This document shows, in pieces, positions 1 through 64,000 of a stretch of DNA of 64,000 nt. The stretch lies in the NCBI GenBank assembly GCA_963714965.1, contig CAVQQG010000001.1, positions 1,480,653 to 1,544,652 on the forward strand. Direction: 5' to 3'. How positions within the stretch are numbered: position 1 is the first letter of the stretch; each line of letters begins with the position of its first letter. The stretch is from an uncultured Planctomycetia bacterium. GTDB taxonomy: Bacteria; Planctomycetota; Planctomycetia; Pirellulales; Pirellulaceae. Under the pieces are notes generated by a model. That model saw only the letters and a list, made by a program, of their open reading frames with translations. It had not been told where the DNA came from and made no database searches. The translations under genes and the position numbers were made by a program.

Positions 1-11
1 CCGGTGGATTC

Positions 12-347
12 ATGTCGCCGATCGGGGAAGATGAATTTGTGGCCGACCTGGCAATCGACATCGGTTACCCGTTGCTGATCGTGGTACCCAATGTGCTGGG
101 ATGCATCAACTACACCATGCAAACCCTGATTGCGGCCGCCTGTTACCGCCAGGGAACTTCGGTCGCCGGTATTGTCATCACTTATCCGGAAGGGTTTGGA
201 GGGGATGTCAGCACGACCACCAACATAGAGGAAATCGCCAAACGCAGCGTGGCCCCGGTACTGGCCAGCGTCCCGTTTGGCGCTGACACGTTCGATCGCG
301 ACGTGGACTGGTTCGCCCTGGCCAGCACCCGGGGCCAGCTGGTATGA
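12..347 (+). CDS. bioD: dethiobiotin synthase-like ATPase (BioD family), C-terminal fragment truncated at the window edge
   Basis: Translation resembles the BioD C-terminal region (VVPNVLGCINYTMQTLIAA). The ORF runs off the 5' window edge. Its stop overlaps the next start (ATGA). Confidence 0.5.
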   Translation: MSPIGEDEFVADLAIDIGYPLLIVVPNVLGCINYTMQTLIAAACYRQGTSVAGIVITYPEGFGGDVSTTTNIEEIAKRSVAPVLASVPFGADTFDRDVDWFALASTRGQLV

Positions 348-877
348 GCTTTATCCGGTATGTCGCCTCCTCGGAAATTCCGGACGCCGACCGAGTCGAT
401 GACAACGACCGTATTATTCAGGTCCACGGCGTGCACAGCCGTTGTATGAAAATGCACCACCAGCTGTATGCCGAATTGATGCGCGGCCCTGGCCCCCTGA
501 CCCTGGTGCAACGCGAAATGGTGGCCACGGTCGTCTCGTCGATCAATCGTTGTCACTACTGAGTGATTCATCACGGGCGCGGTCTGCGCCGGCAACTGGT
601 CCAATCCGGAATGGATCCGGAGGCGGCCAACCAGCTGGCCGGACAACTGACCCGGGACGGGACGGCGGCGGCGCTGGCCGAAATGGACCGCGCCCTGCTG
701 GACTATGCAACACGGTTGACCCGCCAGCCGTGGTCCGTCACGAACGATCACGTCGAGGATTTGCGGCGGGCGGGACTGGACGATCGGGCCATCCATGATC
801 TGTGCGCGATTGTGGCCTACTATGCCTTTGCCAACCGGATTGCCAACGGACTGGGGATCGATGTTGAGACGGCATGA
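344..877 (+). CDS. AhpD-like peroxidase-related protein (carboxymuconolactone decarboxylase family) with an in-frame TGA at 560-562, candidate selenocysteine
   Basis: ORFs 344..562 and 563..877 are in the same frame, separated only by TGA. Joined they read VSSINRCHY-U-VIHHGRG, matching the family motif VSxxNgChYC..H with TGA at the second Cys. A hairpin with a GGUCU loop lies 14 nt downstream. Confidence 0.65.
576..590 (+). promoter_or_regulatory. candidate bacterial SECIS hairpin (5-bp GC stem, GGUCU apical loop) 14 nt after UGA-560
   Basis: ggcgc-ggucu-gcgcc seen directly in the sequence. The loop resembles the GGUC apical loop of the E. coli fdhF SECIS. Confidence 0.35.
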
Positions 878-985
878 GCGCGTTGCACATCCGTATCGCG
901 TCGTTTCGTCCCAAAACGCCGCGGGACACCATGGCAGCACGCCATCCGGGCGACTCGCAATTGCCCTCCGGCTTCCGCCCGGCCC

Positions 986-1870
986 TTACCGGGCAGCCCC
1001 TTCGTCAGCGTCGCTGGAGGCCCGCGGAACCAACCGGTAGGCAACGTACAAACGCACCTCGCCCAACTCCTGACGGAGCCACAGGGGCGAGATATCGTAG
1101 CGCTCCAGCCGGCCGGCAATGAGCGGATGGGTCTTTAGCAAATAATCGAGGGCCGCCGGATGGCAGCCGGGACTGATTCCGCCCCGGGCGTCGGCCCGCT
1201 GCAACAGTTCTGCCAGTTCGGTCGGCGCCTGCGCGAGCTCCGGAACGACGCGGGAGGTCGTTATCCCGGTTACCAAAATGGCCTCTCCTCCCGGAACCGT
1301 CAGATCCAGCATCAATTCCACATGTCGGACGGTCAACCACTCAAAAATTGCGGTCCGCCGCGGATGTTCGGCCCCCAGCGAACGGTCGGCATGGCGGAGC
1401 AACTCCGGCAACAGGTCCGCCGACAAGACCACCTCGCAGGGCGCCAGCCCCGCCAACGCCAGCTCGCCGGCCGCCTGTTCAGCCCGTTTCAGCAGTTTGT
1501 CGTCCGGTTGGACCGCATACTGCTCCAGCAGGTCGCGAACCCCCGTAATATCGCAACCACCGAAGCGGCGAATGCGGGCGCTGGAAAGCATTTTTTGCGC
1601 ATCGACACCCCGGCTCAGCCGGTCGGATTCCAGATCCACCAGGTGGACTTCGTGATGCCGGGCCAGCAGGGTTTCGAGGTTCAAATCGTGACACTCGCCG
1701 GCCCCCAGGACACACACCATCCCCCGTCGCCCGGCGGCCGAATCGCCGGGCAGCAATTGCAAGATCATTTTGCGGTGCGTGACGGCCAGCTCCCAGGGCG
1801 AACTGGAATTTCGTCCCACCAGCGTTTGATGCCGCAGTTGCCCGAGATATTCGTATTTGGATTCCGTCAT
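986..1870 (-). CDS. hypothetical Rossmann-fold protein (possible methyltransferase or dehydrogenase-like)
   Basis: Long ORF with a VCVLGAGECHDL glycine-rich motif. The start could be ATG 1870 or TTG 1915. Confidence 0.45.
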   Translation of the reverse strand: MTESKYEYLGQLRHQTLVGRNSSSPWELAVTHRKMILQLLPGDSAAGRRGMVCVLGAGECHDLNLETLLARHHEVHLVDLESDRLSRGVDAQKMLSSARIRRFGGCDITGVRDLLEQYAVQPDDKLLKRAEQAAGELALAGLAPCEVVLSADLLPELLRHADRSLGAEHPRRTAIFEWLTVRHVELMLDLTVPGGEAILVTGITTSRVVPELAQAPTELAELLQRADARGGISPGCHPAALDYLLKTHPLIAGRLERYDISPLWLRQELGEVRLYVAYRLVPRASSDADEGAAR

Positions 1871-1939
1871 TGGTGTTTTGAAGCTGGCCGTTTCGCGGGG
1901 GGTGCCGTTGTCCAATGCCCCTGCCCCAGGCTGGATATT

Positions 1940-3103
1940 CTAGCGGTCGCGTGTTGGGGTGTCCCCGACCCCGGCGGTGGCGCCGCCCCGCGCCACGATC
2001 AGCAGAACCGCGCCCAGGGTCAGGGCGGCCGCAAATCGGCCAGCCCGGTATGTCGAACCACCAACCAGTTCGTCAATCCACCGCCAGGCGCCAATCTGGA
2101 TCAGTGTCGCCAGGCCCAAAAGGCCCACAGGCGGAACGGTCCGGATCCACCGGCAGGGCGGCCCGCAACGCAACGCCATGCTTGCCAGTCCGCCCATCAG
2201 AACCACCGTGGCCAGGGCTTGCCAGCCCAAAAACAAACCGGTGCTCATCAACCCGGCCCGCAAATAGCCGGGCGGGGGCAGCCGGGACGGCCCCTTGCCA
2301 AACTGCTCCAGAAATTCACCCAGCAGAAAACCGGCCGTCAGCCCCGCGAACCCGGAATCAAACCGGTTCAGCCAGGCCAGCCCCGGCAGCCATGACTCAC
2401 TGCCCTCCATCCATTTGACGGGCTGCAGCCCGGGCAGGATCGCAGGTCCGGCAAATCCCACCAGCACGGCAAACACCATTGTCTGTTGCGGGAGCCGGCT
2501 GCCGTCGCGTTGCATCAGCGCCCAGGCCAGCAACAACGTGACCAGCGTCATATGAAAGGCATAGATGGCGATAACATCCCAGTGGGCGGTCATCACGACT
2601 GGCAATATCCCGGCCGGGTCATGGAGGGCGCCACCAGGCAAGTTGCCGCCGGCCGACATCACTTCCGCCAGAAACACCAGCAGAAAAACCACTCCAAAGA
2701 TTGCCTCGATGATCGGGTAACGGGGCGAAATGGGCAGCCGGCAAACCCGGCACCGTCCGCCCAGTTTCAACCAGCCGATAATCGGAACGTTGTCTGCCAG
2801 CCGAATTTTGGCCGTGCAATGGGGACAGGCCGAACCGTTCGTAATGACCGAAACGCCTCGCGGCATCCGCCACACAACCACATTGATGAAGCTGCCCACC
2901 ATGCTGCCAAAGGCAAAAAACCAGAGGGCAATCAGGATTTCCAGGATCCGTGAACGCGACCATTCCAGACGCAGGGACGCTTGCGGACTGACCGGAATGA
3001 TCGACTCGACCAGCGGCAAGACTCCCATAAACAGCACGATCGCCAGCAACGCGCAGAGCAATCCGCTTTTCCAGAGCTTCCAGCGGCGGCGGCGTCGGGA
3101 CAT
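1940..3103 (-). CDS. prepilin peptidase (A24 family, PilD-like)
   Basis: N-terminal zinc-binding tetracysteine motif (CPHC...GRCRVCR), IPIIGWL, then polytopic membrane domains. Confidence 0.7.
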   Translation of the reverse strand: MSRRRRRWKLWKSGLLCALLAIVLFMGVLPLVESIIPVSPQASLRLEWSRSRILEILIALWFFAFGSMVGSFINVVVWRMPRGVSVITNGSACPHCTAKIRLADNVPIIGWLKLGGRCRVCRLPISPRYPIIEAIFGVVFLLVFLAEVMSAGGNLPGGALHDPAGILPVVMTAHWDVIAIYAFHMTLVTLLLAWALMQRDGSRLPQQTMVFAVLVGFAGPAILPGLQPVKWMEGSESWLPGLAWLNRFDSGFAGLTAGFLLGEFLEQFGKGPSRLPPPGYLRAGLMSTGLFLGWQALATVVLMGGLASMALRCGPPCRWIRTVPPVGLLGLATLIQIGAWRWIDELVGGSTYRAGRFAAALTLGAVLLIVARGGATAGVGDTPTRDR

Positions 3104-3303
3104 GCGGTTGGATCGGGCAAGCGGCGGAACAAATGGCAGCCGAAAAAGCGGTCCGGCGATTGTCGCAAAAACGGGGTGCACTGAAAACGCCGCGGCCGGA
3201 TCCCGGCGCTGCCACGGTCCCACAGACCTGCTTGCGGGCCGGGTTTCGGGGGGTCAAACTGGCGGAAGCCCGGTAATGCCCTGCCCGTCCCGATTCAGGA
3301 AAC

Positions 3304-4545
3304 TTGCTCTGCATGATCCCGTCCGATCCATCGACCTCCGCGTTCACGCAACATTCCGCCATCCGTGTTTGGCAACTGGCGCTGGTACTTGTCGGGTACC
3401 ACAGCGTGGCGGCGACCGATCCGGGGGCCTGGCAGGCAACCGACGGCCCCCCTCAATCCGGACTCAGTCGGGAGGCGGCGACCGAGACCCGTCAGCGGCT
3501 GTGGCAGGATTGGCAAGCGCGGATTCGCGCCGATCACGAATTGGAATGGAACACCAAAAAAATCACCCTGGACCAGCTGGAAATGAAGTTTGAAACGCGG
3601 ACTTTCGGCCAACCTGCCGCAACCGGTCGGCGGCTGTTTATTTCCATGCACGGCGGGGGCGGCGCACCGGCCCGCATTAATGAACAACAATGGCGCAACC
3701 AGATTGGTTTGTACGAGCCTGAGGAAGGCCTGTATCTGGCGCCGCGGGCACCGACGGATCACTGGAATTTGTGGCACGAGCCGCACATCGACCGGTTTTT
3801 CCAGAGGATCATCGGGGACGCGGTCGTGTTCGAACAGGTGGATGCCAACCGCGTCTATTTGTTGGGATATTCGGCGGGCGGTGACGGTGTTTATCAACTG
3901 GCGCCGCGGATGGCGGATCGCTGGGCCGCGGCGGCCATGATGGCGGGTCATCCCAACGACGCCTCCCCCCTGGGATTGCGGAATATCGGGTTTACGCTGC
4001 ACATGGGAGGGGACGATGGCGCCTACGGCCGTAACGAAGTGGCTGCCCGGTGGAAAACCCGTCTGGCCGAACTGCAAGCGGCGGACCCCGATGGCTATCA
4101 ACACTCCGTTACCCTTCACAAGGGACTGGGGCACTGGATGGAGCACCGCGATGACGTGGCCCTGCCCTGGATGGCCGCGTTCCGGCGCGATCCCCGTCCG
4201 CGGCGCGTGGTCTGGCACCAGTCGCCAGTCACGCACGGCCAGTTTTACTGGCTGGCGGTTGATCCCGAAAATGAAATCGCCGGCTCCACAGTGATTGTCG
4301 CGCGGCAGGGGCAAACGATTTCGATTGAACAGGCTGACAAAATTCGGCGACTTACCGTGCTGCTGGACGACGATCTGGTGGATCTGGACCGCCCGGTTAC
4401 TGTTTGCCAGGGGGATCAAGTCCTGTTTCAGGGGATGATTCCTCGCAGTGCCGCAATGCTGCAGGAAACCCTGGAACAACGGGGCGACCGTTATTACATG
4501 TTTCCAGCCAGCGTCACGGTCGATTTGGAAAACGCCGATGACTAA
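3304..4545 (+). CDS. alpha/beta-hydrolase family esterase (carboxylesterase / PHB-depolymerase-like), secreted
   Basis: GYSAGG nucleophile elbow, HGGGG oxyanion region, N-terminal signal-like segment. Confidence 0.7.
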   Translation: MLCMIPSDPSTSAFTQHSAIRVWQLALVLVGYHSVAATDPGAWQATDGPPQSGLSREAATETRQRLWQDWQARIRADHELEWNTKKITLDQLEMKFETRTFGQPAATGRRLFISMHGGGGAPARINEQQWRNQIGLYEPEEGLYLAPRAPTDHWNLWHEPHIDRFFQRIIGDAVVFEQVDANRVYLLGYSAGGDGVYQLAPRMADRWAAAAMMAGHPNDASPLGLRNIGFTLHMGGDDGAYGRNEVAARWKTRLAELQAADPDGYQHSVTLHKGLGHWMEHRDDVALPWMAAFRRDPRPRRVVWHQSPVTHGQFYWLAVDPENEIAGSTVIVARQGQTISIEQADKIRRLTVLLDDDLVDLDRPVTVCQGDQVLFQGMIPRSAAMLQETLEQRGDRYYMFPASVTVDLENADD

Positions 4546-4593
4546 AATGGAAATGTTGTTTCGATTTTTCAGGTTGGGCCAGGCGACACCGGG

Positions 4594-6468
4594 ATGGACC
4601 ACGGAATTCCGCAAAGAACGATTCCCGGGGCTCCCGTCCGGCCGGGCCTGGGAATCAGCCTGGTGGTGCTGACGATTGCCGCCCTGGCCGGGCGGCTCGC
4701 GGCTCAGGATCCGTCGGATTTTGACGACCGGCTGGCAGCGGCTCGCGGCGCCTGGCATGAACAACTGGAATTGCTGGCCAACCAGTGTGAGCAGCAGGCC
4801 ATGGCGGCCGAAGCCGGCCAGGTGCGTCAAGCGATTATTGCCCGCGACCCCTCCCGGCAATACATTTTTCTGCCCCCCGACCATGCGCCACCCCTGCCTC
4901 CCGGGGCCACCGAATCGCAGGCCGCCTGGCACCAGCAGTTTTTGGAACTGGGTCGGGCGCACGCTGCGCGGCTGGTGGACCTGGCAAGAATCGCAGCGGC
5001 CGAATCCCGGGGAGCGGCGGCGTATCAGTTGTTGCACGAGGCCCTGGCGGCCAACCCCGACGAACCGGAACTGCGTCGCATGCTCGGTTACCGCCGGGAC
5101 CCGCAAAACCGCTGGGTCAAAACCGCCCGGCCGGTGCGGATCAGTCCGGGACGAACTCGACAAAAAATCATCGGTTGGGACAAGGAAAGCTATCAAATCA
5201 TTCAATCACCCCACTTCACCGTTTATTCCAGCGACGACGAGGCGGGCGTGCAGCTGGCCCAACAACTGGAGCGAACGTGGAACGTGTGGCGGCAGGTTTA
5301 TTTTGATCACTGGTGCAGCGTCCGTCAGTTGCAATCCTGGCTGAACGGCAAGGGTTCCGATGCGTCGGGCAGCCGGCGACACGATGTGATCCTGTTTCGC
5401 GATCGCTCCCAGTATCTGGCCGACCTGGGGGAGGTCGAGGGCGTGGAATTGTCGGCCGGCTACTACAACGAAAATCGTCGCGCCAGTTTTTTTTACAACG
5501 ATACACCGGTCCCCCTGAGCACCTGGCGACACGAAATCGTGCACCAGCTGTTGCAGGAAACCGTCAGTGGCCAGCGTTCGGTGGCGGAACTGGGCCATGC
5601 CTGGCTGGTCGAGGGAATCGCCATGTATTTTGAATCCCTTCGTGACCATGGCAATTATGTGACGCTGGGCGGATTTGATGCGACACGGTTGCAAACGGCC
5701 CGCTTGCGTTTCACCCGCGAAGGTTTCTTTGTCCCCCTCGAGGAACTGGATTCGCTGGGCCGCATCGAGTTTCAGCAAAGTCCCGATATCCATGCGCTAT
5801 ACTCCCAGTCCGCCGGGCTTTGCCAATTCCTGTTGGTGGCCGACAACGCCCGATATCGCGACCCGCTGATTGCCTTCATCGGGGATTTTTACCAGGGACG
5901 GGCCGGCCAGAACGGTCTGGCGTCGGCCATCGGACCGCTGGATCAAATCGATCGGCAATACCGGCAGTTTTTGAAAGTGGACCCCAACCAGGTGCGACAA
6001 ATTCGGCCGGCTGGCCAGACCGGACTGGCACTGGCCCAATCCGGAATACGCGGCGAGGACCTGGCAGGGCTGGACCAGTGTCAGTCGCTGGAATGGTTGC
6101 AGCTGTCGGGAAATCCCCTGGACGACGACGGGCTCAAACACCTGGTATCCCTGCCCCGATTGACGCAACTGATGATCGATCTGACGGCCATTACCGACGC
6201 GGGCCTGGAAACCGTCGCCACTCTCAAATCGCTGGAGGAGCTGGACGTGGCCCACACGCGAATCAGCGACGCCGGACTGGCAGCGATTACCCGATTGCCG
6301 GCCCTGGAGGTGTTATGGCTGAGCGGGACGGCCGTCACCGACGCAGGACTGCAGCACCTGGAATCGCTTTCCAACTTGCAATATCTGGATTTGCGACAAA
6401 CTGGCGTTACCGGGGAGGGGATTGCCCGGCTGCGTGAAAAACTGCCGGACCTGGAGATCGCCCGGTAG
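4594..6468 (+). CDS. DUF1570-like secreted protein with an HExxH motif and C-terminal leucine-rich repeats
   Basis: Signal peptide, HEIVHQLL motif, C-terminal LRR-like repeats (LxxLxLxxTxITDAGL). Confidence 0.7.
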   Translation: MDHGIPQRTIPGAPVRPGLGISLVVLTIAALAGRLAAQDPSDFDDRLAAARGAWHEQLELLANQCEQQAMAAEAGQVRQAIIARDPSRQYIFLPPDHAPPLPPGATESQAAWHQQFLELGRAHAARLVDLARIAAAESRGAAAYQLLHEALAANPDEPELRRMLGYRRDPQNRWVKTARPVRISPGRTRQKIIGWDKESYQIIQSPHFTVYSSDDEAGVQLAQQLERTWNVWRQVYFDHWCSVRQLQSWLNGKGSDASGSRRHDVILFRDRSQYLADLGEVEGVELSAGYYNENRRASFFYNDTPVPLSTWRHEIVHQLLQETVSGQRSVAELGHAWLVEGIAMYFESLRDHGNYVTLGGFDATRLQTARLRFTREGFFVPLEELDSLGRIEFQQSPDIHALYSQSAGLCQFLLVADNARYRDPLIAFIGDFYQGRAGQNGLASAIGPLDQIDRQYRQFLKVDPNQVRQIRPAGQTGLALAQSGIRGEDLAGLDQCQSLEWLQLSGNPLDDDGLKHLVSLPRLTQLMIDLTAITDAGLETVATLKSLEELDVAHTRISDAGLAAITRLPALEVLWLSGTAVTDAGLQHLESLSNLQYLDLRQTGVTGEGIARLREKLPDLEIAR

Positions 6469-6567
6469 ATCCAGGACCACTCGGCTCGGCCGCCCGCGGT
6501 GGGGCCGTCAGACGCCGGAGCGGATCCAGTCCCCGGCGCGAGGCACCACCCTGAACGTACCCCTGCC

Positions 6568-8049
6568 TCAGGGTTCCGGGCGGTACTGCTGAATGTACTG
6601 CTTCACCTTGACCTTGCGGGCCGTATTTTCGCTGGTCATGTAGCGAATCTTGCCGTAGATTGGCCGTTCCGGACCCCAGGCCCGATCGTAGCGGCCCAGC
6701 ACCCAGAAAATTCCGCTGTAGGAATTGGGATTGCGGCCGTCCAGGGCGTAGCGATTGTTCAGTTCAATCAAAAATTCGGCGGCTTGTTCCGGCGAGCGGG
6801 TCCATTCCAAAACCTTCTTGCCCCACAACATTCGCAGATAGTTGTGAATTCTGCCTTCCCGCACCAGCTGGTTTTGTGCCGCGTTCCACAACGGGTCATG
6901 GGTTTCGGCAGCGGCGAATTGTTGCAGCGAATAAGTGTAGGGCCGCGGATCCCCGGCGTGATCGTGCAATGTATCGCGGGCCCATTGCGGCAACGATTCA
7001 AACCGATCGTAATCATCTCGCAACGCGCACATGTTGTATCCCAGCTCGCGCCAGGTAATCAGCTCGTCCAGGAACGACTCCACTTCCGGCGCGGCTCCCC
7101 ACCATCCACGGGAACTGCCGCTGGCTTTCTCTGCGATTTTTTCCACCGACCACGGCTTGTAGCTGGACACCGCGTCAAATACCTGATGCGCCGAGATGTG
7201 ACCAAAGTGCAGCCAGGGTGACAGTCCACTGGAGACGTCCTGCTCTGGCTGGTTGCGGTCTTCGGCATAACGGCCCAGCCGGTTCGCCGTCACGAATTTG
7301 CGCAATCGCGTGCTGGCTGCCCGGGCCCCTCCCCGAATCGACGAAATGCCGACCTCGTGATCGATCGGGAACTGGTCAACGGAACCGAGGTCCGCTGCCA
7401 GCTCGTCCAGCCTGGCCAGCGGCCAGCGGCTGGTAACGGACGGTGGCAGGTCCGGCAGTTCGGGCAGTCGCAATCGACGCAACGGATCCCGGCGAGGCAT
7501 TTCGCTCAGCCAGGGAGTTATGTTCTTTTGCAAGTAGCGACGGAAGTCGACGGCCCGCAAAAACACGCGATCCGTGGCCCGCATCGGCATAATTCCGTTG
7601 GAATCAACCAGTTCCAAAGACACCGGAATCTGGCGGCTGGCGGACTCGATCATCCGCGGCAAAAAGAAACAGGGGAAATCGTCGCTGACCACCACGCAGG
7701 CCCGCTCGGCCAGCGCCGCCAGCAACCCCTTGCCTGCGCCTGCCGCCGGTTCCAGATACGGATAGTAACTGACCGTTTTTCCCGACAAATCCGCGGCATT
7801 GTCAATCATGCCCTGAATCACAAAGGCGTGAAGACGGTCACTGGCCCAGCGATATCCGGTACGCAGACCCTCCAGAATCAACAGCGGCCGATTCAGCTGC
7901 CGGGACCATTCGATGGCCCGGTCGAGGCTGTAATTCCAGCGCGTGCGGCGGTTGGCAATCATCCAGTACAGAACAAATTCGCCGTCACTTCGCACAGACC
8001 CCTGCCCCATTTGGCGAATTCGGGCCTGGGGTACCGGGGACGCTGGCAT
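6568..8049 (-). CDS. phr: deoxyribodipyrimidine photolyase, class II CPD photolyase
   Basis: FVLYWM N-terminal signature and conservation along the full length of class II photolyases. Confidence 0.85.
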   Translation of the reverse strand: MPASPVPQARIRQMGQGSVRSDGEFVLYWMIANRRTRWNYSLDRAIEWSRQLNRPLLILEGLRTGYRWASDRLHAFVIQGMIDNAADLSGKTVSYYPYLEPAAGAGKGLLAALAERACVVVSDDFPCFFLPRMIESASRQIPVSLELVDSNGIMPMRATDRVFLRAVDFRRYLQKNITPWLSEMPRRDPLRRLRLPELPDLPPSVTSRWPLARLDELAADLGSVDQFPIDHEVGISSIRGGARAASTRLRKFVTANRLGRYAEDRNQPEQDVSSGLSPWLHFGHISAHQVFDAVSSYKPWSVEKIAEKASGSSRGWWGAAPEVESFLDELITWRELGYNMCALRDDYDRFESLPQWARDTLHDHAGDPRPYTYSLQQFAAAETHDPLWNAAQNQLVREGRIHNYLRMLWGKKVLEWTRSPEQAAEFLIELNNRYALDGRNPNSYSGIFWVLGRYDRAWGPERPIYGKIRYMTSENTARKVKVKQYIQQYRPEP

Positions 8050-8088
8050 TTGATGGTGTTGCGTGGAAATCAGGAAATGTCGCCAGCG

Positions 8089-9342
8089 TTATTTCAAGCG
8101 CCACGCCGAGATGGCATTCAGTTCGCGCACGAACAGCTGGTCGCCGCTGACGGCCAGGTGGGCCCACGTTTCCTGGTCGCTGACGCGAAATTGACTGAGC
8201 AGGTTAAAGCGATCCGGCGTTGCCTCAAACAACAACAATTCGCCGCGCTGGTCCAGCGCCAAAATACGGTCTCCGGCCAGGATCAGACTGGAATATTTGC
8301 CGAATGGCGGACTGGTCCATTTGACTTCGCCAGTGTCAAGATCCATGCAGCTGAAGCGCTGGTTTCCCTGATGCAGGTAAATATGGCCCTGGTAAAAAAC
8401 CGGTGACGACATGTAGGCCGCCCGGGGAGTTTCCCACACTTGCCGCACCGACCACTGGTCTCCCTGTTTGTCGACATCCAGTCGCCATGCCTTGTTGCGG
8501 TAGGAACTGGTAAAAATCGAGTTGCCCACCACGACGGGGGTCAGAATGTTCATGCCGCGAAACGCGGGAATTTCGATGGACCACAGCACGTTACCGCTGG
8601 CCGGGTCGACACCGGCCAGTGTCGTTCGGGTTTGCACGACCAGTTGGGGGACTCCGTGCAGCGTGGCAACCACCGGAGAAGAAAACGCACTGCCCAGCAT
8701 GCCGCCGCCGTCATCCAGCGATTTCCAGATTTCCCGACCGTCGTTCTTCTCGAGCTTGCGGAATGCGGCCCCGGCCTGGGCATAAACGGCTTCGTTCCAT
8801 ACCAGCGGCGAGGAGGCAAAACCAAAGTCCGGTTTGGGGGTTCCCATGTCACCCGGAAAATCAACGCGCCACAGCACCTTGCCATCGGTCGTGTCCAGAC
8901 AGACCAGCACATCCACCATCCCGCCGACATACAACCGGTTTCCATCCAGTACCGGAGTGGACCGAATCCAGCTGCCATTGGCATTGGCAAAAAAAGGAAC
9001 CTTCATGGCGCCGTTCCACTCCGCCTGCCAGAGTTGCTCGCCGGTTTCCCGATCCAGCGCTCGCACAACTTCCACTTTCTCGTCGCGGGTTTCGGTCACG
9101 TAAACCTTGCTCTCATCGACAACCGGACCCGAGTAACCGGGGCCCAGTTCGACCCGCCAAATTTGCTGCAGCGACTGGTCATCGAGTGCGTCGGGCCAGA
9201 CGCGCTCGGCGGCAATCCCGTCCCGGGCGGGCCCGCGCCACTGGTTCCATTGCAGAGGTTCGCTGGACTGACCGGCGAGGTCATGGAGAGGAATCAGGCC
9301 GGAAATCAGGCCAACCGCAGCGGCCCACCAAAATATTTTCAT
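8089..9342 (-). CDS. PQQ-like beta-propeller repeat protein (BamB-like fold), secreted
   Basis: Signal peptide plus repeated W-containing propeller blades. Confidence 0.75.
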   Translation of the reverse strand: MKIFWWAAAVGLISGLIPLHDLAGQSSEPLQWNQWRGPARDGIAAERVWPDALDDQSLQQIWRVELGPGYSGPVVDESKVYVTETRDEKVEVVRALDRETGEQLWQAEWNGAMKVPFFANANGSWIRSTPVLDGNRLYVGGMVDVLVCLDTTDGKVLWRVDFPGDMGTPKPDFGFASSPLVWNEAVYAQAGAAFRKLEKNDGREIWKSLDDGGGMLGSAFSSPVVATLHGVPQLVVQTRTTLAGVDPASGNVLWSIEIPAFRGMNILTPVVVGNSIFTSSYRNKAWRLDVDKQGDQWSVRQVWETPRAAYMSSPVFYQGHIYLHQGNQRFSCMDLDTGEVKWTSPPFGKYSSLILAGDRILALDQRGELLLFEATPDRFNLLSQFRVSDQETWAHLAVSGDQLFVRELNAISAWRLK

Positions 9343-9574
9343 CGTTCAAAATCCTGTGCAAAACGGTCCCTGATCAGGCAGAGTGTCGCCTGTCAACCGT
9401 AAATTGAACAGCCGTTTAACCGTTTGGGCCGGGATGCCCCGGGAGCCCCGTTTCTGGAGGGGCAGGCAACGGAAAACGCGGCAGTTTTCAGGGTTCCAAG
9501 CGGTTACCTGTCGCTTGCAAACGCGGTTGGCCGGGAGTCTCATATTCCCGGACCCTTTTCGGCCAGGCAGCAAG

Positions 9575-10006
9575 TTGAAATCTTATCCCGACCAGTTCGA
9601 GGTGTTTTACGATGGCGATTGCCCGTTGTGCCAGCGCGAAATCAACTGGCTGCGGCGGCGGGACCGGCAGCGGCGGATCGTATTTACGGATATTGCCGAC
9701 CCCGGGTTTGACCCGGAGTCGGTGGGAAAATCGTTCCAAACGCTGATGGACCAGATTCACGGCCGCACCCCGGATGGCCGCTGGATTACCGGCGTCGAAG
9801 TCTTTCGGCATCTGTATCATGCGGCCGGATTCGGCAAATTCGTGGCCGTAACCCGGTTGCCGGTGATTCGGCATATGCTTGATACTGGGTATCGCGTATT
9901 TGCCCGTCATCGGTTGCGGTTAACGGGTCGATGCCGCTCCGGGGTTTGCGGTGTCCAGCCGGCCGCCGACAGGATTTCACCCCATCCGGCATCCCGCCAG
10001 ACCTGA
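9575..10006 (+). CDS. thiol-disulfide oxidoreductase DCC family (DUF393)
   Basis: [14 protein letters not shown] motif. The start is uncertain; TTG 9575 is the nearest in-frame start before the domain. Confidence 0.55.
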
Positions 10007-10037
10007 ACACCGGTCGCCATCATTCCGCCCCAGTGCC

Positions 10038-11345
10038 ATGAGAATCGCAATTATCGGGACAGGTATTTCTGGTCTGACCGCTGCCAGCCAACTGCATCAC
10101 CGGCACGAGATCACGGTATTCGAGGCCAACGATCGTATCGGCGGGCATACGAACACCGTTGACGTCGAGTCCCGCGGACGTTCATTGGCGGTCGATACGG
10201 GGTTCATCGTATTTAACGAGCGGACCTACCCCAACTTTTGCGCGTTGATTTCGCAATTGGGTGTTCGCTCCCAGCCGGCCCCCATGACATTCAGCGTTCG
10301 CTGCGACCGCACCAATCTGGAATACCGGGGCGCCGACTTGCGGGGTTTGTTTTCGCAGCGCCGCAATCTGGTCCGACCCCGGTTTTGGCAACTGTTGGCC
10401 GGACTGTTGAAATTCAATCGCGTCGGTCAGGACTTGCTGGGTGACGTTGACAATCGGCAAACCGTGGCCCAGTTTTTTCGCGAGCACCGTTTTCCGGAAA
10501 TCTTCTATCAAAAATATTTTTTGCCCATGGGTTCGGCCGTCTGGTCCTGTTCCCGGGAGCGATTCGAATCCTTCCCGATTCGATTCATTGCTGAGTTCTA
10601 TCACAATCACGGGCTGCTCGGGATGAAAGACCGCCCGCAATGGCGAGTCATCCGCGGAGGATCCCGGCAGTACGTGCAACCGCTGGTTCGGCCATTTCTT
10701 GACCGCATCCGTCTGAGCTCCCCCGTTCTGGCGATCAGCCGCCGGAACGACCCGCCAGCCGACAATCCCGACTGGGGCGAACCGGCAGCCATCCAGGTCG
10801 CGACCCCTTCCGGGACCGAGCCCTTCGATCATGTCATCCTGGCTTGCCACGCCGACCAGGCACTGGCGATTTTGGGTGATCAGGCGACCCCCCTGGAGCG
10901 GGAGATCCTGTCGGCGTTTCCCTATACCCAAAACGAGGCGGTGTTGCACACGGACACCTCGATTTTGCCGCGGCGGCGGGGGGCCTGGGCCAGCTGGAAT
11001 TATCTGATCGACGACCAGGACGATCCAGCCGCGGCCGCGACGTTAACCTATAACATGAATATTCTGCAAACGCTGGATTGCTCCCAGACCTGGTGCGTGA
11101 CGCTGAATAACACGCATCGCCTGGACCCGCACAAAATCGTGCGGAAATTTGAATATTCGCACCCGCTGTTTGACCTGCGCCGAAAATCCATGCAATCCCG
11201 TCACCACGAATTGATCGACTACCGGAACACGTCCTTCTGCGGCGCTTGGTGGGGCAACGGGTTCCACGAAGACGGGGTGGTTAGCGGCCTGGCTGTCGCT
11301 CGTCAGTTACAATCGATGGACACCCTTTGCCAACCCGCGCGGTAG
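10038..11345 (+). CDS. FAD-dependent oxidoreductase (flavin amine oxidase-like)
   Basis: IAIIGTGISGL dinucleotide-binding motif. Conserved partner of the DUF1365 and cfa genes. Confidence 0.85.
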   Translation: MRIAIIGTGISGLTAASQLHHRHEITVFEANDRIGGHTNTVDVESRGRSLAVDTGFIVFNERTYPNFCALISQLGVRSQPAPMTFSVRCDRTNLEYRGADLRGLFSQRRNLVRPRFWQLLAGLLKFNRVGQDLLGDVDNRQTVAQFFREHRFPEIFYQKYFLPMGSAVWSCSRERFESFPIRFIAEFYHNHGLLGMKDRPQWRVIRGGSRQYVQPLVRPFLDRIRLSSPVLAISRRNDPPADNPDWGEPAAIQVATPSGTEPFDHVILACHADQALAILGDQATPLEREILSAFPYTQNEAVLHTDTSILPRRRGAWASWNYLIDDQDDPAAAATLTYNMNILQTLDCSQTWCVTLNNTHRLDPHKIVRKFEYSHPLFDLRRKSMQSRHHELIDYRNTSFCGAWWGNGFHEDGVVSGLAVARQLQSMDTLCQPAR

Positions 11346-11387
11346 GCCTCGTGGTCAGGTTCCCGTTTCCCTGTCGTCAAGATCCTG

Positions 11388-12302
11388 TTGTTTTGGCAGC
11401 CCCTTGTGAACAGCTGCATTTACGAAGGCCGTGTCTTGCATCGCCGGTTTCATCCGGTGCCGCATGCGTTTGCCTACCGGCTGTTCATGTTGTCGCTGGA
11501 TCTGGACGAACTGGACCGCGTATTCAGGAACCGCTGGCTCTGGTCCACAGGCGGATTCAACTGGGCGTGGTGGCGGCGCGGCGATCATCTGGGTGACCCG
11601 GACCAGCCCCTGGCCGAAGCGGTCGGCGATTTCCTGGAATCCCGGGGAATTGCGCGGCCCGATGGCCCCATTCGCCTGCTGACCCAGGTACGCTACCTGG
11701 GGTTTGCCATGAATCCGGTGGCGTTTTTCTATTGCTACGATTCATCGGCCCGATTGCAGCATGTCGTGGCCGAGGTGAACAATACGCCGTGGGGCCAGCA
11801 ACATTGCTATCTGGTGGAACCCGTGCATTTCCAGCCCCTGGCCGAAACGCCGCGCAAGCCTCTGGACAAGGAATTTCATGTCTCTCCCTTCTTGCCGATG
11901 AACATGCAGTATCGCTGGAGGATATCGGCTCCCGAGGATCGCCTGACGATCGGAATCAGCAATTACCAGGGGGATCGCCGGATGTTGTCGGTGGCCATGT
12001 CGCTGACCCGGCAACCCTTGACCGCCGCCAATATGCGGCGGGCGCTGTTACGTTATCCGCTGATGACCGGTCAGATCTTCGCCGGAATTTACTGGCAGGC
12101 GTTTCGTCTGTGGAGGAAACGCGTTCCATTCTTTCCTCATCCCGGACCACCGGCGGGTACCGATTCCCGTCCTGCGGGCGGCGACCGCCCGGTCGAACCC
12201 GCCGTCATTGATTCGCCGCCGAATTCCGTGGTTCCCGTTCACGGGTGTCCTGCGGATCGGGTTCCAACACTGGCGGGGACCGCCAAAGACCAACCTGGGT
12301 GA
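11388..12302 (+). CDS. DUF1365 family protein
   Basis: Typical DUF1365 sequence. Its stop at 12300-12302 abuts the cfa start at 12305. Confidence 0.8.
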
Positions 12303-12304
12303 AC

Positions 12305-13597
12305 ATGTTTGATTCCTTGTTTTCAAGACTGGTTGACGCCCGCCTGCGCAAGTTGCAGGGCGGCCATATCACGCTGATCGACGGGGACCAGCAATGGTGC
12401 TATGGCAACGACGATGCCGAGTTGTCGGTGACGATTCTGGTTCATCATCCACGCTGGTACCGGCGGATCGCTCTGGGGGGCGGAATCGGTGCTGCCGAAG
12501 CGCTGGCCGATGGCGACTGGACCTGTTCGGACCTGACTGCTTTGGTCCGAATCATGATTCGCAATTTACCGGCCGGCGACACGGCCAATGGCCCGTTGAC
12601 CCGGATCCGCCACGCCGCCGAACAGCTTGGACACTGGATGCGACGCAATACGGTGGTCAATGCCCGGCAGAATATCATCCGGCATTACGATCTGAGCAAC
12701 GAGTTTTTCGCGCTGTTTCTGGACCACTCCATGACCTATTCTGCGGCCATTTTTCCCCACCGCGAGGCGTCGTTGCTGGACGGCTCGATGGAGAAAATTG
12801 ACCGGGCCTGCCGCAAGCTGAATTTAAGGCCCTCCGATCATTTGCTGGAAATCGGCACCGGCTGGGGATCTCTGGCCATTCATGCCGCTGAACGATACGG
12901 CTGCCATGTGACCACGACGACGATCTCGGACGAGCAATATGCCTTTGCCCGCCGAAGAATTGATGATGCCGGCCTGACCGGGCAGATTACCCTGCTCCAC
13001 CAGGATTACCGGAATTTGACCGGCCAGTACGACAAGCTGGTTTCGATAGAGATGATCGAAGCAGTGGGCCATCATTACTTTGATGCTTTCTTTCGGCAAT
13101 GCGGCGCACTGCTCAAGCCTGACGGACAGTTGCTGATACAGGCGATAACGATTGTTGACCATCGCTATGAACATCACCGGCGGACCGTCGACTTTATCAA
13201 GCGATTTATTTTCCCGGGCGGTTGCCTGCCATCCGTCGCGGCCCTGTTGAACTCGATGGCCAAAACGTCCCGATTGCGGCTGGTCCACCTTGAGGAGTTT
13301 TCCGCCCATTACGCGGAAACCCTGGCTCGGTGGCGCAAGCGATTCCTGGATCATCTGGACGACGTGCGACAGCTGGGATTTGATGAACGATTCATTCGCA
13401 TCTGGGAGTATTATTTTTGTTACTGCCAGGCGGCATTCCTGGAACGACATGTGAATGTGTCCCAGTTATGGATGGCCGGGCCGGCGGCCATCGTTTCGCC
13501 CGTCGACCAGTCGTTTCAGACAGCCGGCTCGACCCCCGATCCGCAACCGCCTGCGGCAAACCCGGAAGGCGTTTTTGTGGAGTCACCTGCCCGGTGA
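12305..13597 (+). CDS. cfa: cyclopropane-fatty-acyl-phospholipid synthase family methyltransferase
   Basis: SAM-binding motif LEIGTGWGSL and conserved Cfa C-terminal region. Confidence 0.85.
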   Translation: MFDSLFSRLVDARLRKLQGGHITLIDGDQQWCYGNDDAELSVTILVHHPRWYRRIALGGGIGAAEALADGDWTCSDLTALVRIMIRNLPAGDTANGPLTRIRHAAEQLGHWMRRNTVVNARQNIIRHYDLSNEFFALFLDHSMTYSAAIFPHREASLLDGSMEKIDRACRKLNLRPSDHLLEIGTGWGSLAIHAAERYGCHVTTTTISDEQYAFARRRIDDAGLTGQITLLHQDYRNLTGQYDKLVSIEMIEAVGHHYFDAFFRQCGALLKPDGQLLIQAITIVDHRYEHHRRTVDFIKRFIFPGGCLPSVAALLNSMAKTSRLRLVHLEEFSAHYAETLARWRKRFLDHLDDVRQLGFDERFIRIWEYYFCYCQAAFLERHVNVSQLWMAGPAAIVSPVDQSFQTAGSTPDPQPPAANPEGVFVESPAR

Positions 13598-13635
13598 CAC
13601 AGACTGCCCTGGAAACACCCGGACATCCCCAAATC

Positions 13636-14688
13636 ATGGTCGGCATGGAATTATTGACAAATCTGGTAATTGACTCGATTGAGCGGGGCCGGGTACCTGA
13701 CCCGGTTACCCGCCGGTTAACCAGGCGCCTGTGCCGCCAGCGGTTGTCAGCACTGCAGCGACAGTACGCGAACCAGCCCGATCACGGGGTCCCTGGCTTT
13801 GCCTCGCACATGCGTCAAGGGCCTGTCGCTCCGGTCCCCGACATTGCCAACCAGCAGCACTACGAATTGCCGGCCGGTTTTTTTCAGCGGATGCTGGGGC
13901 CGCGGCTGAAATACAGCAGCGGATACTTCGAAACGCCGAATTCCACCCTGGCCGAAGCGGAAATCGCTGCGCTGCGCCAGACCTGCGACCACGCCGAACT
14001 GGCCGATGGCATGGATGTCCTGGAACTCGGATGCGGCTGGGGCAGCTTGACGTTGTGGATGCTGGAACAGTATCCCAACCTGTCGGTGACCGCTGTTTCC
14101 AATTCCCGATTCCAGCGGCAACTGATTGAGGAACTGGCCCGGGATCGCGGTCTGGCGGAACGTCTGACGGTGATCACGGCGGACATGAACGATTTCTCCA
14201 TCGACCGCCGTTTTGAGCGGGTCGTTTCCTGTGAGATGTTCGAACATATGCGGAACTACCAGCGTCTGCTGCACCGCATTGCCGGCTGGCTGACCGGGAA
14301 TGGACGTTTGTTTGTCCATATTTTTTGCCATCGCCGGTTCGCCTACGAGTTTCAGGCAGCCGGGGCCAGCAACTGGATGGGTCGTTACTTTTTCACCGGC
14401 GGAATTATGCCCAGCGCTAATTTGCTGGACCAGTTCCAGGAGGATTTGCGTGTCATTGGGCACCACGTCTGGGACGGCACCCACTATCAGCGAACCTGCA
14501 ATGCATGGCTGGACCAGCTGGATCAGCACCGCGACCAGATCCGGCCAATCCTGCGGGACGTGTACGGCGACGCGGCCGATCGCTGGCTGGGTCGCTGGCG
14601 ACTGTTTCTGATGGCCGGTGCGGAATTGTTCGGGTTTGATTCGGGCCGGCAGTGGCAAGTCGGTCATTACCTGCTGGCCCGTCCCTGA
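13636..14688 (+). CDS. second Cfa-family SAM-dependent methyltransferase
   Basis: VLELGCGWGSL motif and a Cfa-like C-terminus. Confidence 0.85.
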   Translation: MVGMELLTNLVIDSIERGRVPDPVTRRLTRRLCRQRLSALQRQYANQPDHGVPGFASHMRQGPVAPVPDIANQQHYELPAGFFQRMLGPRLKYSSGYFETPNSTLAEAEIAALRQTCDHAELADGMDVLELGCGWGSLTLWMLEQYPNLSVTAVSNSRFQRQLIEELARDRGLAERLTVITADMNDFSIDRRFERVVSCEMFEHMRNYQRLLHRIAGWLTGNGRLFVHIFCHRRFAYEFQAAGASNWMGRYFFTGGIMPSANLLDQFQEDLRVIGHHVWDGTHYQRTCNAWLDQLDQHRDQIRPILRDVYGDAADRWLGRWRLFLMAGAELFGFDSGRQWQVGHYLLARP

Positions 14689-14724
14689 CCGGCCGCGGCT
14701 GAAACAGCTTCAGGAGTTTTTGCA

Positions 14725-15195
14725 ATGCAACCGGGGATCCTGATCTTAATGATTCAGGTCGCCGCGACCTGGTTTATGGTCGGGTTGATCTGGCTGATTC
14801 AAATCGTGCATTATCCGTTGTTTGCCGAAGTGGGCCTGGATACGTTTTCCAGGTACTCGGCCCGCCACCAGTTTCTGATTACCTGGATCGTCGGCCCGGT
14901 GATGGTGGCGGAATTGCTGACCGCTGCCATCCTCGCGTGGTACCCGCCGTCCCCGCCAACGAGCCTGTGGCTGAAAGCCGGGTTGGCCCTGCTGCTGGTC
15001 ATCTGGGTGTCGACCGCAGTGCTTCAGGCGCTTCAGCACGGACGGTTATCGGCCGGTTTCGATCTGGACCGAATTCATGCGCTCGTTCGCTGGAACTGGA
15101 TCCGCACGATCGCGTGGACCGCCCGGGGATTGATTCTGCTGGTCGTCCTGCAACGACTGCTGGCCATGTCTGCCAACTCGGGCAACAACCCGTAA
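14725..15195 (+). CDS. small polytopic membrane protein (hypothetical)
   Basis: Four hydrophobic helices. Immediately follows the cfa genes on the same strand. Confidence 0.55.
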   Translation: MQPGILILMIQVAATWFMVGLIWLIQIVHYPLFAEVGLDTFSRYSARHQFLITWIVGPVMVAELLTAAILAWYPPSPPTSLWLKAGLALLLVIWVSTAVLQALQHGRLSAGFDLDRIHALVRWNWIRTIAWTARGLILLVVLQRLLAMSANSGNNP

Positions 15196-15402
15196 CCGCA
15201 GGGCGGCACGGATTCGGGGGAGGCCGGTTGGTCCCGCCACCGGCTGGCTGATTCCGCCTGGTCAGCGCAGCCACGAGCCGTGGTTGGCAGCCGTTGATCC
15301 GGTTCGGTCGTCATTCATACATGGACGTCCGCCGAGATCCGGCTGGGGGTGGCCCTCGACCGGCGGCGAGGCACCTTCCTCCCGGGTCAGACCGACTGAC
15401 GG

Positions 15403-16029
15403 CTAATGCTGATGGCGGGTGGTGAATCCCTGCTGCTGCAGCCAGTCCTGCCAGCCGTGGGCCGTGGGACAATCCGGGCAGCCCACCGTCTTCCAGTCCG
15501 GACAGGTAATCTCCAGATCCATGTGCCCGTTGTGATCGGTGCGCCGCACCTGACAGCCCAGCATATCCAGAACCTGGCAGGTGTATTCGGCCTCGTCGGC
15601 ATTGTGAACGTGCAAGGTTCGCGGCGCGGTTAACTGATAACTGACACGCGACAATTTCATGTCCGGTGACGGATCAACAATCAGCGTCAACATACCCTGC
15701 TGGACCAGCCACTGGCTCCACTGCTCCACTTGCTCGTCGGTTTCCAGGGTGATTTGTTTCCAGGTCGGACTGCGAAAGCGGAGATCGATATGCCCGTCAT
15801 GCTGCGAGCGGTTCACTTCGCATCCGATTTTGGTCAAGGTTTGTTCGGCGCTATCGGCCTGGTTGACGTCATGAAAGTGGGCCGTCTTCCAGTCGGCCAG
15901 GCGAAAGCCAATGATTTTCCGGGCCGTGGCGCTGTCGCGGGTGGCGGAAGCATTGCTGGCCTGTTGGGCCGCCAGGTTGCCGGCCAGCGGCCACGCCGCC
16001 ACGGCCAGTACGATCAGTCGATGCATCAT
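15403..16029 (-). CDS. secreted hypothetical protein with an internal tandem domain duplication
   Basis: Signal peptide. Two copies of a motif with a GC.V.R..H.GH.DL core (GCEVNRSQHDGHIDL... / GCQVRRTDHNGHMDL...), each ending W..WL.QQG. Confidence 0.55.
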   Translation of the reverse strand: MMHRLIVLAVAAWPLAGNLAAQQASNASATRDSATARKIIGFRLADWKTAHFHDVNQADSAEQTLTKIGCEVNRSQHDGHIDLRFRSPTWKQITLETDEQVEQWSQWLVQQGMLTLIVDPSPDMKLSRVSYQLTAPRTLHVHNADEAEYTCQVLDMLGCQVRRTDHNGHMDLEITCPDWKTVGCPDCPTAHGWQDWLQQQGFTTRHQH

Positions 16030-16181
16030 CGGAACTCGGTCTCCAAACAGGTCGAGGGAATTACAGGGCGGCAGGGTACCCCAATTGCGAGCGGGTCAGC
16101 AAGACGAATCGGGCCCCAAAAACGCGTTCGCGGGCCAGCGGCCGGGCGGCAGCCGTTGTTCCCCTGGGACAACCTGATATC

Positions 16182-17465
16182 ATGACTCGCGATTGGCGAC
16201 CGAAACCTGAATTTGCCTGCGAGAACGGAATGTCCGGTCAAATCCTGATTCGAAACCTGCCCCCGGCGACCCGCACCTGGTTGCGTCGGGAATGCCACCG
16301 GCAAAACGTGTCGCGCAATTCGCTGGTGCTTTCTGTGCTGCAGCAAGCCATGGGATCGGGCCGCGAGCCGCCCCGGTTCGACGAGCGGCCTGTCGCCGAA
16401 ACACCGGGCAACGCGGCCGGTGGCGGTTTGCCGTTTTCATTTATCGATCTGTTTTCAGGAATCGGTGGATTGCGACTCGGCTTGCAGGCGGTGGGCGGCC
16501 GTTGCCGGTTTTCCTGCGAAATCGACCGCTTTGCCCGCCGTACCTACCACGCCTGGTTTGGCGAAACCCCCGCCCAGGATATTCGGGATTTTGCCTCGGG
16601 AACCGGGATTCCGCCGCATGATGTGCTGGCCGCCGGTTTTCCCTGTCAGCCGTTTTCGATTGCTGGTGTCTCCAAAAAGAAAAGCCTCGGCCGGGACCAC
16701 GGTTTTCAGGACAAGGCCCAGGGGACGCTGTTTTTTCATCTGGCTACCATCGTCGAAGCCACCCGACCGGCAGTGCTGTTGCTGGAAAATGTCAAAAACC
16801 TGCGTACGCACAACCGGGGCGACACGTGGCGGACGATCTCCGGGCGGCTGGCAGACCTGGGCTATGTCGTATTCGACCAGATCATCGACGCGGCTGACTA
16901 CGTCCCCCAGCATCGGGAACGGATCTTTATCGCCGGTTTTCGTCGGGACATCTTTGGAGACACTCCCCCCTTTCGGTTCCCGGACCCCCCCGCCGGGGCA
17001 CCGCCGGTGCTGGACGACATCCTGCTGACAGACAAGCAGGTTTCCGACAAGTACGTGTTGTCAGACCACCTGTGGCAATACCTGCAGGACTACGCGCGGC
17101 GGCATCAGGCGCGGGGCAACGGATTTGGTTACGGCCTGGCAGATCGAACGGGAATCACGCGAACCCTGAGTGCCCGATACTACAAGGATGGGTCGGAGAT
17201 CCTGATCCCGCGTGGACCGCGACGCAATCCGCGGCGACTGACTCCGCTGGAAGCTGGCCGGCTGATGGGATTTCCCGAGGACCTGGTTCAGCAGCAAGTC
17301 GTGTCGGATAGCCAGGCCTACAAACAATTCGGTAATGCCGTAGTCCCTGGCGTCGTGCAAGCTGTCGCCGAACAGATCGCTGCCGTCATGCGCTGGCAGC
17401 TGGGGCGGCGAAACCACGGATGCCTGCTGACACCGGCACCGTTGCAGCAGATCAGCGGCGTCTAA
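16182..17465 (+). CDS. dcm: DNA (cytosine-5)-methyltransferase with an N-terminal ribbon-helix-helix-like domain
   Basis: C5-MTase motifs I (FIDLFSGIGGLRLG), IV (GFPCQPFS) and the ENV motif. The N-terminal 45 aa (ILIRNLPPATRTWLRRE...SLVLSVLQQA) look like an Arc/MetJ or antitoxin RHH domain. Confidence 0.85.
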   Translation: MTRDWRPKPEFACENGMSGQILIRNLPPATRTWLRRECHRQNVSRNSLVLSVLQQAMGSGREPPRFDERPVAETPGNAAGGGLPFSFIDLFSGIGGLRLGLQAVGGRCRFSCEIDRFARRTYHAWFGETPAQDIRDFASGTGIPPHDVLAAGFPCQPFSIAGVSKKKSLGRDHGFQDKAQGTLFFHLATIVEATRPAVLLLENVKNLRTHNRGDTWRTISGRLADLGYVVFDQIIDAADYVPQHRERIFIAGFRRDIFGDTPPFRFPDPPAGAPPVLDDILLTDKQVSDKYVLSDHLWQYLQDYARRHQARGNGFGYGLADRTGITRTLSARYYKDGSEILIPRGPRRNPRRLTPLEAGRLMGFPEDLVQQQVVSDSQAYKQFGNAVVPGVVQAVAEQIAAVMRWQLGRRNHGCLLTPAPLQQISGV

Positions 17466-17617
17466 AACGATCGACCGGCCTGTCCGGCTGCCATGCCATT
17501 TGTCAGGCGTCCGGGAAAAGAGGGTCCGGCGGCCGCCTGCGGGGAAAAAAAACAGGGCGCCGACAGGCCATGACACCTGCCGACGCCCGCACAGTGACGT
17601 CGCCATTGGGGAACGGT

Positions 17618-18895
17618 TTATTTCAGCATGCCGCCCATTTCCCGCAACAGGGATTCGATTTGCTGGTGATTTTGCGGCGTTTGCAGGATCAGCAGCGAGA
17701 CCGCGGGCGCCGTGATCTGGATCGATTCGTCCAGCCACGAGTCCGGCGCTATCTTCGACTTGAGATGCTGCATCAGCCGCAACGTCGAGCTGGCCACGGG
17801 CGGGGCAATCAGATCGCCCACGTAATAATGCCGCCAGGTCCGTTGTTCGGCAGGCAGCGGCACTGGACGAAACGGCTGTTGCGTCTCGGCCCAGGGTCGC
17901 AGGGGTTTCGATTCCCACGCCGCGGGTTGCAGTTGTCCTTCGCCGCTCCAGGACGCGGCCAGCCGCTGCTCCGCGCGGGACTGGTTGGCGGGCGAGGTTT
18001 GGCAACTTTGTAACTGGTGCTCCAGTTGGCGGACTTGCTGTTGCAACTCATGGATCCGGTCCATCTCGCTGACGACCGGCAACGTGGGGGTCAGTCGCGA
18101 CTCCCACGCCACTCCCTCGACCGGCCGCCGCCTGGCCGGCGGTTCGGTCGGCTGGAATTCCTGTTGCAGGTGCCGGGATAAAAACTGCAAACTTTCGTTG
18201 GTCTGCTGCAGTTCCTGCCGGGTCTGGATGATCATGCGGCGGGTTTCGGCCATCTCGAAATTCAATTGCGACAGGTCGGTCTGCGCGGGGGGCATCACGT
18301 GAAACGCCGTTGACGGTTCGGCGGCCATGGCCGCCCGGTGGGCCTGATCGGCCGCCGATTCCAGGGCCATCCCCAGGACCTGCCGAACATGCTGCGGATC
18401 GCGCGGCTGACGGGTCAGATATTCGGTCAGCTCGGTCGCCAGCTGGTCCCGCCGGGCGGACAATTCGTAACCGTTTTCGCGCAGGAACGACACCGCACCC
18501 GGAAGGGGTCGGTTGGTGGCAAGTTGACGGTTCAGCGGGGTGCCATTGTCGTCCGTGGCGGCGGGGCCGGGTGTGCTCGACGCCACGTGTGGCAGGCCGA
18601 TTCCCGTGTCATGCGGGCAACGTCCGCTACCTTGCGGGCAATCAGCAGCGCATTTCGGGCAATCATCAGCGCATTGCGGGCAATCAGCAGCGCATTGCGG
18701 GCAATCATCAGCGCATTGCGGGCAATCATCAGCGCATTGCGGGCAATCATCAGCGCATTGCGGGCAATCAGCAGCGCATTGCGGGCAATCAGCAGCGGAT
18801 TGCGGGCAATCAGCAGCGCATTGCGGGCAAAGGTTGCCGCAGTGGGGGCAACCGCCTTCGTGACAATCCCCACCCGGCAACGCCTGGCCAACCAC
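17618..18895 (-). CDS. Cys-rich heptad-repeat / coiled-coil protein, reading frame probably disrupted upstream
   Basis: N-terminus is 9-10 copies of [A/D]DCPQCA encoded by the 21-bp repeat; C-terminal two thirds are coiled coil. A signal peptide and further Cys-rich segments lie in two other frames upstream (to 19199). Confidence 0.5.
   Translation of the reverse strand: MVGQALPGGDCHEGGCPHCGNLCPQCAADCPQSAADCPQCAADCPQCADDCPQCADDCPQCADDCPQCAADCPQCADDCPKCAADCPQGSGRCPHDTGIGLPHVASSTPGPAATDDNGTPLNRQLATNRPLPGAVSFLRENGYELSARRDQLATELTEYLTRQPRDPQHVRQVLGMALESAADQAHRAAMAAEPSTAFHVMPPAQTDLSQLNFEMAETRRMIIQTRQELQQTNESLQFLSRHLQQEFQPTEPPARRRPVEGVAWESRLTPTLPVVSEMDRIHELQQQVRQLEHQLQSCQTSPANQSRAEQRLAASWSGEGQLQPAAWESKPLRPWAETQQPFRPVPLPAEQRTWRHYYVGDLIAPPVASSTLRLMQHLKSKIAPDSWLDESIQITAPAVSLLILQTPQNHQQIESLLREMGGMLK
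18634..18830. repeat. about 9.5 near-identical copies of a 21-bp tandem repeat, gcgggcaatca(g/t)cagcgcatt
   Basis: Counted directly in the sequence. Only a G/T alternation at repeat position 11 (plus one other change in the first copy); one C>G change in copy 8. Confidence 0.95.
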
Positions 18896-19521
18896 GGCGG
18901 TGCCGGTTCTCCGGGCACATTGGCGCAGGGGGCCACGACATGGCAGGATCCGTTTTCACAATCGCGACAGCCGCTGTTTGCCGCGCGTTGGGCCGAACCC
19001 TGGTCGCAGTCCGCATCACGGCGGCCCGAGTCAGCGTCGCCCGGTTCTGCAGCGGCGGCCTGCGGTAACGCCGCGGCCGTGCCAACGGCTGCCCGGGCCT
19101 GGTCGGCCGGGGACCAGGGCGCTCCTGGGCATTGGCCAGTGAACTGACGGCAACCAGCGCGGCAACCCCGACCATACACCCTGTTCTGTTGATTCTCATC
19201 GCGCTGATCCTCCTCGATCGATCGATGAATCGGTTGACGGCCAGCGTTGCATGGTCTTCTGGAAAGTGCGCATGCCCGGGACCGTCCGCGTTCGCTGGCC
19301 GGGCCAATGGGCGATCACAACGGCCGCCCGCTCTGGCCCGACCGGATTGTTACCTGGAAGGGTTTTTGGGGGCAATATCGATCGGCGGCTGGACCGCCGG
19401 TCAAATGGCCGGGCGGGCGTCCGCCTGGCAGGACGATCGAATATTCGACAAAAATGGCGCGGCGCGGTATTTTGACAGCACACCCACCCTGTTCTGTGCC
19501 CGGTTCGATTTGAGGAAACCG

Positions 19522-19833
19522 ATGACGATCAAGCTTGAGAGATTTTCCGATACCCCCTGGGAGGAGGTCAGCGATTGCGCCCGCCAGAAACTGATTGACG
19601 ACGGTGAAAAACGGGTTCGCCTGCTCAAGCTGGCGCCCGGATTCCAGGAGCAAGACTGGTGCACTCGCGGGCACACAGGATATGTGATCGACGGGACTCT
19701 CGAAATGGAATTCGGGGAAGGCACCAAACTGTCCTACTCCACCGGTGACGCCATCCTGCTTTCCCAGGGAACCGCTCACAAGGCTCGCACCGGAACGGGG
19801 GCTGCGTTACTGTTTTTGATCGACGACGTCTGA
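19522..19833 (+). CDS. cupin domain protein
   Basis: GAGGA RBS 5 nt upstream of the ATG. Cupin-like beta-barrel sequence. Confidence 0.65.
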   Translation: MTIKLERFSDTPWEEVSDCARQKLIDDGEKRVRLLKLAPGFQEQDWCTRGHTGYVIDGTLEMEFGEGTKLSYSTGDAILLSQGTAHKARTGTGAALLFLIDDV

Positions 19834-19998
19834 ACTCCGGTTGGAGCAAGCTCCGCGGACGTCGACCAACCGCGGGAACGGGGTGGTGGCTGGCACATGC
19901 CCTCGCCCCGCGTCTTGTCCGGGGTGACCGTTTGGTGTGGCGGGCGGCCTGAATCGTGAAACCGATTGACCTGTTGACCATTTATTGAAATTTGACTC

Positions 19999-21894
19999 AT
20001 GAAGCCCTTGATGGTCGGCTGTCTGTTTTTCGCAAGTCTGACCGGGTCGCTGCGCCATCCGCTGCTGGCTCAATCGGATCGCGGATCCTTCATCCAGCAA
20101 AATTATTTAAAAAGCGAACACCGGATCCCGATGCGGGATGGTGTGGAATTGCATACGACGGTTTACCAGCCACGCGATCGTTCGAAGGCCCGGCCGATCC
20201 TGCTGAACCGAACGCCCTACAGTTGCCAGCCCTACGGGCCGCGAATGCCATCGCGGATCGGTCCCTCACCGTGGATGGAACGCGATGGTTACATTTTTGT
20301 CAAACAGGACGTCCGCGGCCGCTGGAACAGCGGAGGAACCTGGGACAACATGCGGCCCCATGTTCCGGGGGATGACGGGATTGATGAAAGTTCTGATACC
20401 TGGGACACGATTGAGTGGTTGCTGGCCAATTTGCAGGGACACAACGGCCGGGTTGGAATCAGTGGCATCTCGTACCCGGGGTTTTATTCCACAGCGGCGC
20501 TTCCGGAAGCGCACCCGGCGCTGGTGGCAGCATCCCCCCAGGCTCCGATTGCGGATTTCTTTTTCGATGATTTTCACCACCAGGGTGCCTATATTCTGAT
20601 GTACTGGCTGGCCACCGGCACGTTCGGTTATCAAACGGGCGGACCAACGACCGTCAATTGGGTCCCGCCGGTGGCCTGCCAGCCGCGCGGCAACGCCTAT
20701 GATTTCTATTTGAATCTGGGGCCCCTGAAAAACTCCAGCCAGTATTACGGACCGGACAATTTTTTCTGGCAACAGCTGGTGGAGCATCCCAACTACGACC
20801 AGTTTTGGCAAAGCCGCAATATTTTGCCCCACCTGAAAGACATCAAGACCAGCGTCATGACGGTAGGCGGCTGGTTTGATGCCGAGGACCTGTACGGCCC
20901 CCTGAATACCTACCGGGCCATTGAACACGGCGCCGGCAATGACGGATTCAATGTGCTGGTCATGGGCCCATTCAGTCATGGCGACTGGGCCAGTCAGTCG
21001 GGAGTCACCCGGGTGGGGAACGTCGTTTTTGGAGAAGGCATCGCCGAGTTTTACCAGCGAGAAGTGGAAGCGCCTTTTTTCCGGCATTTTCTGTGGGAAA
21101 CCGGTGAACGCCCCGATTTTGAGGCCTTGATGTTCGACACCGGCGCCGGGCATTGGGACAAATTCCGGGCGTGGCCGCCCCCGCAAGCCGAGACGGAGAC
21201 CCTGTACTTTCAGGCCGGCGGACGCCTGGGACCGGACCCGCCAACGGCGACCGACGAGGCCGCCGGCGCCTGGTCAGAGTTTGTCAGCGATCCGGCCCAT
21301 CCGGTCCCCTATCGCAAAATGTCGGATCTGGCATTGCGGTTTACGCCACGCCCCTACATGAGCGATGACCAGCGGTTTGCCAGCCAGCGCGACGACGTAC
21401 TGGTTTTTCAGTCCGAAATCCTCGATTCGGAAGTGACCCTGGCCGGTGAATTGCTGGCCCGCCTGCAGGTGTCCGTCAGCGGCACGGACAGCGACTGGAT
21501 CGTCAAATTGATCGATGTGTTTCCCGAGCAGGCGCCCGAATATCCACGCGGGGCCGGTTCTGTTTCGATGTCCGGGTACCAGCAAATGGTGCGCAGCGAA
21601 GTGATCCGGGGACGCTTTCGTAACAGTTTCGAGCGTCCCGAACCGTTCGTGCCCGGCGAGGTGACCGAGGTGCGTCTGCCGCTGCAGGATGTTTATCACA
21701 CGTTTCGTCCGGGGCACCGAATCATGATTCATGTGCAGAGCAGCTGGTTTCCGCTGGTTGACCGAAACCCGCAAACGTTTGTGGAAAACATCTTTCAGGC
21801 GGATGCCGACGACTTTGTGCCGGCGACACACCGTTTGCATCATTCAACCCGTCATCGTTCGTCGTTCGACATGAAGGTTTTGAAACAACCCTGA
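19999..21894 (+). CDS. CocE/NonD family hydrolase (S15 X-Pro dipeptidyl-peptidase-like alpha/beta hydrolase)
   Basis: Signal peptide, GISYPG nucleophile motif, conserved C-terminal beta-sandwich. Confidence 0.85.
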   Translation: MKPLMVGCLFFASLTGSLRHPLLAQSDRGSFIQQNYLKSEHRIPMRDGVELHTTVYQPRDRSKARPILLNRTPYSCQPYGPRMPSRIGPSPWMERDGYIFVKQDVRGRWNSGGTWDNMRPHVPGDDGIDESSDTWDTIEWLLANLQGHNGRVGISGISYPGFYSTAALPEAHPALVAASPQAPIADFFFDDFHHQGAYILMYWLATGTFGYQTGGPTTVNWVPPVACQPRGNAYDFYLNLGPLKNSSQYYGPDNFFWQQLVEHPNYDQFWQSRNILPHLKDIKTSVMTVGGWFDAEDLYGPLNTYRAIEHGAGNDGFNVLVMGPFSHGDWASQSGVTRVGNVVFGEGIAEFYQREVEAPFFRHFLWETGERPDFEALMFDTGAGHWDKFRAWPPPQAETETLYFQAGGRLGPDPPTATDEAAGAWSEFVSDPAHPVPYRKMSDLALRFTPRPYMSDDQRFASQRDDVLVFQSEILDSEVTLAGELLARLQVSVSGTDSDWIVKLIDVFPEQAPEYPRGAGSVSMSGYQQMVRSEVIRGRFRNSFERPEPFVPGEVTEVRLPLQDVYHTFRPGHRIMIHVQSSWFPLVDRNPQTFVENIFQADADDFVPATHRLHHSTRHRSSFDMKVLKQP

Positions 21895-22094
21895 TGACTT
21901 GCCGGCATCAGTTCCGGGATCCGGGCCTGCCCGACGAAAACAGCATCCCGGTTTTGTCTGGCAGCCACTCCCGGCATGTCCGGCGGGGGGGCAGAGCGGT
22001 CTTTGCAGGGGTCGCTGCCGGGACGCCCTGTTGTGCCGGCGACCACGCCCCCGCCAACTTGCCAATGCCTGCCAAACCGGCGTTGCCATCCCGG

Positions 22095-22745
22095 TCAGGG
22101 AGCGGCGCAGTATTCGGATTCCAGTTCCGACAGACGGTGCGCCACGTTTTCGGCCAGCAGGCCATCATCCTGCTGCAGCATCCGGCGGTACTCCAGATCA
22201 AAGGCTTCCAGTTCTGCCTCAATCGTGCGGCGGGCCGCTTCGGTCATCCGGTCCGGAAACAGAACCCCCTGCAGATGATCGAATTCGTGCTGGACAATGT
22301 GCGCCAGGCGGCCGTCGATGATCCGGTCAACGGGGTTGCCCTCCAGATCGTAGGCCAACAAATGAACCTGGGCAGGACGCACGACATTTCCGTAAACACC
22401 GGGAATGCTCAAACAGCCTTCTTCGGCTTCCTCGCGTCCCTTGGGTGATTGCAGCACCGGATTTATCAGAACGTGTTCTTCACCCGCTCCTTGTTCCCCG
22501 GCCTCGTTGATAATAAACAGCTGAAACGGCAAGTCCACCTGGTTGGCGGCCAGGCCAACGCCATGATGTTCGTACATCAACTCGAACATTTCCGCCACCT
22601 GTTTTTTCAGGTGGCGGTTGACACGGCGCAGCGGTTTCGAGACATGTCGCAATGTCGGGTGGGGGATATTGATAATTTGCAACGCAATCCTGCTCCGCGG
22701 CAGACCTGGGCGGCTGCCGCCGCCATTGACCCGGCCTGCCAGCAT
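22095..22745 (-). CDS. def: peptide deformylase
   Basis: GVGLAANQ, EGCLS and QHEFDH motifs. The C-terminal extension is somewhat longer than in E. coli Def. Confidence 0.85.
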   Translation of the reverse strand: MLAGRVNGGGSRPGLPRSRIALQIINIPHPTLRHVSKPLRRVNRHLKKQVAEMFELMYEHHGVGLAANQVDLPFQLFIINEAGEQGAGEEHVLINPVLQSPKGREEAEEGCLSIPGVYGNVVRPAQVHLLAYDLEGNPVDRIIDGRLAHIVQHEFDHLQGVLFPDRMTEAARRTIEAELEAFDLEYRRMLQQDDGLLAENVAHRLSELESEYCAAP

Positions 22746-22773
22746 TCAACCTGGCGAGTGCATCGTTTCCCTG

Positions 22774-22779
22774 ATTATA
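22774..22779 (-). promoter_or_regulatory. TATAAT -10-like hexamer about 28 nt upstream of the def ATG
   Basis: Seen in sequence (minus-strand TATAAT). The -35 is poor. Speculative. Confidence 0.25.
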
Positions 22780-23891
22780 GACATGCCGGGCGTTGCCGGC
22801 AGTGTATCGCGGGCAATTGTCAGGAATACAGGCAGCGCCGCATTCAGGTTTTTGTCAAGTGCGAGCAATTCATCAAAAACGCGTCAAAAAAAATCCGAAC
22901 GCCAACCCTTGACAGACGCCGGTCCTGTTTTTTCGGGATCGGGATTGGGACCGCTCGCAGCAAGCATTGAATCGAAAAAAGACAAAAAACTTTCTTGTCA
23001 AAAACTCTTTAAGATTCCTTGACAACGTTTGCATGATGCCCAGAATAATCCGTTGATCGGGCAAGTCGATTCGGACCGTCCTAGTCGCGGTCACGGTATT
23101 GAGTCGCGCGGTATTGAGGCGCGTTTTGAGTCACGCATTGAAGATCGAGCGTGGTTCAACTGAAAGCTGTCGCCAGAAGCAACCATAACAACAGGACCAT
23201 AACAACAGGACAAGTCGAGAAAAAGATTGAACGGCCGCGTGCCACGGCAATTGTGCGCGGCGCAGTGCTCCGCCCAAGATCGGTCGTGAAAGTTTGGGTA
23301 AATCCGAATGTTACTGTTTCCAGAATCCTGCAGCCTCGGTGGCGACAGGTTTCGGTTTGAAAGATCCGGCGGCCGCGCGGCCCTGGTTCCGGACAGCGAT
23401 GTGGAAGGCCGTTGTGATTTTGCGTTCCTTTTCATTGATTTCAGTTGGTTCGTCATTTCGTTCTTCGTTGGGTTCATATCGCAGTTTCTTTCGATATCGA
23501 ACCCCTTCGAATCATGTTGCAGACGGGTGGCTCGATGGCCCCGCCCAGAAAAACGCGGGCTGGCGCCGACAATTGCGTTTCAGATGGCACGATCGATGGT
23601 TTACGTTGGTTTTCGGATCATAAGCGGCTTTACATGTGCCCCGGGCATGGCCCGGGCACTTATGCGAACTGGGTGGCGACTGAGGGATACGACGAAGGCG
23701 TTGTTAATTCGCGTTAGGAACGTCACGGTAGGATTCCGCACCCAATTTTTGTGCTGACCGGATCTCCAGCCATGATGGCTGTTGGGTCAGTACAGGTAGT
23801 CATTTGCGCTTGAAAACGGATCTTTGCGTTTTTCGGGCCGAGCGCGGTGCCGGTACATGATGTACCGCCACCGTTTTTTTGTGCCCCTGCC

Positions 23892-24704
23892 ATGTCTGAA
23901 TGCCTGATAGCCGTTGGTTCCAGCCTGGGGGACTGTCGTGATCAGATCCGGCAATCCGTGGCGGCGATCGGGTCGCTGCCCGGGACCCGTCTGGTGCGTA
24001 CCAGCCGCCTGGTACGCACGCGGCCGGTCGGCCGGGCCGCGCGGCCGTTTTTGAACGGGTGCCTGCTGGTCGACACCAGCCGATCCCCGCAACAGCTGAT
24101 CGGTGATCTGTTGGCGATTGAGGCGCTGGGCGGACGAACCCGAACGTCCGGGCCTGACGGTGACCGCCCGATTGACCTGGACATCCTGCTGTATGACCAG
24201 CTGATGGTGGTGAGTGAGCTGGTTTGCATCCCCCATCCGCGGATGTCGTTTCGCCGGTTTGTGCTGCAGCCGGCGGCTGAAATCGCCGGCGCGTGGCGGC
24301 ATCCCCTGCTGGGTTCCAGCGTGTCGCAACTGCTGGCCGCCATCAACCGCCCCGGCCAGTTGATTGGCGTGCATGACCCATCGACCGGGCCGCGTGATCG
24401 GCCATCCGCGCAGCGGCGCAGCGATCGGCAAACCGGCTCGCATCGGTGGACGATTTCGTGGCTGGACCACAGCCACCCGGCGGATCCCGGCGTGGCGGAC
24501 ATGAATCTTCTGATCGAATCGGCGCCCGTGTCCGGCGATCCTTCCGCCCTGTTTCTGCCGGGCTACCGGGGCCCGCGGTGGCAAACGGGATTGACCCGTC
24601 CGGGCGAGTTCCCGGGTCAGCTGCCGGCCTTGATCGAGACGGCAATTGAATCAATGGAACCGGCGGGATCCTTCCAAACGGACTCCGGCTGGCAAGGTGA
24701 CTGA
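23892..24704 (+). CDS. folK: 2-amino-4-hydroxy-6-hydroxymethyldihydropteridine pyrophosphokinase (HPPK) with a low-complexity C-terminal extension of about 115 aa
   Basis: CLIAVGSSLGD... HPPK fold in the first 155 aa. The extension has no recognisable domain. Confidence 0.7.
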   Translation: MSECLIAVGSSLGDCRDQIRQSVAAIGSLPGTRLVRTSRLVRTRPVGRAARPFLNGCLLVDTSRSPQQLIGDLLAIEALGGRTRTSGPDGDRPIDLDILLYDQLMVVSELVCIPHPRMSFRRFVLQPAAEIAGAWRHPLLGSSVSQLLAAINRPGQLIGVHDPSTGPRDRPSAQRRSDRQTGSHRWTISWLDHSHPADPGVADMNLLIESAPVSGDPSALFLPGYRGPRWQTGLTRPGEFPGQLPALIETAIESMEPAGSFQTDSGWQGD

Positions 24705-24792
24705 CACTCGCCGCCGGCATTTTCCTGGCACGCCCATCAGGGGCGACGTACAATAACGCAAATTCGGCCCCCTGCCCCGCATTGGACCTGCC

Positions 24793-26289
24793 ATGAAAAT
24801 CCTGCTGGTCAGCAGCGAAGTTGTCCCTTTTGCCAAAACCGGCGGCCTGGCCGATGTCTGCGGCGCCTTGCCGGCCGAATTGGCCCGGCTGGGCCACGAA
24901 ACGATCGTTTGCCTGCCTGCCTACCGAAGCGCGCTTGCCTGCGGACTGCCTGTCGAATCGACGGACATTGAGTTGACCATTCCTCTGGGCGGCGGCGCGG
25001 TTCGGGGCCGTTTGCTGACCAGCCGGCTGCCCGACAGCGAGGTTCCGGTCTGGCTGGTGGCGCAGGATGACTTTTTTGCCCGCGACGGACTGTACCAGCA
25101 AGACGGTGGCGATTACCGCGACAATTGCGCCCGGTTCTCCTTTTTTTGCCAGTTTGCTCTGGAGTTGTTGCGGGCCACCGCCTGGTACCCCGATGTCGTG
25201 CACTGCAACGACTGGCAAACCGGACTGATTCCCGCTCATCTGGCGACCCGATTGGCGAGTGTGGACCAATACCGGAATGTGGCCTCCCTGATGACGATTC
25301 ACAATTTGGCCTATCAGGGACATTTTGCGGCCCATGAGTTTCCGGTCACCGGTATGGACCCACAGTATTTCAACTGGCAACAAATGGAGTTTCACGAGCA
25401 TATCAACCTGCTCAAAACCGGGATTGTCTTTGCCGATGCGATCAGCACCGTCAGCCCGCAATACGCCCGCGAAATTCAGACGCCGGAGACGGGATGTGGA
25501 CTGGAAAATGTTTTGCGGGAACGTCAGGATCGCCTGTTTGGTGTGCTGAACGGGATCGACACCACCGTCTGGAATCCGCGAACCGATCCCCATTTGTCGG
25601 CCAACTATGACGACACGAACTGGCAGCAGGGCAAGCGGATCAACAAGGCGGCCCTGCAACAGGAAGCCGGGCTGGCGATCCATCCGGACACACCGCTGAT
25701 CGGTCTGGTGGGGAGGCTGGCCACCCAAAAAGGCTGGTCGTTGATACTGCCGGTGATGGCTCACTGGCTGGCAACCCATGACGTGCAATGGGTGGTGCTG
25801 GGAACCGGTGAACCGTTCCTCGAAGACCGGTTGCGACAACTGCAACATCAACATCCCGGCCGGATCGCGGTGCACCTGGGATTTTCCGATTCGCTGGCGC
25901 ACCAGATTGAATCGGCGGCGGATATTTTTCTGATGCCCAGCCGGTACGAGCCGTGTGGTCTGAACCAGCAATACAGCATGCAATACGGCACCGTACCGGT
26001 GGTCCACCGAACGGGTGGTCTTGCCGATACCGTGCTGGACGCCAGCGGATCCAATCTGGCCCACGGTCGGGCCAACGGGTTTGTATTTGACAGTTTTGAC
26101 CCTGATTCCCTGGAATCGGCCCTGGGCCGCGCGGTGGCGACGCTGGTCCGGCAAACGGAGGTCTGGCAACAGCTGGTCCATAACGGCATGACCAGCGACT
26201 GGTCCTGGTCGCAGAGCGCGGCTCGTTATGAAAAACTCTATCAGTGGACGTGCCAGCGAAAACGCCAGCCTGGAATCGCCACCGTCTGA
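24793..26289 (+). CDS. glgA: glycogen synthase (ADP-glucose type, GT5)
   Basis: KTGGLADV motif near the N-terminus and full-length GlgA similarity. Confidence 0.9.
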   Translation: MKILLVSSEVVPFAKTGGLADVCGALPAELARLGHETIVCLPAYRSALACGLPVESTDIELTIPLGGGAVRGRLLTSRLPDSEVPVWLVAQDDFFARDGLYQQDGGDYRDNCARFSFFCQFALELLRATAWYPDVVHCNDWQTGLIPAHLATRLASVDQYRNVASLMTIHNLAYQGHFAAHEFPVTGMDPQYFNWQQMEFHEHINLLKTGIVFADAISTVSPQYAREIQTPETGCGLENVLRERQDRLFGVLNGIDTTVWNPRTDPHLSANYDDTNWQQGKRINKAALQQEAGLAIHPDTPLIGLVGRLATQKGWSLILPVMAHWLATHDVQWVVLGTGEPFLEDRLRQLQHQHPGRIAVHLGFSDSLAHQIESAADIFLMPSRYEPCGLNQQYSMQYGTVPVVHRTGGLADTVLDASGSNLAHGRANGFVFDSFDPDSLESALGRAVATLVRQTEVWQQLVHNGMTSDWSWSQSAARYEKLYQWTCQRKRQPGIATV

Positions 26290-26417
26290 TCGCAGCTGCG
26301 ATGGACGCTTGTCGCGCATGATCCGTTGTTCTGGCGTTGGCCAGGCGCCCCGGATAGAATGCCGTCGGTGTTTGTCACACGGCCGATGCCGGCATGTCTT
26401 TCGTTCTGTCCAGTACC

Positions 26418-27362
26418 ATGTCTGACTTTCGATACGATCCCTTTTTTGACCAATGGGTTTGTATCGCCGAGTCCCGTCAGCAACGACCCGTCGAATTTCG
26501 CCAGCAAAGCCAACGGCTGCCTGGTCTGGAATGTCCGTTCTGCCCCGGCAACGAACCCCTGACACCGCCGGCCCTGGCGCAGCACAACAGCTCGGACGGA
26601 TGGGTGGTCCGCGTGTTTCCCAACAAGTACCCGGCGCTGGGATCCGAAGGGCCGGAATCACACTCGTCCGATGCCGGTCAAATACCGCGCGGCTGCCAGG
26701 AAGTCATTGTGGTTTCGCCCCGGCACGTTGTTAGTCTGGCGGACCTGAATTCCGCAGAACTGCGGGCCAGCGCCGATATCTTTCGGCAACGACTGGCGGA
26801 ATACTGGTCGAATGCGGAGATTAACCACGCATCGCTGTTTATGAACTGCCGACCGGCTGCCGGCGCGTCGATTGAGCATGCGCATTTCCAGCTGATCGGT
26901 TCGCCGATCTGTACGCAACAAGTCCGCCAGCGAGTCAATCGCATGGTTCAGACAAGCAACGGTCAGTGCCGCTGGCAATCGGCCATTGACGAGGAACGGA
27001 CGGACGGAACCCGCGTGGTGGACGAGTCGGAAGAGTTTGTCGTGTTTTGTCCGAGAGCCAGTCGGTACACGGGCCAGCTGCGATTTGCCCGCCTTGGTTG
27101 CGGCTCGGTGCTGGACCTGGACACAACCCAGTTTGCCCAATTGGGAGAGATGCTCTCCCGCTGGACCCGGGTGGTCGAGCGGGTACTGGAACAGCCGGCC
27201 TACAACGTGGTCTTCTATTTGCCGCCCCGGGATTTGCCCGACGGGCCCTGGTTTGTTGATTTGATTCCCCGATTCCCGCAATTCGCCGGGTTTGAGCTGG
27301 CGACCGATTGCTGGGTGAACCCGTGGTCCCCCGAGTCTGCGGCGCAGCGATATCGAAACTGA
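26418..27362 (+). CDS. galactose-1-phosphate uridylyltransferase family (GalT-like HIT) protein
   Basis: CPFCPGNE zinc/HIT-family motif and a histidine-containing active-site region. Confidence 0.75.
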   Translation: MSDFRYDPFFDQWVCIAESRQQRPVEFRQQSQRLPGLECPFCPGNEPLTPPALAQHNSSDGWVVRVFPNKYPALGSEGPESHSSDAGQIPRGCQEVIVVSPRHVVSLADLNSAELRASADIFRQRLAEYWSNAEINHASLFMNCRPAAGASIEHAHFQLIGSPICTQQVRQRVNRMVQTSNGQCRWQSAIDEERTDGTRVVDESEEFVVFCPRASRYTGQLRFARLGCGSVLDLDTTQFAQLGEMLSRWTRVVERVLEQPAYNVVFYLPPRDLPDGPWFVDLIPRFPQFAGFELATDCWVNPWSPESAAQRYRN

Positions 27363-27582
27363 CGGCTCGTGGCCCGGCCGTGCGCCGAATGTGGCGTTCA
27401 GAAAAGATCTGGAGCAATACTCTCAAATCCGTTAGCATCACCTGCGGCGACCGGTTGCCAGGGCCTGCCGGCGGCTGGCAACGGTGCCACAACGACTTCC
27501 GATCCGCCCGCAACCCATCGGCTGGTCCGACGTCGAACGAAATAACGTTGGCTGGTTCTTTTCGCAAACCCTTGTCCATCGC

Positions 27583-29938
27583 ATGACCATGTCTGATCCC
27601 CGTTTGCGTTTCTGCCTGGCTCTGCACAATCATCAACCGGTCGGGAATTTTGACAACGTCATCCAGCAGGCCTGGCAAGACAGCTATCAGCCGTTTCTGG
27701 ATATGTTTGAATCGTATCCGTCACTGGCAATCAGCCTGCACACCAGCGGGCCCCTGATGCTCTGGCTGGAGAAAAACCGTCCCGAATACCTCGAGCGTTT
27801 GCGTGATTTGGCGCGGCGGGGCCGGATTGAGATCGTGGGGGGAGCGTTTTACGAACCCATCCTGACCATGATTCCCTCCCGGGACCGTCAGGGCCAGATC
27901 CGCCAGTATACCGACTGGCTGAACGAACGATTGGACGTCGATGTCCGCGGCATGTGGATTCCGGAACGGGTTTGGGAAGCCAGCCTGGTCAGCGACATTG
28001 CCGCCGCCGGAATTGAATACACCATTCTGGATGATTTCCATTTTCGCTGCGCCGGACTGGGAGACGAACAGCTGCACGGACATTACGTGACCGAAGACCA
28101 GGGTCACGTGCTCCGCGTCTTTCCGGGCAGCGAACAGCTGCGGTACATGATTCCGTTTCGGGAACCGCAGGAGACCATCGACTACTTGCGTTACCTGTCG
28201 GAAATTCACCCTGGCACAACGGTTGTGTTTGCCGACGACGGGGAAAAATTCGGCACGTGGCCGGAGACCCGCAAACATGTCTACGATGATCGGCTGGTTG
28301 TCCCGGTTTTTCGATGCTCTGGTGGCCCACGGCGATTGGCTCGAGTGCACGACCCTGAGTCAGGCGCTGGCCGGCAGCCTGCCGCAAGACAAGATCTTTC
28401 TGCCGGCGGCCAGTTATCGGGAAATGACCGAATGGTCGTTACCGGTCGAGCGACAACTGGAATACGAACACCTGCTGGCCGACATCCAGTCGGATGACCG
28501 CTGGCCGCGGATCCGGCAATTCATGCGCGGTGGTTTCTGGCGCAACTTCCGGAACAAGTATGCCGAGACCGACGAAATGTATGCCCGCATGATGCACGTC
28601 AGCAACCGCTTGCAGCAGCTGGCGGATGGCCCGGTGGGCCAACCCCGGCTGCTGGACCAGGCCCGGGACCATTTGTACCGCGGCCAGTGCAACTGTCCGT
28701 GGTGGCACGGTGCCTTTGGCGGTGTGTACCTGCCCCACCTGCGCAACGCCGCCTACCAGCATCTGATTCAGGCCGACAATTTGATCGATCAGGCCGCATC
28801 GCGGAGCGACGACGCCACGATCGAGGCCGCCGACTACAATTTTGACCTGACAGCGGAAATCCGTATGGCCAATCGTCATTTGATTGCCTGGTTTTCTCCG
28901 GCGCAGGGTGGTTACCTGTACGAGCTGGATATTCGGGGCATCACCCACAATTTGCTGGCCACCATGCAACGCCGCCGCGAGGCGTACCATGACAAGGTGC
29001 GGCTGGGGGCCAGCCAGGCCACCGGCGAGGCCGCCAGCATTCATGACCGCGTGGTGTTCAAGCAGGCCGGTCTGGATCAGCAACTGATCTACGACTCCCA
29101 TCCCCGCAAGAGCCTGGTTGATCATTTCTGGCCGCTGGATTGCACGCTGGCCGAGCTGCGTTCGGGCACGGCTCGCGAGCTGGGCGACTTTGTCAGCGGG
29201 CGATACGAATCCAAAATCCGTCGCAGTCCGTCGCGCAACCAGTTGTTGATGACACGCCACGGGACGGTCGAGGATTTGCCCATTCGGATCACCAAAGGGA
29301 TTACGCTTGGCAGTACCAGCAATACCCTGGAGGTGGCCTGGCTGCTGGAAGGATTGCCGCCGCAGCGCACGCTGAGATTCGGGGCGGAATTTAATTTTGC
29401 CGGGATGCCCGCCGGTGAACCCGACCGGTTTTTCACAGATGCCGCCGGCCAGCAACTGGGTTCCCTGGGCCAGGCCCTCGACCTGACCGATTGCACGGGC
29501 CTGTCGCTCAGCGATCAGTGGCTGGGCCTGATCGCCCGATTGACGTGGGACCGGCCTTCCGCAGTCTGGGCGTTTCCCGTGGCCACCGTCAGTCAATCCG
29601 AAGGCGGATTTGAACTGGTCCACCAATCGGTGGTCGTCCAGCCGGTTTGGCGGGTTCGGGGCGATGCAAACGGTCGCTGGGCGGTTAAAATGGAAATGCA
29701 ACTGGCGATTCCGACCGCCGAACCGGTGATCCCGGCACGCCCGGTGCCCCTGCCGCGACACAATGCCGAACCGATTGGTGAGCGAGGCTGGCCCCGGTCC
29801 AGCCCGGAAAATTCGCCCGTGGCCAGCAATTCGGTTGGTGACTTCTTCCCTGATTTTCTTGGCGTTCGCCGGCAACTCACATCGACGACCGCAACGAGTC
29901 CTGATCTGGCATGTCCCGTCGCCCGCAGCTACCGCTAA
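27583..29938 (+). CDS. GH57-family alpha-glucan-active enzyme (amylase / branching-enzyme-like), frameshifted near 28283
   Basis: LHNHQP and CNCPWWHGAFGG GH57 signatures. The N-terminal part (frame 1) and C-terminal part (frame 2, ORF from 28223) join as KHVYDD|GWLSRFF with a 1-nt slip. Confidence 0.75.
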
Positions 29939-30291
29939 TCAATGATTGTCAGGGATGCGGCGTCTGCTGTATGCATATGGGTTACCCGGCGTTTATGGAC
30001 CCTGTCGAAAGCTCCTTTGACGCCGGGTACTGGAGGGCCTTGCCTGCCGAACTGCGGGATGAACTGCTTGCCTTTATCGAGGATTACCAGCCACCTGCGG
30101 CCGGAGAACTGGATAACGCCTGCGTCTGGTTCGACATGCAAACTCGCCAATGCAAACATCACCAGTATCGCCCCCGGGTTTGTCGCGATTTTCCCGTCGG
30201 TGGTTCGGGGTGCCGCAACTGGCGGTGGCATTATCGACATCTGATAATGGCGCCCGGGGAAAACGGGGATCCGGGTGAATCGGCCCGGTAG
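29911..30291 (+). CDS. YkgJ-family cysteine-cluster (zinc/iron-chelating, UPF0153) protein
   Basis: CQGCGVCC ... C..C cysteine cluster. Confidence 0.65.
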   Translation: MSRRPQLPLINDCQGCGVCCMHMGYPAFMDPVESSFDAGYWRALPAELRDELLAFIEDYQPPAAGELDNACVWFDMQTRQCKHHQYRPRVCRDFPVGGSGCRNWRWHYRHLIMAPGENGDPGESAR

Positions 30292-30370
30292 GGGGCCAGC
30301 CACGATCCGGATTGGGGTGCGCTGGCCGGATTTGTTATCCATCATTCCCTTCCCCTGACGGTAACCACCC

Positions 30371-31190
30371 ATGCCCGAGCCCTGGAACCTGTCCGAGATC
30401 AGCTATGCGGTCGTTCGGCAACAGAAATATGAAGTTGCCGTGCTGCCATTTGGAGCGACCGAGCCACACAACCTGCACCTGCCTTACAGCACGGATACTC
30501 TGGAAGCCACGATTATCGGACAGCACATTTGCCGCGCTGCGTACCAGTCGCGGTGCCCGGGTCGTGTTGTTGCCGACGATTCCCTACGGCACCCAGACCA
30601 ATATGCAGGCCTTTCCGCTGGCCATGAATCTGAACCCGTCCACGCTGACGATTGTGGTGGGCGACCTGCTGGAATCGCTGGTCAACTCGGGGATTTCCAA
30701 GGTGTTGTTGCTCAACAGTCACGGCGGCAACACCCTGAAACCACTGTTGCGCGAGCTGGCCGGTGAAACGGAAGCCGAGCTGTTCCTGTGTGACTGGTAC
30801 CAGTCGATTCGTGATGTGTATGACACGATCTTTGAGAGGCCCGAGGATCATGCCGGGGAGATGGAAACCTCATTCGCCCTGGCCTGGTTTGGCCATTTGG
30901 TGGCCCGGGACAAAACAGGAGCGTTGCTGGCCGACGAGGGCGCAAAACGCCCGTTTCGACTGGCGGCCCTCAATCAGGGCTGGGTCTCGATGACGCGGCC
31001 CTGGCATTTGCTGACCACCAACAGCGGGGCGGGCAATCCCCGGAACGCCAGCGCCGAAAAAGGTCAACAACTGATGCAGGTTCTGGTCCGGCGGCTGAGT
31101 CAGTTTCTGGTGGAGCTGTCCGAGGCCGAACTGGATGAGACGTTTCCGTTTGTGGACGACTCCGGGGGAGGAGGGGACCATCACTCCTGA
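30371..31190 (+). CDS. creatininase (creatinine amidohydrolase) family protein, frameshifted near 30550
   Basis: N-terminal VLPFGATEPHNLHLPYSTD in frame 2. It continues RVVLLPTIPYG...NSHGGN in frame 0 after a 1-nt slip at cgcggtgcccggg. Confidence 0.7.
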
Positions 31191-31245
31191 ATGGGCACCT
31201 GCGCCCCGGGAAGCGGAAAACCAGGGCCGCCCGGCGCCGTTCAGG

Positions 31246-31320
31246 GGTGGTTGAGGGGATTCGAACCCCCGACCCTCGGAACCACAATCCGATGCTCTAA
31301 CCAACTGAGCTACAACCACC
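31246..31320 (-). tRNA. tRNA-His (anticodon GUG)
   Basis: Hand-folded cloverleaf. G-1 pairs with the C73 discriminator. Perfect 7-bp acceptor stem, D-arm GCTC/GAGC, anticodon loop UUGUGGU, T-arm GGGGG-TTCGAAT-CCCCT. No encoded CCA. Confidence 0.85.
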
Positions 31321-31486
31321 ATTCCGGTTCGCCGTCGCAGACCCCCGGGGCACCACGAAACGGCGAACAAAAATTCTAAGCGTCGCCAACAGGCCGGTCA
31401 ACAACGACGGGATGGACGGCAAGCAAAGGGGGTGCCGTCGGCGAGAGACGACACCCCGGGTTTCCAGCCAGCAACGGGCCGGCGGT

Positions 31487-32515
31487 CTAGATCAGCCGTG
31501 ACAGCTGATCGGTCAGGCCACCGTCCCCCACGTTGATTCGCAGGTTCGTGCTGCCGGCGACCTTTTCCAGGACTTCCAGCTCACGCAACCGCACCAACAT
31601 CGGGTTGGCTTCCAGCAACCGGGCCGTGTTGGCCTGGGACCGGATTGCCGCCGTTTCCTCACGCCGCGCGATCAGGTTGGCTTCGGCCGCCTTTTTGGCT
31701 TCCGTGACCCGGTTCATCAGCTCCTTCATATCGCCCGGCAAAATAATGTCACGGATACCCAACTGGATCACTTCGGCACCCAGCTGGTTTGCCCGGGCTG
31801 CCAGTTGCTGGTGAACCTCGCCGGCCAGCGCGTTTTTGTCGTTCAGGAACGCATCCAGTTCGTACCGGCCGACGACTTCCCGCAGCGCCATCTGGGCGGC
31901 CCGGTACAACGCCTGACCGTGGTTGTCGCTGGAGCTGACGGCCCGTCGCGGATCGGCAACCCGGTACATCAGGGCGGCGTTCAGTCGCAACGTTACCTTG
32001 TCGCTGGTCATCAATTCCTGACCGGATACGTCCAGCGCCTGTTCACGCATGTCGATTTCCACGATCTTGCTGTCAGCCAGACCGCGCCAAAATGCGAAGC
32101 GGCCGGCCTGCAGCGTATCGACGTATCGGCCTTCAATGAACAGAACCCCGGCCCGGTCCCGCGCGATATCGGCAATGTCCAGAGCCTTGTGCACACCGGC
32201 GGTGCGCGTGATCACGGCGAACTCATCATGTCGAAATCGCGTTTGCCGGGCGTCCATGACTTCCACCCGAACGTCATGCGAGACCGTCCACAGCGCGTAA
32301 TGACCGGCTGCCAGGATGCCATGAAACCGGCCATCGACCCAAACCAGGGCGCGCTGGTAGTCGCGCAAGTCCAGATTGATGGCCCGCCCCTTCAGCTGAC
32401 CGGAGGCAACGATCTCGTCCAGTTGCTCGTGCGCGAAAACCACGGACCGGGTCGAAATAACCTGCAACCGGATCCGGGAAAATGGATCAAACAACCAGTG
32501 GCGGCCGGATTCCAA
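31487..32515 (-). CDS. SPFH / band-7 domain protein
   Basis: Stomatin/prohibitin-like core followed by a coiled-coil tail. Confidence 0.75.
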   Translation of the reverse strand: MESGRHWLFDPFSRIRLQVISTRSVVFAHEQLDEIVASGQLKGRAINLDLRDYQRALVWVDGRFHGILAAGHYALWTVSHDVRVEVMDARQTRFRHDEFAVITRTAGVHKALDIADIARDRAGVLFIEGRYVDTLQAGRFAFWRGLADSKIVEIDMREQALDVSGQELMTSDKVTLRLNAALMYRVADPRRAVSSSDNHGQALYRAAQMALREVVGRYELDAFLNDKNALAGEVHQQLAARANQLGAEVIQLGIRDIILPGDMKELMNRVTEAKKAAEANLIARREETAAIRSQANTARLLEANPMLVRLRELEVLEKVAGSTNLRINVGDGGLTDQLSRLI

Positions 32516-33080
32516 CAGCCGCTCAAAGGTCGCCGTCGCGGAACACGAGGCCGAGCTGGTGGGCGTCGATTCGAAATAGTCGGATCATGATTTCCTCAAT
32601 CAGGTAAAAGCCAAACGCTTCAGTCAGGAGAGTCCGCGGCGGTCGGGGTTCGTTGTCGTTCGGCTGAATTGCCAAAAAAGTCCGTTGGCCTGCGAGTCAA
32701 AAAGCCGATCCCGTGCAACCACGCGGAATGCCGATCCCGGCCTGGTCCATCGGCCGTCGGCCGGAACGCGCCCGGTTGAACTGCGGCCCCGAGGGGGCCG
32801 CCGCGGCCGGTGGACGAACGGGCGTCGGGCCGACGGGCGTCCTGACAGGTGATCGCGCATTGCAAGGCGCCGTCGGCAAGGTGCGGACGTGGCCGCTCCA
32901 CGATGTATCCGAACGGAGAGAATCCCGTGTGCACAAGTCACCGGGCATACTCCGAAACTGGATCAACGGGAGACGGTTCCACGCCCGCCGATCATTTTTT
33001 TGGTCGCAGGCCACCGGATGCAGAACCAGGCCATGACGGCCTGGAAAGGGACTTTCGTCCCGCCGCGTCAACCACGCGTT

Positions 33081-33153
33081 GGTGTGGTACGGGACTCGAA
33101 CCCGCAACAGCCAGTTGGGTAAACTGGTGCTCTTCCGGTTGAGCTAACCGCGC
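33081..33153 (-). pseudogene. degenerate tRNA-like element (probable tRNA pseudogene)
   Basis: Good D-arm (GCTC-AACCGGAA-GAGC), anticodon stem, V-loop and consensus T-arm (GCGGG-TTCGAGT-CCCGT). The acceptor stem has two C.A mismatches. The anticodon loop UUACCCA gives A34 and C37, which is non-canonical. No CCA. Confidence 0.35.
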
Positions 33154-33317
33154 TGCACTGGTTTCGAACCTGTTCACGGTACACGGCGGAACCAGGACGA
33201 AAATCGTCGGCCCCCGCGCCGCCAGAACAATGCAACGCCTGACAGGAGTCCTCGACGCCGATCCAGGTTCGCACAAGTGGGCGGGCCTGGTGACGGCGGA
33301 GATGACAGAATGCGGAT

Positions 33318-33689
33318 TTAGCCGCGTTGCACGGCGACGAAATTCCAGCCGGACAGAAACCAGCCGTTGCTGAAAGGATCACTCCAGCGGCACTCGGCCA
33401 GTACAATTGACGAGGCCCCTTGCAGGCGACTGATCTCGATGCGGGCCATGGTTCCCGGGACGAAGCCTTCGGCACTGATCACGCCCAGGCCCATGCCCGA
33501 AATGTCGCGGGTCAGGGCGTTTACCTTGCGGCCGCTCTCCTCGCGAGGTTCAATCACCACGGGCCGGGACAACTGTTGCCGCGAAGCATCTCGCCGCTCG
33601 CCAATCTTGACCCGCGTCTCTTCATCCAGAATTTGCTCGACCAGCCGTTGCAGATCGGGACTGGCCGCATGGGTAGTGCTGCGTAACAT
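33318..33689 (-). CDS. PilZ domain protein (c-di-GMP receptor)
   Basis: RRDASR (RxxxR) and DISGMG (DxSxxG) PilZ motifs. Confidence 0.7.
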   Translation of the reverse strand: MLRSTTHAASPDLQRLVEQILDEETRVKIGERRDASRQQLSRPVVIEPREESGRKVNALTRDISGMGLGVISAEGFVPGTMARIEISRLQGASSIVLAECRWSDPFSNGWFLSGWNFVAVQRG

Positions 33690-33937
33690 GGAGTTTCCTG
33701 AATGTGTTGGGGTCCGGGCGGTTAAAATTCACGATTCCGGCCGTATTCCTTCAAAGCCTGTCACAGAAAGCCGGCCTTGACCAGGAAAATTCCGGCAAAC
33801 TTTCAAATGGGTCACCGAACACCCCTGTGACCGGTACATTCAGCCAACCCTTGCCCCGCAAGGAACCGGACCTGACAATCGAGGTTGTTTTTGGACCACA
33901 TTGTTTCCCCGGGTCTTCTCCGCACTGCGCCCCTGGT

Positions 33938-34954
33938 ATGAGCGTCACCATCCATTCTGACTCGTCAGCACCGGCCATTTCCGTGCGGCACCTGTCCAAG
34001 ACCTACGTGAATGGCCTCGTATTTCGCAAAAGACTGCCGGCACTGCGCGATGTGTCGTTTGACGTCGGGCGGAGCGAGGTGTTTGGATTACTGGGCCCCA
34101 ACGGCGCCGGCAAAACCACGTTTTTGAAGATCCTGCTGGGCATTATTCGCAAATCCGGCGGATCCGCTTCCATGCTGGGCCATCCGGCCGGGATTCGGCG
34201 GGGACGACGCCAGGTGGGTTACCTGCCGGAACAATTGCGGATTCCCCGGCATCTGACGGGCTTCACGGCCCTGGATTACTACGGGCGATTGAGTGGCCTG
34301 GGCATCCGCGAAATCAAATCCAAACGGCATTCCCTGCTGGAATTTGTCGGGCTGGCCGGGCGGGGCAGCGACCCGATTGCCCGGTATTCCAAGGGGATGT
34401 TGCAGCGGCTGGGGTTGGCCCAGGCTCTGTTGCACGACCCCCAATTACTGGTGCTGGACGAACCCACCGACGGACTGGACCCCGGTGCCCGGGCCGAAAT
34501 CCGCAAATTGATGACGGACTTGCGCTCGCGCGGCGTCACGATATTCCTCAACAGCCACCTGCTGCAGGAGGTTGAGATGGTGTGCGATCGCGTCGCCATC
34601 CTGGATCGCGGTTCCCTTCGGTATTGCGGGGCCGTTCAGGACATCGACGACTTCATCAACCAGCGTGATGTTGCGTCGATCGCCGTGCGTTTCGAACTGG
34701 CGGGGACCGAGGCGACCATTCGCACGGCCCTCTCCCAACCGGGCTGTGAAATCCTCGCCTGCGAGGTTCAGACCGGACGGGTCGTCCTGTCGGCCCGCCT
34801 GGCTGATCAGGCGGGAATCGATGCGGCGATCGACCGGCTCCGCGCGGCTGACATCAGTTTGCTGGGGATGGGTCGCCAGTCGTCCAGTCTGGAAGAAGCT
34901 TTTCTGAAAATTGTGGGAAACGATACGCCGGATCGCGACGCGCCGCCCACCTGA
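33938..34954 (+). CDS. ABC transporter ATP-binding protein
   Basis: Walker A GPNGAGKTT, ABC signature LSGGM-like region, Walker B. Confidence 0.85.
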   Translation: MSVTIHSDSSAPAISVRHLSKTYVNGLVFRKRLPALRDVSFDVGRSEVFGLLGPNGAGKTTFLKILLGIIRKSGGSASMLGHPAGIRRGRRQVGYLPEQLRIPRHLTGFTALDYYGRLSGLGIREIKSKRHSLLEFVGLAGRGSDPIARYSKGMLQRLGLAQALLHDPQLLVLDEPTDGLDPGARAEIRKLMTDLRSRGVTIFLNSHLLQEVEMVCDRVAILDRGSLRYCGAVQDIDDFINQRDVASIAVRFELAGTEATIRTALSQPGCEILACEVQTGRVVLSARLADQAGIDAAIDRLRAADISLLGMGRQSSSLEEAFLKIVGNDTPDRDAPPT

Positions 34955-34999
34955 CATGTGCCCCGGCGCACGCGGACCTGAACCTGTTGCGGATTTAAA

Positions 35000-37401
35000 T
35001 TGATTATGTTTCGGGCATACCTGGCAGTCATTCACGACTCGTTTCGCGCGGCCCTGGCCTCGCGCGTACTGTACATCGTGCTGGGCCTGATTCTGCTGGT
35101 GCTGGTAGTGTTGGCGCCCCTGCACTTGCGGGAACAAACCGACTGGGAATTGCAGTCCCAGGAACATTTTATCAATCCGCCCCGGTTGGCCCTGCGTTTG
35201 GTCGAGGAGGGCAAAGCCGGGACACGGGGCGCCGTGGAACACGTTTGGAATCAGCTTTCCCCCGAATTGCAGCAACGCCTGGAAAAAGTCGCTGCATCTC
35301 CCGAAGAACTGGCAGAACCGGATGACTCCGGCCCTCCCCGGGGCGACCGGATATTTCGCAGTCTGGCCAATGAGCTGAATGCCGTCATGGCTCGACGTGA
35401 TTTTTACGATGCCGAGGCCTTTTCCGGAAAGCGCTTGCCGGATGAGGCCACGATGCTGCTGAATCAGGGAACGGCTGCGCTTTCCGATATCGAAGTCAAA
35501 CGACTGAATCGATTGCTCATCGCCACGGCCCTGCGGCGTGACATCGCCATGCCCCGGCGATCCCAAATCGACTTTTATTACGGGCCGTGGCGGTGGGACG
35601 CTCTGACCACAAGTATTTCACATGCCGAACTGGCCAACACGGTATCCGGCCAGCTGCTGTTCTTTTTTGACAAATTTGTCATGTCCATCGGGATCTTCAT
35701 TGCGATCCTCGTGACTGCCTCGATTATCCCGGAAATGCTGGAACCCGGTTCGTTGAACCTGTTGTTGAGCAAGCCGGTTTTCCGCTGGGGCCTGCTGCTC
35801 GCCAAGTTTGTCGGCGGCTGCGCGTTTATTCTGCTGTGTGCGGCGGTGTTTTTCAGCGGCATCTGGCTGTGGATGGGTATCCAGCTGGGGATGTGGGAAT
35901 CGGCAATCCTGTACAGTATTCCGATTTATCTGGTGGTGTTCGCCATGTACTACTCGGTTTCCGTGCTGGCCGGTATTTGGTTTCGCAGTCCGATTCTGTG
36001 CATCACCTTCGCCGTCCTTTTCTGGGCCATCTGTTTTGCGATCGGGTTTGGGTACCAGCGTCTGAACAACCGGTTTTACAATATCGCTCCGGTCGAGATG
36101 GTGGCTGCCGGAAACGGCGTGATGTATGTCGATCTGCTGCAGAACAAGCAGTTTTGGAACGGCTTCGACTGGGAAACGGTAACGCTCCGTTCGCCCCGCG
36201 AGGAAGATACGGCTTTCGCGGTGGCCAGTTTCATGGCCCGGTTGGACGAATTGCCCGATTTCCCCGGTCCGGTGTGGGACCCAGGCGGCCAACGGCTGCT
36301 GGCCAGTGATGCCGGCTTGCCGGCCGGCGCGGCAGCCGGTTCCGACTGGATCTCGGTCCGCCACGATTCTGGCTGGACGGCACGGCCGGAAGGCAAATTG
36401 CCCACTGGCACACGGGTCCTGTTGGCGGCTGCCGATTCGCGGGTCTACGCCCTCGATCGATCCGGATTCCTGTTCCGCAGAGACCTGCCGGAGCCATCAC
36501 CCCGCCCGGCCGCCGACCCGGCGGCATCCGGGGAATCGTCCGACCCGCCAGCCCCCGGCTTGCTCAATCGTCTGCTCAATTCGGCCAGCAGCGCCAGTGA
36601 CTTCGTCAAGGTCAGCGGCTACGAGGAGCCGCTGGATCTTTTGGGGACGCAATCCGCCGCCATGAACGAACGCGAGGAGATTGCCCTTTATTCACGCGGC
36701 CAGCTGACGATCCTGTCCATGGCTGGCAGCGACCAGTTTCAGGTGCTGCGTCAGGCCATGCTGGGCCAGCAGGAAAACCTGCGAATGACTTCGCACGTGC
36801 AATTCCGGGGCGACAACGTTTTCATCATGTTCGGCAACGGACGGTTTTTTCATATTCGGGCAAACGGCCTGGAAACGGTATGGACAGACGTTATTGCGAG
36901 CCGGACCGCAGTTCGCAGCTTGTCGGCGGCCCCCGACGGACGGTTTGTTGCCGTAACGTTTCGTGATGGCCGAATCTGGCTGTATGACGTGGAACAACAG
37001 ACGGAAGCCGGCCGTTACCCCTTCGGCGGACAGGGGGATATCATGACCGCCACGTTTGACGCGCAAGGCCGCTTGTGGACCGGCGATCGTTTTCGGGGCG
37101 CTGGGCGTGGGACCTGGACCGCGGCGCCCAGGTCGATTCCTGGCAGCCCCCGGGAGACTGGTTAACTCGCTCTTTCCGGTATCTGATCCGTCCGTTGTAC
37201 CGGGTCTTTCCCAAACCGGGCGAGTTTTACAAGGTGCTGGCCCGGTTGTCCTCGGCCAGCGACACCCGGTACAACCCCCAAATCGATTTGACCCAGCAAC
37301 CCCAGAGCGATGATCCGTGGCAACCGCTGTGGAGCGGGCTGTGGTTCACACTGGTCATGTTGGGTATCTCCTGCTGGGTATTCCAGCGAACGGATTACTA
37401 G
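35000..37401 (+). CDS. ABC-2 type permease fused to a large extracytoplasmic domain (GldF/GldG-like architecture), frameshifted near 37090
   Basis: N-terminal TM helices, large soluble middle and a C-terminal TM helix. The last 100 aa continue in another frame (ORF 37075..37401) after a 1-nt slip at ttttcggggcg. Confidence 0.65.
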
Positions 37402-37636
37402 CGGCGCGTCAAGGTCCTCGTGTTGGGATTCAGCGACCGTGGCCGGGGCATCTTGCCCCGGTATGCTGCGGCTGGAAGCCACCGCCACGAACAGGCCTGC
37501 CCCAACGCCTCATGGTGACGCGACACTGGCCCGTGCACCCGTTCGATCCGGTGCCACGGCGGGCTGCTCCAGCCGTGTATTGCACGGTCGATGCCGACGG
37601 TCACCGGGCCCGCCACGCAACCCCGCCCCGCGTACG

Positions 37637-38293
37637 TCAGGCACTGGTTCGACGGCGCTTCAAGCAAGCCAGCCCCACGCTGATGGACCACAGACAGGCG
37701 CAGCCGGCTGGTTCGGGAATGGCTGCGCTGTCGACAAAGGTCCGAAAGCCATGATCCTGGGACGGCGTCAGGAAAGCCCAGGGTCCCGGCGGGTTGATCT
37801 GGCGGGCCACGGCGTCACCCGCCGCGTAATCTTCGGGCTGCCCGGTATCCCCGTCAACCAGCAAAAAATAAGGCCCAATGGAACTGGAGGTGCTGATCCC
37901 AAATGCCAAAACATCGTTGACATCCACCGCAATGGCGGCCGCGCTGATATCAAAGGAAACAAATCCCGCTGTGCCCAGCGGAACCAGCGCTTCCGGGATG
38001 GACACGCTGACCAGCGGCGCTCCGTCGGGGACTCCACCGAGTGTGTTGTAAACGTTGAGTACCGGGTCCGCGGTCGGGTCAAAAATACCCCCCAGGCGAA
38101 ACATCAATACATCGATATGGTCCAGGGTGCCGGCAACACCCACCGTAAAGGTCTGGCCCACCTCGTTGACATTTCCGTTGGTGCTGTTGGCGGCTCCGCT
38201 GACAAAAACGTGCTGCTGGTCCAAAACGACGTCTCCATAAGCCGCTGCCGCGACCAGCAGGCTGATGGCAGTGATTGGCAATCGATAAATCAT
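37637..38293 (-). CDS. PEP-CTERM sorting-domain secreted protein
   Basis: Signal peptide. C-terminus IPEPAG + TM + KRRRTSA matches the PEP-CTERM exosortase signal. Confidence 0.7.
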   Translation of the reverse strand: MIYRLPITAISLLVAAAAYGDVVLDQQHVFVSGAANSTNGNVNEVGQTFTVGVAGTLDHIDVLMFRLGGIFDPTADPVLNVYNTLGGVPDGAPLVSVSIPEALVPLGTAGFVSFDISAAAIAVDVNDVLAFGISTSSSIGPYFLLVDGDTGQPEDYAAGDAVARQINPPGPWAFLTPSQDHGFRTFVDSAAIPEPAGCACLWSISVGLACLKRRRTSA

Positions 38294-38701
38294 GCTGGAA
38301 ACCCTTGTCAAATGACCCGCCGTCCAGGGGCGTGATTCCGGGTGTTCCATCACCGCGCGGCGTAACATGCGGTTGCGAGCCCGATGACGGACAACCACCC
38401 GATACTGAAGAATGAAAAAGTCCTCGGGGTCCGGGATCCTTTCACGATAATCGCAAAATCCGGAATTTTTCGGGAAATCCGGAGGGGTCCGGAAACCGGA
38501 CGGTGGCAGCCCCCGACACCCCGATTTTTCGACGCTTTCGCGGCCGGCGCGGAGCAACTCGACCGGCCGGACGATGACGGACATCCCCGGGAGACCTGCC
38601 CAAAAAATTCCGACCTGCGGACCGGACTTGTCCGGTCATCGGCGATACATCTCGTGTCAGGCCGACGCCTGTGACTGAACACCACCTGAAAGGAATCGCC
38701 G

Positions 38702-39025
38702 ATGTCCAAGTTTTATGTTCAATGCGGGTCGTTCGAATTGGTAACGGTCGCAGCCGACTCCCACTCCGCCGCCCTGTGGGCCATGCATCGTTATCTGAGC
38801 GACCGGGTCGCACTGGACTCGATCGACTGGGACGATCCCGCTACGATTGACCGGCCGGATCTGATCCACGCGATGCTGAATCTGGGGGACCATCTGCTGG
38901 TCTCCGAGGTTGGCATTGGCCGCAGTGAAGCTGCCTGTCTGGATACCGCCGACGTGATGACCGAGTGGAATCAGCTGATGGTGGCGGTGGGCCGCCTGGT
39001 GCAGACGTTTGACCACGGCGGCTGA
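38702..39025 (+). CDS. hypothetical protein
   Basis: AAAGGA RBS 8 nt upstream of the ATG. No recognisable domain. Confidence 0.5.
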   Translation: MSKFYVQCGSFELVTVAADSHSAALWAMHRYLSDRVALDSIDWDDPATIDRPDLIHAMLNLGDHLLVSEVGIGRSEAACLDTADVMTEWNQLMVAVGRLVQTFDHGG

Positions 39026-39316
39026 GTGGATGGCGCTGGTGAGTTTGCGCGGATGTTGATTCGCACTATTTCATTCGGGCTGATCGCCGACTCGCCCGAT
39101 GTGGGCCCGATGTGGGCCCGATATCGCGCCGCAACAGAAAGGGTGCCCGGATACTTGCCCACGACCCGGCGGGAATACCCGGCCAGCGCCGTGCCGGCAG
39201 ATCGCACGGGTTAACCGCGGGATCCGCCGGATAACTTTGCGTCCCCCTTCCGGCACCCGGGGGCCCGCTAACTTCCGTGGCAAATGCGGCCCGGCAAGCC
39301 AGCAAGGGAACCGCCC

Positions 39317-39829
39317 CTAATCCCCTTCGCCGCCGAGTTCGTCATTGCACAACCGCATCATTAACTCGTGCTCTTGCTGTTCGTGCCGATTGAACTCCTG
39401 CACGAACGACTGGAATCCGGCCTGAATTGCCGCCAGAGACTTGCGCGGGTCGGATTCGCCGTAACTGGCCCCTTCGGCCAACTCGACCAGTTCACACAAA
39501 TTCAGAAACAGCATTTCATGCTGTGTCTTGAGACTATCGGCCCGGGTACTGATTTGCGGGTATACCAGTTCAGCGGTCTCAAAATATCCGTAAAACTCTT
39601 CCAGGGTGAAATGAGTTTCCAGTTCGTCGCGCAGCTGCCCCAGGTCCTCCGCCAGTGATCGCAGTGATTTCGGTGACCCGTCCGATAATCGCGTCTGCAC
39701 AATCTCCATGAGTTCCCGGGGGCGAACACTGTCCTCCTTGATGTCGAACAGAAAGGCCACGTTCAACGTCAAATGATGCAGCCCGGCCACGTCCTCGCGC
39801 AGATCACTTTCATTCAACCAGATGCTCAT
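39317..39829 (-). CDS. hypothetical protein (acidic, helical)
   Basis: GGGAGAG RBS before ATG 39829. No confident family assignment. Confidence 0.5.
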   Translation of the reverse strand: MSIWLNESDLREDVAGLHHLTLNVAFLFDIKEDSVRPRELMEIVQTRLSDGSPKSLRSLAEDLGQLRDELETHFTLEEFYGYFETAELVYPQISTRADSLKTQHEMLFLNLCELVELAEGASYGESDPRKSLAAIQAGFQSFVQEFNRHEQQEHELMMRLCNDELGGEGD

Positions 39830-40360
39830 GACATCTCTCCCCAAGACTCGAGGTCCGTCTGAATCGCCGGGGTGCCGACAGGTCCCGCGGCCACGGCTCA
39901 ATTCATTTTAAGCGTTTTGCGTTGCCAACACAAAACTTTTGGGCGTTGCCGGCGTTCCCGGGGCTGCCCAGGCAGAACATGATGGCCGGGATTACGCCCT
40001 TTGGTCGCTGGACGGACGAAAATGATCGGTGATCCATAGCGCCAACGGTACGCTCAGCCAGTTTTTTGAAGGATTTTGCGATCCCCTGCCGAAACCGGCC
40101 ATGTTGCGTTGGCCAGCGGACAGGTTGTCATCCGGTCGCATCAATTGCCGGGATTCTCCCCATCAATCCAGCGCCGCGTGCCAAACCTGGAATGCCCCGC
40201 TGACTTGCCGATAACCAGGACTGGGTGAGACTGCGTCACATGCTGCGCAGGGTGCGGCGCCGAACCACCCCGTGCCGGATTCGCGGCTCGGGCATCATTG
40301 CCGGTCACCGGCCAAACGGGTTACAATCGTCCGGTTTTTTGTTCCATGAAGGGAGGCGTC

Positions 40361-40630
40361 ATGCCCCAACACTCCAGGTATCAGCAGAACATTATTCGCA
40401 ATTACTATGACAACCGGGATGCGATCTCATTGCAACGCGCCCAGGAGTTGGTCACCGAGCTGTATCTGTCAGAGGGCAAAGGCCGCCAGCGGAACTGGAA
40501 AACCTTGCGGGGTCATCTGGAAAAACTGGGCGTTGCCCCGACGACAATCAACCATCTGGAAGAAAAGGATGATCCGGAACTGGTGGCCAACCTGATCACC
40601 CGGATTTCCAAAAAACAGGATTCTGCGTGA
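40361..40630 (+). CDS. hypothetical small protein
   Basis: AAGGGAGG RBS 6 nt before the ATG. Overlaps the next gene by ATGA. Confidence 0.5.
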   Translation: MPQHSRYQQNIIRNYYDNRDAISLQRAQELVTELYLSEGKGRQRNWKTLRGHLEKLGVAPTTINHLEEKDDPELVANLITRISKKQDSA

Positions 40631-41151
40631 GCGCCCGGGATTCCGATTCGCGCAACGTCGTGTCCGGACCGTCACGGTTGAGTGCCGGCCGGATCGACTT
40701 GCTGCAGCCCCGCCTCGCCCGGTTCAAACTGGTCTTTATGGCACTGGTGGCCGGCGTCATTCTGTTTGGCGCGGTGATTTTGGCGACAGGCGGTCCCCTG
40801 GAACTGGAGTTGCCCCCGTCGACGATTTCAACCGTCCTGCTGGGCGTCGGGCTTGTGACGGGTTTGCAGGGCATCTTGCTGCCCGGGTTGCTGCGCCGCA
40901 TGTCCGTCAAAAACCTGGCCCGGGACGCTGATTTGCAAGACGAACGTTTGGCCGACATCTGGTTCAGTTCGTCACTGATTGGCGCAGCGTTGCTGGAGTC
41001 GGCCGCGTTTCTGAACCTGATTGGCCTGTTACTGGAGCACAATCCAGTACATCTGTTGTTCGCCGGCATGTTCGCGGTCCTGATGTTGATGCACTACCCG
41101 GGAACGAACCGGATTCTGGACTGGATGGACCGGGCGTTGAGAGCGGAGTAA
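40627..41151 (+). CDS. hypothetical polytopic membrane protein
   Basis: Translationally coupled to the upstream ORF. Four predicted helices. Confidence 0.55.
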   Translation: MSARDSDSRNVVSGPSRLSAGRIDLLQPRLARFKLVFMALVAGVILFGAVILATGGPLELELPPSTISTVLLGVGLVTGLQGILLPGLLRRMSVKNLARDADLQDERLADIWFSSSLIGAALLESAAFLNLIGLLLEHNPVHLLFAGMFAVLMLMHYPGTNRILDWMDRALRAE

Positions 41152-41408
41152 CGCAGCCATCGCGCGGCCTGGCATCCAGACAATAATCCGCCCGATCCCG
41201 GCACCGGCTCTGCTTTTTTATGAGTGCTGTCACTTTGCCCCGGCCGTTGCCGGAGGCCATCGCTACAGGTTCGCTATAGGTTGAAAGTCGGCCTGCTGTT
41301 TACAATCGCGCTGGCGGAGCGGCCGGCGAAGCGGAAAAACACGCTTGTTCGTGGCGGACCGACGGCTTCGCGTCCGGACAACATCCTTGTCACACTTGTC
41401 GGGAGACC

Positions 41409-44400
41409 ATGCGCATGTCAGGTCAGGGACGACCCGGGACTGTATTTCTGTTTCTCGTGCTGGTGAGCGTGCCGGTTCCTTCACGGCTTGCAGCCCAAAC
41501 CATCGACTGGCCGCGCAACATTGCCGCGCAAGACGACTGCGAACTGACGGACGTCTATTTCAGGGATCGTGAAACCGGATGGGTGATCGGGCGACGAGGA
41601 TTGTTGTTGATGACGGTGGATGGGGGCCGTTCGTGGGAAGAGCAGACTCTGGAGGTCGACTGCGACCTGGAAACGATTTGTTTCGCGTCACCGTCGATCG
41701 GCTGGATCGCCGGTGGCTACCGTCTGCCTCATGCCGCGGCCAGCCGGGGCGTGCTGCTGGAGACCAGCGATGGCGGCACCAGCTGGCAAACCGTCCCGGG
41801 CCTGGACATCCCGCGGATTCGCAAACTGTTGTTCGATTCTGCCCGTGACGGATTCGCAATCGGCGACTCGGGTCCCGGGAATCCCGGTGGAATCCTGATC
41901 AGTAACGATGGCGGACGCAGCTGGTCCGGATCGATGAAAGCGGAGCCGGCGGCATGGCAAGCGGCCGAACGTTTTCCGGATCAACGACTGGTACTGGCCA
42001 GTCGAAACGGCCAGATCGCACTGGCCCAAAATGGCCTCTGGAATCCGACCGGGCCGAGTGGCCTGGCGGCCGGGGCCATTAACGATTTTTGCGTGCTGGA
42101 TCCACACAACGCCATGGCAGCCGGGGATCGCGGACTGGTGGCTCAAACGGCCGATGGCGGCCGGTCATGGCAACCGGTCGATGCCGCGGCGGCATGGCCC
42201 GATGCGTCGGTGGATTTTCAGGTTATCGTTAGCGCCGGCAACCGGATCTGGATGGGGGGCGACCCCGGTGGCCTGATCTTTCGCCTGGAGCCCGGCAATC
42301 GCCGCTGGTCCAGGCACCCGTTGCCCATTCGGTCGCCCATTACCGGGATGCATTTCATCGATGAACAAACGGGCTGGGCCGTCAGTCGCCTGGGAGACAT
42401 CATTCATACCGGGGACGGCGGAGAAACGTGGTCCCTGCAACGGCGCAGAGCGCGGGGCGTCGCCCTGCTGCAACTGGCTGCCGATGCCGGGGGCTTTTGC
42501 CCGGAATTTTTTGCCAAATTCTGCGGGGATGAGGGTTATGTGGGGGGGGCGATTCTGATTTCGTCCGCAGATGCTTCCCCGAGCCGTAACGCATGCGATG
42601 ACGCCGGCCAGGCGCTGACCCGCGTCGGTGCCAGCTTTCTCGTTCAGGCCCCTTCAGAACTTTTGACTCCCGAATCCGCACAGTCCTCACCGGATCCGCG
42701 ACTGCGTGAGTACCTGGTCCGACAGATCCGCTGTTTGCAACCCCGTGTGATTGCCGTGGACGCCGGTGGCGGCCGTCAAAAAGCGGAGTTCGATTTGCGC
42801 AACCAGATTCTGGCAGCGGTCAACGATGCGGCCGATCCGGGTCAATTCGAGCATCAATGTTCCGGTCTGGAGTTGCCGGCCTGGCAAGTTGGAAAGGTCA
42901 TTCTGATCGACCGCTCGGGCAGTGGTGCCACCGGTATTTCGGGACATGAGTACCTGACGCGGATGGCCTGCCTGGTGGGTGATTACGCCGCACCCAGTCG
43001 TCATTTGCTGGGACAGACCGAACGCGACGTGCGCGCGATTTCCATTCAGACGCTGTACTCCAGCCCGCTGGTTGCCGGTCGCTCCGGTTCCCTGATGGAT
43101 TCGATTGAGCGGCTGGACGGCCAGGTTCCCAAACGCAGACAACAGCGACCGGCCAACGGCAATATGATCTCGATGCGACAGTTGGCCAGTAAAACCCAGC
43201 GCCTGGATACGCTGCTGGAATTGGCAGCGCAGCCGGACAGCACCACCGGCCAGTTCGCCAGGGGATTGGCCAACCTGTGTGGCAATCTGGATGACGCGAC
43301 GGCCGGTGTCTGGCTGTACGAACTGGGCCAACTCTGCCTGCAGCGGGGTGATACCGCGTTTGCCCGGTTTGCATTCAGCTATCTTCTGGATCAGTATCGT
43401 CGGCACCCACTGGCCCTGGCGGCCGCGTTGCAACTGTACGATGACTTTTCCAGCACCGAAATGGCGATGCTGGCCCGAACGCGGATTGAAGCGGCGTACC
43501 GGTTTCAACAGGACCATCCGCCGTCTCCGGCGGCCAACACCCCACCGCTGACGCGGCCGGTTACTCACTATGAGAACGGTATTGCGACGACCGTTTGGGA
43601 AGCAGTGGTCGACGAGTCCAACGGTCCGGTTCATCCGGTACGCCAGGTCAACTTTCTGGAAACGCAGCTCGATCGATTGTCGACCGTGCGGCACCAGCAG
43701 GCCTATTCGTCCGGCCAGACCGTGACGGTTTTCGACTCCGGCGGCCTGGACAACAACCAGCGGATTTTGTCCCGGATTCGATTGAACCAGAAACTGGAGC
43801 CGACGATCTCGCTGGAAGACCAGCTCAAACAGGTTGCGGCGGTCCCTCCCGAACAATCCATTGTGGCGTCGGCAGCCCTCCGCGAACTGGCCGTGGAGCG
43901 ACAGGGCACGGCGGCGGCAGCCCGCCGATTCGGGTTCCTGTGTCCGGTAGCCGGGAAACGGCCCTGGCTGGATGGAAAGCTGGATGATCCGGTCTGGAAT
44001 CAGGTGCGTCAGGACGGACGGTTTTTCTCGCTGGCTGACGCTGCGGTTCAGGTCACCGATCAGGTGATGATTGCCTGTGATGATGAGTTTTTGTTCGTGG
44101 CCATTACCTGCGCCGTTTGCCAGGCATGCAATACGCTCAACCGACAGGCGCTCGACAGCGTGACGCACAAATGTCCGAATCCGACACCGTCACACTGGGA
44201 ATTGACACCGACCGCGATTATTTGTCGCGATTCCAGTTGATGGTCGACAGCGCCGGCCGTGTCGCCGACCAGTGCGGAGAGGCACTTGGCTGGGATCCCC
44301 AATGGTACGTCGCCCATCGAACGGACGATCAAAACTGGTATGCGGAAATCGCCATTCCCCTGGATGAATTGTGCACTTCCGGCAGCCAACCGTTGTGGTC

Positions 44401-44659
44401 CTTTTCGGTATCCCGAACCTTGCGAGGAATGCCGGTTTCCACGTGGTGGCAATCGGATTTGTCGGGCGCCGAAATGCCGCCGTGGTCTGTCAAGGATGCC
44501 AGCATAAAAAGCGGGTTAAACGCCGGCCCGATTCATCCCGATGCGTGGGCCATGATTCTGATGCCCTGGCGGCCGGCCGATTCCGATAGCGATCCCAGAC
44601 CCCCATCGGCCAGGTCCGCTGGCAAACCCACGGTAACGGCATTGCCAGCTGATAATTAG
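41409..44659 (+). CDS. large secreted Ycf48/BNR-like beta-propeller protein with a C-terminal CBM9-like domain, frameshifted around 44110-44190
   Basis: Signal peptide, DGG.SW BNR-type repeats, and a CBM9-like C-terminus that continues in ORF 44117..44659 in another frame. Confidence 0.65.
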
Positions 44660-45087
44660 CTGTCACCCCCAGTCCGGTTGGGCAGGCGGTCGTCATGTGG
44701 ATCGCAACCGGGGACCCGTGCAGGGTCGCTGGCCGGGCACGTTGGCAGGAGGACCGGCCCGTCACCGGCGGGGGTCGTTTCTGCCACAAAGTTTTGGAAC
44801 CCGTCTTGCCGTGACCGGATGTAACGTTTACAAACCCGCGTGCAATTTTGGGAGCGATTCGTTTGGCCGGGCTGACCGGATTCAACCCGAGGATGAACAA
44901 CCCTCCCACAATTGCCGGTGAACCGCGACGGAACCGATCCGCAACGCGAGCAGTTTCGATTCCGGGAGATCCTGGCACGGCAACTGCACGGTGTTGACGG
45001 AGTGCCGGATGCACCTCGCCATTTACCGCACGTTAGTAAATCACAACTCGCCCATACGTGCTTCACATCTGTCAGGGAGGATTGATC

Positions 45088-45681
45088 TTGAAGACGTCAT
45101 CGAAATTTATCGTCACATTTGCCTGCGTCGTAGCGTTGGCTGGAACCTTGCAGGCCCAGGAAAGCAGTTCGGGCATGGTCGCCGTACTGGATGTTGCCCA
45201 GGTCTTCAAGGACAACACGGTTTTCAACCAGCGGATGGAGGCCATCAAGATCGAGGCTGAACAATTCAAGGCCAAGATGGAGGCCGAGCAGGCATCGATT
45301 CGTCAGGAAGCCGAGCGGTTGAACGAGTATACCCCCGATTCGGACGAATTCCGGCAATTGGAAGGCGAGCTGGAGCAGCGAACGGCCCAGCTCCGCACGG
45401 TGGCCCGGCAAACCAACACCGACATGCTCAATCGTGAAGCGACGATTTACTACGACACCTATTCCCAGATGCAGGAAGTCATTGCCTCAATCGCCGCGGA
45501 ATACAACATCACGCTGGTCGTCCGTTTTGATGGAGGTCCGATTGACCGCACCAACCGGGGTGAGGTCATCAAGGGCGTTAATCGCAACGTCGTCTATCAG
45601 AAAAATCTGGACCTGACCAACATGGTGGTCGAGCGGATGGGCTCGGTGGCCTCTGCCGGTATGGGTAACAACATCAAATAG
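45088..45681 (+). CDS. skp: OmpH/Skp family periplasmic chaperone
   Basis: GGGAGGA RBS before TTG 45088. Signal peptide and a coiled-coil Skp-like body. Confidence 0.7.
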   Translation: MKTSSKFIVTFACVVALAGTLQAQESSSGMVAVLDVAQVFKDNTVFNQRMEAIKIEAEQFKAKMEAEQASIRQEAERLNEYTPDSDEFRQLEGELEQRTAQLRTVARQTNTDMLNREATIYYDTYSQMQEVIASIAAEYNITLVVRFDGGPIDRTNRGEVIKGVNRNVVYQKNLDLTNMVVERMGSVASAGMGNNIK

Positions 45682-45799
45682 CCGCGCTGGACCCGGCCCG
45701 GCCGGTGCCGTGCGAAAAGGGCCCGGCGGCCATTGTCAAATGTTTACGGCTCCTCACCGGGGGGAGCCTGATCAGGGGCCGGAATCGTCCGGCCGCCGG

Positions 45800-46378
45800 T
45801 TATGGCGACGGCAGGTTTTGCCGGGCCTTGCGTTTGTCTTCAAACATGGCGCTGTCGGCCGTGGCCATTAACTGGTCCCGGGTCAATTCCCCGGCCATCA
45901 CGGCGATTCCGGCACTCCAGCGAACCGGTTGATCCGGAATAACCTCGGCCAGCAGCGGGTCCGCAAACTGTTTTGAGCGGCTGATGATGTGCGCGGCTTC
46001 CGCTTCGTTGATCCCCGGCAGGAGTATGGCAAATTCATCTCCGCCGAGCCGGGCAATAAAATCGGTCGCCCGAATCTGCTGGCGGATGGCATGGGCCAGG
46101 GTCCGCAACACCCGGTCACCCATCACGTGACCCAAGCGGTCATTAATTTGCTTGAAACGATCGATATCGACGATCACCAGGCAGAATCCCCGCTCCAGCC
46201 TGTGAAACTCGGCAACACTTCGCTGCAGTTCCTCATCAAACCGCCGCCGATTGGCAATTCCGGTAACCGGATCGGTGTCGGACAGTGTCCGCAGTCGCTC
46301 GATTTCACGAGCTTGCTCTTCAACTTTCAGGTTCAGGCACCGGATTTCGGCATTCAGCGCATCGCTTGACGATTTCAT
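45800..46378 (-). CDS. GGDEF-domain diguanylate cyclase with an N-terminal coiled coil
   Basis: RLGGDEF active-site motif. Confidence 0.85.
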   Translation of the reverse strand: MKSSSDALNAEIRCLNLKVEEQAREIERLRTLSDTDPVTGIANRRRFDEELQRSVAEFHRLERGFCLVIVDIDRFKQINDRLGHVMGDRVLRTLAHAIRQQIRATDFIARLGGDEFAILLPGINEAEAAHIISRSKQFADPLLAEVIPDQPVRWSAGIAVMAGELTRDQLMATADSAMFEDKRKARQNLPSP

Positions 46379-46654
46379 CGGATTGTGAGACCGGAAAGGT
46401 CGGAAGGTGGGACCGTGTCAGGACCCGTGGTGGTCGTCCCATTGTATCGGGTCTGCCGGCCCAATGCGACAGAATTCCCAAACGGACCATTTCGGTCCGC
46501 CGGACCGGTCGCCAATCCGGCAAATACAAAATACCATGCAAACACGACGGGTATAAACTCCCCCGGTCGGAGGCCCGCCGGCCCGTCCTGACAAGGCGTT
46601 GGTAACCGGACGATCCGATCGATTGACCCTTGTTCCTGCGTGCCCGGTACCTGC

Positions 46655-47902
46655 ATGTTGAATCTGCTGTTGTTTGAAGATGCCCTGGTCGATGGCCTGG
46701 ATCCGGTCACCAGCGGCCGTCCGGCATGGGCGGTTTCCTGCGCCAGTTATCGACTGGTGGACCTCGTCAGCCGCTTGCCAGGAGTCGTGTCAAGCGTGGT
46801 TCGTCCTTTTTTGCGCGACGTGGTTGCTGCCGATTTCGGGGCAACCGTGGCGGGCATGGATGCGGCCCGGCCCTGGACTCTCTGCATCAACGCCCGCACC
46901 GCCCCGACCCTGGGCAATCTGCGTGTGTTGCGGGAACTTGGCGACCGGCAATCGCCGACGCATTGTAGGGACGGCCCCACATTGCAGGCCGCCCTGGTCC
47001 CGACGCCGCAGGCTGTCGCATGGACGCGGGATGTCAATTCGCTGGATGCCATGGCGGTTGTTCCGGCAACCAGCACCCCGCTGGACGGGTCACTGGAGTT
47101 GTTTGGGTATTTGCATGATTATGTACGCATCAACCGGCAGGCGTTTGTCGACAACCTGAATGACCGCTTGCAAACCGGTTCATGGCGCGAGGTCATGGAC
47201 GGCGTCTTTACCGACGACGCGGCCTGGAGTCCACCGGACTTCGTATCGCTGGACAGCCGCCAGGGACCCGTGCTGATCTCCCCGGGTGTTCAGCTGAAAC
47301 CCTTTGCCGCGCTGGCCGGCCCTTTGTTCATTGGTCCGGGCAACCGGATCGCCGCGCATTCCGCCATTCGCGAGTATGTGTCGACCGGAACCACTTGCAA
47401 ACTGGGCGGCGAGATCGAGGCCTCGGTCATTGAGAGCTACAGCAACAAGCAGCACTATGGATTTCTGGGGCACAGTTACCTGGGCAGCTGGATCAACCTG
47501 GGGGCCGGCACCTGTAACAGCGATCTGAAAAACACTTACGGGACCGTCAACATGCGGCGCGGGGGCGAACGGATTGCCACGAACCAGCAATTCGTCGGTT
47601 GCTTCATCGGGGACTACGCCAAAACCGCCATCAACACTTCAATCTTTACCGGCAAAACGATCGGTGTATGCAGCATGCTGTACGGGATCGCCTGTACGGA
47701 CGTCGCAGCGTTTACCAACCACGCCCAGTCACTGGGCCAGGTAACGGCCGTCGATCCACAGGTCATGGTGCAGACCCAGGCCCGGATGTTCCGGCGCCGC
47801 GGTGTCGAGCAACGCCACTGTGATCAGGAACTCATCTCGGCCATGTTTGACCGGACGGCGGGACAACGTCAGGGGCTACCGACCCGGCCCCTGGCCTGGT
47901 GA
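46655..47902 (+). CDS. DUF4954-family protein with a left-handed beta-helix (putative sugar-nucleotide transferase-like)
   Basis: Hexapeptide-repeat region in the C-terminal half. Confidence 0.65.
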   Translation: MLNLLLFEDALVDGLDPVTSGRPAWAVSCASYRLVDLVSRLPGVVSSVVRPFLRDVVAADFGATVAGMDAARPWTLCINARTAPTLGNLRVLRELGDRQSPTHCRDGPTLQAALVPTPQAVAWTRDVNSLDAMAVVPATSTPLDGSLELFGYLHDYVRINRQAFVDNLNDRLQTGSWREVMDGVFTDDAAWSPPDFVSLDSRQGPVLISPGVQLKPFAALAGPLFIGPGNRIAAHSAIREYVSTGTTCKLGGEIEASVIESYSNKQHYGFLGHSYLGSWINLGAGTCNSDLKNTYGTVNMRRGGERIATNQQFVGCFIGDYAKTAINTSIFTGKTIGVCSMLYGIACTDVAAFTNHAQSLGQVTAVDPQVMVQTQARMFRRRGVEQRHCDQELISAMFDRTAGQRQGLPTRPLAW

Positions 47903-48041
47903 ACGGTGCCGGACAGAGCGCTGTGACGAAGTATCAGTACGAGGGCAAGCCGGTTCCCGCAGCAACCATTCATCCGGTAGAATACCGGTCGGCACGTTCC
48001 GCGTGAGCGGCTGTTCCTTCCTGACGTTTTGGTTTGCTGCC

Positions 48042-48938
48042 ATGTCCTCGCGTTCGTTTTTTTCGGGTAACCGGTCGGCCTTGTCGTTTGAGTTGTTTCC
48101 GCCCCGCACCCCGGCCGGAGTTCGCTCGCTGTATCGCCACGTACAGGAGTTGATGGCGTTCGCTCCCGATTTTATTACGTGCACTTATGGTGCCGGCGGA
48201 TCGACACGTGACAAGACGCTGGAAATCGTCGGTAATATCAAAAGCCGTTTCAATATCCCGGTGGCCTCTCACCTGACGCTGGTGGATGCCTCGCGCGAAG
48301 AGCTGGCCCGCTATCTGGACGAGGCACGACATCTGGGAGTGGACCACATCGTCGCACTCCGCGGTGATCCGCCGTCGGGTCGTGGATATTTCCAGGCGGC
48401 GCCTGGCGGTTTTCGGTATGCCAACGAACTGGTATCGCTGATTCGTAGCGAGTTTCCCGAATTCGGCATCGCCGTTGCCGGCTATCCGGAAACTCATCAG
48501 GAAGCACCCAGCCCCGACATCGATCTGGAAAATCTGAAACGCAAGGTCGACGCGGGGGCAGATATCGTGATCACCCAGCTGTTTTACGACAATCAGGACT
48601 TTTTTCGATTTCGCGACCGGTGCCAGGCGGCCGGAATCCCGGTCCCCATCATTCCCGGGCTGCTGCCGGTGCTGAGCCTGCACCAGGTCAGAAAAATCAC
48701 GGCATTGTGCGGGGCCAGCCTGCCCAGGGCGTTCGCCCGCCGGTTGCTGGAAAAACCGGACGATACCGGTTGGCAAATGCAGGTGGGAATCGAACAGGCA
48801 ACCCGCCAGGCCAGCGAGCTGTTGTCAGAATCGGTCGCAGGATTACACTTTTACGTGCTGAACAAGTCCGAATCCACGGCCGCCATCCTGTCCTCGCTGG
48901 AAAATCTCGGACTGGGTGTGTCAAACCGTGGCGGTTGA
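48042..48938 (+). CDS. metF: 5,10-methylenetetrahydrofolate reductase
   Basis: Full-length similarity to MetF (FELFPP, TCTYGAGG, LRGDPP). Confidence 0.85.
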   Translation: MSSRSFFSGNRSALSFELFPPRTPAGVRSLYRHVQELMAFAPDFITCTYGAGGSTRDKTLEIVGNIKSRFNIPVASHLTLVDASREELARYLDEARHLGVDHIVALRGDPPSGRGYFQAAPGGFRYANELVSLIRSEFPEFGIAVAGYPETHQEAPSPDIDLENLKRKVDAGADIVITQLFYDNQDFFRFRDRCQAAGIPVPIIPGLLPVLSLHQVRKITALCGASLPRAFARRLLEKPDDTGWQMQVGIEQATRQASELLSESVAGLHFYVLNKSESTAAILSSLENLGLGVSNRGG

Positions 48939-48983
48939 TGGCCCGGGTGCGGACGGTTTTGCCCTGTTACCATTTGGGAATGT

Positions 48984-49424
48984 TTGACTGCCAGTCTCCC
49001 CTGCAATCCGGTTCGCGCGATGTTTGAAAGTACTCTGGATTGGTTGCCGTTTCTGGTCGCAGGCGGTGTATTGGTGACCGTTTGGCTGGTGTTGCGGAAC
49101 AAGGCGACGGCCCTGAATTCGACCGCTGAGTTTGACCGGCATATTGGGCGTGGCAAACCGGTTGTGTTGAAATTTTTTGCCAATACGTGAGGCCGGTGCC
49201 TGGCGTCCACGCCCATCGTGAATGGGATCGAACAGGACTTGCAGGGTCAGGCGGATGTGGTTCGCATCAACAAGTTGACGAGTCTGGGCCGGGAACTGGC
49301 CCGGCGTTACGATGTCACATCGGCCACGACCACGCTGGTGCTCGACAAGGACGGAACGGTCATCTATCGCCATGCGGGGTTGCCCAGTCGCAGCCAGGTC
49401 GTCGAAGCCGTTCAATCCGCCTGA
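48984..49424 (+). CDS. membrane-anchored thioredoxin-like protein with an in-frame TGA at 49188-49190 replacing the first Cys of WCxxC; candidate selenoprotein
   Basis: ORFs 48984..49190 and 49218..49424 share one frame with no stop other than TGA. The joined protein reads VVLKFFANT-U-GRCLASTPIVNGI...TTTLVLDKDGTV, which matches the thioredoxin fold (DFWAEWCGPCKMIAPI...PTLLLFKNGEV). Confidence 0.6.
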
Positions 49425-49526
49425 GCGCTGTCGCCATTCGGCTCTAGGTGATGCCGGCGGCCAGCTGAACGCTCAATTCGCGAATGCGTCCAACCATCGA
49501 ATACAGGCCATTACGCCGATTCGGGC

Positions 49527-49892
49527 TTAAATGCTGGTTGAGCCCCAGCGCGCAAAAAAATCGGCCGGATCCACCGCAATGGACTCTTCCGGAGTTTTCC
49601 CCTGATACAACGAGAGCAGGATCACGATCAGGCCCTTGACGATCAGTGAGTCACTGTCGGCGTAAATGCTAATCGGTTGACCGGCCGTATCATCGGGCGA
49701 TTGCGGTTCTATCGCCAGCCAGACAGTGCTCATACAGCCCTGGACCTTGTTGGCCTCGGTTTGGTAACGGCTGTTCAGGGGAGGAAGCTCGCGCCCCAGG
49801 TCGAGCAGGAATTCGTATTTGTCTTGCCAGTCCTGCAAGTCCTCAAAAGTATCCCGGATCTCGTCCTGGCTGGGGGGAAACGGGTCGCTCAT
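49527..49892 (-). CDS. sufE: cysteine desulfuration protein SufE
   Basis: VQGCMSTVWL active-site motif; about 120 aa. Confidence 0.8.
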   Translation of the reverse strand: MSDPFPPSQDEIRDTFEDLQDWQDKYEFLLDLGRELPPLNSRYQTEANKVQGCMSTVWLAIEPQSPDDTAGQPISIYADSDSLIVKGLIVILLSLYQGKTPEESIAVDPADFFARWGSTSI

Positions 49893-50040
49893 CGGGCCAT
49901 AACCGGATTGACAGACACTGGTTTGAAAATCGGGAACATCACGCCCCGCTTGACTAATGCTAGTCGCCTGGCGTCCAAAAGAAAACGGCCGTTGCCGGAA
50001 TACGCGGCCTGTCACGCCCTGATCCGGATTGCGCCGGCAT

Positions 50041-50072
50041 AATAAAAAACCCGGTTGCCAGGCAACCGGGTT
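50041..50072 (-). terminator. rho-independent terminator for the minus-strand gene ending at 50141
   Basis: Perfect 10-bp stem aacccggttg/caaccgggtt with a 5-nt loop, followed on the minus strand by UUUUUUAUU. Confidence 0.55.
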
Positions 50073-50140
50073 CTCGGTGACTATCCAGTCTATTGCAATC
50101 GCAGCGGGCCGGATTCCCGGCCCGCCGCATTGAATCAGGG

Positions 50141-50824
50141 CTAAAAACCAATTCGGATTCCCAGTCCACGATGACCCAGCGTGATGCCGCCACCCTCGTT
50201 CGGGAACACCGAACCATGACCGCGGCCTCGGCCATAACCACCGGCATGTGTTGTCGGGTAAGGCCCCCGGGCGTAATCGTAACCGGTTCGAAATGAAATT
50301 CCCGGAGGATGGTAAAGCTGATGTCCCCGGGCGACGGGCGAAATGATCGCGGGCGGCGGCAATGGGGCCACCAGGGCGTCCAGCATGCAGTGAACGAGAT
50401 CCCGGACCGCCGCCAGTCGACGGCCAACCTCGATACTGCAATACGAGATGGGAGGATCGAGCCCCCGTTCAGCGCGAAAATGGGCATTCTCGATCTGACT
50501 TTCCAGTCGGTGCACCAGTTGATCCAACCGGTCAATTTCCGTCGCCCACTGGCAGCCCGAACCATGGCGGGCCATGCCGCGCAAATACAGGGACTTGGCC
50601 TTGATACGGGCGCTGGTCGCCATGATTTCGCCAAAGTTCCGACTTGGCACATAGTAGTCGATCAGGGTGCGATCCATTTCGACCATTGAAAAATAAACGG
50701 CGTTGGCCTTGGCACGCAGGATGTCATATTCATGATCCGCCTGTGCCGTGCCGGTAAATGCCAATCCGGCGGCAACGGCCACCAGACCGGCGGCTGTCTT
50801 AAGTATTTGTTTTTGTATCATCAT
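50141..50824 (-). CDS. secreted hypothetical protein
   Basis: Signal peptide (AAGLVAVAAGLAFTGTAQA). Confidence 0.5.
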   Translation of the reverse strand: MMIQKQILKTAAGLVAVAAGLAFTGTAQADHEYDILRAKANAVYFSMVEMDRTLIDYYVPSRNFGEIMATSARIKAKSLYLRGMARHGSGCQWATEIDRLDQLVHRLESQIENAHFRAERGLDPPISYCSIEVGRRLAAVRDLVHCMLDALVAPLPPPAIISPVARGHQLYHPPGISFRTGYDYARGPYPTTHAGGYGRGRGHGSVFPNEGGGITLGHRGLGIRIGF

Positions 50825-51113
50825 GTTCCGGCCCCTTGTGTCAGGACAAACGCGGTCGCCACCGGAACCGGTGTCCCGCTGGTGAACATGAATTCAGGCA
50901 AGCGGCGGGCCAAAGAGCGTTGGGGGAGCGACTCGCGCCGAGACAAAATGCCCAGGGACCCGCAAAAACAAATGTAAAATTTACAATTTCACAGCGGTCG
51001 ATTGTCTTCAGGCGACCAGCGTGACATCATCAATTTGATGACACGCGCAATCCATTTGATGGCCCGGCACCAGGGGTCCGGAATTTGACCGTGGCCGACG
51101 GAACCGTGGGGGA

Positions 51114-51965
51114 TCAGGCAGCCGCCCGCCAACCATTCTGGATGGGCAGCCGCGTGTTGAGGGCCTGCATTTCGCTGACTTCCCGGGCCAACGCCCGGTA
51201 ATCTTCCGCGCCATGGGAATCCGGGGCGTATTCCAGAATGGACTGACCAAAACCTGGTGCCTCGGCCAGCCTGATATTTTTGCGAATCCGCGATTCAAAG
51301 ACCCGGGCGCCCGCCCAAACCGTTCGCTGCATCCGTTCTCTCTGAAAAAACTCCTCCACGTCTCCCATGACTTCGCCTGCCAGTCGGGTTCCGGATTCCA
51401 CCATACAGTACAGGACGCCGCTCAGGCTTAATTCGCGATTCAGGCGCTTGGCGACGATATCGATGGTCTTCAGCAATTTGCTGAGTCCGTGCAGGGCAAA
51501 GAAGTGCGGCTGCAACGGCAGAAATACCTCCGTCGCGCAGGTTAATGCATTGGTCGTCAGGATTCCCAGTGACGGAGGACAGTCGAGAATCACATAATCA
51601 AAACAGGCGGCGTCTTCCGACAGGCGATCGCGCAATATCATTTCGCGACCCACCTCTCCGGCCAACTCCATTTCGGCGGCCGCCAGATCCAGATGCGAGG
51701 GAGTGACCCACAGATTGTCACAAGCCCGCATACGAACGTCGCCAATGGGTTGCTGGCCGGTCATTACCTGATAGATCGAACTTTCGCCGTCCAGAACGGT
51801 CAGCCCCAGATGGAGTGACGCATGGGCCTGGGGATCCAGATCAATCAACCAGACGCGTTGACCGGTGGACGCCAGCGCGGATGCCAGGTTGACGGCTGTG
51901 GTCGTTTTGCCAACCCCCCCCTTTTGATTAATGATGGCGATCGTGCGTGTCTGGACCGGTCCCAT
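51114..51965 (-). CDS. parA: ParA/MinD-family partition ATPase
   Basis: Deviant Walker A KGGVGKTT. Confidence 0.85.
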   Translation of the reverse strand: MGPVQTRTIAIINQKGGVGKTTTAVNLASALASTGQRVWLIDLDPQAHASLHLGLTVLDGESSIYQVMTGQQPIGDVRMRACDNLWVTPSHLDLAAAEMELAGEVGREMILRDRLSEDAACFDYVILDCPPSLGILTTNALTCATEVFLPLQPHFFALHGLSKLLKTIDIVAKRLNRELSLSGVLYCMVESGTRLAGEVMGDVEEFFQRERMQRTVWAGARVFESRIRKNIRLAEAPGFGQSILEYAPDSHGAEDYRALAREVSEMQALNTRLPIQNGWRAAA

Positions 51966-52347
51966 GCGAAACTCCTTTTTCTGACAGGCCGCAACGCGCG
52001 GCAAACGGGCTCGGGAGTATACAAGTGACCGGCTGATACTCACCAGACGAGTTTTGCCAGCTTTCCGTCATCGGCCGGCAGCGGGCCAGGGACCGCCATT
52101 TCGATCGGGCTGTTTTCAGGAAGACATAGACCAGCGCGAACCCCACCAGGGGCGTAATCCACCATGAGGGGGCGATCGCGGCCACTTCGAACAATCGCAG
52201 GCTGGAGTCGATCGTGGCCGCCATGGCCAGACATCCCGCTGCCAGCCAGATCCAGTGGCCCGCGCGGGCCCACCGCGTCAGACAGGCCAGGGCCACCCGC
52301 AAATAAATGAACGCCGTTAGCGGATACAACAGAAACAGCAGCTCCAT
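51928..52347 (-). CDS. small membrane protein, possibly a truncated or frameshifted MsrQ-like partner of MsrP
   Basis: Start overlaps the msrP stop (ATGA). Three hydrophobic helices, then a non-membrane tail overlapping parA. Confidence 0.3.
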   Translation of the reverse strand: MELLFLLYPLTAFIYLRVALACLTRWARAGHWIWLAAGCLAMAATIDSSLRLFEVAAIAPSWWITPLVGFALVYVFLKTARSKWRSLARCRPMTESWQNSSGEYQPVTCILPSPFAARCGLSEKGVSHGTGPDTHDRHH

Positions 52348-53339
52348 CAGGCGTTTTCTCCCCCGCCGGCCGGTCCTTCATACAATGTCGCGACCCACGG
52401 ACCGTACCCATTGTATTTGACCGTTGGCACGCGGCGCCCCCAGGTTCCCAACAGCACTTCCGATTCTTGGGACCAGCGGGGATGCGGCTGCCCGGGATCC
52501 ACGTTTGCCACCAGATCGTATTCATCGGGCTGCAGGGTGTTCCAGAAGGACCTTGCCCGATGGCTGGTGAACGTGATCCGCACCACGCTCTTGGGTCCCT
52601 TGAATCCGTACTTCCAGGGAATCACAACCCGCAGGGGTGCTCCCGACTGGGGTTGCAGTTGGGAGTCGTACATGCCGACGGCAGCCAGCGTCAACGGGTG
52701 CATGGCTTCGCTCAGGGTCAGCGATTCGCAATAGGGCCACGGCACGCGGGGTGCCTTTTGACGAGGGGCCTGGTCAGGATCCAGAAAGCTCTGGATGGTA
52801 ATGAAGCGCGCCGAGTCCAGTGGTTCGACACGCTGCAACAGGGTGGACAGCGGCACGCCGATCCAGGGTACGGCCATGGCCCAGGCTTCCACGCAGCGAA
52901 ACCGGTAAACGCGCCGCTCCAGCGGCAGACGCAATATATCCTCCAGTTGGATACGAATCGGTTCCCGGACCTGGCCGTCAATTAACAGGGTCCATGGATC
53001 CAGTCGAAAATTCCGGCAGCGTCGAATCGCCGCCGATTTGCTCAGGGTGAATTCATAGAAGTTGTTAAATCGAAAGACGATGTCAGCCGGCGTGATCGCG
53101 CGGCCAACCGGACCATACTGGTCGTTACCGGTGACTCCCTGCAGACGGGGCGTGGGATTGATCGCCGGTCGGGTGATCCAGCGGGCGGTCGGGACCAGGC
53201 CGGCACCCGCAATACTGCTGATGCCCAGCGCCTGCAGGAAACGTCGCCGCGAGCGGTAGACCGATTCGTCGGTCACCGCTGATTCCGGCAATTCCCAGTC
53301 TTTCTTTTTGCGACCCCACATTCTGACAACTTTCTGCAA
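52347..53339 (-). CDS. msrP: protein-methionine-sulfoxide reductase catalytic subunit MsrP (molybdopterin oxidoreductase, sulfite-oxidase family)
   Basis: Tat signal SRRRFLQALG and a YedY-like core. Confidence 0.85.
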   Translation of the reverse strand: MQKVVRMWGRKKKDWELPESAVTDESVYRSRRRFLQALGISSIAGAGLVPTARWITRPAINPTPRLQGVTGNDQYGPVGRAITPADIVFRFNNFYEFTLSKSAAIRRCRNFRLDPWTLLIDGQVREPIRIQLEDILRLPLERRVYRFRCVEAWAMAVPWIGVPLSTLLQRVEPLDSARFITIQSFLDPDQAPRQKAPRVPWPYCESLTLSEAMHPLTLAAVGMYDSQLQPQSGAPLRVVIPWKYGFKGPKSVVRITFTSHRARSFWNTLQPDEYDLVANVDPGQPHPRWSQESEVLLGTWGRRVPTVKYNGYGPWVATLYEGPAGGGENA

Positions 53340-54131
53340 AACCGGACGGGATCATGCTGCTCCAAATCTACCTGCTCGTCCGCACGCCGGGCAACCGGCA
53401 GCATATCCAGTCCCGGGCCCGTACACGGCCCGTCCCATCCGCCAGTGCCTGGTTAGCCGGCATTCCGCCTGACAGCTGCGTGGCTTGCATCTGTTCGATT
53501 CCCCGGGATCACCTATAATCGGATCTCCGCATCGCTTTTCGCGGACCGGCCGGTCGGTCTCCTGCTCTTTGCCGGCCACTATTCCGCAGGGCGTGATGGA
53601 GTCCACCGTATGTTGATGATGCAACCCTGTTTCTGCTGGTTATCTGCTTCGCCAGAATCATTAAACGTTGCCGTGTCTTCACCGGCGACATGGATCCAGG
53701 CGACGGGGACCATCCGGCAAATTACCATCCAGCCACCCCGGGCCACTGACCGCCGGCATCCGGATAAGGCAGCAACTCCACTGTGGGTCTGGTTTTTGCT
53801 GGCTCCCGTCATTCTGCCGTTACTGTTTTTGTTGCTGCGCCGATCATCGGCCCGGCCAGACCATTGGCAGTCCAGGACTCCTCCGGTCCGGCAGCGATTT
53901 CGCGCAACGTTGCGCCGAATATGTTCGTTCCCGCCGCAAAACCCCCGAGGCTGCACTGGTTGAGCAAAATCATCCCACCCGCTCCGGCAATACGGTCCGT
54001 GTTATCGACACCCCCGTGGCGTCGGTTAAACGGCAAACCCGCTACGGGCCGGAGCAGGAACCGGGCAAGGGCGACCGGGTGATGGTTGGGGAACGCACGA
54101 AGCGAGAGCGGACAACGACGAATGCCCGGTT

Positions 54132-55495
54132 TTGTCCAGCGAAGGCCCGGCAAACAGGGCGAGCAATGACCATGGCCCTGTTTCGCAACCCGCCGGCGCC
54201 GACTCGGCAGTTCATGCCGCGACCCGTATGCAGGCATCCCGCCAGAGGTTCCCGGCGCCTGCGGCGGGCAGCCTGTCCGGCAGTTCGCCCTTGCTGGCAC
54301 AACTCCAGCGGGAACTGGCTGTCGTCGCCGCGCAGCGCGATCGGTTGCAGCATGAAAAGGAAGGCTGTCGTGCGCGTTTGGCTGACGTTCAGGTCCAGCA
54401 CGATCAGTGGCTGCGTTCTGACAAATTACCGTTGCTGGAAAGCGAGCTGGAATCGATGCGTACCGAACTGAACGAACTGTCGTCGTCCCGGAATCAGGCC
54501 CGTCAACAACTGGCCGACGAGACGGAGAAACATGAATTGACTTTGCAGCAACTGAATGCCCTCCGAATGCAGTTTCAGGATACAACCCGGCAACTGCAGC
54601 AAACGCAGGACCAGTTGCAGGAGGCGGAGCAGCGGAGTACCGGGCTGCAGAAAACCGCAGCGGCCTGCCGCGGGGCCCGGCAGGACGTGGTTGAACTTCG
54701 CCAACAGCTCGACGATGCCAATGCAGTCCTGGCCGATCAGGCGCGGCAACTGGCGGTATTGCAGGTGACTGGCGACGCGCAGCGGAATGAAAACGCCGAC
54801 CTGATCCGCCGCTGTTCCGAATTGCAGGCGGCGGCATCCGGCACCCGCCAGCGGGACGATCTGCAATGCCGGATTGTGCAACTCGAGAACGAGTTGTTGA
54901 ACCAGCAACAGCAGACCCGCAGCCTGGTGGCGGAATTGAACGAGGCCGGACGCCGTGCGCCGGGATGGATCGCACCGCGACCGGCGGTGATGTCGCCGGG
55001 GACGCGGAAATCGCAGCCAAACTGGATGAAAAACACAAAAAACTGGCCCTCGTCAAACGCAAACTTCGTGAAAAACTGGCGCTAATCAGTCGGCAACAAC
55101 AGCAACTGGCCCGCGCCAACCAGCGGGCAGATCAGCTGGCCGCCCAATTGGCGGAAATCCAGTGTGCCGCCGCTGACACGTCGGAATCGCTGGATCAAAT
55201 CCTGGCGTTTGAGGACGCCGAGGATGACTCGCAACAAATCGCTGAGCTGCAACAGGAAATCGAGCAACTGAAAAAACGCGTGCTGGTTGCTCAAAAAACG
55301 GAGTCCAAACTGAAAGACGCGCTGACGCGACTCGCCGAACTGGAAAAACGCGTGCTGGACGGCGCCCGTACCCGGTCGCTTGTGGCGGAATTGCGTTCGG
55401 AAAATCACCGGATTTCCGGGCAACTGGCGCAGTCCCGCGCCCTCATCAAGCAGCTGAAAACGAAACTGTCCGAACGCGGTCCCGGAACCGATTGA
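54132..55495 (+). CDS. long coiled-coil protein (Q/L/A/E-rich), apparently frameshifted near 54950-55000
   Basis: Two overlapping ORFs (54132..55085 and 54866..55495) with continuous heptad-rich sequence. An upstream segment at 53610 has a TM helix in another frame. Confidence 0.4.
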
Positions 55496-55503
55496 CGCAT
55501 GCC

Positions 55504-55531
55504 GGGTTGCGGGTTGCGGGTTGCGGGTTGC
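55504..55531. repeat. four tandem copies of the heptamer GGGTTGC
   Basis: Counted directly. Lies in the convergent intergenic spacer between the coiled-coil gene and gyrB. Confidence 0.9.
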
Positions 55532-55566
55532 GGAATGGTCCGGATACGGTTTCCGGCACGATCCAA

Positions 55567-58089
<2,523 letters not shown>

Positions 58090-58108
58090 TCAGCGGGATG
58101 GCCGGGTA

Positions 58109-58495
58109 TCAGGTTCGAATGGTTCCGACCCGGAATCGCAGGGCCCGAATCCCGGCGTTGGGCAATGCCTCACGGATTTGTTGCAGCAGTTGAGCTTTTT
58201 CGAATCCCAATTGTTGCAACGCCGGCGAACTGTCGACGATGATTTCCAGGATACCCCGTCGAATCAGGGTGGCCTGCGTTTTGCCGGCATACCGGGCACC
58301 GGTCACTTTTTGCCAGGCAGCCTGCAATTCATCCTGGAACAACTCCTGGGTAAATCCGCGCCGCGAAATCAGCTTGCTGAGCAGTTCGGCCGAGGATTTG
58401 GGTTTGCGTTCGAATCGGCGGCGGCTTTCAAACTGCTCCATTGCCCGCCGGTCACCGTCCTGATCGTCATCGTAAATAGTCATGGTCCGGTTCAA
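58109..58495 (-). CDS. DUF721 domain protein (DciA-like), typical of the dnaN-gyrB locus
   Basis: Position and size. Its stop overlaps the dnaN stop region. Confidence 0.65.
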   Translation of the reverse strand: MNRTMTIYDDDQDGDRRAMEQFESRRRFERKPKSSAELLSKLISRRGFTQELFQDELQAAWQKVTGARYAGKTQATLIRRGILEIIVDSSPALQQLGFEKAQLLQQIREALPNAGIRALRFRVGTIRT

Positions 58496-59610
58496 CGGCG
58501 ATCCCGGGACAACGGCATGATGACATAACCGTACTTGTCATCCGTTTGACAGTAGGCGGCCTGTTCGCCGTTTTCCACGTCAAACGTAAATGACTTGTCC
58601 GGCTGCAGGACTTTCAGGAAATCCGCCACATAGCGGTGGTCCAGCGTGATCGTAATCTCTTCCTTGTCGTCATAGGCGATGGGCAATTCGATCCGCGACT
58701 GTCCCACTTCGGCCGTGCTGTTGGACAACACCAGGGAGCCGTTCTTGAACGTGAAATCCACACCCCGGCTTTCCTCACTGGCCACAATCGCCGCCTGCCG
58801 GAGGGCCGAATACATCGGACCGACGGGCAAGTCGATTTTGCTGGAATCGACCCGCTGGGGCAGCACTTCGCGCCATTTGGGAAACCGGCCTTCGACCAGC
58901 CGGGTGTAAAACACACCGTTTCGGTGCCTGACCAGCAGTTCGTTTTCACGAGGCGCGAACTGGACCGGTTCGTCACCCGCCGGAATCGTTCGTTCAATCA
59001 GTTGCATGGCTCGCGAGGGCACGATGGTGGTTTGGCCGGCGGCGGGATGGCCGTGGACCGTCACCGGGGCTTCCATCTTGGCCAGTCGCCGTCCATCGGT
59101 GCCCACCGCGGTCAAGATCTGATCGTTGACCTCCAGCAGAACACCACTCAACGCATAGCGGCTGCTCTCGGCGTCGGTCGCAAACAACGTCCGCTTGATC
59201 AACTCCCGCAATACGCCGGCCGGCACCTCATAGTAATCTTCGTCCGTGAAATCGACGACATCGGGGAATTCGTCCGGGTTTTGGCCCTGCAGTTCAAACC
59301 GCGATTGTTTGCCGGTTACCAGAATCTTGCTGGCGTCGGCCGTGATTTCCAGCTGCTCGTCAGCGGACTCGCGAAGAATGGCATTCAGCCGGGTGACAGG
59401 AATCACGGCCGCGCCCGGACTGTGCACCTGGACATCTTGCACCGATATACGGACACCCACTTCCATGTCCGTGGCGGTCAGTCGAACCGAATCACCGGCC
59501 GCTTCCAGTTTCACATTCTGCAAAATGGTCTTGGGACTGCGGGCCGGCGCGACGATGGCTGCGATTTGAAAAATCTGGGCAAATGGTTCACGCTTGATGG
59601 TAATTTTCAC
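58492..59610 (-). CDS. dnaN: DNA polymerase III beta sliding clamp
   Basis: Three-domain clamp similarity; VKITIKRE N-terminus (GTG start). Confidence 0.9.
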   Translation of the reverse strand: MKITIKREPFAQIFQIAAIVAPARSPKTILQNVKLEAAGDSVRLTATDMEVGVRISVQDVQVHSPGAAVIPVTRLNAILRESADEQLEITADASKILVTGKQSRFELQGQNPDEFPDVVDFTDEDYYEVPAGVLRELIKRTLFATDAESSRYALSGVLLEVNDQILTAVGTDGRRLAKMEAPVTVHGHPAAGQTTIVPSRAMQLIERTIPAGDEPVQFAPRENELLVRHRNGVFYTRLVEGRFPKWREVLPQRVDSSKIDLPVGPMYSALRQAAIVASEESRGVDFTFKNGSLVLSNSTAEVGQSRIELPIAYDDKEEITITLDHRYVADFLKVLQPDKSFTFDVENGEQAAYCQTDDKYGYVIMPLSRDRR

Positions 59611-59640
59611 GGAGTTTGACTTTCTGTTTTTCCGAACCAA

Positions 59641-59976
59641 CGGAGGAGTGGACCGGTCAACCAGTTGACCAGTTCATAAAACAAAACATGTATTCAGCAG
59701 TAGTAACAGTGTTCCGGACAAAATGTTGAATGCCGGTCTGACAGATCAAAAAACAACGGGTTTCATGAGGCCGATGATCGCGTGACGGCGGGGAAAACAT
59801 GTTGAAGCCCTGGTATTCCTGTGTTATCGGACTTTCAATCGCGTGTTAATCCATGGTCCGGGGAGAGCGATTTGTTGGAATCCGGGGCCAGACGGACAAA
59901 CAGCAACAATACATCAACAGGTTCTCCGGCGGGTGACAGTCGTTTACTTCCACAGCTGGTCAGGAGTCAGGTATCT
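59641..59976. other. candidate oriC: low-GC dnaA-dnaN intergenic spacer
   Basis: Clearly AT-richer than the flanks. Imperfect DnaA-box-like 9-mers (e.g. TTCCACAGC, TGTTATCGG). Sits between dnaA and dnaN. Confidence 0.4.
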
Positions 59977-61164
59977 TCAAGGGGCAAGCCGTTTCTCCAG
60001 TTTCTGCCGCAACAAATCCAGTGCTTCGCCGAGCGCAGGATCGGTGCCGCGTTGTGCGGCAATCACGCGGCAGGCATGACGGATCGTGGACGCATCGCGC
60101 TGGCCCAACAGCTGGCCAATCCGGGAAAATCCCGCCGAAAACTCGACCCGCGCCAGCCAGGCCACCACGCTGCGGGCCCGAACCAGTGGCCGTTGGCGAC
60201 CGGGCCCGGTCAGGTCGCTGACCCGCAATCGAAAATGGCGAGCGACCATCTTCAACAGAATCGCGAAATGCCGCGGATCCATTTCGGGACGGACGTGCTG
60301 CAACAGATTTTCCAGCCGGCGTCGCGGAATGTGCGTCGGGCAACCGGCGTTATCGATTGCCAATCGCGACAAGGCCCGACAAATGAGCGGGACTGAGCGG
60401 GGCAACGTGTCGACCAGCCATTCCAGATCCGGAGGATCGATGTTCAGGTCCAGTCGCTCAAGCAATTGCTCGACCAGCCTGGACCGGGCCGCTCGTCCCG
60501 GCGGCTGCACCGAAATCGACAATCCGGCCGACAAGCGGGATCGTAATGGCTGGGGTAACGCGTGATCGGCAAACGGGGCCGTCAGCATCGTGACCAGGAC
60601 CGGGCGTTGCCGCTGGTTGAACTGGTCCAGCAACTGGGTCCATTCCCGAGCGAGTGCGGAGTGGTTGGCCGGCAGCGTCAAATCATCCACCAGCAGCGTG
60701 TCATACGCCACAAGGTGCTCGTGGAACTGTGCCAGCGACCGCGTCGCACAGGCCTTGCGAAATTCACGAGCAAACTCCGTGCCTGATGTTCGCAGCCAGC
60801 GGCCCGGCAACCGGCGAACCAGCAGCTCGGCCAAAGTCGTCTTGCCCACACCCGAGGGGCCATACAAAACCAGTGGCCAGCGGACACCCGGAATTTCCGC
60901 CGTTGTGCCGCGACGGGTAACCGATTCCGAACACCATAACTGTAACAGGGGGTTGGATTGATCCGCGTAATAACGATTCAGCAGAAACGGGCCGGCAGGC
61001 GTTTGCGGTTGACCAACGACCAAACTCCGCTGGTCCGTGAGCGGGCCCGTGGACCAGCCGGGACCGTCGCGCAAGGGGATCGCAGGAAATGAAAAAACAG
61101 CTGCCGACACGGATTCCGAAATCCAACTGAAGATGACGTTCAGACGCCCGCCAAACCGCCCCAC
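59977..61164 (-). CDS. dnaA: chromosomal replication initiator DnaA (divergent N-terminus)
   Basis: AAA+ Walker A LYGPSGVGKTTL. C-terminal domain-IV helix-turn-helix (RPLVRARSVVAWLAR...). Confidence 0.8.
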   Translation of the reverse strand: MGRFGGRLNVIFSWISESVSAAVFSFPAIPLRDGPGWSTGPLTDQRSLVVGQPQTPAGPFLLNRYYADQSNPLLQLWCSESVTRRGTTAEIPGVRWPLVLYGPSGVGKTTLAELLVRRLPGRWLRTSGTEFAREFRKACATRSLAQFHEHLVAYDTLLVDDLTLPANHSALAREWTQLLDQFNQRQRPVLVTMLTAPFADHALPQPLRSRLSAGLSISVQPPGRAARSRLVEQLLERLDLNIDPPDLEWLVDTLPRSVPLICRALSRLAIDNAGCPTHIPRRRLENLLQHVRPEMDPRHFAILLKMVARHFRLRVSDLTGPGRQRPLVRARSVVAWLARVEFSAGFSRIGQLLGQRDASTIRHACRVIAAQRGTDPALGEALDLLRQKLEKRLAP

Positions 61165-61237
61165 CGGGGCTCGGGAGGCCGTCCCGTTCGGGAACGGATT
61201 CTAACATTTTTTGCCCCCGGCAACGAGGTGCAAAAGC

Positions 61238-62443
61238 CTAATTTCTTCCGCTTTTTCCTCGACGTAAATGCTTGACGGCATTGATGATACGATTCGCAGC
61301 CTGGACGCTTTCGGCCGGCGTGTTCTGGCGGCTGAAACTGATCCGCAGGGAACTGCTGATCACCCGCGATTCCAGGCCCATGGCTTGCAAGACATGGGAT
61401 GGTTCGCTGGATCCGCTGGCGCATGCCGAACCGGTCGATATCGCCAGGCCCGCCATATCACAGGCCAGCATCAGCGGCTGTCGTTCGACGGCTGGAATGC
61501 CGGAATTACCCGGAAATGCGATATTGGAACAATGCGGGGCCCGGGGTCCGGCCCCACCGTTGATTCGGCAGTCGGGCAGGCCGGCCCCAACAGCTTCCTC
61601 GAACGCATCGCGCAGTGACTGCAAATAGTGGGGGTTGGTTGCCAGATGCGTGTCCGCCAGCATCAGGGCCTCGGCAAATCCAACCGCCAAAGCCACATCT
61701 TCGGTTCCCGGCCGCAAGCCCAGTTGCTGAAAGCCGCCAAATAACAGGGGCGTCAATTCGCGATGCGATCCACTGAGCACCAGGGCCCCAATGCCTCGCG
61801 GCCCATGCAATTTGTGGGCCGTCAGACTCAACGCCGTAACCCCGGCGGCCGCCAGCTCCCGGAAACGAACCGGTATTTTGCCAACCGCCTGAACGGCATC
61901 GCAGTGCATGGGGATATTCCGCCGCGCGCAAATCCGGGCGGCTTCGGCAACCGGCTGAATATTGCCGGTTTCGTTATTAACCATCATCAAACTGACCAAC
62001 CGGGTTCGCTCGTCGAGCAACCGGGGCAGCACGTCCAGGCGAGCACATCCCTGCGAATCGACCGGCAACCGGCGGACCTCCCATCCGCGTGAGCCGAGAA
62101 CGGAGACGGCCGTCAATATGCTGGGATGCTCGATCGTGGAAACCACAATGTTCGGCCGCTGCGGTTCCGTGTGAACCGCCAGCCCTCCCCGACACCAGCC
62201 CAGCAACGCCAGGTTGTTGGCCTCGGTACCACCACTGGTGAAGATCAACCGGTCATCCGGCCCCAGGTCAAGCCGCTCGCCTATTTGATGACGAGCCTGC
62301 TCCAGCCGCGCCGCGGCCTGTTGACCCGGTCGATGCTGGCTGGCCGGATTGACATAGCCCGCCCGGTAACACGCGATCATCGCCTCGCCAACCAGCGGGT
62401 CCAGTCGGGTCGTCGAGCAGGCATCCAGGTAAATCGGGTTCAT
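61238..62443 (-). CDS. cysteine desulfurase (NifS/IscS family, PLP-dependent)
   Basis: Lysine region SLTAHKLHGP and C-terminal active-site Cys loop STGSACASG. Confidence 0.85.
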   Translation of the reverse strand: MNPIYLDACSTTRLDPLVGEAMIACYRAGYVNPASQHRPGQQAAARLEQARHQIGERLDLGPDDRLIFTSGGTEANNLALLGWCRGGLAVHTEPQRPNIVVSTIEHPSILTAVSVLGSRGWEVRRLPVDSQGCARLDVLPRLLDERTRLVSLMMVNNETGNIQPVAEAARICARRNIPMHCDAVQAVGKIPVRFRELAAAGVTALSLTAHKLHGPRGIGALVLSGSHRELTPLLFGGFQQLGLRPGTEDVALAVGFAEALMLADTHLATNPHYLQSLRDAFEEAVGAGLPDCRINGGAGPRAPHCSNIAFPGNSGIPAVERQPLMLACDMAGLAISTGSACASGSSEPSHVLQAMGLESRVISSSLRISFSRQNTPAESVQAANRIINAVKHLRRGKSGRN

Positions 62444-62662
62444 CAATCCTACAGGGCCGGGTGCTGAGGAGTCCGGAAACAGGTGCCCGTCGTGTCCCGG
62501 TGGAACAAGACAGTGTAGGCGCCAGTCCGTCAAAAACCAGCTGTTTTGACGCTGCCCAACGGTCTTGCTGCAACGGCCCGGCTTTTTCATACTGCCGGAA
62601 TCCCCAATGATATCCTGCGGCTGATTGCCAGGACGACCGACTTGCCCCCATAGTATCCCCTA

Positions 62663-63403
62663 ATGCAGATCCCGGAAAACCAACGCGATGAACCGGAAAA
62701 CGATTCGGCGCTGCCGGACCGTGCGGTGCTGGAGGGATTGTCCGAACAGCATCGGGTGGAAGCGGTCCTGTTTCTGGCCCGCGAACCGCTGGGCAGTCGC
62801 AAGCTGGCGCAGCTGGCCGGATTATCCGACGGGACGCGAGCCCGGTCGCTGGTCCGGCAACTTAATCGGCACTACGACGAGGTGGGACGGGCCTTTAACG
62901 TTCAGCAAGTCGCCGGCGGATTTCAAATGCGGACGCGTCCCGCCTTCAGCACCTGGTTAACCCGGCTGAAACATGCCCCCGGGGCAATCCGCCTGACTGC
63001 GCCGGCACTGGAAACCCTGGCGGTGGTCGCCTATCGACAACCGGTTCGGAAAGCCGATATTGAAGCCGTCCGCGGAGTGAGTTGCGGGGATTTGTTGCGT
63101 CAACTGCTGGATCAGGGTATCGTGCGCATCGCCGGACGCAGCAGCGAATTGGGGAATCCGTACCTTTATGGAACGACCCGACGGTTTTTGGAGATTTTCG
63201 GACTCGCGAATCTGGATGCCTTGCCGCGGGCCGAGCAGCTGCGAGGCAGCGGGTTGCCGGCCCCGGCCCAACCGGAAAACCCGGCCGCGAAACCCTCGAA
63301 ACCACTCGACGAATCCGATGACAGGCCCCAAAATCTAGAGCTTGTCAGGGACCCACATTCCACACTCGATGTACTCCAGCAAAACAGCCTCCAGGAGGAG
63401 TAA
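62663..63403 (+). CDS. scpB: segregation and condensation protein B
   Basis: Tandem winged-helix ScpB domains. Confidence 0.85.
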   Translation: MQIPENQRDEPENDSALPDRAVLEGLSEQHRVEAVLFLAREPLGSRKLAQLAGLSDGTRARSLVRQLNRHYDEVGRAFNVQQVAGGFQMRTRPAFSTWLTRLKHAPGAIRLTAPALETLAVVAYRQPVRKADIEAVRGVSCGDLLRQLLDQGIVRIAGRSSELGNPYLYGTTRRFLEIFGLANLDALPRAEQLRGSGLPAPAQPENPAAKPSKPLDESDDRPQNLELVRDPHSTLDVLQQNSLQEE

Positions 63404-63406
63404 ACC

Positions 63407-63850
63407 GTGACCCTTTCGCCGACCGAGACCTTGAACTGCAACCTGCTGAATGCTTCGCTCGACACCGAAACGGTGGCGGCAAGGCGTTTCGGAGGCCAGC
63501 CGAACCCGTTCCCCGTGCGAGGACCGCGCACTGTCGACGAGGACGAGGACGACGACGAATTCGAGGACGAGGAGGACGAGGATTACGACTACGACGAGGA
63601 CGACGAGGACGACGAGGATGAGGTGGACGTCGACGTCGACGTGGATGAGGACGTGGATGATGATGACTACGACGAGGAATACGACGAGGAGTACGACGAA
63701 GACGACGACGACGATGACGATGATGACGATGATGACTACGACGAATGGGAAGAAGTCGACGATGACGACTTCGAAGAAGAAGACTGGGACGACGACGACG
63801 AAGAAGATGAGGACGACGACGACGACGAGGAGGATGATGACTGGGATTGA
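63407..63850 (+). CDS. extremely acidic D/E/Y-rich low-complexity protein
   Basis: AGGAGGAG RBS 6 nt before a GTG start, immediately after the scpB stop. About 110 consecutive residues are almost only D, E, Y, V, W. Confidence 0.5.
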   Translation: MTLSPTETLNCNLLNASLDTETVAARRFGGQPNPFPVRGPRTVDEDEDDDEFEDEEDEDYDYDEDDEDDEDEVDVDVDVDEDVDDDDYDEEYDEEYDEDDDDDDDDDDDDYDEWEEVDDDDFEEEDWDDDDEEDEDDDDDEEDDDWD

Positions 63851-64000
63851 TCCCGGTTAACGACCGGCCGGCCGGGGCAACCAGCCGTTGCAGTCACCCG
63901 CGACACCGGGAGTCCTCGCATGTCCCGTGCCGCCGAGCCGTTCATAATCGCTCACTCCCTGGGGAGCTGTGGCAGGAGCGCAGGAGCGGCTTGTCCGCAA

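What the first reader, a model, noticed from the sequence alone, without database searches (positions are those of the whole stretch)
344..877. AhpD-like gene with in-frame UGA at the catalytic CxxC position: candidate selenoprotein
The two ORFs 344..562 and 563..877 are one reading frame interrupted only by TGA (560-562). The joined product reads VSSINRCHY-[TGA]-VIHHGRG. In the AhpD-like peroxidase-related family the equivalent stretch is VSxxNgChYC..H, so the stop falls exactly on the second, resolving redox Cys. Cys/Sec pairs at redox motifs are the hallmark of real selenoproteins. A 5-bp GC hairpin with apical loop GGUCU (576-590) starts 14 nt downstream, comparable to the GGUC loop of the E. 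coli fdhF SECIS. The alternative is a nonsense pseudogene, but the downstream half remains open and conserved.
Basis: partly seen in the sequence, partly recalled or inferred. Interest (0 to 1): 0.75.

Follow-up and report, generated by a model that had tools for sequence, protein, structure and literature searches.

The report
AhpD-like selenoprotein gene, known family
The apparent stop codon inside this small antioxidant-type gene almost certainly encodes selenocysteine, but the gene belongs to a selenoprotein family catalogued since 2005, so it is real and ordinary.

Summary
Window 344..877 (+) is one reading frame broken only by TGA at 560-562. The joined 177-aa product scores 110 bits on TIGR01926 'peroxidase-related enzyme' (cutoff 81.8).

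The TGA lies on the second Cys of the CxxC motif, giving C70-H-Y-U73. Glu58 and His77 complete the AhpD proton relay.

In 80 related loci from a dozen or more phylum-level groups, 79 carry TGA at exactly this codon and one carries TGC. None carries TAA or TAG.

The hairpin at 576-590 (loop GGUCU) meets all four published bacterial SECIS criteria. It shows compensatory changes in planctomycete relatives. The matching hairpin in the other phyla shows strong synonymous-codon constraint.

A second gene in the window (49020..49424) has the same signature. It is thioredoxin-like with a UxxC motif, and TGA is conserved in 42/42 relatives. This is indirect evidence that the genome decodes Sec.

No selA, selB, selD or tRNA-Sec lies in these 64 kb, so the machinery itself remains unverified.

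The family (AhpD-like, COG2128/TIGR01926, CxxU) was described in 2005 and is listed in current selenoprotein catalogues. Novelty is low.

The parts
344..877 (+). Complete AhpD-like (TIGR01926 peroxidase-related) selenoprotein gene, 177 codons including Sec73. The real stop is TGA at 875-877.
   Evidence: Homologues span the whole length across the TGA.
560..562 (+). In-frame UGA, read as selenocysteine (Sec73). It takes the place of the second Cys of the CxxC motif (C-H-Y-U).
   Evidence: TGA at the same codon in 79/80 related loci and TGC in one.
576..590 (+). bSECIS-type hairpin with 5-bp stem GGCGC/GCGCC and apical loop GGUCU (581-585). The loop is formed by the conserved Gly codon GGU plus CU of the Leu codon.
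   Evidence: dG -8.3. Covariation in 11 planctomycete-type sequences: 3 of 5 pairs have compensatory changes, 0/500 shuffles reach the score. Meets the consensus criteria quoted in PMC13188914.
551..553 (+). Codon for Cys70, first residue of the CxxU redox motif.
515..517 (+). Codon for Glu58, 12 residues before Cys70. This is the proton-relay Glu, equivalent to Glu118 in Mtb AhpD and Glu36 in PA0269.
   Evidence: spacing compared with PMC3141380
572..574 (+). Codon for His77 (Sec+4). This is the proton-relay His, equivalent to His137 in Mtb AhpD and His55 in PA0269.
   Evidence: HH is invariant in the Sec-containing relatives.
12..347 (+). Context only: 3' part of the upstream BioD-like gene (Pfam AAA_26). 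Its stop overlaps the ATG of the selenoprotein gene (ATGA), which suggests co-transcription and coupled translation.
   Evidence: The same upstream family is found in 6 loci including the window.

Best explanation
Window 344..877 is a single intact gene for an AhpD-like (TIGR01926, CMD-fold) thiol/selenol oxidoreductase. UGA 560-562 is decoded as selenocysteine. Inferred mechanism of decoding: when the ribosome reaches the UGA, the mRNA hairpin at 576-590 presents its GGU loop 18 nt downstream. The loop recruits SelB-GTP-Sec-tRNASec, which outcompetes release factor 2, and Sec73 is inserted. Inferred mechanism of the protein: Cys70 and Sec73 form a CxxU redox pair at the start of a helix. Glu58, His77 and Tyr72 form the AhpD-type proton relay that keeps the selenol deprotonated. 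By analogy with Cys133 of M. tuberculosis AhpD, Sec73 is the exposed nucleophile. It would attack an oxidised partner (a peroxiredoxin sulfenate or disulfide) or a hydroperoxide directly, and Cys70 would resolve the intermediate into a selenenylsulfide that cellular reductants then reduce. Shown here: one frame, family membership, catalytic-site alignment, conservation of TGA and only TGA across phyla, a conserved and co-varying hairpin, and a second gene with the same signature in the same genome. Inferred: actual Sec insertion, presence of selABCD elsewhere in the genome, and the substrate.
For: Single frame with one internal TGA. TIGR01926 scores 110.1 bits against a cutoff of 81.8, and Pfam CMD gives 3.8e-14. 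Solved 'peroxidase-related' structures 2oyo, 3c1l and 2pfx align across the motif at E = 1e-19 to 1e-21. The TGA aligns with the second Cys of CxYC. Among the protein-database hits, 13 are C-terminal fragments of 100-113 aa; seven of them start exactly one residue after the TGA position, the signature of gene callers tripping on the same codon. In 80 genome loci from Planctomycetota, Gemmatimonadota, Acidobacteriota, Chloroflexota, Marinimicrobia, Zixibacteria, Ignavibacteria, Lentisphaeria and others, there are 79 TGA, 1 TGC and no TAA or TAG, with about 50% identity on both sides. Only 11/79 have a canonical start codon directly after the TGA, so re-initiation is not conserved. The window hairpin meets all four bSECIS criteria (loop 3-9 nt, stem of at least 4 bp, G in the first two loop positions, 16-37 nt spacing, dG at or below -7.5). 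The planctomycete-type hairpin has 3 of 5 pairs with compensatory changes and a covariation score reached by 0/500 shuffles. The other-phyla hairpin is 97% paired. Codon choice there is strongly skewed: CGT 87% against a 10% background, CTC 90% against 36%, GCG 96% against 36%. The loop and 3' arm share GGUCUGC with the E. coli fdhF SECIS, whose sequence was verified. TGA is otherwise an ordinary stop in this window, including for gyrB, dnaN and dnaA. A second TGA-containing redox gene lies at 49020..49424 with UxxC, TGA in 42/42 relatives, and a hairpin with an A-U to G-C compensatory change. The family is an established selenoprotein family.
Against: No selA, selB, selD or tRNA-Sec occurs in the 64-kb window, so the decoding machinery of this genome is unverified. 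The hairpin is short (5 bp). Its local folding energy is not better than shuffled sequence (z = -0.2 to -1.1). Best-hairpin energy does not separate Sec forms from the four Cys forms whose DNA I could read. Part of the hairpin could therefore be a by-product of the G-L-R-R coding sequence in GC-rich DNA. No Rfam family matches. I found no direct experimental demonstration of selenium in any member of this clade in the papers read. The substrate is unknown, and no conserved gene neighbour such as a peroxiredoxin appeared across the 80 loci.
Confidence: 0.9

Rival explanations
1. Nonsense pseudogene or assembly error: an ancestral TGC (Cys) codon mutated or was misread as TGA, and the gene is dead in this genome.
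For: TGC to TGA is a single-base change. One relative (L053) has TGC. No Sec machinery is visible in the window.
Against: 79 independent assemblies from many phyla carry the same TGA and none carries TAA or TAG. Both halves stay conserved at about 50% identity with all catalytic residues intact. Synonymous sites in the downstream hairpin are under strong constraint. A second gene in the window shows the same pattern.
Confidence: 0.02
2. Genuinely split gene: translation stops at UGA 560 to give a 72-aa peptide, re-initiates at GTG 563 to give a 104-aa peptide, and the two assemble without selenium.
For: GTG directly follows the TGA in this window. Gene callers predict such C-terminal fragments in many metagenomes.
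Against: Only 11 of 79 relatives have ATG, GTG or TTG at +1, and in most the next in-frame start lies 11-45 codons downstream. A split would remove the catalytic residue at exactly the CxxC position. A true stop would drift among TGA, TAA and TAG, yet only TGA is seen.
Confidence: 0.03
3. UGA is read through as a standard amino acid (for example Cys or Trp by near-cognate tRNA, or a lineage-wide UGA reassignment) rather than as Sec.
For: Some bacterial lineages do reassign UGA. Near-cognate suppression of UGA is known from general knowledge (not tested here).
Against: TGA terminates about half of the ORFs in the window, including Pfam-supported gyrB, dnaN, dnaA and a CMAS-type methyltransferase, so there is no reassignment. 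The relatives come from many phyla with the standard code. The conserved hairpin with a G-rich loop at SECIS spacing is unexplained by simple read-through. The position is a redox Cys, the hallmark of Sec use.
Confidence: 0.04

Closest known systems
AhpD-like selenoprotein family (COG2128 YciW / TIGR01926 'peroxidase-related enzyme', CxxU). First reported from the Sargasso Sea metagenome in 2005; 'AhpD-like 1' in the GOS survey.
   Same: The family HMM scores above its curated cutoff. The motif is CxxU with Sec at the second position (PMC1088965 Table 3; PMC13188914 table). Cys homologues are widespread. A bSECIS with G in the apical loop lies directly downstream of the UGA.
   Different: Nothing essential. 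The planctomycete-type hairpin is shifted 2 nt in register relative to the hairpin in most other phyla. It is centred on GGUCU rather than CGGGU, while the same G22-G23 stay unpaired in both.
Mycobacterium tuberculosis AhpD (TIGR00777) and the AhpC/AhpD peroxidase system
   Same: CMD/AhpD helical core. It has the E-x11-C-x-x-C-x3-H proton relay, here E58, C70, Y72, U73 and H77. The second position of the motif is the exposed nucleophile in Mtb AhpD.
   Different: TIGR00777 scores only 18.8 bits against a cutoff of 191.95, so this is not an AhpD orthologue. Sec replaces Cys133. The third motif residue is Tyr, as in PA0269, not His. No peroxiredoxin was seen among the ORFs scanned with Pfam within 10 kb (ORFs under 300 aa only partly covered), and none is conserved in 80 related loci.
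Solved 'uncharacterized peroxidase-related' proteins 2oyo, 2pfx, 3c1l (Mlr4105), 2prr, 6k40, and P. aeruginosa PA0269
   Same: The three shown residue by residue (2oyo, 3c1l, 2pfx) align over residues about 24-172 at E = 1e-19 to 1e-21, including the VSxxNxCxYC..HG block; 6k40 and 2prr match more weakly (1e-16, 3e-14). PA0269 has the identical relay E36/C48/Y50/C51/H55 and weak peroxidase activity.
   Different: All of these are Cys forms. No selenoprotein member has a solved structure among the hits.
E. coli fdhF SECIS element
   Same: A hairpin in the coding sequence directly 3' of the UGA. The apical GGUC loop and the shared heptamer GGUCUGC are present (sequence verified, window).
   Different: The window hairpin has only 5 bp and no bulged U. 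The fdhF element is a two-part stem of about 40 nt. SelB binding is untested.
AhpD-related CFYUT (seleno)protein NF041238 and YciW-related (seleno)protein NF053654
   Same: Related CMD-fold proteins, also with Sec at the second motif position (family names).
   Different: Scores are far below the cutoffs: 52.3 against 175 and 19.2 against 310. The window gene is not a member.

Membership tests
AhpD-like selenoprotein (TIGR01926 / COG2128, CxxU form) | Protein matches the family profile above the curated threshold | tested here: met
   TIGR01926 scores 110.1 bits against a cutoff of 81.8, E = 1e-31, with U replaced by C for the scan. Pfam CMD PF02627 scores 52.9 bits against 23.
AhpD-like selenoprotein (TIGR01926 / COG2128, CxxU form) | In-frame UGA at the second position of the CxxC redox motif (CxxU) | tested here: met
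   C70-H-Y-U73. The motif as given in PMC1088965 and PMC13188914.
AhpD-like selenoprotein (TIGR01926 / COG2128, CxxU form) | Sec/Cys pairing: orthologues carry TGA or a Cys codon at the same site, with conservation on both sides | tested here: met
   79 TGA plus 1 TGC in 80 loci. Full-length Cys homologues P0001, P0002 and P0006-P0016.
AhpD-like selenoprotein (TIGR01926 / COG2128, CxxU form) | AhpD proton-relay residues: Glu 12 residues before the first Cys, His 4 residues after the second | tested here: met
   Glu58 and His77 by position, compared with Glu118/His137 and Glu36/His55 in PMC3141380.
AhpD-like selenoprotein (TIGR01926 / COG2128, CxxU form) | Selenium actually incorporated at residue 73 | not testable with these tools
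   Needs 75Se labelling or mass spectrometry.
Bacterial SECIS element (consensus model of Zhang and Gladyshev as summarised in PMC13188914) | Apical loop of 3-9 nt on an upper stem of 4-16 bp | tested here: met
   5-nt loop and 5-bp stem at 576-590.
Bacterial SECIS element (consensus model of Zhang and Gladyshev as summarised in PMC13188914) | G in one of the first two loop positions, usually followed by G or U | tested here: met
   The loop is GGUCU. G22 and G23 are invariant in the planctomycete-type alignment, and in the other phyla G23 is invariant and G22 at least 90% conserved.
Bacterial SECIS element (consensus model of Zhang and Gladyshev as summarised in PMC13188914) | 16-37 nt between the UGA and the apical loop | tested here: met
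   18 nt (563-580).
Bacterial SECIS element (consensus model of Zhang and Gladyshev as summarised in PMC13188914) | Free energy at or below -7.5 kcal/mol | tested here: met
   -8.3 kcal/mol for 576-590 alone. This is not better than shuffled controls of the larger context.
Bacterial SECIS element (consensus model of Zhang and Gladyshev as summarised in PMC13188914) | Structure conserved through compensatory change | tested here: met
   3 of 5 pairs with changes on both sides, 8 cells, 0/500 shuffles. Codon-choice skew in the other-phyla hairpin.
Bacterial SECIS element (consensus model of Zhang and Gladyshev as summarised in PMC13188914) | Binds SelB and directs Sec insertion | not testable with these tools
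   Needs a reporter or binding assay.
Sec-decoding trait of the host genome | selA, selB, selD and tRNA-Sec (selC) present | tested here: inconclusive
   None occurs in the 64-kb window: ARAGORN and Rfam find only tRNA-His and one odd tRNA, and Pfam scans of 28 ORFs of at least 300 aa plus 12 shorter ORFs found none. The rest of the genome is not available. A second conserved TGA-containing redox gene in the window is indirect support.
AhpD proper (TIGR00777, partner of AhpC) | Matches the AhpD equivalog-level profile | tested here: not met
   18.8 bits against a cutoff of 191.95.
AhpD proper (TIGR00777, partner of AhpC) | Genetic linkage to ahpC or a peroxiredoxin | tested here: not met
   No peroxiredoxin domain among the Pfam-scanned neighbours (ORFs under 300 aa within 10 kb only partly covered). 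No conserved neighbour family in 80 related loci.

The most novel reading that the evidence does not exclude
The SECIS of this family appears to have been rebuilt in a different register in Pirellulales-type planctomycetes. The stem pairs columns 17-21 with 27-31 and the loop is GGUCU. In the other phyla the stem pairs columns 14-19 with 25-30 and the loop is CGGGU. In both, the same two guanines of the near-invariant Gly codon stay unpaired at a fixed distance from the UGA. If real, the only fixed SelB determinant here is GG at +19/+20 from the UGA, and the helix can migrate around it. In addition, this HHGxGLRR clade may be an almost obligately Sec-dependent stand-alone peroxidase or reductase with no AhpC partner.
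Probability: 0.3. Interest if true: 0.3.

Novelty: new member of a known kind. Interest (0 to 1): 0.15.

Why it matters
The practical value is correct annotation. Gene finders split this gene into a 72-aa and a 104-aa ORF, or prefer the longer antisense ORF at 182..940. Many database entries for the family are such C-terminal fragments. Recognising it, together with the thioredoxin-like gene at 49020..49424, marks this probably planctomycete genome as a selenium user. It also predicts selA, selB, selC and selD elsewhere in the genome. It adds no new biology beyond the known AhpD-like CxxU selenoprotein family, whose physiological substrate remains unknown.

Tried and rejected
- **Rfam.** Gathering thresholds on the whole window, and a permissive scan of 520-660, found no SECIS family. 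The only result was a chance-level DUF3085 RNA hit.
- **Thermodynamic significance.** The hairpin context has z = -0.2 to -1.1, which is not informative in 60% GC coding sequence.
- **Hairpin energy, Sec forms against Cys forms.** Four Cys forms (L053, L081-L083) have hairpins of -6.4 to -8.7 kcal/mol, against a median of -8.9 for the Sec forms. Energy does not discriminate; loop content and covariation do. DNA for P0006 could not be fetched.
- **Conserved gene neighbours across 80 loci.** No family is shared by more than 10 loci, so there is no conserved partner.
- **Sec machinery in the window.** None was found.
- **Source genome.** The C-terminal ORF is not on record in the assembly index. 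There is no plasmid match for 1-4000.
- **Second candidate gene.** The word-indexed protein search found nothing, and the first metagenome scan with a single protein found nothing. An alignment of 16 sequences was too divergent for pattern design. The C-terminal half alone, followed by a 5-sequence alignment, worked.
- **Other TGA read-through candidates.** Those from my scans (for example 5208, 8404, 22446, 50687) look like adjacent genes or antisense frames without redox motifs and were dropped.
- **Minus-strand ORF 182..940.** It has no Pfam match and is judged spurious.

Full report
**Observation.** The + strand from 344 to 877 translates as one 177-codon frame with a single internal stop. 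This is TGA at 560-562, in the context ...VATVVSSINRCHY*VIHHGRGLRR.... The ATG at 344 overlaps the stop of the upstream gene as ATGA. That gene is a BioD-like ORF matching Pfam AAA_26. The N-terminus MSFIRY matches the MAFIRY/MAFIDY start of relatives, so the start is correct. On the minus strand a 252-aa ORF (182..940) covers the gene, but it has no family match and is typical antisense noise in 60% GC DNA.

**Family.** With U replaced by C, the product scores 110.1 bits on NCBIfam TIGR01926 'peroxidase-related enzyme' (cutoff 81.8) and 52.9 bits on Pfam CMD.
- It is not an orthologue of AhpD proper: TIGR00777 scores 18.8 against a cutoff of 191.95.
- It is not a member of the NF041238 or NF053654 (seleno)protein families either.
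- Solved 'uncharacterized peroxidase-related' proteins 2oyo, 3c1l and 2pfx align at E = 1e-19 to 1e-21 across the block VSxxNxCxYC..HG.
- The TGA falls on the second Cys of that CxYC motif.
- Glu58 lies 12 residues before Cys70 and His77 lies 4 residues after the TGA. Together with Tyr72 they reproduce the proton relay described for M. tuberculosis AhpD (Glu118, Cys130, His132, Cys133, His137) and for PA0269 (Glu36, Cys48, Tyr50, Cys51, His55) (PMC3141380).

**Comparative evidence for Sec.** In the protein database, 13 of 29 hits are C-terminal fragments of 100-113 aa. Seven begin exactly one residue after the TGA position ([V/M][V/Q/A]HHGRGL...), which is what gene callers produce when they meet the same in-frame TGA. 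A scan of one genome per species returned 570 confirmed relatives. The best 80 loci come from Pirellulaceae and other Planctomycetota, Gemmatimonadota, Acidobacteriota, Chloroflexota, Marinimicrobia/Fidelibacterota, Zixibacteria, Ignavibacteria, Lentisphaeria, Calditrichaceae, Synergistaceae and others.
- 79 of the 80 have TGA at exactly this codon and one (L053) has TGC. None has TAA or TAG.
- Identity is about 50% on both sides of the TGA.
- Only 11 of 79 have ATG, GTG or TTG directly after the TGA, so re-initiation is not a conserved feature.
- TGA is an ordinary terminator in this window, including for gyrB, dnaN and dnaA. A reassigned code is therefore excluded.

**The RNA element.** It satisfies the four constraints of the published bacterial SECIS model (PMC13188914). 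These are a loop of 3-9 nt on a stem of at least 4 bp, G in the first two loop positions followed by G or U, 16-37 nt from the UGA (here 18), and dG at or below -7.5. Its loop and 3' arm share GGUCUGC with the E. coli fdhF SECIS, whose sequence I verified against 5,419 E. coli genomes.

Relatives fall into two hairpin classes.
- **Planctomycete type.** The window and ten Planctomycetota loci encode H-x-R-G-L-R and pair columns 17-21 with 27-31. Three of five pairs show compensatory changes, such as G-C to U-A and C-G to G-C or A-U. 80% of cells are paired, against 22-53% when the partner is slid. No shuffle in 500 reaches the covariation score.
- **Other phyla.** The other 69 loci encode H-G-A-G-L-R and pair columns 14-19 with 25-30 around the loop CGGGU. 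97% of cells are paired, with G-C to A-U compensation in four.
- **Shared feature.** Both classes leave the same two guanines, G22 and G23 of the Gly codon, unpaired.
- **Codon choice in the 69 loci is heavily skewed toward pairing.** Arg is CGT in 87% against a 10% background, Leu is CTC in 90% against 36%, Ala is GCG in 96% against 36%, and His is CAC in 69/69.

There are three caveats.
- The context folding energy is not better than shuffles, with z = -0.2 to -1.1.
- Four Cys-form genes have hairpins of similar energy. One of them (L081) keeps the same stem with an AUCU loop, which may be a SECIS remnant.
- Rfam has no matching family.

**Sec machinery.** The window has no tRNA-Sec. No SelA, SelB or SelD domains occur among the 28 ORFs of at least 300 aa or the 12 shorter ORFs scanned. 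That covers 64 kb around the replication origin (dnaA, dnaN, gyrB at 55.5-61.2 kb) and says nothing about the rest of the genome. The window's genome is not in the assembly index.

Indirect support came from my own scan for TGA-interrupted frames with coding-like composition. Besides the AhpD-like gene, it found one convincing case at 49020..49424 (+), with TGA at 49188-49190.
- The product has an N-terminal membrane helix followed by KPVVLKFFANT-U-GRC. It matches Pfam Thioredoxin across the TGA (37.5 bits against 23.5).
- Full-length homologues have CxxC at that site. Most database relatives are fragments of 66-80 aa, and the ones I aligned start just after it.
- All 42 metagenomic relatives fetched carry TGA at the same codon.
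- The downstream hairpin CCCAU-CGUGA-AUGGG (49212-49226) is 100% paired in 37 distinct sequences. It shows an A-U to G-C double change in five.

Two unrelated genes with this signature in one 64-kb window make a Sec-decoding genome the economical explanation.

**Mechanism.** Decoding is inferred to follow the standard bacterial route. SelB-GTP-Sec-tRNASec is recruited by the hairpin immediately 3' of the UGA. For the enzyme, PMC6626918 summarises that in M. tuberculosis AhpD it is Cys133, the second motif Cys, that is exposed and forms the mixed disulfide with AhpC Cys61, while Cys130 is partly buried. Sec73 therefore occupies the attacking position and Cys70 the resolving one. The same paper reports the opposite emphasis for B. 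thailandensis AhpD, so the assignment is an inference. The substrate is unknown. No peroxiredoxin or other partner is conserved next to the gene in 80 loci, and none was seen among the ORFs scanned with Pfam within 10 kb here, though the ORFs under 300 aa there were only partly covered.

**Comparison with the known.** AhpD-like proteins (COG2128) with a CXXU motif were reported as a new selenoprotein family from the Sargasso Sea in 2005, with 27 sequences (PMC1088965). They were the fourth most abundant family in the GOS survey, with 299 Sec forms and 902 Cys homologues (PMC2398784). They are listed as 'AhpD-like protein, TIGR01926, CxxU' in a 2026 review (PMC13188914), appear in the 2022 review (PMC9312934), and are browsable in BSepDB. 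The window gene meets every sequence-level criterion for that family. It is therefore a new member of a known kind.

**Verdict.** I put 0.9 on genuine Sec coding. Novelty and interest are low (0.15). The only mildly new point is the 2-nt register difference between the planctomycete-type and other-phyla hairpins around a fixed GG.

Noticed in passing
window 49020..49424 (+); TGA 49188-49190; hairpin 49212-49226: A second likely selenoprotein gene. It encodes a membrane-anchored thioredoxin-fold protein with a U-G-R-C (UxxC) motif. Pfam Thioredoxin matches across the TGA. All 42 metagenome relatives (L084-L125) have TGA at the same codon. The hairpin CCCAU-CGUGA-AUGGG is conserved, with an A-U to G-C compensatory change in 5 loci. 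No NCBIfam model reaches its cutoff.
   Followed up: yes
window 33081..33153 (-): A tRNA-like gene called tRNA-Gly with the unusual anticodon ACC. It has a pyrimidine at position 37 and two mismatches in the acceptor stem, and scores 45.9 bits on Rfam tRNA. It may be a pseudo-tRNA or a mis-assigned anticodon. It is not a tRNA-Sec.
   Followed up: partly
window 182..940 (-): An antisense ORF of 252 aa that is longer than either half of the split selenoprotein gene. It has no family match. A length-based gene caller would prefer it and hide the real gene.
   Followed up: partly
window 55567..61164 (-): gyrB, dnaN and a short DnaA-like gene lie in a row, so the window probably spans the chromosomal replication origin region. 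A class-V aminotransferase (61238..62590, cysteine desulfurase or selenocysteine lyase type) lies next to dnaA, and a SufE-domain protein lies at 49527..50441.
   Followed up: no
L081:1001-1540 (Cys-form homologue P0002): This TGC (Cys) homologue keeps a 5-bp hairpin in nearly the same place as the window's SECIS (shifted by 1 nt), but with loop AUCU instead of GGUCU. It may be a fossil SECIS after a Sec-to-Cys conversion.
   Followed up: no
proteins P0003, P0004, P0005 (closest full-length database homologues, about 50% identity): These have lost part or all of the redox motif (SRYC, CKYS, TRYA) while keeping the rest of the protein. This suggests a non-redox offshoot of the clade.
   Followed up: no
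L078:3217-3264 (Planctomycetota MAG): This Sec form lacks the family hairpin at the usual place. Instead it has GCGGCUU-GAAA-AAGCUGU a few nucleotides further 3', which may be an alternative SECIS.
   Followed up: no
window 9383..10006 (+): A DCC1-like thiol-disulfide oxidoreductase gene lies 8.5 kb from the AhpD-like gene, followed by an amine-oxidase/DUF1365/cyclopropane-fatty-acid-synthase-like cluster at 9951..13597.
   Followed up: no

What the first reader, a model, noticed from the sequence alone, without database searches (positions are those of the whole stretch)
16182..17465. Orphan C5 cytosine methyltransferase fused to an N-terminal ribbon-helix-helix-like domain
All the core Dcm motifs are present, but the first 45 residues (ILIRNLPPATRTWLRRECHRQNVSRNSLVLSVLQQA) look like an Arc/MetJ or antitoxin RHH DNA-binding module. 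No restriction endonuclease candidate flanks it: a secreted repeat protein lies upstream and a convergent Cys-repeat gene downstream. This suggests either an autoregulated orphan methylase (compare the N-terminal repressor region of M.SsoII) or the remnant of an RM or toxin-antitoxin-like module.
Basis: partly seen in the sequence, partly recalled or inferred. Interest (0 to 1): 0.5.

Follow-up and report, generated by a model that had tools for sequence, protein, structure and literature searches.

The report
Orphaned EcoRII-type methylase with RHH repressor domain
This gene encodes a cytosine DNA methylase carrying a small built-in DNA-binding (ribbon-helix-helix) domain that most likely switches off its own promoter; relatives in many phyla use the same fusion to control a complete EcoRII-type restriction system, but this genome kept only the methylase.

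Summary
Window 16182-17465 (+) is an intact ORF with a complete C5-cytosine methyltransferase domain (Pfam E 1e-75; closest solved structure Shigella Dcm) preceded by a real ribbon-helix-helix (RHH) module. The true start is most likely ATG 16230, not 16182.

Relatives change the interpretation. The RHH-methylase fusion occurs in at least seven phyla. In the more distant relatives it is the first gene of an M, EcoRII-type endonuclease, Vsr cassette. The window gene and its nine closest sampled relatives, mostly marine Planctomycetaceae-like, lack both partners. Decay intermediates exist (endonuclease fragment plus vsr; vsr only).

Upstream of the fusion genes lies a conserved composite palindrome, CTGGGA-N6-TGATATCA-TGATATCA-N6-TCCCAG, overlapping the -10. 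The box is about 490-fold enriched there. The window keeps only the left arm and one box (16164-16183).

Best reading: an orphaned, probably CCWGG-specific, Dcm-like methylase that represses its own promoter through the RHH. This parallels M.SsoII and M.EcoRII, which use an HTH.

I found no paper describing an RHH version, though it is common in databases. A conserved linker motif resembling a beta-clamp-binding motif is an untested lead, and it is degenerate in the window protein.

The parts
16156..16161 (+). -35-like hexamer TTGTTC (weak, 3 of 6), 16 nt upstream of the -10-like hexamer
   Evidence: Read. The same TTGnnn-16/18 nt-TA(T/G)CAT geometry recurs in L003 (TTGCCA), L010 (TTGACA), L013 (TTGACC), L091 (TTGACT) and L018 (TTGCAT). 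GTTG is conserved with L001. The strict consensus scan found no promoter here.
16163..16167 (.). CCTGG, a complete CCWGG site overlapping the left operator arm
   Evidence: Sequence. In relatives the arm is almost never a complete CCWGG: 0 of 21 right arms and 2 of 19 left arms. The window supplies one of the two complete left arms.
16164..16169 (.). Left operator arm CTGGGA (continues as CTGGGACAA)
   Evidence: Arm hexamers occur at 10.5 per kb upstream of 31 fusion genes against 1.2 per kb background. It is part of the 18-nt block identical between the window and L001 in otherwise diverged intergenic DNA.
16175..16182 (.). Box 1, the 8-bp palindrome TGATATCA; proposed binding site of the RHH dimer
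   Evidence: The strict box TG[AC]TA[TG]CA occurs 27 times in 2,938 nt upstream of fusion genes against 6 times in 321,678 nt of background. There is only one other copy in the 64-kb window (37945, apparently inside a coding region and without arms). The second box and the right arm seen in relatives have decayed here.
16178..16183 (+). -10-like hexamer TATCAT preceded by TG (extended -10), inside box 1
   Evidence: Inference from the sequence and from the conserved geometry in relatives.
16230..17465 (+). Coding sequence of the RHH-methyltransferase fusion, 411 aa plus stop (most likely start)
   Evidence: P0001 is 100% identical and 411 aa long. The homologues' N-termini align on this Met.
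16230..16358 (+). Ribbon-helix-helix domain (residues 1-43: strand QILIRNLP, helix A 12-25, helix B 29-42)
16359..16433 (+). Disordered linker (residues 44-68). It contains EPPRFD (16365-16382), a degenerate copy of the family motif GPSLFD / QLxLF
   Evidence: pLDDT is 48-60.
16434..17378 (+). C5-cytosine methyltransferase domain of the Dcm/EcoRII subfamily, with all catalytic motifs intact
17379..17462 (+). C-terminal tail, low-confidence beyond the last helix (which ends at residue 393), carrying the family-conserved motif (N/H)GCLL (17412-17429)
17555..17588 (-). Strong hairpin terminator between the two convergent genes. It marks the 3' limit of the unit and leaves no room for a downstream endonuclease gene
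   Evidence: 14 pairs, 10 G-C, T-run.

Best explanation
The gene (CDS 16230-17465) encodes three parts: an N-terminal ribbon-helix-helix DNA-binding domain, a flexible linker of about 25 residues, and a catalytically intact C5-cytosine methyltransferase of the Dcm/EcoRII subfamily. Its target is probably CCWGG.

Across the family this fusion is the first gene of M, R(EcoRII-type), Vsr cassettes. The promoter of those cassettes is embedded in a composite palindrome, CTGGGA-N6-TGATATCA-(0-1)-TGATATCA-N6-TCCCAG.

Proposed mechanism (inferred). RHH dimers bind the central 8-bp boxes, which overlap the -10, and exclude RNA polymerase. Methylase production (and, where present, the co-transcribed endonuclease and Vsr) is thereby autorepressed. 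The tethered methylase domains probably dock on the near-cognate outer arms, as proposed for M.SsoII.

In the lineage of this window the endonuclease and vsr genes were lost. A solitary, resident methylase remains, with the promoter, the left arm and one box. It therefore most likely works as a self-limiting Dcm-like orphan methylase.

Shown: domain identities, the RM context in relatives, the orphan context here, and the conserved operator-like element. Inferred: DNA binding by the RHH, autorepression, CCWGG specificity, and the biological role of the orphan (epigenetic marking and/or immunity against EcoRII-type systems, as shown for E. coli Dcm).
For: Domains:
- Methylase.
- RHH.

The fusion is conserved. 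About 80-90 of the 120 best homologues carry the module (79 by a strict pattern). The RHH profile finds 369 cluster representatives at E <= 1e-3, and those inspected are fragments of the same fusion.

RM origin:
- Pfam EcoRII-N/EcoRII-C genes lie directly downstream of RHH-bearing methylases in L009, L010, L013, L015, L016, L017 and L022; the L018 and L019 genes were identified by tblastn. Precomputed Pfam shows the same for L169-L171.
- Vsr homologues follow in most of these loci.
- Decay series: L014 and L092 have an endonuclease fragment plus vsr; L012, L093 and L096 have vsr only.

Orphan state:
- Neither partner occurs in the window, L001, L003, L005, L007, L008, L011, L168, L172 or L173, and the neighbours differ in each.
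- The seven orphans included in the NJ tree form one clade nested among RM-linked RHH forms.
- GC content is the same as in the flanks.

Operator:
- (about 490-fold box enrichment, about 9-fold arm enrichment).
- The symmetry survives base changes: TGATATCA becomes TGCTAGCA, and TGATAGCA pairs with TGCTATCA.
- The centre co-varies with the type of N-terminal domain (type-1 RHH, type-2 RHH, HTH), while the arms stay constant.

Precedent: the N-terminal domains of M.SsoII/M.Ecl18kI bind a palindromic operator and repress by steric exclusion, while the methylase domains contact flanking DNA (PMC2760811, PMC3978073).

Specificity:
- The TRD is nearly identical in places to Dcm.
- Partner endonucleases are EcoRII-type.
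- CCWGG O/E in the window is 0.82 (z -3.6), while three control pentamers are 0.99-1.01.
Against: - There is no experimental evidence.
- The Pfam RHH hit is below the gathering score, and Foldseek E-values for a 54-residue model are weak.
- In the window only half of the operator survives (one box, one arm). Autorepression may therefore be weak or lost, and the conserved 18-mer shared with L001 could be kept only because it contains the promoter.
- The -35 is poor, and the consensus promoter scan found nothing.
- Which protein part reads the boxes and which reads the arms cannot be decided from sequence.
- Only 64 kb of a contig of at least 2.2 Mb was visible, so an unlinked endonuclease or vsr cannot be excluded.
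- The NJ tree has no support values. An RM-linked member (P0032, 62% identity) has an N-terminus close to that of the orphan P0014, so several independent losses or transfers are possible.
- The CCWGG depletion is modest and not specific proof.
Confidence: 0.7

Rival explanations
1. The methylase is not orphan. It still protects the genome against a cognate endonuclease encoded elsewhere on the chromosome, with or without an unlinked vsr.
For: Only 64 kb of a contig of at least 2.2 Mb could be inspected. CCWGG is mildly depleted, which is also what restriction avoidance would give.
Against: In every RM-linked relative the endonuclease is immediately adjacent and co-directional. None is present in the window or in the flanks (roughly 4-8 kb on each side) of nine close relatives. 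In the window the left operator arm is a complete CCWGG, which is avoided in relatives.
Confidence: 0.1
2. The RHH domain is an evolutionary leftover with no regulatory role in the orphan. The conserved upstream 18-mer is simply the promoter, and the gene is expressed constitutively.
For: The second box and the right arm are lost in the window, L001, L007 and L173. Among eight orphans the RHH is less conserved than the methylase core: mean pairwise identity 0.43 against 0.72.
Against: The RHH is still more conserved than the linker (0.43 against 0.24) and is recognised by the family HMM in every orphan at E 1e-5 to 1e-28, apart from L011 at E 4e-3. No orphan has lost it by deletion. Some orphans keep a perfect two-box palindrome (L003, L172) or a perfect single-box palindrome (L168). 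One 8-bp palindromic box is enough for one RHH dimer.
Confidence: 0.17
3. The RHH does not regulate its own gene. Instead it targets the methylase, or acts as a repressor, at other loci, making it a global regulator or a recruiter of site-directed methylation.
For: Fusing a DNA-binding domain to a methylase could in principle direct methylation. A second TGATATCA exists in the window at 37945.
Against: Boxes are concentrated almost exclusively in front of the fusion gene itself: 27 against 6 in 320 kb of flanking DNA. The second window copy lies in what appears to be coding sequence, lacks arms, and falls within chance expectation (8 of 100 shuffles gave 2 or more).
Confidence: 0.05
4. The N-terminal module is the remnant of a type II toxin-antitoxin antitoxin (VapB/FitA-like) that became fused to a neighbouring methylase.
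For: The best Pfam and PDB sequence matches are antitoxin RHH domains.
Against: No PIN or other toxin gene is adjacent in any of about 35 loci. The match covers only the DNA-binding fold, not a toxin-binding tail. The module is found essentially only on this methylase family. A homologous second RHH type sits on the same methylase chassis in other phyla.
Confidence: 0.03

Closest known systems
M.SsoII / M.Ecl18kI (also M.MspI, M.ScrFIA): C5-methyltransferases with an N-terminal regulatory DNA-binding region
   Same: The plan is the same: DNA-binding domain, flexible linker, C5-methylase. A palindromic operator in the gene's own promoter is distinct from the methylation site, and repression is by steric exclusion of RNA polymerase. 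Methylase domains are thought to sit on DNA flanking the regulatory site (PMC2760811, PMC3978073). The methylase cores belong to the same broad CCNGG/CCWGG-type subfamily.
   Different: The regulatory domain there is a helix-turn-helix (434-repressor-like), which binds as two monomers to a 15-bp palindrome. Here it is an RHH, an obligate dimer fold, and the operator is a composite of about 40 bp with 8-bp boxes and separate arms. In SsoII the R and M genes are divergent and M binding indirectly activates R. In relatives of this gene, M, R and vsr are co-directional. In the window there is no R at all.
M.EcoRII with R.EcoRII (plasmid N3)
   Same: The partner endonucleases of the relatives have both EcoRII-N and EcoRII-C domains. 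M.EcoRII is autogenously regulated at the level of transcription (Som and Friedman 1993/1994, cited in PMC2760811 and PMC3874152).
   Different: M.EcoRII is described as having an HTH-type N-terminal region (PMC2760811), not an RHH. I could not read the original papers. The specificity of the window enzyme is untested.
E. coli Dcm with Vsr
   Same: It is the closest solved structure and the best NCBIfam subfamily hit. Like the window gene, it is a chromosomal solitary CCWGG methylase related to M.EcoRII. Dcm is reported to attenuate host killing after loss of EcoRII (PMC3874152).
   Different: dcm overlaps vsr, whereas the window gene has no vsr nearby. The 85-residue Dcm N-terminus is unrelated to the RHH. 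The PRK10458 score is 338 bits against a cut-off of 710, so the window protein is not an equivalog.
RHH repressors and RHH antitoxins (Arc, MetJ, CopG, omega, FitA, VapB)
   Same: The strand-helix-helix topology is the same. Tandem 8-bp palindromic boxes recall the MetJ met-boxes (my own knowledge). In RM-linked relatives the gene order 'RHH-bearing protector first, killer second, autorepressed' mirrors type II TA operons, an analogy drawn in general terms in PMC3874152.
   Different: Here the RHH is fused to an enzyme of about 340 residues rather than being a small stand-alone protein or carrying a toxin-binding tail. No toxin partner is present.
C (controller) proteins of type II RM systems
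   Same: They are dedicated DNA-binding regulators that time and limit RM gene expression from operators (C-boxes) in the promoter.
   Different: C proteins are separate Xre-type HTH proteins, usually co-transcribed with R, and act as activator-repressors. None is present in these cassettes.

Membership tests
C5-cytosine DNA methyltransferase (PF00145 / TIGR00675) | Profile match above the curated cut-off across the whole catalytic domain | tested here: met
   PF00145: 255 bits against 22. TIGR00675: 264.8 bits against 100.65.
C5-cytosine DNA methyltransferase (PF00145 / TIGR00675) | Catalytic motifs I (FxGxGG), IV (PCQ), VI (ENV), VIII (QxRxR) and X (GN) are intact | tested here: met
   All lie in columns invariant over 66 sequences, and the window protein carries the consensus residue. 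The fold matches Dcm and M.HhaI.
C5-cytosine DNA methyltransferase (PF00145 / TIGR00675) | Methyl-transfer activity on DNA | not testable with these tools
   Needs a methylome or an enzyme assay.
Dcm / M.EcoRII subfamily (CCWGG-specific; NCBIfam PRK10458) | Score above the subfamily cut-off | tested here: not met
   338.3 bits against a cut-off of 710. It is nevertheless the best-scoring subfamily and the best PDB match (3lx6/3me5, E 1e-83).
Dcm / M.EcoRII subfamily (CCWGG-specific; NCBIfam PRK10458) | Recognition of CCWGG | tested here: inconclusive
   The evidence is indirect: TRD stretches nearly identical to Dcm, EcoRII-N/EcoRII-C partners in relatives, and CCWGG O/E of 0.82 with controls near 1.0. 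CCNGG or another variant is not excluded.
Ribbon-helix-helix (Arc/MetJ/CopG) superfamily | Strand-helix-helix topology of about 45 residues | tested here: met
   AlphaFold gives helices 12-25 and 29-42 after an extended N-terminal segment, pLDDT 90-94. Nearly all of the best-ranked Foldseek matches are RHH proteins; CopG gives TM 0.67-0.83 and rmsd 1.6 A.
Ribbon-helix-helix (Arc/MetJ/CopG) superfamily | Significant sequence-profile match to an RHH family | tested here: inconclusive
   PF22513 scores 23-25 bits against a gathering score of 27, and 15 of 42 family members hit it. The family profile against PDB gives VapB-type RHH at E 4e-4 and 1.7e-3.
Ribbon-helix-helix (Arc/MetJ/CopG) superfamily | Dimerisation through an antiparallel beta-ribbon that reads the major groove | not testable with these tools
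   Only monomer prediction was available.
Methyltransferases that autoregulate through an N-terminal DNA-binding domain (M.SsoII type) | Separate N-terminal DNA-binding domain joined by a flexible linker | tested here: met
   The domain is an RHH rather than an HTH, so this is analogy, not homology.
Methyltransferases that autoregulate through an N-terminal DNA-binding domain (M.SsoII type) | Palindromic operator in the gene's own promoter, distinct from the methylation site | tested here: met
   Met at the family level. In the window only the left arm and one box are present (16164-16183).
Methyltransferases that autoregulate through an N-terminal DNA-binding domain (M.SsoII type) | Binding of the protein to the operator, and repression | not testable with these tools
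   Needs gel-shift, footprinting or reporter assays.
Solitary (orphan) methyltransferase | No cognate endonuclease gene linked to the methylase | tested here: met
   tblastn with five EcoRII-type endonucleases and with Vsr finds nothing in the 64-kb window. The flanking genes are unrelated.
Solitary (orphan) methyltransferase | No cognate endonuclease anywhere in the genome | not testable with these tools
   The rest of the contig (at least 2.2 Mb) could not be fetched.
Type II toxin-antitoxin module (VapBC/FitAB type) | Adjacent toxin gene, and an antitoxin with a toxin-binding tail | tested here: not met
   No such gene is present in the window or in about 35 related loci.
Beta-clamp-binding proteins (QL[SD]LF / QxxLxF motif) | Consensus motif in a disordered region | tested here: not met
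   The window protein has EPPRFD, with Arg at the Leu position. Many relatives have GPSLFD, QLNLF, QLGLF or QLSLF. Binding itself cannot be tested here.

The most novel reading that the evidence does not exclude
The only conserved element of the otherwise hypervariable linker is a short motif (GPSLFD, ELPLFD; in some members literally QLNLF, QLGLF or QLSLF). It may be a beta-sliding-clamp-binding motif. If so, this family of bacterial C5-methylases would be tethered to the replisome and would methylate nascent DNA at the fork. That would be a bacterial counterpart of the DNMT1-PCNA interaction, and it would protect new DNA from the partner EcoRII-type endonuclease. The window protein (EPPRFD) would then be a member that lost the motif after losing the endonuclease.
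Probability: 0.15. Interest if true: 0.8.

Novelty: new variant of a known kind. Interest (0 to 1): 0.5.

Why it matters
Self-regulating methylases have so far been described with helix-turn-helix domains (SsoII, Ecl18kI, MspI, EcoRII, ScrFI).

In this sample of one methylase subfamily, RHH modules of two related types are at least as frequent as HTH ones. About 29 plus 27 of roughly 170 loci carry an RHH, against roughly 20 HTH-type N-termini judged by eye. Each domain type comes with its own centre sequence inside a shared pair of near-cognate arms.

That gives three things:
- a ready-made natural experiment on how a repressor module and an enzyme domain co-operate on one operator;
- an RM cassette organised like a type II toxin-antitoxin operon, with the RHH-bearing protector first and the killer second;
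- a visible decay path from a full RM cassette to a lineage-wide orphan methylase in marine Planctomycetaceae-like bacteria, parallel to the origin of E. coli Dcm.

For genome annotation, genes of this kind carry only the generic label 'DNA (cytosine-5-)-methyltransferase' in the source names seen here, and the regulatory domain and operator go unremarked.

Tried and rejected
- Repeat search in the window alone and the sigma-70 consensus scan showed nothing convincing upstream. The operator became visible only by comparing orthologous loci.
It only added more distant loci.
The cluster look-up gave no name either.
- The RHH profile search of 1.84 billion representatives mostly returned truncated or frameshifted fragments of the same fusions. 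It therefore says little about stand-alone relatives.
- The CCWGG deamination-product words (CTWGG/CCWAG) are confounded by general CTAG avoidance and were discarded.
- Any relation between the beta-strand sequence and the box variant (TGATATCA against TGCTAGCA) was looked at by eye only. No clear pattern emerged.
- An mRNA-hairpin explanation of the palindrome was rejected. The predicted -10 lies inside or downstream of the left half, so the left arm would not be transcribed.
- The toxin-antitoxin remnant idea was rejected for lack of any toxin gene.
- Pfam does not recognise the second RHH type. Profile-profile comparison was needed.
- The original EcoRII regulation papers (PMC332081, PMC413726) are not held.
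Full report
**1. What is in the sequence**

The ORF 16182-17465 (+) is real and intact. Residues 85-399 of the 427-aa ORF match Pfam DNA_methylase (E 1.2e-75) and NCBIfam TIGR00675 well above their cut-offs. The best subfamily model is PRK10458 (Dcm), but at 338 bits against a cut-off of 710. The closest solved structures are the Shigella Dcm entries 3lx6/3me5 (E about 1e-83), followed by M.HhaI. In an alignment of 66 homologues, all catalytic motifs fall in invariant columns, so the enzyme looks active.

GC content matches the surroundings, so there is no sign of recent acquisition. Upstream is a divergent secreted 208-aa protein. Downstream is a convergent gene with a 21-bp tandem repeat encoding CPQCA(A/D)D units, separated from the methylase gene by a strong hairpin terminator.

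**2. The N-terminal module is an RHH**

Four lines of evidence agree:
- Alone, the segment hits Pfam FitA-like_RHH at E 2e-5 to 6e-5, slightly below the gathering score.
- A 42-sequence profile of the family's N-termini hits the RHH antitoxins 3h87_C and 7e4j_A (E 4e-4 and 1.7e-3), and Arc weakly.
- AlphaFold gives an extended segment followed by two helices (12-25, 29-42) at pLDDT 90-94, then a disordered linker.
- Nearly all of the best-ranked Foldseek matches of the 54-residue model are RHH proteins: CopG (TM up to 0.83, rmsd 1.6 A), TacA, CdbA, VapB, Arc, AmrZ, PutA and FitA. E-values are weak, as expected for so small a domain.

*Start codon.* The database copy P0001 (100% identical) and all homologues begin at the Met two to four residues before the beta-strand, which is ATG 16230 here. 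The upstream ATG at 16182 is part of the conserved element TGATATCATG and has no counterpart in the closest relative L001. The protein is therefore 411 aa, and the RHH is residues 1-43.

**3. The fusion is a family, and the family belongs to EcoRII-type RM cassettes**

About 80-90 of the 120 best protein hits carry the same module; 79 match a strict pattern. A scan of species-representative genomes finds the fusion in Planctomycetaceae, Fuerstiella, Phycisphaerae, Ca. Brocadia, Eisenbacteria, Sumerlaeaceae, Chthoniobacterales, Acidobacteriota, Anaerolineae and Alteromonadaceae.

In L009, L010, L013, L015-L019, L022 and several metagenomic loci, the gene immediately downstream and co-directional is an EcoRII-type endonuclease. 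Pfam EcoRII-C, usually with EcoRII-N, was confirmed for those submitted to Pfam, and tblastn identified the rest. The same holds for P0032, P0078 and P0096. A Vsr homologue usually follows (tblastn with E. coli Vsr).

Intermediates exist:
- L014 and L092 have a roughly 50-aa endonuclease fragment followed by vsr.
- L012, L093 and L096 have vsr only.

In contrast, ten loci have neither partner, and each has different housekeeping neighbours: the window, L001 (79% identity), L003 (69%), L168 (68%), L007 and L172 (67%), L173 (66%), L005 (65%), L008 and L011. tblastn with five EcoRII-type endonucleases and with Vsr finds nothing in the whole 64-kb window.

In a neighbour-joining tree of the methylase core, the seven orphans included form one clade nested inside the RM-linked RHH forms. 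Those in turn nest inside EcoRII-type methylases that carry other N-termini. The tree has no support values, and P0032 shows that the boundary is not clean.

It turns 'orphan' into 'orphaned'.

**4. A conserved operator**

Comparing the DNA in front of the fusion genes reveals a composite palindrome immediately before the Shine-Dalgarno sequence and start codon: CTGGGA-N6-TGATATCA-(0-1)-TGATATCA-N6-TCCCAG.
- It is perfect or nearly so in L003, L010, L015, L022, L169-L172 and others.
- Symmetric variants of the boxes occur: TGCTAGCA, and TGATAGCA paired with TGCTATCA.
- The strict box occurs 27 times in 2,938 nt of upstream DNA against 6 times in 321,678 nt of the same loci, about 490-fold.
- The arm hexamers are about 9-fold enriched.

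A TTGnnn hexamer lies directly 5' of the left arm, 16-18 nt before TA(T/G)CAT, which is the right part of box 1 and is preceded by TG. The promoter is therefore embedded in the left half of the palindrome. Because the left arm lies upstream of the predicted -10, an mRNA hairpin is unlikely. A DNA-binding protein is the natural reader of the symmetry.

In the window the following remain:
- -35-like TTGTTC (16156-16161);
- arm CTGGGA (16164-16169);
- box TGATATCA (16175-16182);
- -10-like TATCAT (16178-16183).

The second box and the right arm have decayed. The 18-mer GGGACAACCTGATATCAT is identical in L001 within otherwise diverged intergenic DNA. Other orphans range from a perfect two-box palindrome (L003, L172), through perfect or partial single-box forms (L168, L173, L007), to a single variant box (L005, L008, L011).

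**5. Which part reads what**

The 'RHH-less' loci in the sample turn out to carry other N-terminal modules:
- A second RHH type (MxKQIHIRLDD...QDCV) occurs in 27 loci, including Lacrimispora amygdalina and Extibacter muris. It is homologous to the first type by profile-profile comparison (probability 94%, E 1e-7) and hits the RHH proteins ORF E73, ORF56, AvtR and NikR in PDB.
- An HTH type is confirmed by Pfam.
- A roughly 85-residue Bacteroidota module is of unknown fold.

In front of all three characterised types the outer arms (CT)GGGAA ... TTCCCAG recur, but the centre differs: TGATATCA once or twice, GGTATA(A/T)A, or GTGTCAGAAAAA / TGACAT. The centre therefore co-varies with the variable DNA-binding domain, while the arms go with the constant methylase domain.

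The arms are one base short of CCWGG. The completing base is absent in 0 of 21 right arms and present in only 2 of 19 left arms, against a background of 18-26%. One of the two exceptions is the window itself (CCTGG, 16163-16167).

This matches what has been proposed experimentally for M.SsoII. There the N-terminal regions sit on the regulatory site while the methylase domains bind the flanking DNA, which blocks methylation and RNA polymerase access (PMC3978073, PMC2760811).

My model, all of it inference, is as follows. An RHH dimer sits on each central box. The two tethered methylase domains dock on the near-cognate arms. The -10 is occluded. Transcription of the M gene is autorepressed, and so presumably is that of the co-directional R and vsr genes, although co-transcription was not tested.

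**6. What the window gene does**

It most likely acts as a solitary, self-limiting, Dcm-like methylase.

*Specificity.* CCWGG is inferred from three observations:
- TRD stretches are nearly identical to Dcm.
- The partners in relatives are EcoRII-type.
- CCWGG is modestly depleted in the window (O/E 0.82, z -3.6), while CCSGG, GGWCC and GCWGC are 0.99-1.01. RM-linked relatives show 0.77 and the other orphans 0.91.

*Conservation.* Among eight orphans the RHH is more conserved than the linker but less than the enzyme core (mean pairwise identity 0.43, 0.24 and 0.72). This is consistent with a retained but relaxed function.

*Role.* The role of the orphan cannot be read from sequence. The precedent is E. 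coli Dcm, which attenuates killing by EcoRII (PMC3874152). An epigenetic role is equally possible.

**7. Comparison with what is known, and novelty**

The principle, a C5-methylase that represses its own promoter through an N-terminal DNA-binding domain, is established for SsoII, Ecl18kI, MspI, EcoRII and ScrFI. All of these are described as HTH (PMC2760811, PMC3978073, PMC3874152). My full-text searches found no description of an RHH-fused methylase or of this operator. The review of RM/TA regulation mentions RHH only for the TA regulators omega and PaaR.

The architecture is nevertheless common in sequence databases and is present in cultured Firmicutes. I therefore rate it a new variant of a known kind, and the window gene an orphaned member of it.

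**8. An untested lead**

The linker is hypervariable except for one motif right after the RHH: GPSLFD, GPTLFD or ELPLFD, and in one subgroup QLNLF, QLGLF, QLSLF or QLLLF.
- [GQ]xx[LIM]F occurs in 55 of 118 N-terminal regions, against 3.7 in shuffles.
- Qxx[LIM]F or Qxx[LIM]xF occurs in 28, against 3.7.

Close relatives without an RHH keep RTLFD or KQQTLPF at the extreme N-terminus. This suggests a partner-binding linear motif rather than part of the RHH fold. AlphaFold does not dock it on the methylase.

The sequences match the bacterial beta-clamp-binding consensus QL[SD]LF / QxxLxF (from my own knowledge; Dalrymple et al. 2001). I found no report of a clamp-binding bacterial DNA methylase.

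Two facts weaken the lead:
- The motif is weak in the more distant RHH-less members: 9 of 116 against a shuffle mean of 3.0, with a maximum of 9.
- It is degenerate in the window protein (EPPRFD).

I give the clamp reading about 15%.

Noticed in passing
window 16365-16382 (EPPRFD); relatives P0002-P0120, L009-L022: The otherwise hypervariable linker has one conserved short motif (GPSLFD, ELPLFD, QLNLF, QLGLF, QLSLF) that resembles the bacterial beta-clamp-binding motif. It is enriched about 8- to 15-fold over shuffles. It is degenerate in the window protein, where Leu is replaced by Arg.
   Followed up: partly
window 17412-17429; alignment A1 columns ~460-470: A conserved C-terminal tail motif, (N/D/G)GCLL(K), lies beyond the last methylase helix. 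It is present in 69 of 120 homologues and sits in a low-confidence (pLDDT about 50) segment. Its function is unknown.
   Followed up: no
L045, L050, L097, L102, L103, L116, L119, L129, L134, L136, L138, L143, L145 and others (upstream ~110 nt and first ~53 codons): A second RHH type (MxKQIHIRLDD...QDCV) is fused to the same methylase chassis, mainly in Firmicutes-like genomes. It has its own operator, GGGAA-N6-GGTATA(A/T)A-N6-TTCCCAG(G)AGG. Often a second copy of the arm-centre-arm element lies about 60 nt further upstream.
   Followed up: partly
L078, L083, L084, L153, L157, L158, L147, L065 upstream regions: HTH-type members share the same outer arms (GGGAA...TTCCCAG) with a different centre (GTGTCAGAAAAA or TGACAT repeats). 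The arm-proximal sequence GGGACAA in the window, L003 and L018 also resembles the published SsoII operator half-site AGGACAA.
   Followed up: partly
L023, L029, L033, L037, L038, L046, L064, L104, L106, L110 and others (N-terminal ~85 residues): Bacteroidota-type members carry a conserved N-terminal module (...LTHYLQNHKNGVSQYF...EPDFQYYLPIKWDIPFPP) with no Pfam match. It may be a further kind of regulatory domain.
   Followed up: no
L014 7193-7345; L092 3731-3886: EcoRII-type endonuclease fragments of about 50 residues sit between the methylase gene and an intact vsr. They appear to be snapshots of the endonuclease being lost while vsr is kept.
   Followed up: partly
L171 1-11212: Here the RHH-M/EcoRII cassette lies next to ParA, RepA_C and ArdC genes. 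It is followed by an SNF2 helicase, a stand-alone 140-aa EcoRII-N protein and an HATPase gene. This suggests a plasmid-borne or defence-island context.
   Followed up: no
window 17618-18895 (-), repeat 18632-18830: The convergent downstream gene contains 9.5 copies of a 21-bp tandem repeat (95% matches) encoding CPQCA(A/D)D heptads. It has no Pfam match, and the rest of the protein looks coiled-coil-like.
   Followed up: partly
window 15403-16029 (-); L001 7186-7809: The divergent upstream gene encodes a 208-aa protein with a signal peptide and what looks by eye like an internal two-fold repeat (…GC(E/Q)V(N/R)R…H(D/N)GH(I/M)DL…). It has no Pfam match. A gene of the same size and position is present in the closest relative.
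   Followed up: no
whole window: CCWGG is mildly under-represented (324 observed, 396 expected from a maximal-order Markov model), while CCSGG, GGWCC and GCWGC are at expectation.
   Followed up: partly
window 37945-37952: This is the only other TGATATCA in the window. It has no arms, apparently lies inside a coding region, and is within chance expectation.
   Followed up: yes
P0121 (5,807 aa): The top hit of the RHH profile search is a giant protein with ten partial matches to profile positions 3-21. It was not examined and is probably a repeat or low-complexity artefact.
   Followed up: no

What the first reader, a model, noticed from the sequence alone, without database searches (positions are those of the whole stretch)
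17618..19199. Near-perfect 21-bp tandem array encoding a [A/D]DCPQCA heptad Cys-rich protein with a disrupted upstream frame
About 9.5 copies of gcgggcaatca(g/t)cagcgcatt (18634-18830) differ at a single position beyond one change in the first copy and one in copy 8, which implies very recent expansion or ongoing copy-number variation. On the minus strand they encode CPQCADD/CPQCAAD repeats fused to a long coiled-coil C-terminus. A clean signal peptide (MRINRTGCMVGVAALVAVSSLANAQ, start 19199) and further Cys-rich segments lie upstream in two other frames. The native gene is probably a secreted metal-binding repeat protein whose frame is broken either by sequencing error or by real switching. 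Because the repeat unit is 7 codons, copy-number change stays in frame, so the variation would be in length rather than on/off.
Basis: seen in the sequence. Interest (0 to 1): 0.55.

Follow-up and report, generated by a model that had tools for sequence, protein, structure and literature searches.

The report
Cysteine-repeat expansion in a broken secreted-protein gene
A planctomycete gene for a secreted, cysteine-rich protein has recently gained nine near-identical in-frame copies of a 21-base unit, and as sequenced it is cut off from its own export signal by two missing bases; this is an ordinary coding minisatellite in a probably dead or mis-sequenced gene.

Summary
A 21-bp array lies at 18632-18830, with 9 full units plus 8 bp and only three variable positions. 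On the minus strand it encodes CPQCA[A/D]D heptads inside ORF 18895..17618.

The gene is the syntenic orthologue of a rare, unnamed Pirellulaceae family of about 20 clusters. Members have a signal peptide, a hypervariable CxxC-rich region, helices, and a C-terminal secretin-N-like domain. All orthologues are intact (424-461 aa where the gene call is trusted), and none has such an array. The array is therefore a lineage-specific amplification of the family's CPxC knuckle.

The signal peptide at 19199 is real: it is 65% identical to an orthologue's. It lies two frame shifts away from the repeats. Adding one C at the C4 run (19112-19109) and one at the C5 run (18932-18928) restores a 527-aa ORF.

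About 40 other genes in the window were checked and all are intact. Random sequencing error therefore does not explain the breaks. The likely causes are real inactivating mutations (about 0.5) or local errors in a 77% GC patch (about 0.37). Switching is unlikely. Metal binding was not tested. The public annotation keeps only the last 322 aa.

The parts
19209..19214 (-). Shine-Dalgarno-like AGGAGG, 9 nt upstream of ATG 19199
   Evidence: Read directly from the sequence.
19125..19199 (-). Signal peptide MRINRTGCMVGVAALVAVSSLANAQ in frame A. As sequenced, this frame runs on to a TGA at 18812-18810, inside the array.
   Evidence: tblastn with orthologue P0002 residues 1-26 gives 17/26 identities, in a different frame from the body of the gene. 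All family members begin with a similar signal peptide ending in AQ.
19109..19112 (-). C4 run, candidate site of the first missing base (frame A to frame B)
   Evidence: It is one of only four homopolymers of 4 or more bases in 19130-18860. Adding one C here joins the signal peptide to the Cys-rich acidic frame. It lies in a 76-77% GC patch, among the top 0.5% of 100-nt windows. The exact site is inferred, not shown.
18933..19108 (-). Cys-rich acidic segment in frame B (...DADCDQGSAQRAANSGCRDCENGSCHVVAP...)
   Evidence: Over the 76-codon span 19122-18895, frame B has 5 Cys, 10 Asp+Glu and 5 Arg, like family N-termini (Cys 8-15%, Arg 0-7%). The continued signal-peptide frame has 1 Cys and 16 Arg (the frame labels 1 and 2 are swapped in that script). 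There is a weak, non-significant match of CRDCENGS to CEECQEGD in P0003 (E about 0.7); P0004's CEDCLEGD at the same place is my reading of the sequence.
18928..18932 (-). C5 run, candidate site of the second missing base (frame B to frame C)
   Evidence: It lies downstream of the last frame-C stop, TGA at 18958-18956. Adding one C here completes a 527-aa ORF. The site is inferred.
17618..18895 (-). ORF of 425 aa as sequenced (frame C, GTG start, no signal peptide): CPxC region, helical region, C-terminal domain
   Evidence: ORF listing and translation. 49% identical to P0002 over 90% of its length and 38-39% to P0003 and P0004. Strong GC3 signal from 18650 to 17618.
18632..18830 (-). 21-bp tandem array: 9 full units (18634-18822) plus 8 bp, encoding CPQCA[A/D]D heptads
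18823..18864 (-). Two degenerate older units upstream of the array (GGCPHCGNL, then the start of CPQC)
   Evidence: These units have 8-10 mismatches to the consensus unit, yet both Cys codons and the Pro are kept, with a synonymous CCG to CCC change. CPHC aligns with CPHC, CPYC and CPFC in the orthologues.
18613..18633 (-). Degenerate unit downstream of the array (CPQGSGR, followed by CPHD)
17618..18586 (-). Part kept by the public annotation (P0001, 322 aa, starting after the repeats)
   Evidence: P0001 is 100% identical over 76% of the query and comes from an NCBI/ENA contig of 2.25 Mb. My crude gene caller makes the same call.
17999..18487 (-). Conserved helical region (residues 137-299: four helices, with the motif LPGxxSF...HVRQVLxMALExxADxAHRAA)
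   Evidence: AlphaFold2 helices at 137-161, 167-191, 208-246 and 277-299, with 10-residue block pLDDT 73-92. Conserved columns in the family alignment.
17624..17839 (-). C-terminal secretin-N-like domain (residues 353-424, beta-alpha-beta-beta-alpha)
17545..17588 (-). Intrinsic terminator: 14-bp stem (10 G-C pairs) followed by TGTTTTTTTT

Best explanation
The locus is the orthologue of a conserved but uncharacterised Pirellulaceae gene. The protein has four parts: a Sec signal peptide, a hypervariable CxxC-rich region, a helical or coiled-coil region, and a C-terminal secretin-N-like domain.

In this lineage, one 21-bp unit encoding a single CPxC knuckle plus a 3-residue linker has recently been amplified in frame to about 9.5 copies. 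The mechanism I infer is replication slippage or unequal recombination. This adds roughly 60 residues and 17 cysteines to the N-terminal region.

Upstream of the array, the sequence lacks one base at each of two places, most simply at the C4 run 19112-19109 and the C5 run 18932-18928. The signal peptide, the first Cys-rich stretch and the repeat-bearing body therefore sit in three different frames.

Taken at face value, these are genuine inactivating mutations. The gene would then be a recent pseudogene, or at best an N-terminally truncated, non-exported remnant. The array would be a neutral or formerly useful length variant.

Shown: the array, the frames, orthology, the signal peptide, and the restorability of the ORF. 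Inferred: the slippage mechanism, the exact frameshift sites, that the indels are real, and the protein's role. I take that role to be a periplasmic or envelope protein that docks or oligomerises through its secretin-N-like domain and carries a disulfide-forming or metal-binding head.
For: Array.

Frame C is the selected frame. The degenerate flanking units keep Cys-Pro-x-Cys with a synonymous Pro change, and orthologues have CPHC, CPYC or CPFC at that place.

Orthology:
- 49% identity to P0002 and 38-39% to P0003 and P0004.
- The neighbour order Cupin_2, Peptidase_S15, Pep_deformylase, HPPK, glycogen synthase is identical.
- The signal peptide is 65% identical to that of P0002 but lies in another frame.

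All orthologues and about 12 further family representatives are intact and carry signal peptides. None has an array of more than 2-3 short copies.

Two shifts rather than one are needed, on the composition of the three frames. Two added C's give a 527-aa ORF.

The breaks are not part of a noisy assembly. About 40 other genes checked have full-length Pfam domain coverage, and none of the adjacent same-strand ORF pairs checked is a split gene. 341 C/G runs of 4 or more bases in other coding sequences are unbroken, against 2 of 13 in this gene. Clustering of lesions in one gene is what relaxed selection produces. One repeat unit has lost a cysteine (CPQS).
Against: Both lesions lie in the first 270 nt, while the remaining 1.3 kb has no lesion and keeps a strong coding signal. 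This is unexpected for uniform neutral decay: about 1.6% if the two lesions were placed at random.

The first site sits in a 76-77% GC patch, where sequencing or polishing is most likely to fail. Both putative lesions are single-base deficits in C runs, which is the classic signature of long-read homopolymer undercalling.

No reads and no second genome of the species are available, so neither the reality of the indels nor the copy number could be checked.
Confidence: 0.5

Rival explanations
1. The two frame breaks are local sequencing or polishing errors. The real gene is intact and encodes a 527-aa exported protein whose N-terminal region carries nine CPQCA[A/D]D heptads. The array is then a functional, recently expanded and possibly copy-number-variable module.
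For: One added C at each of the two longest C runs in the interval restores an ORF with no stop. Its length, after removing about 66 repeat residues, fits the orthologues. The Shine-Dalgarno sequence, start codon, signal peptide and terminator are all preserved. The remaining 1.3 kb is undamaged. The first site lies in a 76-77% GC patch, among the top 0.5% of 100-nt windows.
Against: No other frame break was found in about 40 checked genes. 341 other coding C/G runs of 4 or more bases are unbroken, so a special local cause has to be assumed. The second site lies in sequence of ordinary composition (66-68% GC). One repeat unit has lost a Cys.
Confidence: 0.37
2. The frame breaks are a regulatory device: phase variation by slippage at the C runs, or programmed ribosomal frameshifting. 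The exported protein would then be made only in a subpopulation or at low level.
For: A -1 slip of tRNA-Pro on the C5 run (GCC CCC TGC) would move from frame B to frame C. This comes from reading the sequence. The gene encodes an exported protein, the class in which contingency loci are common (established knowledge).
Against: The runs are only 4 and 5 bases long, whereas known contingency tracts are usually 7 or more (established knowledge). Two independent shifts would both be needed, so yields multiply. The first site offers poor re-pairing (TCC for CCC). All orthologues are encoded in a single frame. The 21-bp array cannot switch frame.
Confidence: 0.04
3. The array is not CPxC-coding. Either it is read in frame B, as an (ARNALLI)n helical repeat ending at 18532, with the downstream 322-aa ORF being a separate gene as annotated; or it is an assembly artefact with the wrong copy number.
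For: Frame B has the better codon usage across the array: GC3 about 0.70 against 0.40-0.45. My crude gene caller picked ORF 18532..18873 plus 17618..18586. In frame B the common variant is a conservative Leu/Met change and one singleton is synonymous. A 199-bp near-perfect array is longer than a short read, so the copy number is uncertain if no long read spans it.
Against: Orthologues carry CPHC, CPYC or CPFC at this position in the frame that continues into the conserved body. The degenerate flanking units conserve both cysteines. Codon usage of an amplified 7-codon unit is a sample of one. No relative has an ARNALLI-like repeat (one search was run on the CPxC reading only; searches show none in the family). 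The interspersed A/D variants give the array internal landmarks, which argues against a simple collapse.
Confidence: 0.05

Closest known systems
In-frame coding minisatellites (VNTRs) in bacterial surface or secreted protein genes. Textbook examples from my own knowledge are the alpha C protein of group B Streptococcus and the staphylococcal Ser-Asp repeat proteins.
   Same: The unit length is a multiple of three (21 bp = 7 codons). The copies are near-identical, implying recent slippage or recombination. The array sits in the exposed, fast-evolving part of an exported protein. A change in copy number alters length, not frame.
   Different: Variation between strains or reads could not be shown. 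The unit encodes a CPxC knuckle rather than a spacer-like or antigenic repeat. The host gene is frame-disrupted upstream as sequenced.
Secretin N-domains (Pfam Secretin_N, PF03958: the N1-N3 ring-building domains of GspD, PilQ, EscC and InvG), and the many planctomycete proteins built from repeats of this module
   Different: The window protein does not reach the Pfam threshold: it has no hit at E<=1, and 3 of 16 relatives hit at E>=0.026. It has a single copy and no secretin pore domain (PF00263). It is not a secretin.
Cysteine-rich YTV cell-wall proteins of Planctomycetes (reviewed in the introduction of PMC8567305)
   Same: They are planctomycete-restricted, exported and cysteine-rich, so disulfide cross-linking in the envelope is a plausible role.
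   Different: There is no YTV motif or Pfam YTV hit. The architecture differs. The family is restricted to a few Pirellulaceae lineages.
CPxC(G) zinc knuckles of rubredoxin or zinc-ribbon type, and CxxC redox motifs (CPHC of DsbA, CPYC of glutaredoxin); from my own knowledge
   Same: The ancestral unit reads CPHCG. Orthologues read CPHC, CPYC or CPFC.
   Different: There is no surrounding zinc-ribbon or thioredoxin fold. The region is predicted disordered, with pLDDT below 50. No family model matches. Chemistry was not tested.

Membership tests
Unnamed Pirellulaceae family (P0002-P0019: signal peptide, CxxC-rich region, helices, secretin-N-like C-terminus) | Full-length sequence similarity of the conserved body | tested here: met
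   E 5e-98 and 49% identity to P0002; 38-39% to P0003 and P0004. The profile search recovers about 20 full-length cluster representatives. Conserved motifs are aligned.
Unnamed Pirellulaceae family (P0002-P0019) | Conserved genomic neighbourhood (orthology) | tested here: met
   Divergent Cupin_2, then Peptidase_S15/PepX_C, Pep_deformylase, HPPK and glycogen synthase, in the window and in L001 and L002.
Unnamed Pirellulaceae family (P0002-P0019) | N-terminal signal peptide in the same reading frame as the body | tested here: not met
   The homologous signal peptide is present at 19199 but is two frame shifts away from the body. It is restorable by two single-base insertions.
Unnamed Pirellulaceae family (P0002-P0019) | CxxC-rich N-terminal region with an invariant CxxC | tested here: met
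   Two Cys columns forming a CxxC are invariant in 16 sequences. The window has 9 CxxC motifs and 22 Cys, against 3-9 motifs and 9-20 Cys in relatives.
Pfam Secretin_N (PF03958) | Score above the Pfam gathering threshold | tested here: not met
   No hit at E<=1 for the window protein. 3 of 16 relatives hit, best E 0.026.
Pfam Secretin_N (PF03958) | Beta-alpha-beta-beta-alpha fold and similarity to secretin N-domains | tested here: met
Secretins proper (Pfam Secretin, PF00263) | C-terminal outer-membrane pore domain | tested here: not met
   No PF00263 hit in the protein or in any of the 16 relatives. The protein ends directly after the N-like domain.
YTV cysteine-rich cell-wall proteins | YTV domain or motif | tested here: not met
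   No YTV family among the Pfam hits at E<=1. No YTV tripeptide in the ORF translation.
Phase-variable contingency locus (simple-sequence switch) | Repeat whose unit is not a multiple of 3, or a long homopolymer, in or before the ORF | tested here: not met
   The unit is 21 bp. The longest homopolymers between the start codon and the array are C4, A4, C5 and G4.
Phase-variable contingency locus or coding VNTR | Length polymorphism among reads, isolates or samples | not testable with these tools
   No reads are available. The species is absent from the genome and metagenome collections searched.
In-frame coding VNTR | Near-identical head-to-tail units of 3n bp inside the coding frame of an exported protein | tested here: met
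   Nine units with at most 1 mismatch each, allowing G or T at the variable site. They lie in the frame shared with the orthologues' CPxC motif. Orthologues are exported proteins.
Metal-binding Cys repeat proteins (metallothionein-like or zinc-knuckle arrays) | Demonstrated or model-supported metal site | not testable with these tools
   No family model hit. The region is modelled with pLDDT below 50. Biochemistry is needed.

The most novel reading that the evidence does not exclude
The gene is really intact, the two indels being sequencing errors. The array would be an adaptive, recently selected amplification creating a new kind of exported repeat module: a string of nine CPxC knuckles on a 7-residue pitch with acidic linkers. 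Such a module could bind soft metals or act as a redox or disulfide buffer in the planctomycete periplasm. Its copy number would vary within the population, tuning capacity. No comparable heptad array exists among 5.8 billion protein clusters.
Probability: 0.12. Interest if true: 0.6.

Novelty: new member of a known kind. Interest (0 to 1): 0.3.

Why it matters
Three modest points follow.

1. The locus catches in the act how the hypervariable Cys-rich head of this planctomycete protein family changes length, namely by tandem duplication of CxxC-encoding units. Orthologues show only 2-copy traces of this.

2. It corrects the public annotation. That annotation keeps only a 322-aa tail and hides both the repeats and the signal peptide.

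3. It defines a small, uncharacterised Pirellulaceae family that joins a cysteine-rich head to a secretin-N-like docking domain.

If the gene proved intact, the poly-CPxC module would be a simple natural test case for metal or disulfide chemistry in the planctomycete periplasm. If it is a pseudogene, it is an ordinary example of gene decay.

Tried and rejected
Searches that gave nothing useful:
- Pfam and NCBIfam on all three minus-strand ORFs gave only sub-threshold coiled-coil noise.
- A PDB sequence profile of the whole family gave coiled-coil noise only.
- The repeat peptide found no hit at E<=0.01 among 5.8 billion protein clusters.
- A two-unit DNA pattern found no match in metagenome contigs.
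- Exact look-up of the annotated product P0001 found no record, and the cluster look-up gave no names or accessions, so the source genome could not be identified beyond Pirellulaceae-like relatives.
- A genome-collection scan found only two distant loci, and the second metagenome scan found one. No close relative exists to test copy-number variation or the indels.
- Two literature searches found no paper on this family.

Readings considered and rejected:
- A single frameshift joining the signal-peptide frame directly to the repeat frame. The continued signal-peptide frame has 16 Arg and 1 Cys in 76 residues, unlike any relative.
- Frame B as the selected frame of the array, giving an ARNALLI repeat. 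Flank and orthologue conservation of CPxC argues against it, even though codon usage favours frame B.
- Plus-strand ORFs across the array (18310..19068 and 18338..19147). All homology is on the minus strand.
- A generally error-ridden assembly. About 40 neighbouring genes are intact.
- CRISPR-like or iteron-like non-coding repeats. The units are head to tail with no spacers and lie inside an orthologous coding region.
Full report
**1. The observation**

Tandem Repeats Finder reports one strong array in the region: 18632-18830, period 21, 9.5 copies, 95% matches, score 356. Across the whole 64-kb window, nothing else scores above 66 except a 3-bp periodicity at 63535-63828.

None of 100 shuffles gave any match. 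The G/T site carries T in units 2, 4, 5 and 6. There are two singletons, at base 1 of unit 2 and base 18 of unit 8.

On the minus strand the units read CPQCAAD or CPQCADD. The singletons give CPQSAAD and CPKCAAD. The array lies inside ORF 17618..18895, which is 425 aa with a GTG start.

ATG 19199 opens MRINRTGCMVGVAALVAVSSLANAQ in a second frame, and AGGAGG sits 9 nt upstream of it. A Cys-rich acidic stretch lies in the third frame.

**2. What the gene is**

Searching 5.8 billion protein clusters with the 425-aa ORF gave four hits.
- P0001 is this genome's own annotated product. It is 322 aa and begins after the repeats.
- P0002 (459 aa), P0003 (460 aa) and P0004 (461 aa) are 49%, 39% and 38% identical over 90-96% of the query. 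All are intact and begin with a signal peptide.

The signal peptide of P0002, MKRNKTWCVAGVAALVATGSLAHAQE, matches the window's 19199-19122 with 17 of 26 identities. That match is in a different frame from the body of the gene.

The neighbours are the same in the window and in the contigs that carry P0002 and P0004. They are a divergent small cupin, an S15 peptidase, peptide deformylase, HPPK and glycogen synthase. These are therefore orthologues. The relatives come from Pirellulaceae metagenome-assembled genomes.

A profile search of 1.84 billion cluster representatives found about 20 full-length family clusters. All of those inspected have a signal peptide, a Cys-rich head of variable length, and the same conserved body. 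It also found about 200 proteins that share only the last 50-75 residues, often in several copies.

No Pfam or NCBIfam model covers the family.

**3. Architecture**

AlphaFold2 was run with the 16-sequence family alignment.
- Residues 1-139, which include the repeats, have pLDDT below 50.
- Helices are predicted at 137-161, 167-191, 208-246 and 277-299.
- A confident beta-alpha-beta-beta-alpha domain spans 353-424.

In the multi-copy relatives checked, the matching stretches coincide with Pfam Secretin_N hits. A profile of the domain has GspD as its best PDB hit, at E 0.046. The window protein itself does not reach the Pfam threshold, and it has no secretin pore domain. I therefore call the domain secretin-N-like. 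I do not file the protein as a secretin.

**4. The array within the family**

The Cys-rich head is the hypervariable part of the family. It spans 74-137 residues and holds 9-20 Cys. Only one CxxC is invariant.

At the aligned position, orthologues read CPHC, CPYC or CPFC. The units flanking the array are degenerate, with 8-10 mismatches to the consensus. They still keep both cysteines and the proline, including a synonymous CCG to CCC change. Frame C is therefore the frame under selection, and the array is an amplification of that knuckle.

No orthologue has more than a 2-3-copy trace of short duplication in this region. The repeat peptide has no counterpart in the protein collection, and the repeat DNA has none in the metagenome contigs. 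The expansion is lineage-specific and recent. I infer slippage or unequal recombination as the mechanism.

Codon usage across the array favours frame B, which reads ARNALLI. An amplified 7-codon unit is a sample of one, so I reject that reading.

**5. The frame breaks**

Frame A carries the signal peptide and runs open to a TGA at 18812-18810. Frame C is closed by a TGA at 18958-18956.

A single A-to-C shift is formally possible. However, over the 76 codons after the signal peptide, frame A has 16 Arg and 1 Cys. Frame B has 5 Cys, 10 Asp+Glu and 5 Arg, which resembles the family (that script's labels for frames 1 and 2 are swapped). Frame B also shows a weak, non-significant CRDCENGS/CEECQEGD match to P0003, and P0004 reads CEDCLEGD at the same place.

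The path is therefore A to B to C. Each step is a one-base deficit. Only four homopolymers of 4 or more bases lie in the interval. One extra C at the C4 run (19112-19109) and one at the C5 run (18932-18928) restore a 527-aa ORF. The sites are inferred.

**6. Real lesions or errors?**

About 40 other genes in the window were checked with Pfam and all show full-length domain coverage. They include dnaA, dnaN, gyrB and the immediate neighbours. None of the adjacent same-strand ORF pairs checked is a split gene. Other coding sequences contain 341 C/G runs of 4 or more bases, all unbroken, against 2 of 13 in this gene.

Random homopolymer error is therefore excluded. Either selection has been lost on this gene, or there is a local technical cause.
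- For real lesions: clustering in a single gene, and a lost Cys in one repeat unit.
- For error: both lesions are C-run deficits. The first lies in a 76-77% GC patch, among the top 0.5% of 100-nt windows. The remaining 1.3 kb is undamaged and still looks coding.

I put real lesions at about 0.5, local error at about 0.37, and switching or recoding at about 0.04. The runs are too short for switching, two shifts would have to combine, and all orthologues are encoded in a single frame. The remaining probability goes to other readings.

**7. Function**

Nothing is known experimentally about this family. From the architecture, I infer an exported protein that docks or oligomerises through its secretin-N-like domain and helices. 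Its cysteine-rich head would form disulfides or bind metal.

Cysteine-rich envelope proteins are known in planctomycetes, namely the YTV proteins (PMC8567305). This family lacks the YTV motif.

**8. Verdict**

This is a real, lineage-specific in-frame coding minisatellite. It lies in the orthologue of an uncharacterised Pirellulaceae secreted protein. As sequenced, the gene is separated from its signal peptide by two missing bases.

It is a new member of a known kind and of modest interest. The public annotation, a 322-aa tail, misses both the repeats and the signal peptide.

Noticed in passing
window 51114-61074: The window spans the chromosomal replication-origin gene cluster, all on the minus strand: dnaA-like (59977-61074), dnaN (58492-59610), DciA (58109-58495), gyrB (55567-58029) and a ParA-type ATPase (51114-52004). 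ScpB lies at 62663-63403 on the plus strand. All appear intact by Pfam coverage.
   Followed up: partly
window 16230-17465 (+): A complete C-5 cytosine DNA methyltransferase (Pfam DNA_methylase 1-322/324) sits directly downstream of the repeat gene. The orthologous loci L001 and L002 have unrelated genes at that position, so it looks like a lineage-specific insertion. No partner restriction enzyme was identified.
   Followed up: partly
window 63407-63850 (+), array 63535-63828: A 294-bp stretch with 3-bp periodicity (TRF consensus CGA, 98 copies, 67% matches) lies inside a 147-aa ORF with very high coding score and no Pfam hit. It is presumably a low-complexity protein.
   Followed up: no
window 344-562 and 563-877 (+): Two small ORFs (72 and 104 aa, no Pfam hit) lie in the same frame, separated only by a stop codon. 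They could be a gene interrupted by a nonsense codon or two abutting small genes.
   Followed up: no
window 9575-14688 (+): A same-strand run of five genes: DCC1-like thiol-disulfide oxidoreductase, amine oxidase, DUF1365, and two cyclopropane-fatty-acid-synthase-like methyltransferases. It looks like a lipid-modification operon.
   Followed up: no
window 22683-23891, 44241-45147, 53322-54425: Three stretches of 0.9-1.2 kb had no gene in my crude gene call and no Rfam or tRNA hit. The first contains two small 14-15-bp direct duplications, at 23094-23123 and 23182-23211.
   Followed up: no
window 33081-33153 (-): ARAGORN calls a tRNA-Gly with anticodon ACC, which is an unusual anticodon for bacteria. 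The Rfam tRNA score is modest (45.9 bits) compared with the neighbouring tRNA-His (70.3 bits).
   Followed up: no
L004 678-733 of the gene region (locus coordinates about 3507-3562): The orthologue in MAG JBGTFW010000186.1 has its own 21-bp, 2.7-copy repeat at 80% match. It lies in the helical region, not in the Cys-rich head.
   Followed up: no

What the first reader, a model, noticed from the sequence alone, without database searches (positions are those of the whole stretch)
48984..49424. Thioredoxin-fold gene with UGA replacing the first Cys of WCxxC: second candidate selenoprotein
ORFs 48984..49190 and 49218..49424 are co-framed with no intervening stop except TGA at 49188-49190. The read-through product is VVLKFFANT-U-GRCLASTPIVNGI ... 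TTTLVLDKDGTVIYRHAG. This aligns with the thioredoxin motif and fold (vlvDFWAeWCGPCkmiaPi ... ptlllfkdGevv), and an N-terminal TM helix suggests a membrane-anchored periplasmic Trx-like protein. Two independent redox-motif UGAs in one 64-kb window argue for real Sec usage rather than chance. sufE and a NifS-like cysteine desulfurase (possible Sec lyase / Se donor) are nearby at 49527 and 61238.
Basis: partly seen in the sequence, partly recalled or inferred. Interest (0 to 1): 0.75.

Follow-up and report, generated by a model that had tools for sequence, protein, structure and literature searches.

The report
Membrane-anchored thioredoxin-like selenoprotein gene
The two small ORFs are one gene for a membrane-anchored thioredoxin-like protein whose first active-site cysteine is almost certainly selenocysteine, read from an in-frame UGA with the help of a small conserved RNA hairpin; this kind of protein is already known, so it is a solid but fairly ordinary finding.

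Summary
ORFs 48984/49020..49190 and 49218..49424 share one frame and are separated only by TGA at 49188-49190. The read-through product (134 aa from ATG 49020) is one thioredoxin-fold domain behind an N-terminal hydrophobic helix.

The TGA aligns with the first Cys of CxxC in solved thioredoxins/PDIs and in full-length Cys homologues (FYSNT-C-SIC). An exhaustive protein search found about 97 of 130 relatives as short fragments that start just after this codon. A synonymous-codon-neutral DNA scan of metagenomes returned 120 loci: 118 have TGA there and 2 have TGC.

A hairpin 24-38 nt after the UGA (CCC-RUC-GUG-RAY-GGG; window 49212-49226) is conserved, with one covarying pair (A-U 59, G-C 31, G-U 5, none unpaired). 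GGG and CCC are used at 96-97% there against 20-34% elsewhere in the same genes. It meets the published bacterial SECIS criteria and is absent from the Cys forms.

TGA is a normal stop in this genome. A second gene (344-877, AhpD-like, CxxU) shows the same logic. The host is Pirellulaceae-like.

Not shown: the Sec machinery (none in the window) and membrane topology. Verdict: a real selenoprotein gene, a new member of a known kind.

The parts
49020..49424 (+). Complete gene for the thioredoxin-like selenoprotein (134 codons including Sec, stop TGA 49422-49424)
   Evidence: Translation. Pfam PF00085 spans the TGA. ATG 49020 is used by gene callers and matches homologue N-termini.
49044..49094 (+). 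N-terminal hydrophobic segment LPFLVAGGVLVTVWLVL (predicted membrane anchor)
   Evidence: Read directly from the sequence. It aligns with the single or second hydrophobic segment of full-length homologues. Topology is not determined.
49188..49190 (+). In-frame UGA read as selenocysteine, first residue of the U-G-R-C redox motif
   Evidence: It aligns with the first Cys of CxxC in Cys homologues and PDB thioredoxins. TGA is present at this codon in 118 of 120 metagenomic loci and in L003 and L006.
49197..49199 (+). TGC, the resolving Cys of the UxxC motif
   Evidence: This position was fixed as TGY by the search pattern, so its invariance is not independent evidence. It is conserved independently in the protein-derived hits (MPC/MGC fragments and CxxC in the Cys forms).
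49212..49226 (+). SECIS upper stem-loop CCCAU-CGUGA-AUGGG (5 bp, 5-nt loop with GU at loop positions 2-3), 21 nt after the UGA; encodes P-I-V-N-G
   Evidence: Conserved in 95-119 homologues; 96.8% of cells paired. Pair +27/+35 covaries: A-U 59, G-C 31, G-U 5, none unpaired. Site-specific codon bias. Absent from Cys forms. Unique in the window.
49205..49238 (+). Extended hairpin including a lower stem (GUCC...GGAC, CG...CG), MFE -8.0 kcal/mol
   Evidence: The lower stem is specific to this window and is not conserved in homologues.
344..877 (+). Companion AhpD-like (peroxidase-related, CxxU) selenoprotein gene; Sec UGA at 560-562, hairpin GGCGC-GGUCU-GCGCC at 576-590
   Evidence: TIGR01926 scores 110.1 bits against a cut-off of 81.8. 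Fold. This supports Sec decoding in this organism.

Best explanation
Window 49020-49424 is a single gene for a small (133-residue mature length) membrane-anchored thioredoxin-fold thiol:disulfide oxidoreductase with active site U-G-R-C.

The proposed mechanism is as follows. UGA at 49188-49190 is recoded to selenocysteine. When the ribosome reaches it, the Sec-specific elongation factor SelB, carrying Sec-tRNA(Sec), binds the mRNA hairpin 21 nt downstream (CCCAU-CGUGA-AUGGG, 49212-49226, loop G-U exposed). It delivers Sec in competition with release factor 2. The product would cycle between selenolate/thiol and a selenenylsulfide (Se-S) bond while reducing or exchanging disulfides of partner proteins at the membrane.

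Shown here: one reading frame and one Trx domain across the UGA; the Sec/Cys pair with homologues; strong conservation of TGA across a large family; and a conserved hairpin that covaries at one base pair, is constrained at synonymous codon positions, meets the published bSECIS rules and is missing from Cys forms.

Inferred: that this Pirellulaceae-like genome has selA/selB/selC/selD; that Sec is actually inserted; the redox function; and that the domain faces the periplasm. The last point is suggested by two-helix paralogue subfamilies with a strongly positive inter-helix loop, and by signal-peptide or lipoprotein relatives.
For: (1) The frame and domain are continuous.

(2) Cys homologues have C exactly where the window has UGA: P0041 FYSNTCSICLVSKP, P0067 FYTNTCTSCLLARP, P0032, P0034 and P0040.

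(3) An exhaustive HMMER search with the 77 aa after the UGA gave 130 hits. About 97 are 57-100 aa proteins whose match starts at their residue 1-4, several beginning M-x-C-L. This is the signature of genes cut at this codon by gene callers. DNA of L003 and L006 confirms TGA in frame.

(4) A metagenome scan with TGH-N6-TGY-N12-CCN-RTN-GTN-RAY-GGN-NTN-GAR returned 118 TGA and 2 TGC.

(5) Hairpin evidence. Free third-codon positions are +26 C 113/119 and +38 G 113/119. The R27/Y35 table is A-U 74, G-C 38, G-U 6, A.C 1 (Fisher p = 1.4e-23). The formal count gives 96.8% paired against 31-64% for slid controls, and RNAalifold recovers the same stem. GGG is 97% at the hairpin Gly against 20% at other Gly codons of the same genes; CCC is 96% against 34%.

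(6) Four Cys-form genes and the TGC locus L059 lack the hairpin.

(7) The bSECIS rules in PMC13188914 are met. These are a 3-9 nt loop, a 4-16 bp stem, G in loop position 1-2 followed by G/U, 16-37 nt spacing and MFE <= -7.5. The window has a loop CGUGA, a 5 bp stem, 26 nt spacing and -8.0 kcal/mol.

(8) TGA is the ordinary stop of 12 of 22 Pfam-supported genes in the window, so this is not a reassigned code.

(9) A second CxxU gene in the window has a GGUCU-loop hairpin 18 nt after its UGA.

(10) Planctomycetes with full Sec machinery, and with split 'thiol-disulfide isomerase-like thioredoxin' Sec candidates, are reported in PMC4807772. GyrB places the window near Pirellulaceae/Mariniblastus.
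Against: No selA, selB, selD or tRNA-Sec lies in the 64 kb: ARAGORN and Rfam find only tRNA-His and tRNA-Gly, and Pfam scans of about 40 ORFs find none. The rest of the genome could not be read.

The hairpin is small and, taken alone, no more stable than shuffled sequence (z -0.36; z +0.2 to +1.0 for larger segments). The support for it is comparative only.

Only one of the six stem pairs covaries, and two of them (C25-G37, U28-A34) were fixed by the search pattern.

The window protein has Thr where 106 of 115 homologues keep the cis-proline of the thioredoxin fold, so its activity may be altered.

The closest syntenic relative (GyrB 86% identical) has no such gene between sufE and MTHFR.

The window carries at least one probable homopolymer frameshift nearby, in sufE, so the sequence is not error-free.
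Confidence: 0.88

Rival explanations
1. Relic or pseudogene. The gene descends from a selenoprotein, but this organism no longer decodes Sec. Translation then stops at 49190 and yields only a 56-aa membrane peptide.
For: No Sec machinery is visible in the window. The cis-Pro is replaced by Thr. The gene is missing at the syntenic site of the nearest relative, which shows it is dispensable in the lineage.
Against: Both halves remain open. The hairpin matches the family consensus at every constrained position. Family-invariant residues downstream are kept: G69, I70, E71, R82, G90, G120, P122. A second intact UGA-containing gene with its own hairpin is in the same window. Other 50%-identity cluster representatives also lack the Pro (P0005, P0007, P0009), so that change is not unique decay.
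Confidence: 0.07
2. Nonsense mutation or sequencing/assembly error of an ordinary Cys codon (TGC/TGT to TGA) in a normal CxxC thioredoxin-like gene.
For: The window has a likely homopolymer indel in sufE 360 nt away. A single-base change is enough to make TGA.
Against: The same stop position is called in two other assemblies of the organism. 118 of 120 homologous loci carry TGA. The SECIS hairpin, which the Cys forms lack, is intact here.
Confidence: 0.02
3. Two independent small genes, as annotated by gene callers: a 56-aa membrane peptide and a 68-aa protein starting at GTG 49218.
For: Automated calls list them separately. Many database entries are such fragments.
Against: A single Pfam or PDB thioredoxin alignment spans both. 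A Trx fold cannot form from the 68-aa piece, which lacks the active site and beta1-alpha1. The GTG 'start' lies in the loop of the conserved hairpin. Cys homologues are single proteins.
Confidence: 0.02
4. UGA is read through without Sec (near-cognate Trp or Cys insertion, or a reassigned code), giving a WxxC or CxxC protein.
For: Low-level UGA read-through is common in bacteria (general knowledge). Sec insertion itself was not tested.
Against: TGA terminates 12 of 22 well-supported genes here, including this one. A conserved hairpin with SECIS geometry would be unexplained.
Confidence: 0.01

Closest known systems
Sec-containing thioredoxin / thioredoxin-like selenoproteins (PF00085, UxxC) listed in prokaryotic selenoproteome surveys (Sargasso Sea, PMC1088965; review PMC13188914)
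   Same: Thioredoxin fold, Sec at the N-terminal position of the CxxC motif, Cys-containing homologues, and a SECIS hairpin inside the coding region just after the UGA.
   Different: This family has an N-terminal membrane helix (one or two), a non-WCGPC active site (x-U-x-x-C-L) and no dedicated NCBIfam model. It scores 48.8 against a cut-off of 96.8 on TIGR01068, so it is not a canonical TrxA. The window copy lacks the cis-Pro.
'Thiol-disulfide isomerase-like thioredoxin' selenoprotein candidates of planctomycete P1 from Porphyra (PMC4807772, S9 Table)
   Same: Planctomycete host, annotated as two adjacent genes split at UGA, closest hit a Cys homologue.
   Different: Their sequences could not be compared here, so identity of family is unproven. 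That study reported no SECIS with bSECISearch, whereas a conserved covarying hairpin is found here.
Membrane-anchored periplasmic thiol:disulfide oxidoreductases TlpA / ResA / CcmG (DsbE)
   Same: N-terminal anchor plus one Trx-fold domain with a CxxC-type site; a possible extracytoplasmic reductant role.
   Different: Model scores are far below the cut-offs: TlpA 12.2/230, DsbE 26/123, ResA 21.8/170. No recurrent CcdA/DsbD or cytochrome-maturation neighbours appear. Orientation is untested.
Omp28-related selenoprotein / GOS_C (NF045500)
   Same: It shares the UxxC site and the same hairpin-encoding A/K-P-I-V-D-G-L-E segment (L008, L088, L119).
   Different: These are long secreted proteins with a W-U-G-P-C motif, a signal peptide and C-terminal sorting domains. 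That is a different architecture.
E. coli fdhF SECIS
   Same: A hairpin in the coding sequence downstream of the UGA with G-U exposed in the apical loop (general knowledge).
   Different: The element here is much shorter (5-6 bp upper stem), has no bulged U, starts 21 nt after the UGA and has a different sequence.

Membership tests
Bacterial selenoprotein gene (Sec-UGA + bSECIS) | In-frame UGA aligned with a Cys in homologues (Sec/Cys pair) | tested here: met
   C in P0041, P0067, P0032, P0034, P0040 and in PDB thioredoxins/PDI at the UGA position.
Bacterial selenoprotein gene (Sec-UGA + bSECIS) | UGA-containing homologues in other organisms, with coding conservation on both sides | tested here: met
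   TGA in L003, L006 and 118 of 120 metagenomic loci. The best homologue, L036, is 55% identical over 120 aa spanning the UGA.
Bacterial selenoprotein gene (Sec-UGA + bSECIS) | bSECIS model: 3-9 nt loop, 4-16 bp upper stem, G in the first two loop positions followed by G/U, 16-37 nt between UGA and loop, MFE <= -7.5 kcal/mol (PMC13188914) | tested here: met
   Loop CGUGA, 5 bp stem, 26 nt spacing, -8.0 kcal/mol for 49205-49238. Checked by hand and with ViennaRNA; bSECISearch itself was not run.
Bacterial selenoprotein gene (Sec-UGA + bSECIS) | RNA-level selection on the hairpin (covariation, synonymous constraint), absent in Cys forms | tested here: met
   Only one of the six pairs varies on both sides.
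Bacterial selenoprotein gene (Sec-UGA + bSECIS) | selA, selB, selC (tRNA-Sec) and selD present in the genome | not testable with these tools
   None in the 64-kb window. The 2.25-Mb contig could not be read. Indirect support comes from a second Sec-type gene in the window and from Sec-using Planctomycetes in the literature.
Bacterial selenoprotein gene (Sec-UGA + bSECIS) | Selenium actually incorporated | not testable with these tools
   This needs 75Se labelling or mass spectrometry.
Thioredoxin fold (Pfam PF00085) | Score above Pfam gathering threshold over the whole domain | tested here: met
   37.5 bits against 23.5, residues 34-131.
Thioredoxin fold (Pfam PF00085) | cis-Proline loop opposite the active site | tested here: not met
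   The window has S-A-T-T-T where PDIA4 has Y-P-T and 106 of 115 homologues have P-[TSAM].
Canonical thioredoxin TrxA (TIGR01068) | Equivalog score cut-off and WCGPC motif | tested here: not met
   48.8 bits against 96.8. The motif is T-U-G-R-C.
TlpA / ResA / DsbE (CcmG) periplasmic reductases | Family model cut-offs | tested here: not met
   TlpA 12.2/230, DsbE 26/123.15, ResA 21.8/170.
TlpA / ResA / DsbE (CcmG) periplasmic reductases | N-terminal anchor with the Trx domain outside the cytoplasm | tested here: inconclusive
   The hydrophobic helix is present. Family-wide charge bias weakly favours domain-out, and the two-helix subfamily has a positive loop of about 3 K/R. The window's own flanks are ambiguous (acidic N-terminus, R-N-K after the helix).
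AhpD-like peroxidase-related selenoprotein (TIGR01926), companion gene 344-877 | Model cut-off and CxxU motif | tested here: met
   110.1 bits against 81.8; the motif is C-H-Y-U.

The most novel reading that the evidence does not exclude
The window gene belongs to a large and apparently uncurated family of membrane-anchored UxxC thioredoxin-like proteins in which the selenocysteine form is the rule rather than the exception. About 75% of 50%-identity clusters, and 98% of motif-matched metagenomic loci, carry the Sec form.

Its SECIS is an unusually compact, sequence-conserved 15-nt hairpin (CCC-RUC-GUG-RAY-GGG) that doubles as the codons for P-[IV]-V-[DN]-G of helix alpha1. Other Trx-fold selenoprotein architectures share it (GOS_C/Omp28-related, a lipoprotein form). 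If so, it would be a minimal, portable 'active site plus SECIS' module. It would also explain why bSECISearch reported no SECIS for planctomycete thioredoxin-like candidates.
Probability: 0.3. Interest if true: 0.5.

Novelty: new member of a known kind. Interest (0 to 1): 0.33.

Why it matters
The practical consequence is an annotation fix. Two 'hypothetical' ORFs of 56 and 68 aa should be merged into one selenoprotein gene. The same error affects on the order of a hundred database clusters of 57-100 aa fragments.

It marks this Pirellulaceae-like organism as a probable selenocysteine user with at least two redox selenoproteins.

The family-wide hairpin shows an RNA signal shaping protein sequence. 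It forces CCC and GGG codons and couples an Ile/Val choice to the synonymous third base of the Asp/Asn codon two codons further on. Its consensus is short enough to use as a search pattern or as a minimal SECIS for engineering tests.

It does not change what is known about how selenoproteins work.

Tried and rejected
(1) The word-indexed homologue search with the read-through protein found nothing, and a later profile search found only 9 hits. The exhaustive search was needed.

(2) The genome-contig scan found only two distant thioredoxins and not the source genome.

I replaced them with a degenerate DNA pattern.

Only the 77 aa after the UGA were used.

(5) Single-sequence folding gives no significant stability for any segment.

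(6) Rfam has no matching family.

(7) The neighbourhood analysis gave only lineage-specific synteny: EF-G-like and methyltransferase genes in one subfamily, and endonuclease IV, cupin, TrxA and TrxB-like genes in another. There was no CcdA/DsbD and no SufE. The TrxA/TrxB-like proximity in five loci each is noted but not interpreted.

Taxonomy rests on GyrB neighbours.

(9) Structure prediction was not run, because the read-through sequence is not accepted by that tool and the Pfam and PDB alignments already settle the fold.

Full report
OBSERVATION. The region reads as the first-stage reader said. From ATG 49020 (or TTG 48984) to the stop at 49422-49424 there is one open frame. It is broken only by TGA at 49188-49190...GRGKPVVLKFFANT-TGA-GRCLASTPIVNGIEQDL.... 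With the TGA read as Cys, Pfam Thioredoxin (PF00085) matches residues 34-131 as one stretch across the TGA (37.5 bits, cut-off 23.5). phmmer against PDB sequences aligns 'kffantCgrC' with 'efyapwCghC' of PDIA4 and with the CGPC of many thioredoxins. The UGA therefore sits exactly at the nucleophilic first Cys of the CxxC motif. Residues 9-25 (LPFLVAGGVLVTVWLVL) form a hydrophobic helix.

Gene callers on two read-set assemblies of the same organism split the gene into 56 aa + 68 aa at the same coordinate. The stop is therefore not peculiar to this assembly. I could not read the DNA of those two contigs, and the runs may be the reads the genome itself was assembled from.

IS IT A STOP, AN ERROR OR A SEC CODON? 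TGA is the ordinary stop codon of 12 of 22 Pfam-supported genes in the window, including this gene's own terminator. The genetic code is therefore standard, and any read-through must be site-specific.

The word-indexed homologue search found nothing. An exhaustive HMMER search with the 77 residues after the TGA gave 130 hits. About 97 of them are 57-100 aa proteins whose match begins at their residue 1-4. Several start M-P-C-L, M-G-C-L or M-C-L, one or two residues before the resolving Cys. That is the footprint of a family that gene callers systematically cut at this codon.

The roughly 33 longer hits include full-length homologues with an N-terminal helix and a Cys at the UGA position. Examples are P0041 (EFYSNT-C-SIC-LVSKP), P0067 (FYTNT-C-TSC), P0032, P0034, P0040, P0047 and others. 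DNA for two fragment hits shows the predicted arrangement: L003 has ...FFSNG TGA ATG CCA TGC..., and L006 has ...FFTNT TGA GTG GGC TGC....

I then scanned metagenome contigs with a back-translated pattern that allowed TGA, TGC or TGT at the critical codon and every synonymous codon elsewhere (TGH-N6-TGY-N12-CCN-RTN-GTN-RAY-GGN-NTN-GAR-N6-YT). Almost all show the same architecture of helix(es), x-U-x-x-C and a Trx domain ending 75-85 residues later. The best match to the window protein, L036, is 55% identical over 120 residues spanning the UGA.

THE RECODING SIGNAL. In 119 distinct sequences aligned in register, the segment +24 to +38 from the T of TGA reads CCC-RUC-GUG-RAY-GGG. The search pattern left several positions free, and these behave as a hairpin requires.
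- The third base of the Pro codon is C in 113/119 (U in 5).
- The third base of the Gly codon is G in 113/119.
- The first base of the Ile/Val codon covaries with the synonymous third base of the Asp/Asn codon. The counts are A-U 74, G-C 38, G-U 6 and A.C 1 (Fisher p = 1.4e-23).

On a 95-sequence alignment the named helix is 96.8% paired, against 31-64% when the 3' arm is slid. The covarying pair is A-U 59, G-C 31, G-U 5, with none unpaired. RNAalifold independently returns the same stem and nothing else.

Codon usage shows the constraint is local. GGG is 97% at the hairpin Gly but 20% at the other 1,492 Gly codons of the same genes. CCC is 96% against 34%.

Four Cys-form genes (L127, L128, L130, L131) and the TGC locus L059 cannot form this hairpin. 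The other TGC locus, L111, keeps only a weakened version.

In the window the element is CCCAU-CGUGA-AUGGG at 49212-49226, and it is unique in the 64 kb. It meets each criterion of the consensus bacterial SECIS model quoted in PMC13188914.
- Loop of 3-9 nt: 5 nt here.
- Upper stem of 4-16 bp: 5 bp here.
- G in loop position 1-2 followed by G/U: C-G-U-G-A here. In most homologues this is C-G-U-G-G, with C and G pairing as the model's N1/N2.
- Spacing of 16-37 nt from the UGA to the loop: 26 nt here.
- MFE <= -7.5 kcal/mol: -8.0 for 49205-49238 with its window-specific lower stem.

One caveat applies. Taken singly, the hairpin is no more stable than shuffled sequence (z -0.36; searches agree). 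All the weight is on the comparative evidence, and only one pair shows two-sided change.

The GTG 'start' of the second ORF (49218) is the loop of the real element.

CONTEXT. The window is chromosomal DNA that includes the dnaA-dnaN-gyrB-parA cluster. The nearest named GyrB relatives are Pirellulaceae and Mariniblastus MAGs at 72-75% identity. Homologue locus L003 sits next to planctomycete-specific PSCyt/PSD1 genes.

No Sec machinery is in the window: there are only tRNA-His and tRNA-Gly, and about 40 ORFs scanned show no SelA/B/D domains. The rest of the 2.25-Mb contig was out of reach.

Indirect support for Sec decoding comes from a second gene, 344-877. This is an AhpD-like protein with C-H-Y-U, whose UGA lies at 560-562. 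It passes NCBIfam TIGR01926 (110 against 81.8 bits), a family listed among predicted CxxU selenoproteins. It has a GGCGC-GGUCU-GCGCC hairpin whose loop starts 18 nt after the UGA. Planctomycetes with complete selA/B/C/D sets, and with split 'thiol-disulfide isomerase-like thioredoxin' Sec candidates, have been reported (PMC4807772).

No SufE or MTHFR neighbour occurs in 40 homologous loci. In the closest syntenic relative (L132, GyrB 86%), sufE and MTHFR abut with 23 nt between them and no Trx-like gene. The gene is thus patchily distributed even among close relatives.

FUNCTION AND MECHANISM. Shown: this is a Trx-fold domain with U-x-x-C, tethered by a hydrophobic helix. Inferred: it is a thiol:disulfide oxidoreductase cycling through a selenenylsulfide, with Sec inserted by SelB bound to the hairpin.

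Location is uncertain. Subfamilies with two helices have a strongly basic inter-helix loop (about 3 K/R), which would put the domain outside. Relatives with signal peptides or lipoprotein signals exist (L008, L066). The window's own flanks, however, are ambiguous (acidic N-terminus, R-N-K after the helix).

It is not a canonical TrxA, and it is not a TlpA, ResA or DsbE by model scores. No NCBIfam model is specific to it.

The window copy is unusual in having Thr where 106 of 115 homologues keep the cis-proline. A few other cluster representatives also lack the proline.

COMPARISON AND NOVELTY. Sec-containing thioredoxins and Trx-like UxxC proteins, AhpD-like CxxU proteins and coding-region bacterial SECIS hairpins are all established categories (PMC1088965; PMC13188914). 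This gene is a new member of that kind.

Three things may be new at family level. The Sec form predominates. The family has no curated model. Its 15-nt SECIS is very compact and sequence-conserved, is shared with the GOS_C/Omp28-related architecture, and visibly dictates the P-[IV]-V-[DN]-G peptide. I could not establish whether specialists have already described this, and I give it about a 0.3 chance of being unrecognised.

VERDICT. Confidence that this is a real selenocysteine-encoding gene is about 0.88. The main residual alternative is a relic gene in a genome that has lost Sec decoding. Interest is modest: the result is a correct annotation fix with a clean comparative case, not a new kind of system.

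Noticed in passing
window 49527-49892 (- strand), A-run at 49554-49560: sufE appears frameshifted near its 3' end. The canonical C-terminus LGLNQHLSPNRRNGLYSMVGRIRE continues in another frame after a 7-A homopolymer. Logan assemblies of the same organism call a 149-aa SufE and are offset by 1 nt between here and 50141. This is probably a homopolymer sequencing error in the window, or else a real pseudogene.
   Followed up: partly
window 344-877 (+), UGA 560-562, hairpin 576-590: AhpD-like / peroxidase-related gene with a C-H-Y-U motif. The read-through product passes TIGR01926, and a GGCGC-GGUCU-GCGCC hairpin has its loop 18 nt after the UGA. This is a second probable selenoprotein gene. TGA conservation in its homologues was not checked.
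   Followed up: partly
L132:16393-17774 compared with window 47802-49900: In the closest syntenic relative (GyrB 86% identical), sufE and MTHFR are convergent neighbours 23 nt apart with no thioredoxin-like gene. The selenoprotein gene was therefore gained in the window's lineage or lost in the relative.
   Followed up: partly
window 49326-49334 (codons for A-T-T in TSATTTLVL): The window protein has Thr where 106 of 115 family members have the cis-proline of the thioredoxin fold. From general knowledge, replacing the cis-Pro of DsbA with Thr traps substrate complexes, so activity may be altered.
   Followed up: partly
L008, L017, L029, L079, L088, L119; L066: Long secreted marine proteins (W-U-G-P-C, weak match to NF045500 Omp28-related selenoprotein / GOS_C) and a lipoprotein-type Trx (FATW-U-PTC) carry the same hairpin-encoding P-I-V-D-G-L-E segment after their UGA. 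The Sec site plus SECIS is thus shared across different architectures.
   Followed up: partly
window 55567-62590 (- strand) and 51114-52043: Replication-origin neighbourhood: dnaA-like (59977-61164), dnaN (58492-59640), gyrB (55567-58029) and parA-like (51114-52043), with a NifS-like aminotransferase (61238-62590) and scpB (62663-63403) alongside. The same order occurs in relatives L132-L134.
   Followed up: no
L051, L057, L074, L075, L116 (about 500-900 nt upstream of the family gene); L037, L045, L047, L073, L117: In one subfamily (FYSNT-U) a classical WCGPC thioredoxin lies just upstream in 5 loci and a thioredoxin-reductase-like flavoprotein lies within 0.4-4.5 kb of the family gene (upstream in four of the five loci). 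This may be a functional link or only lineage synteny.
   Followed up: no
window 24793-29938: Glycogen/starch metabolism cluster: starch synthase-type glycosyltransferase, GalT-like, GH57, and alpha-amylase/4-alpha-glucanotransferase C-terminal domains.
   Followed up: no
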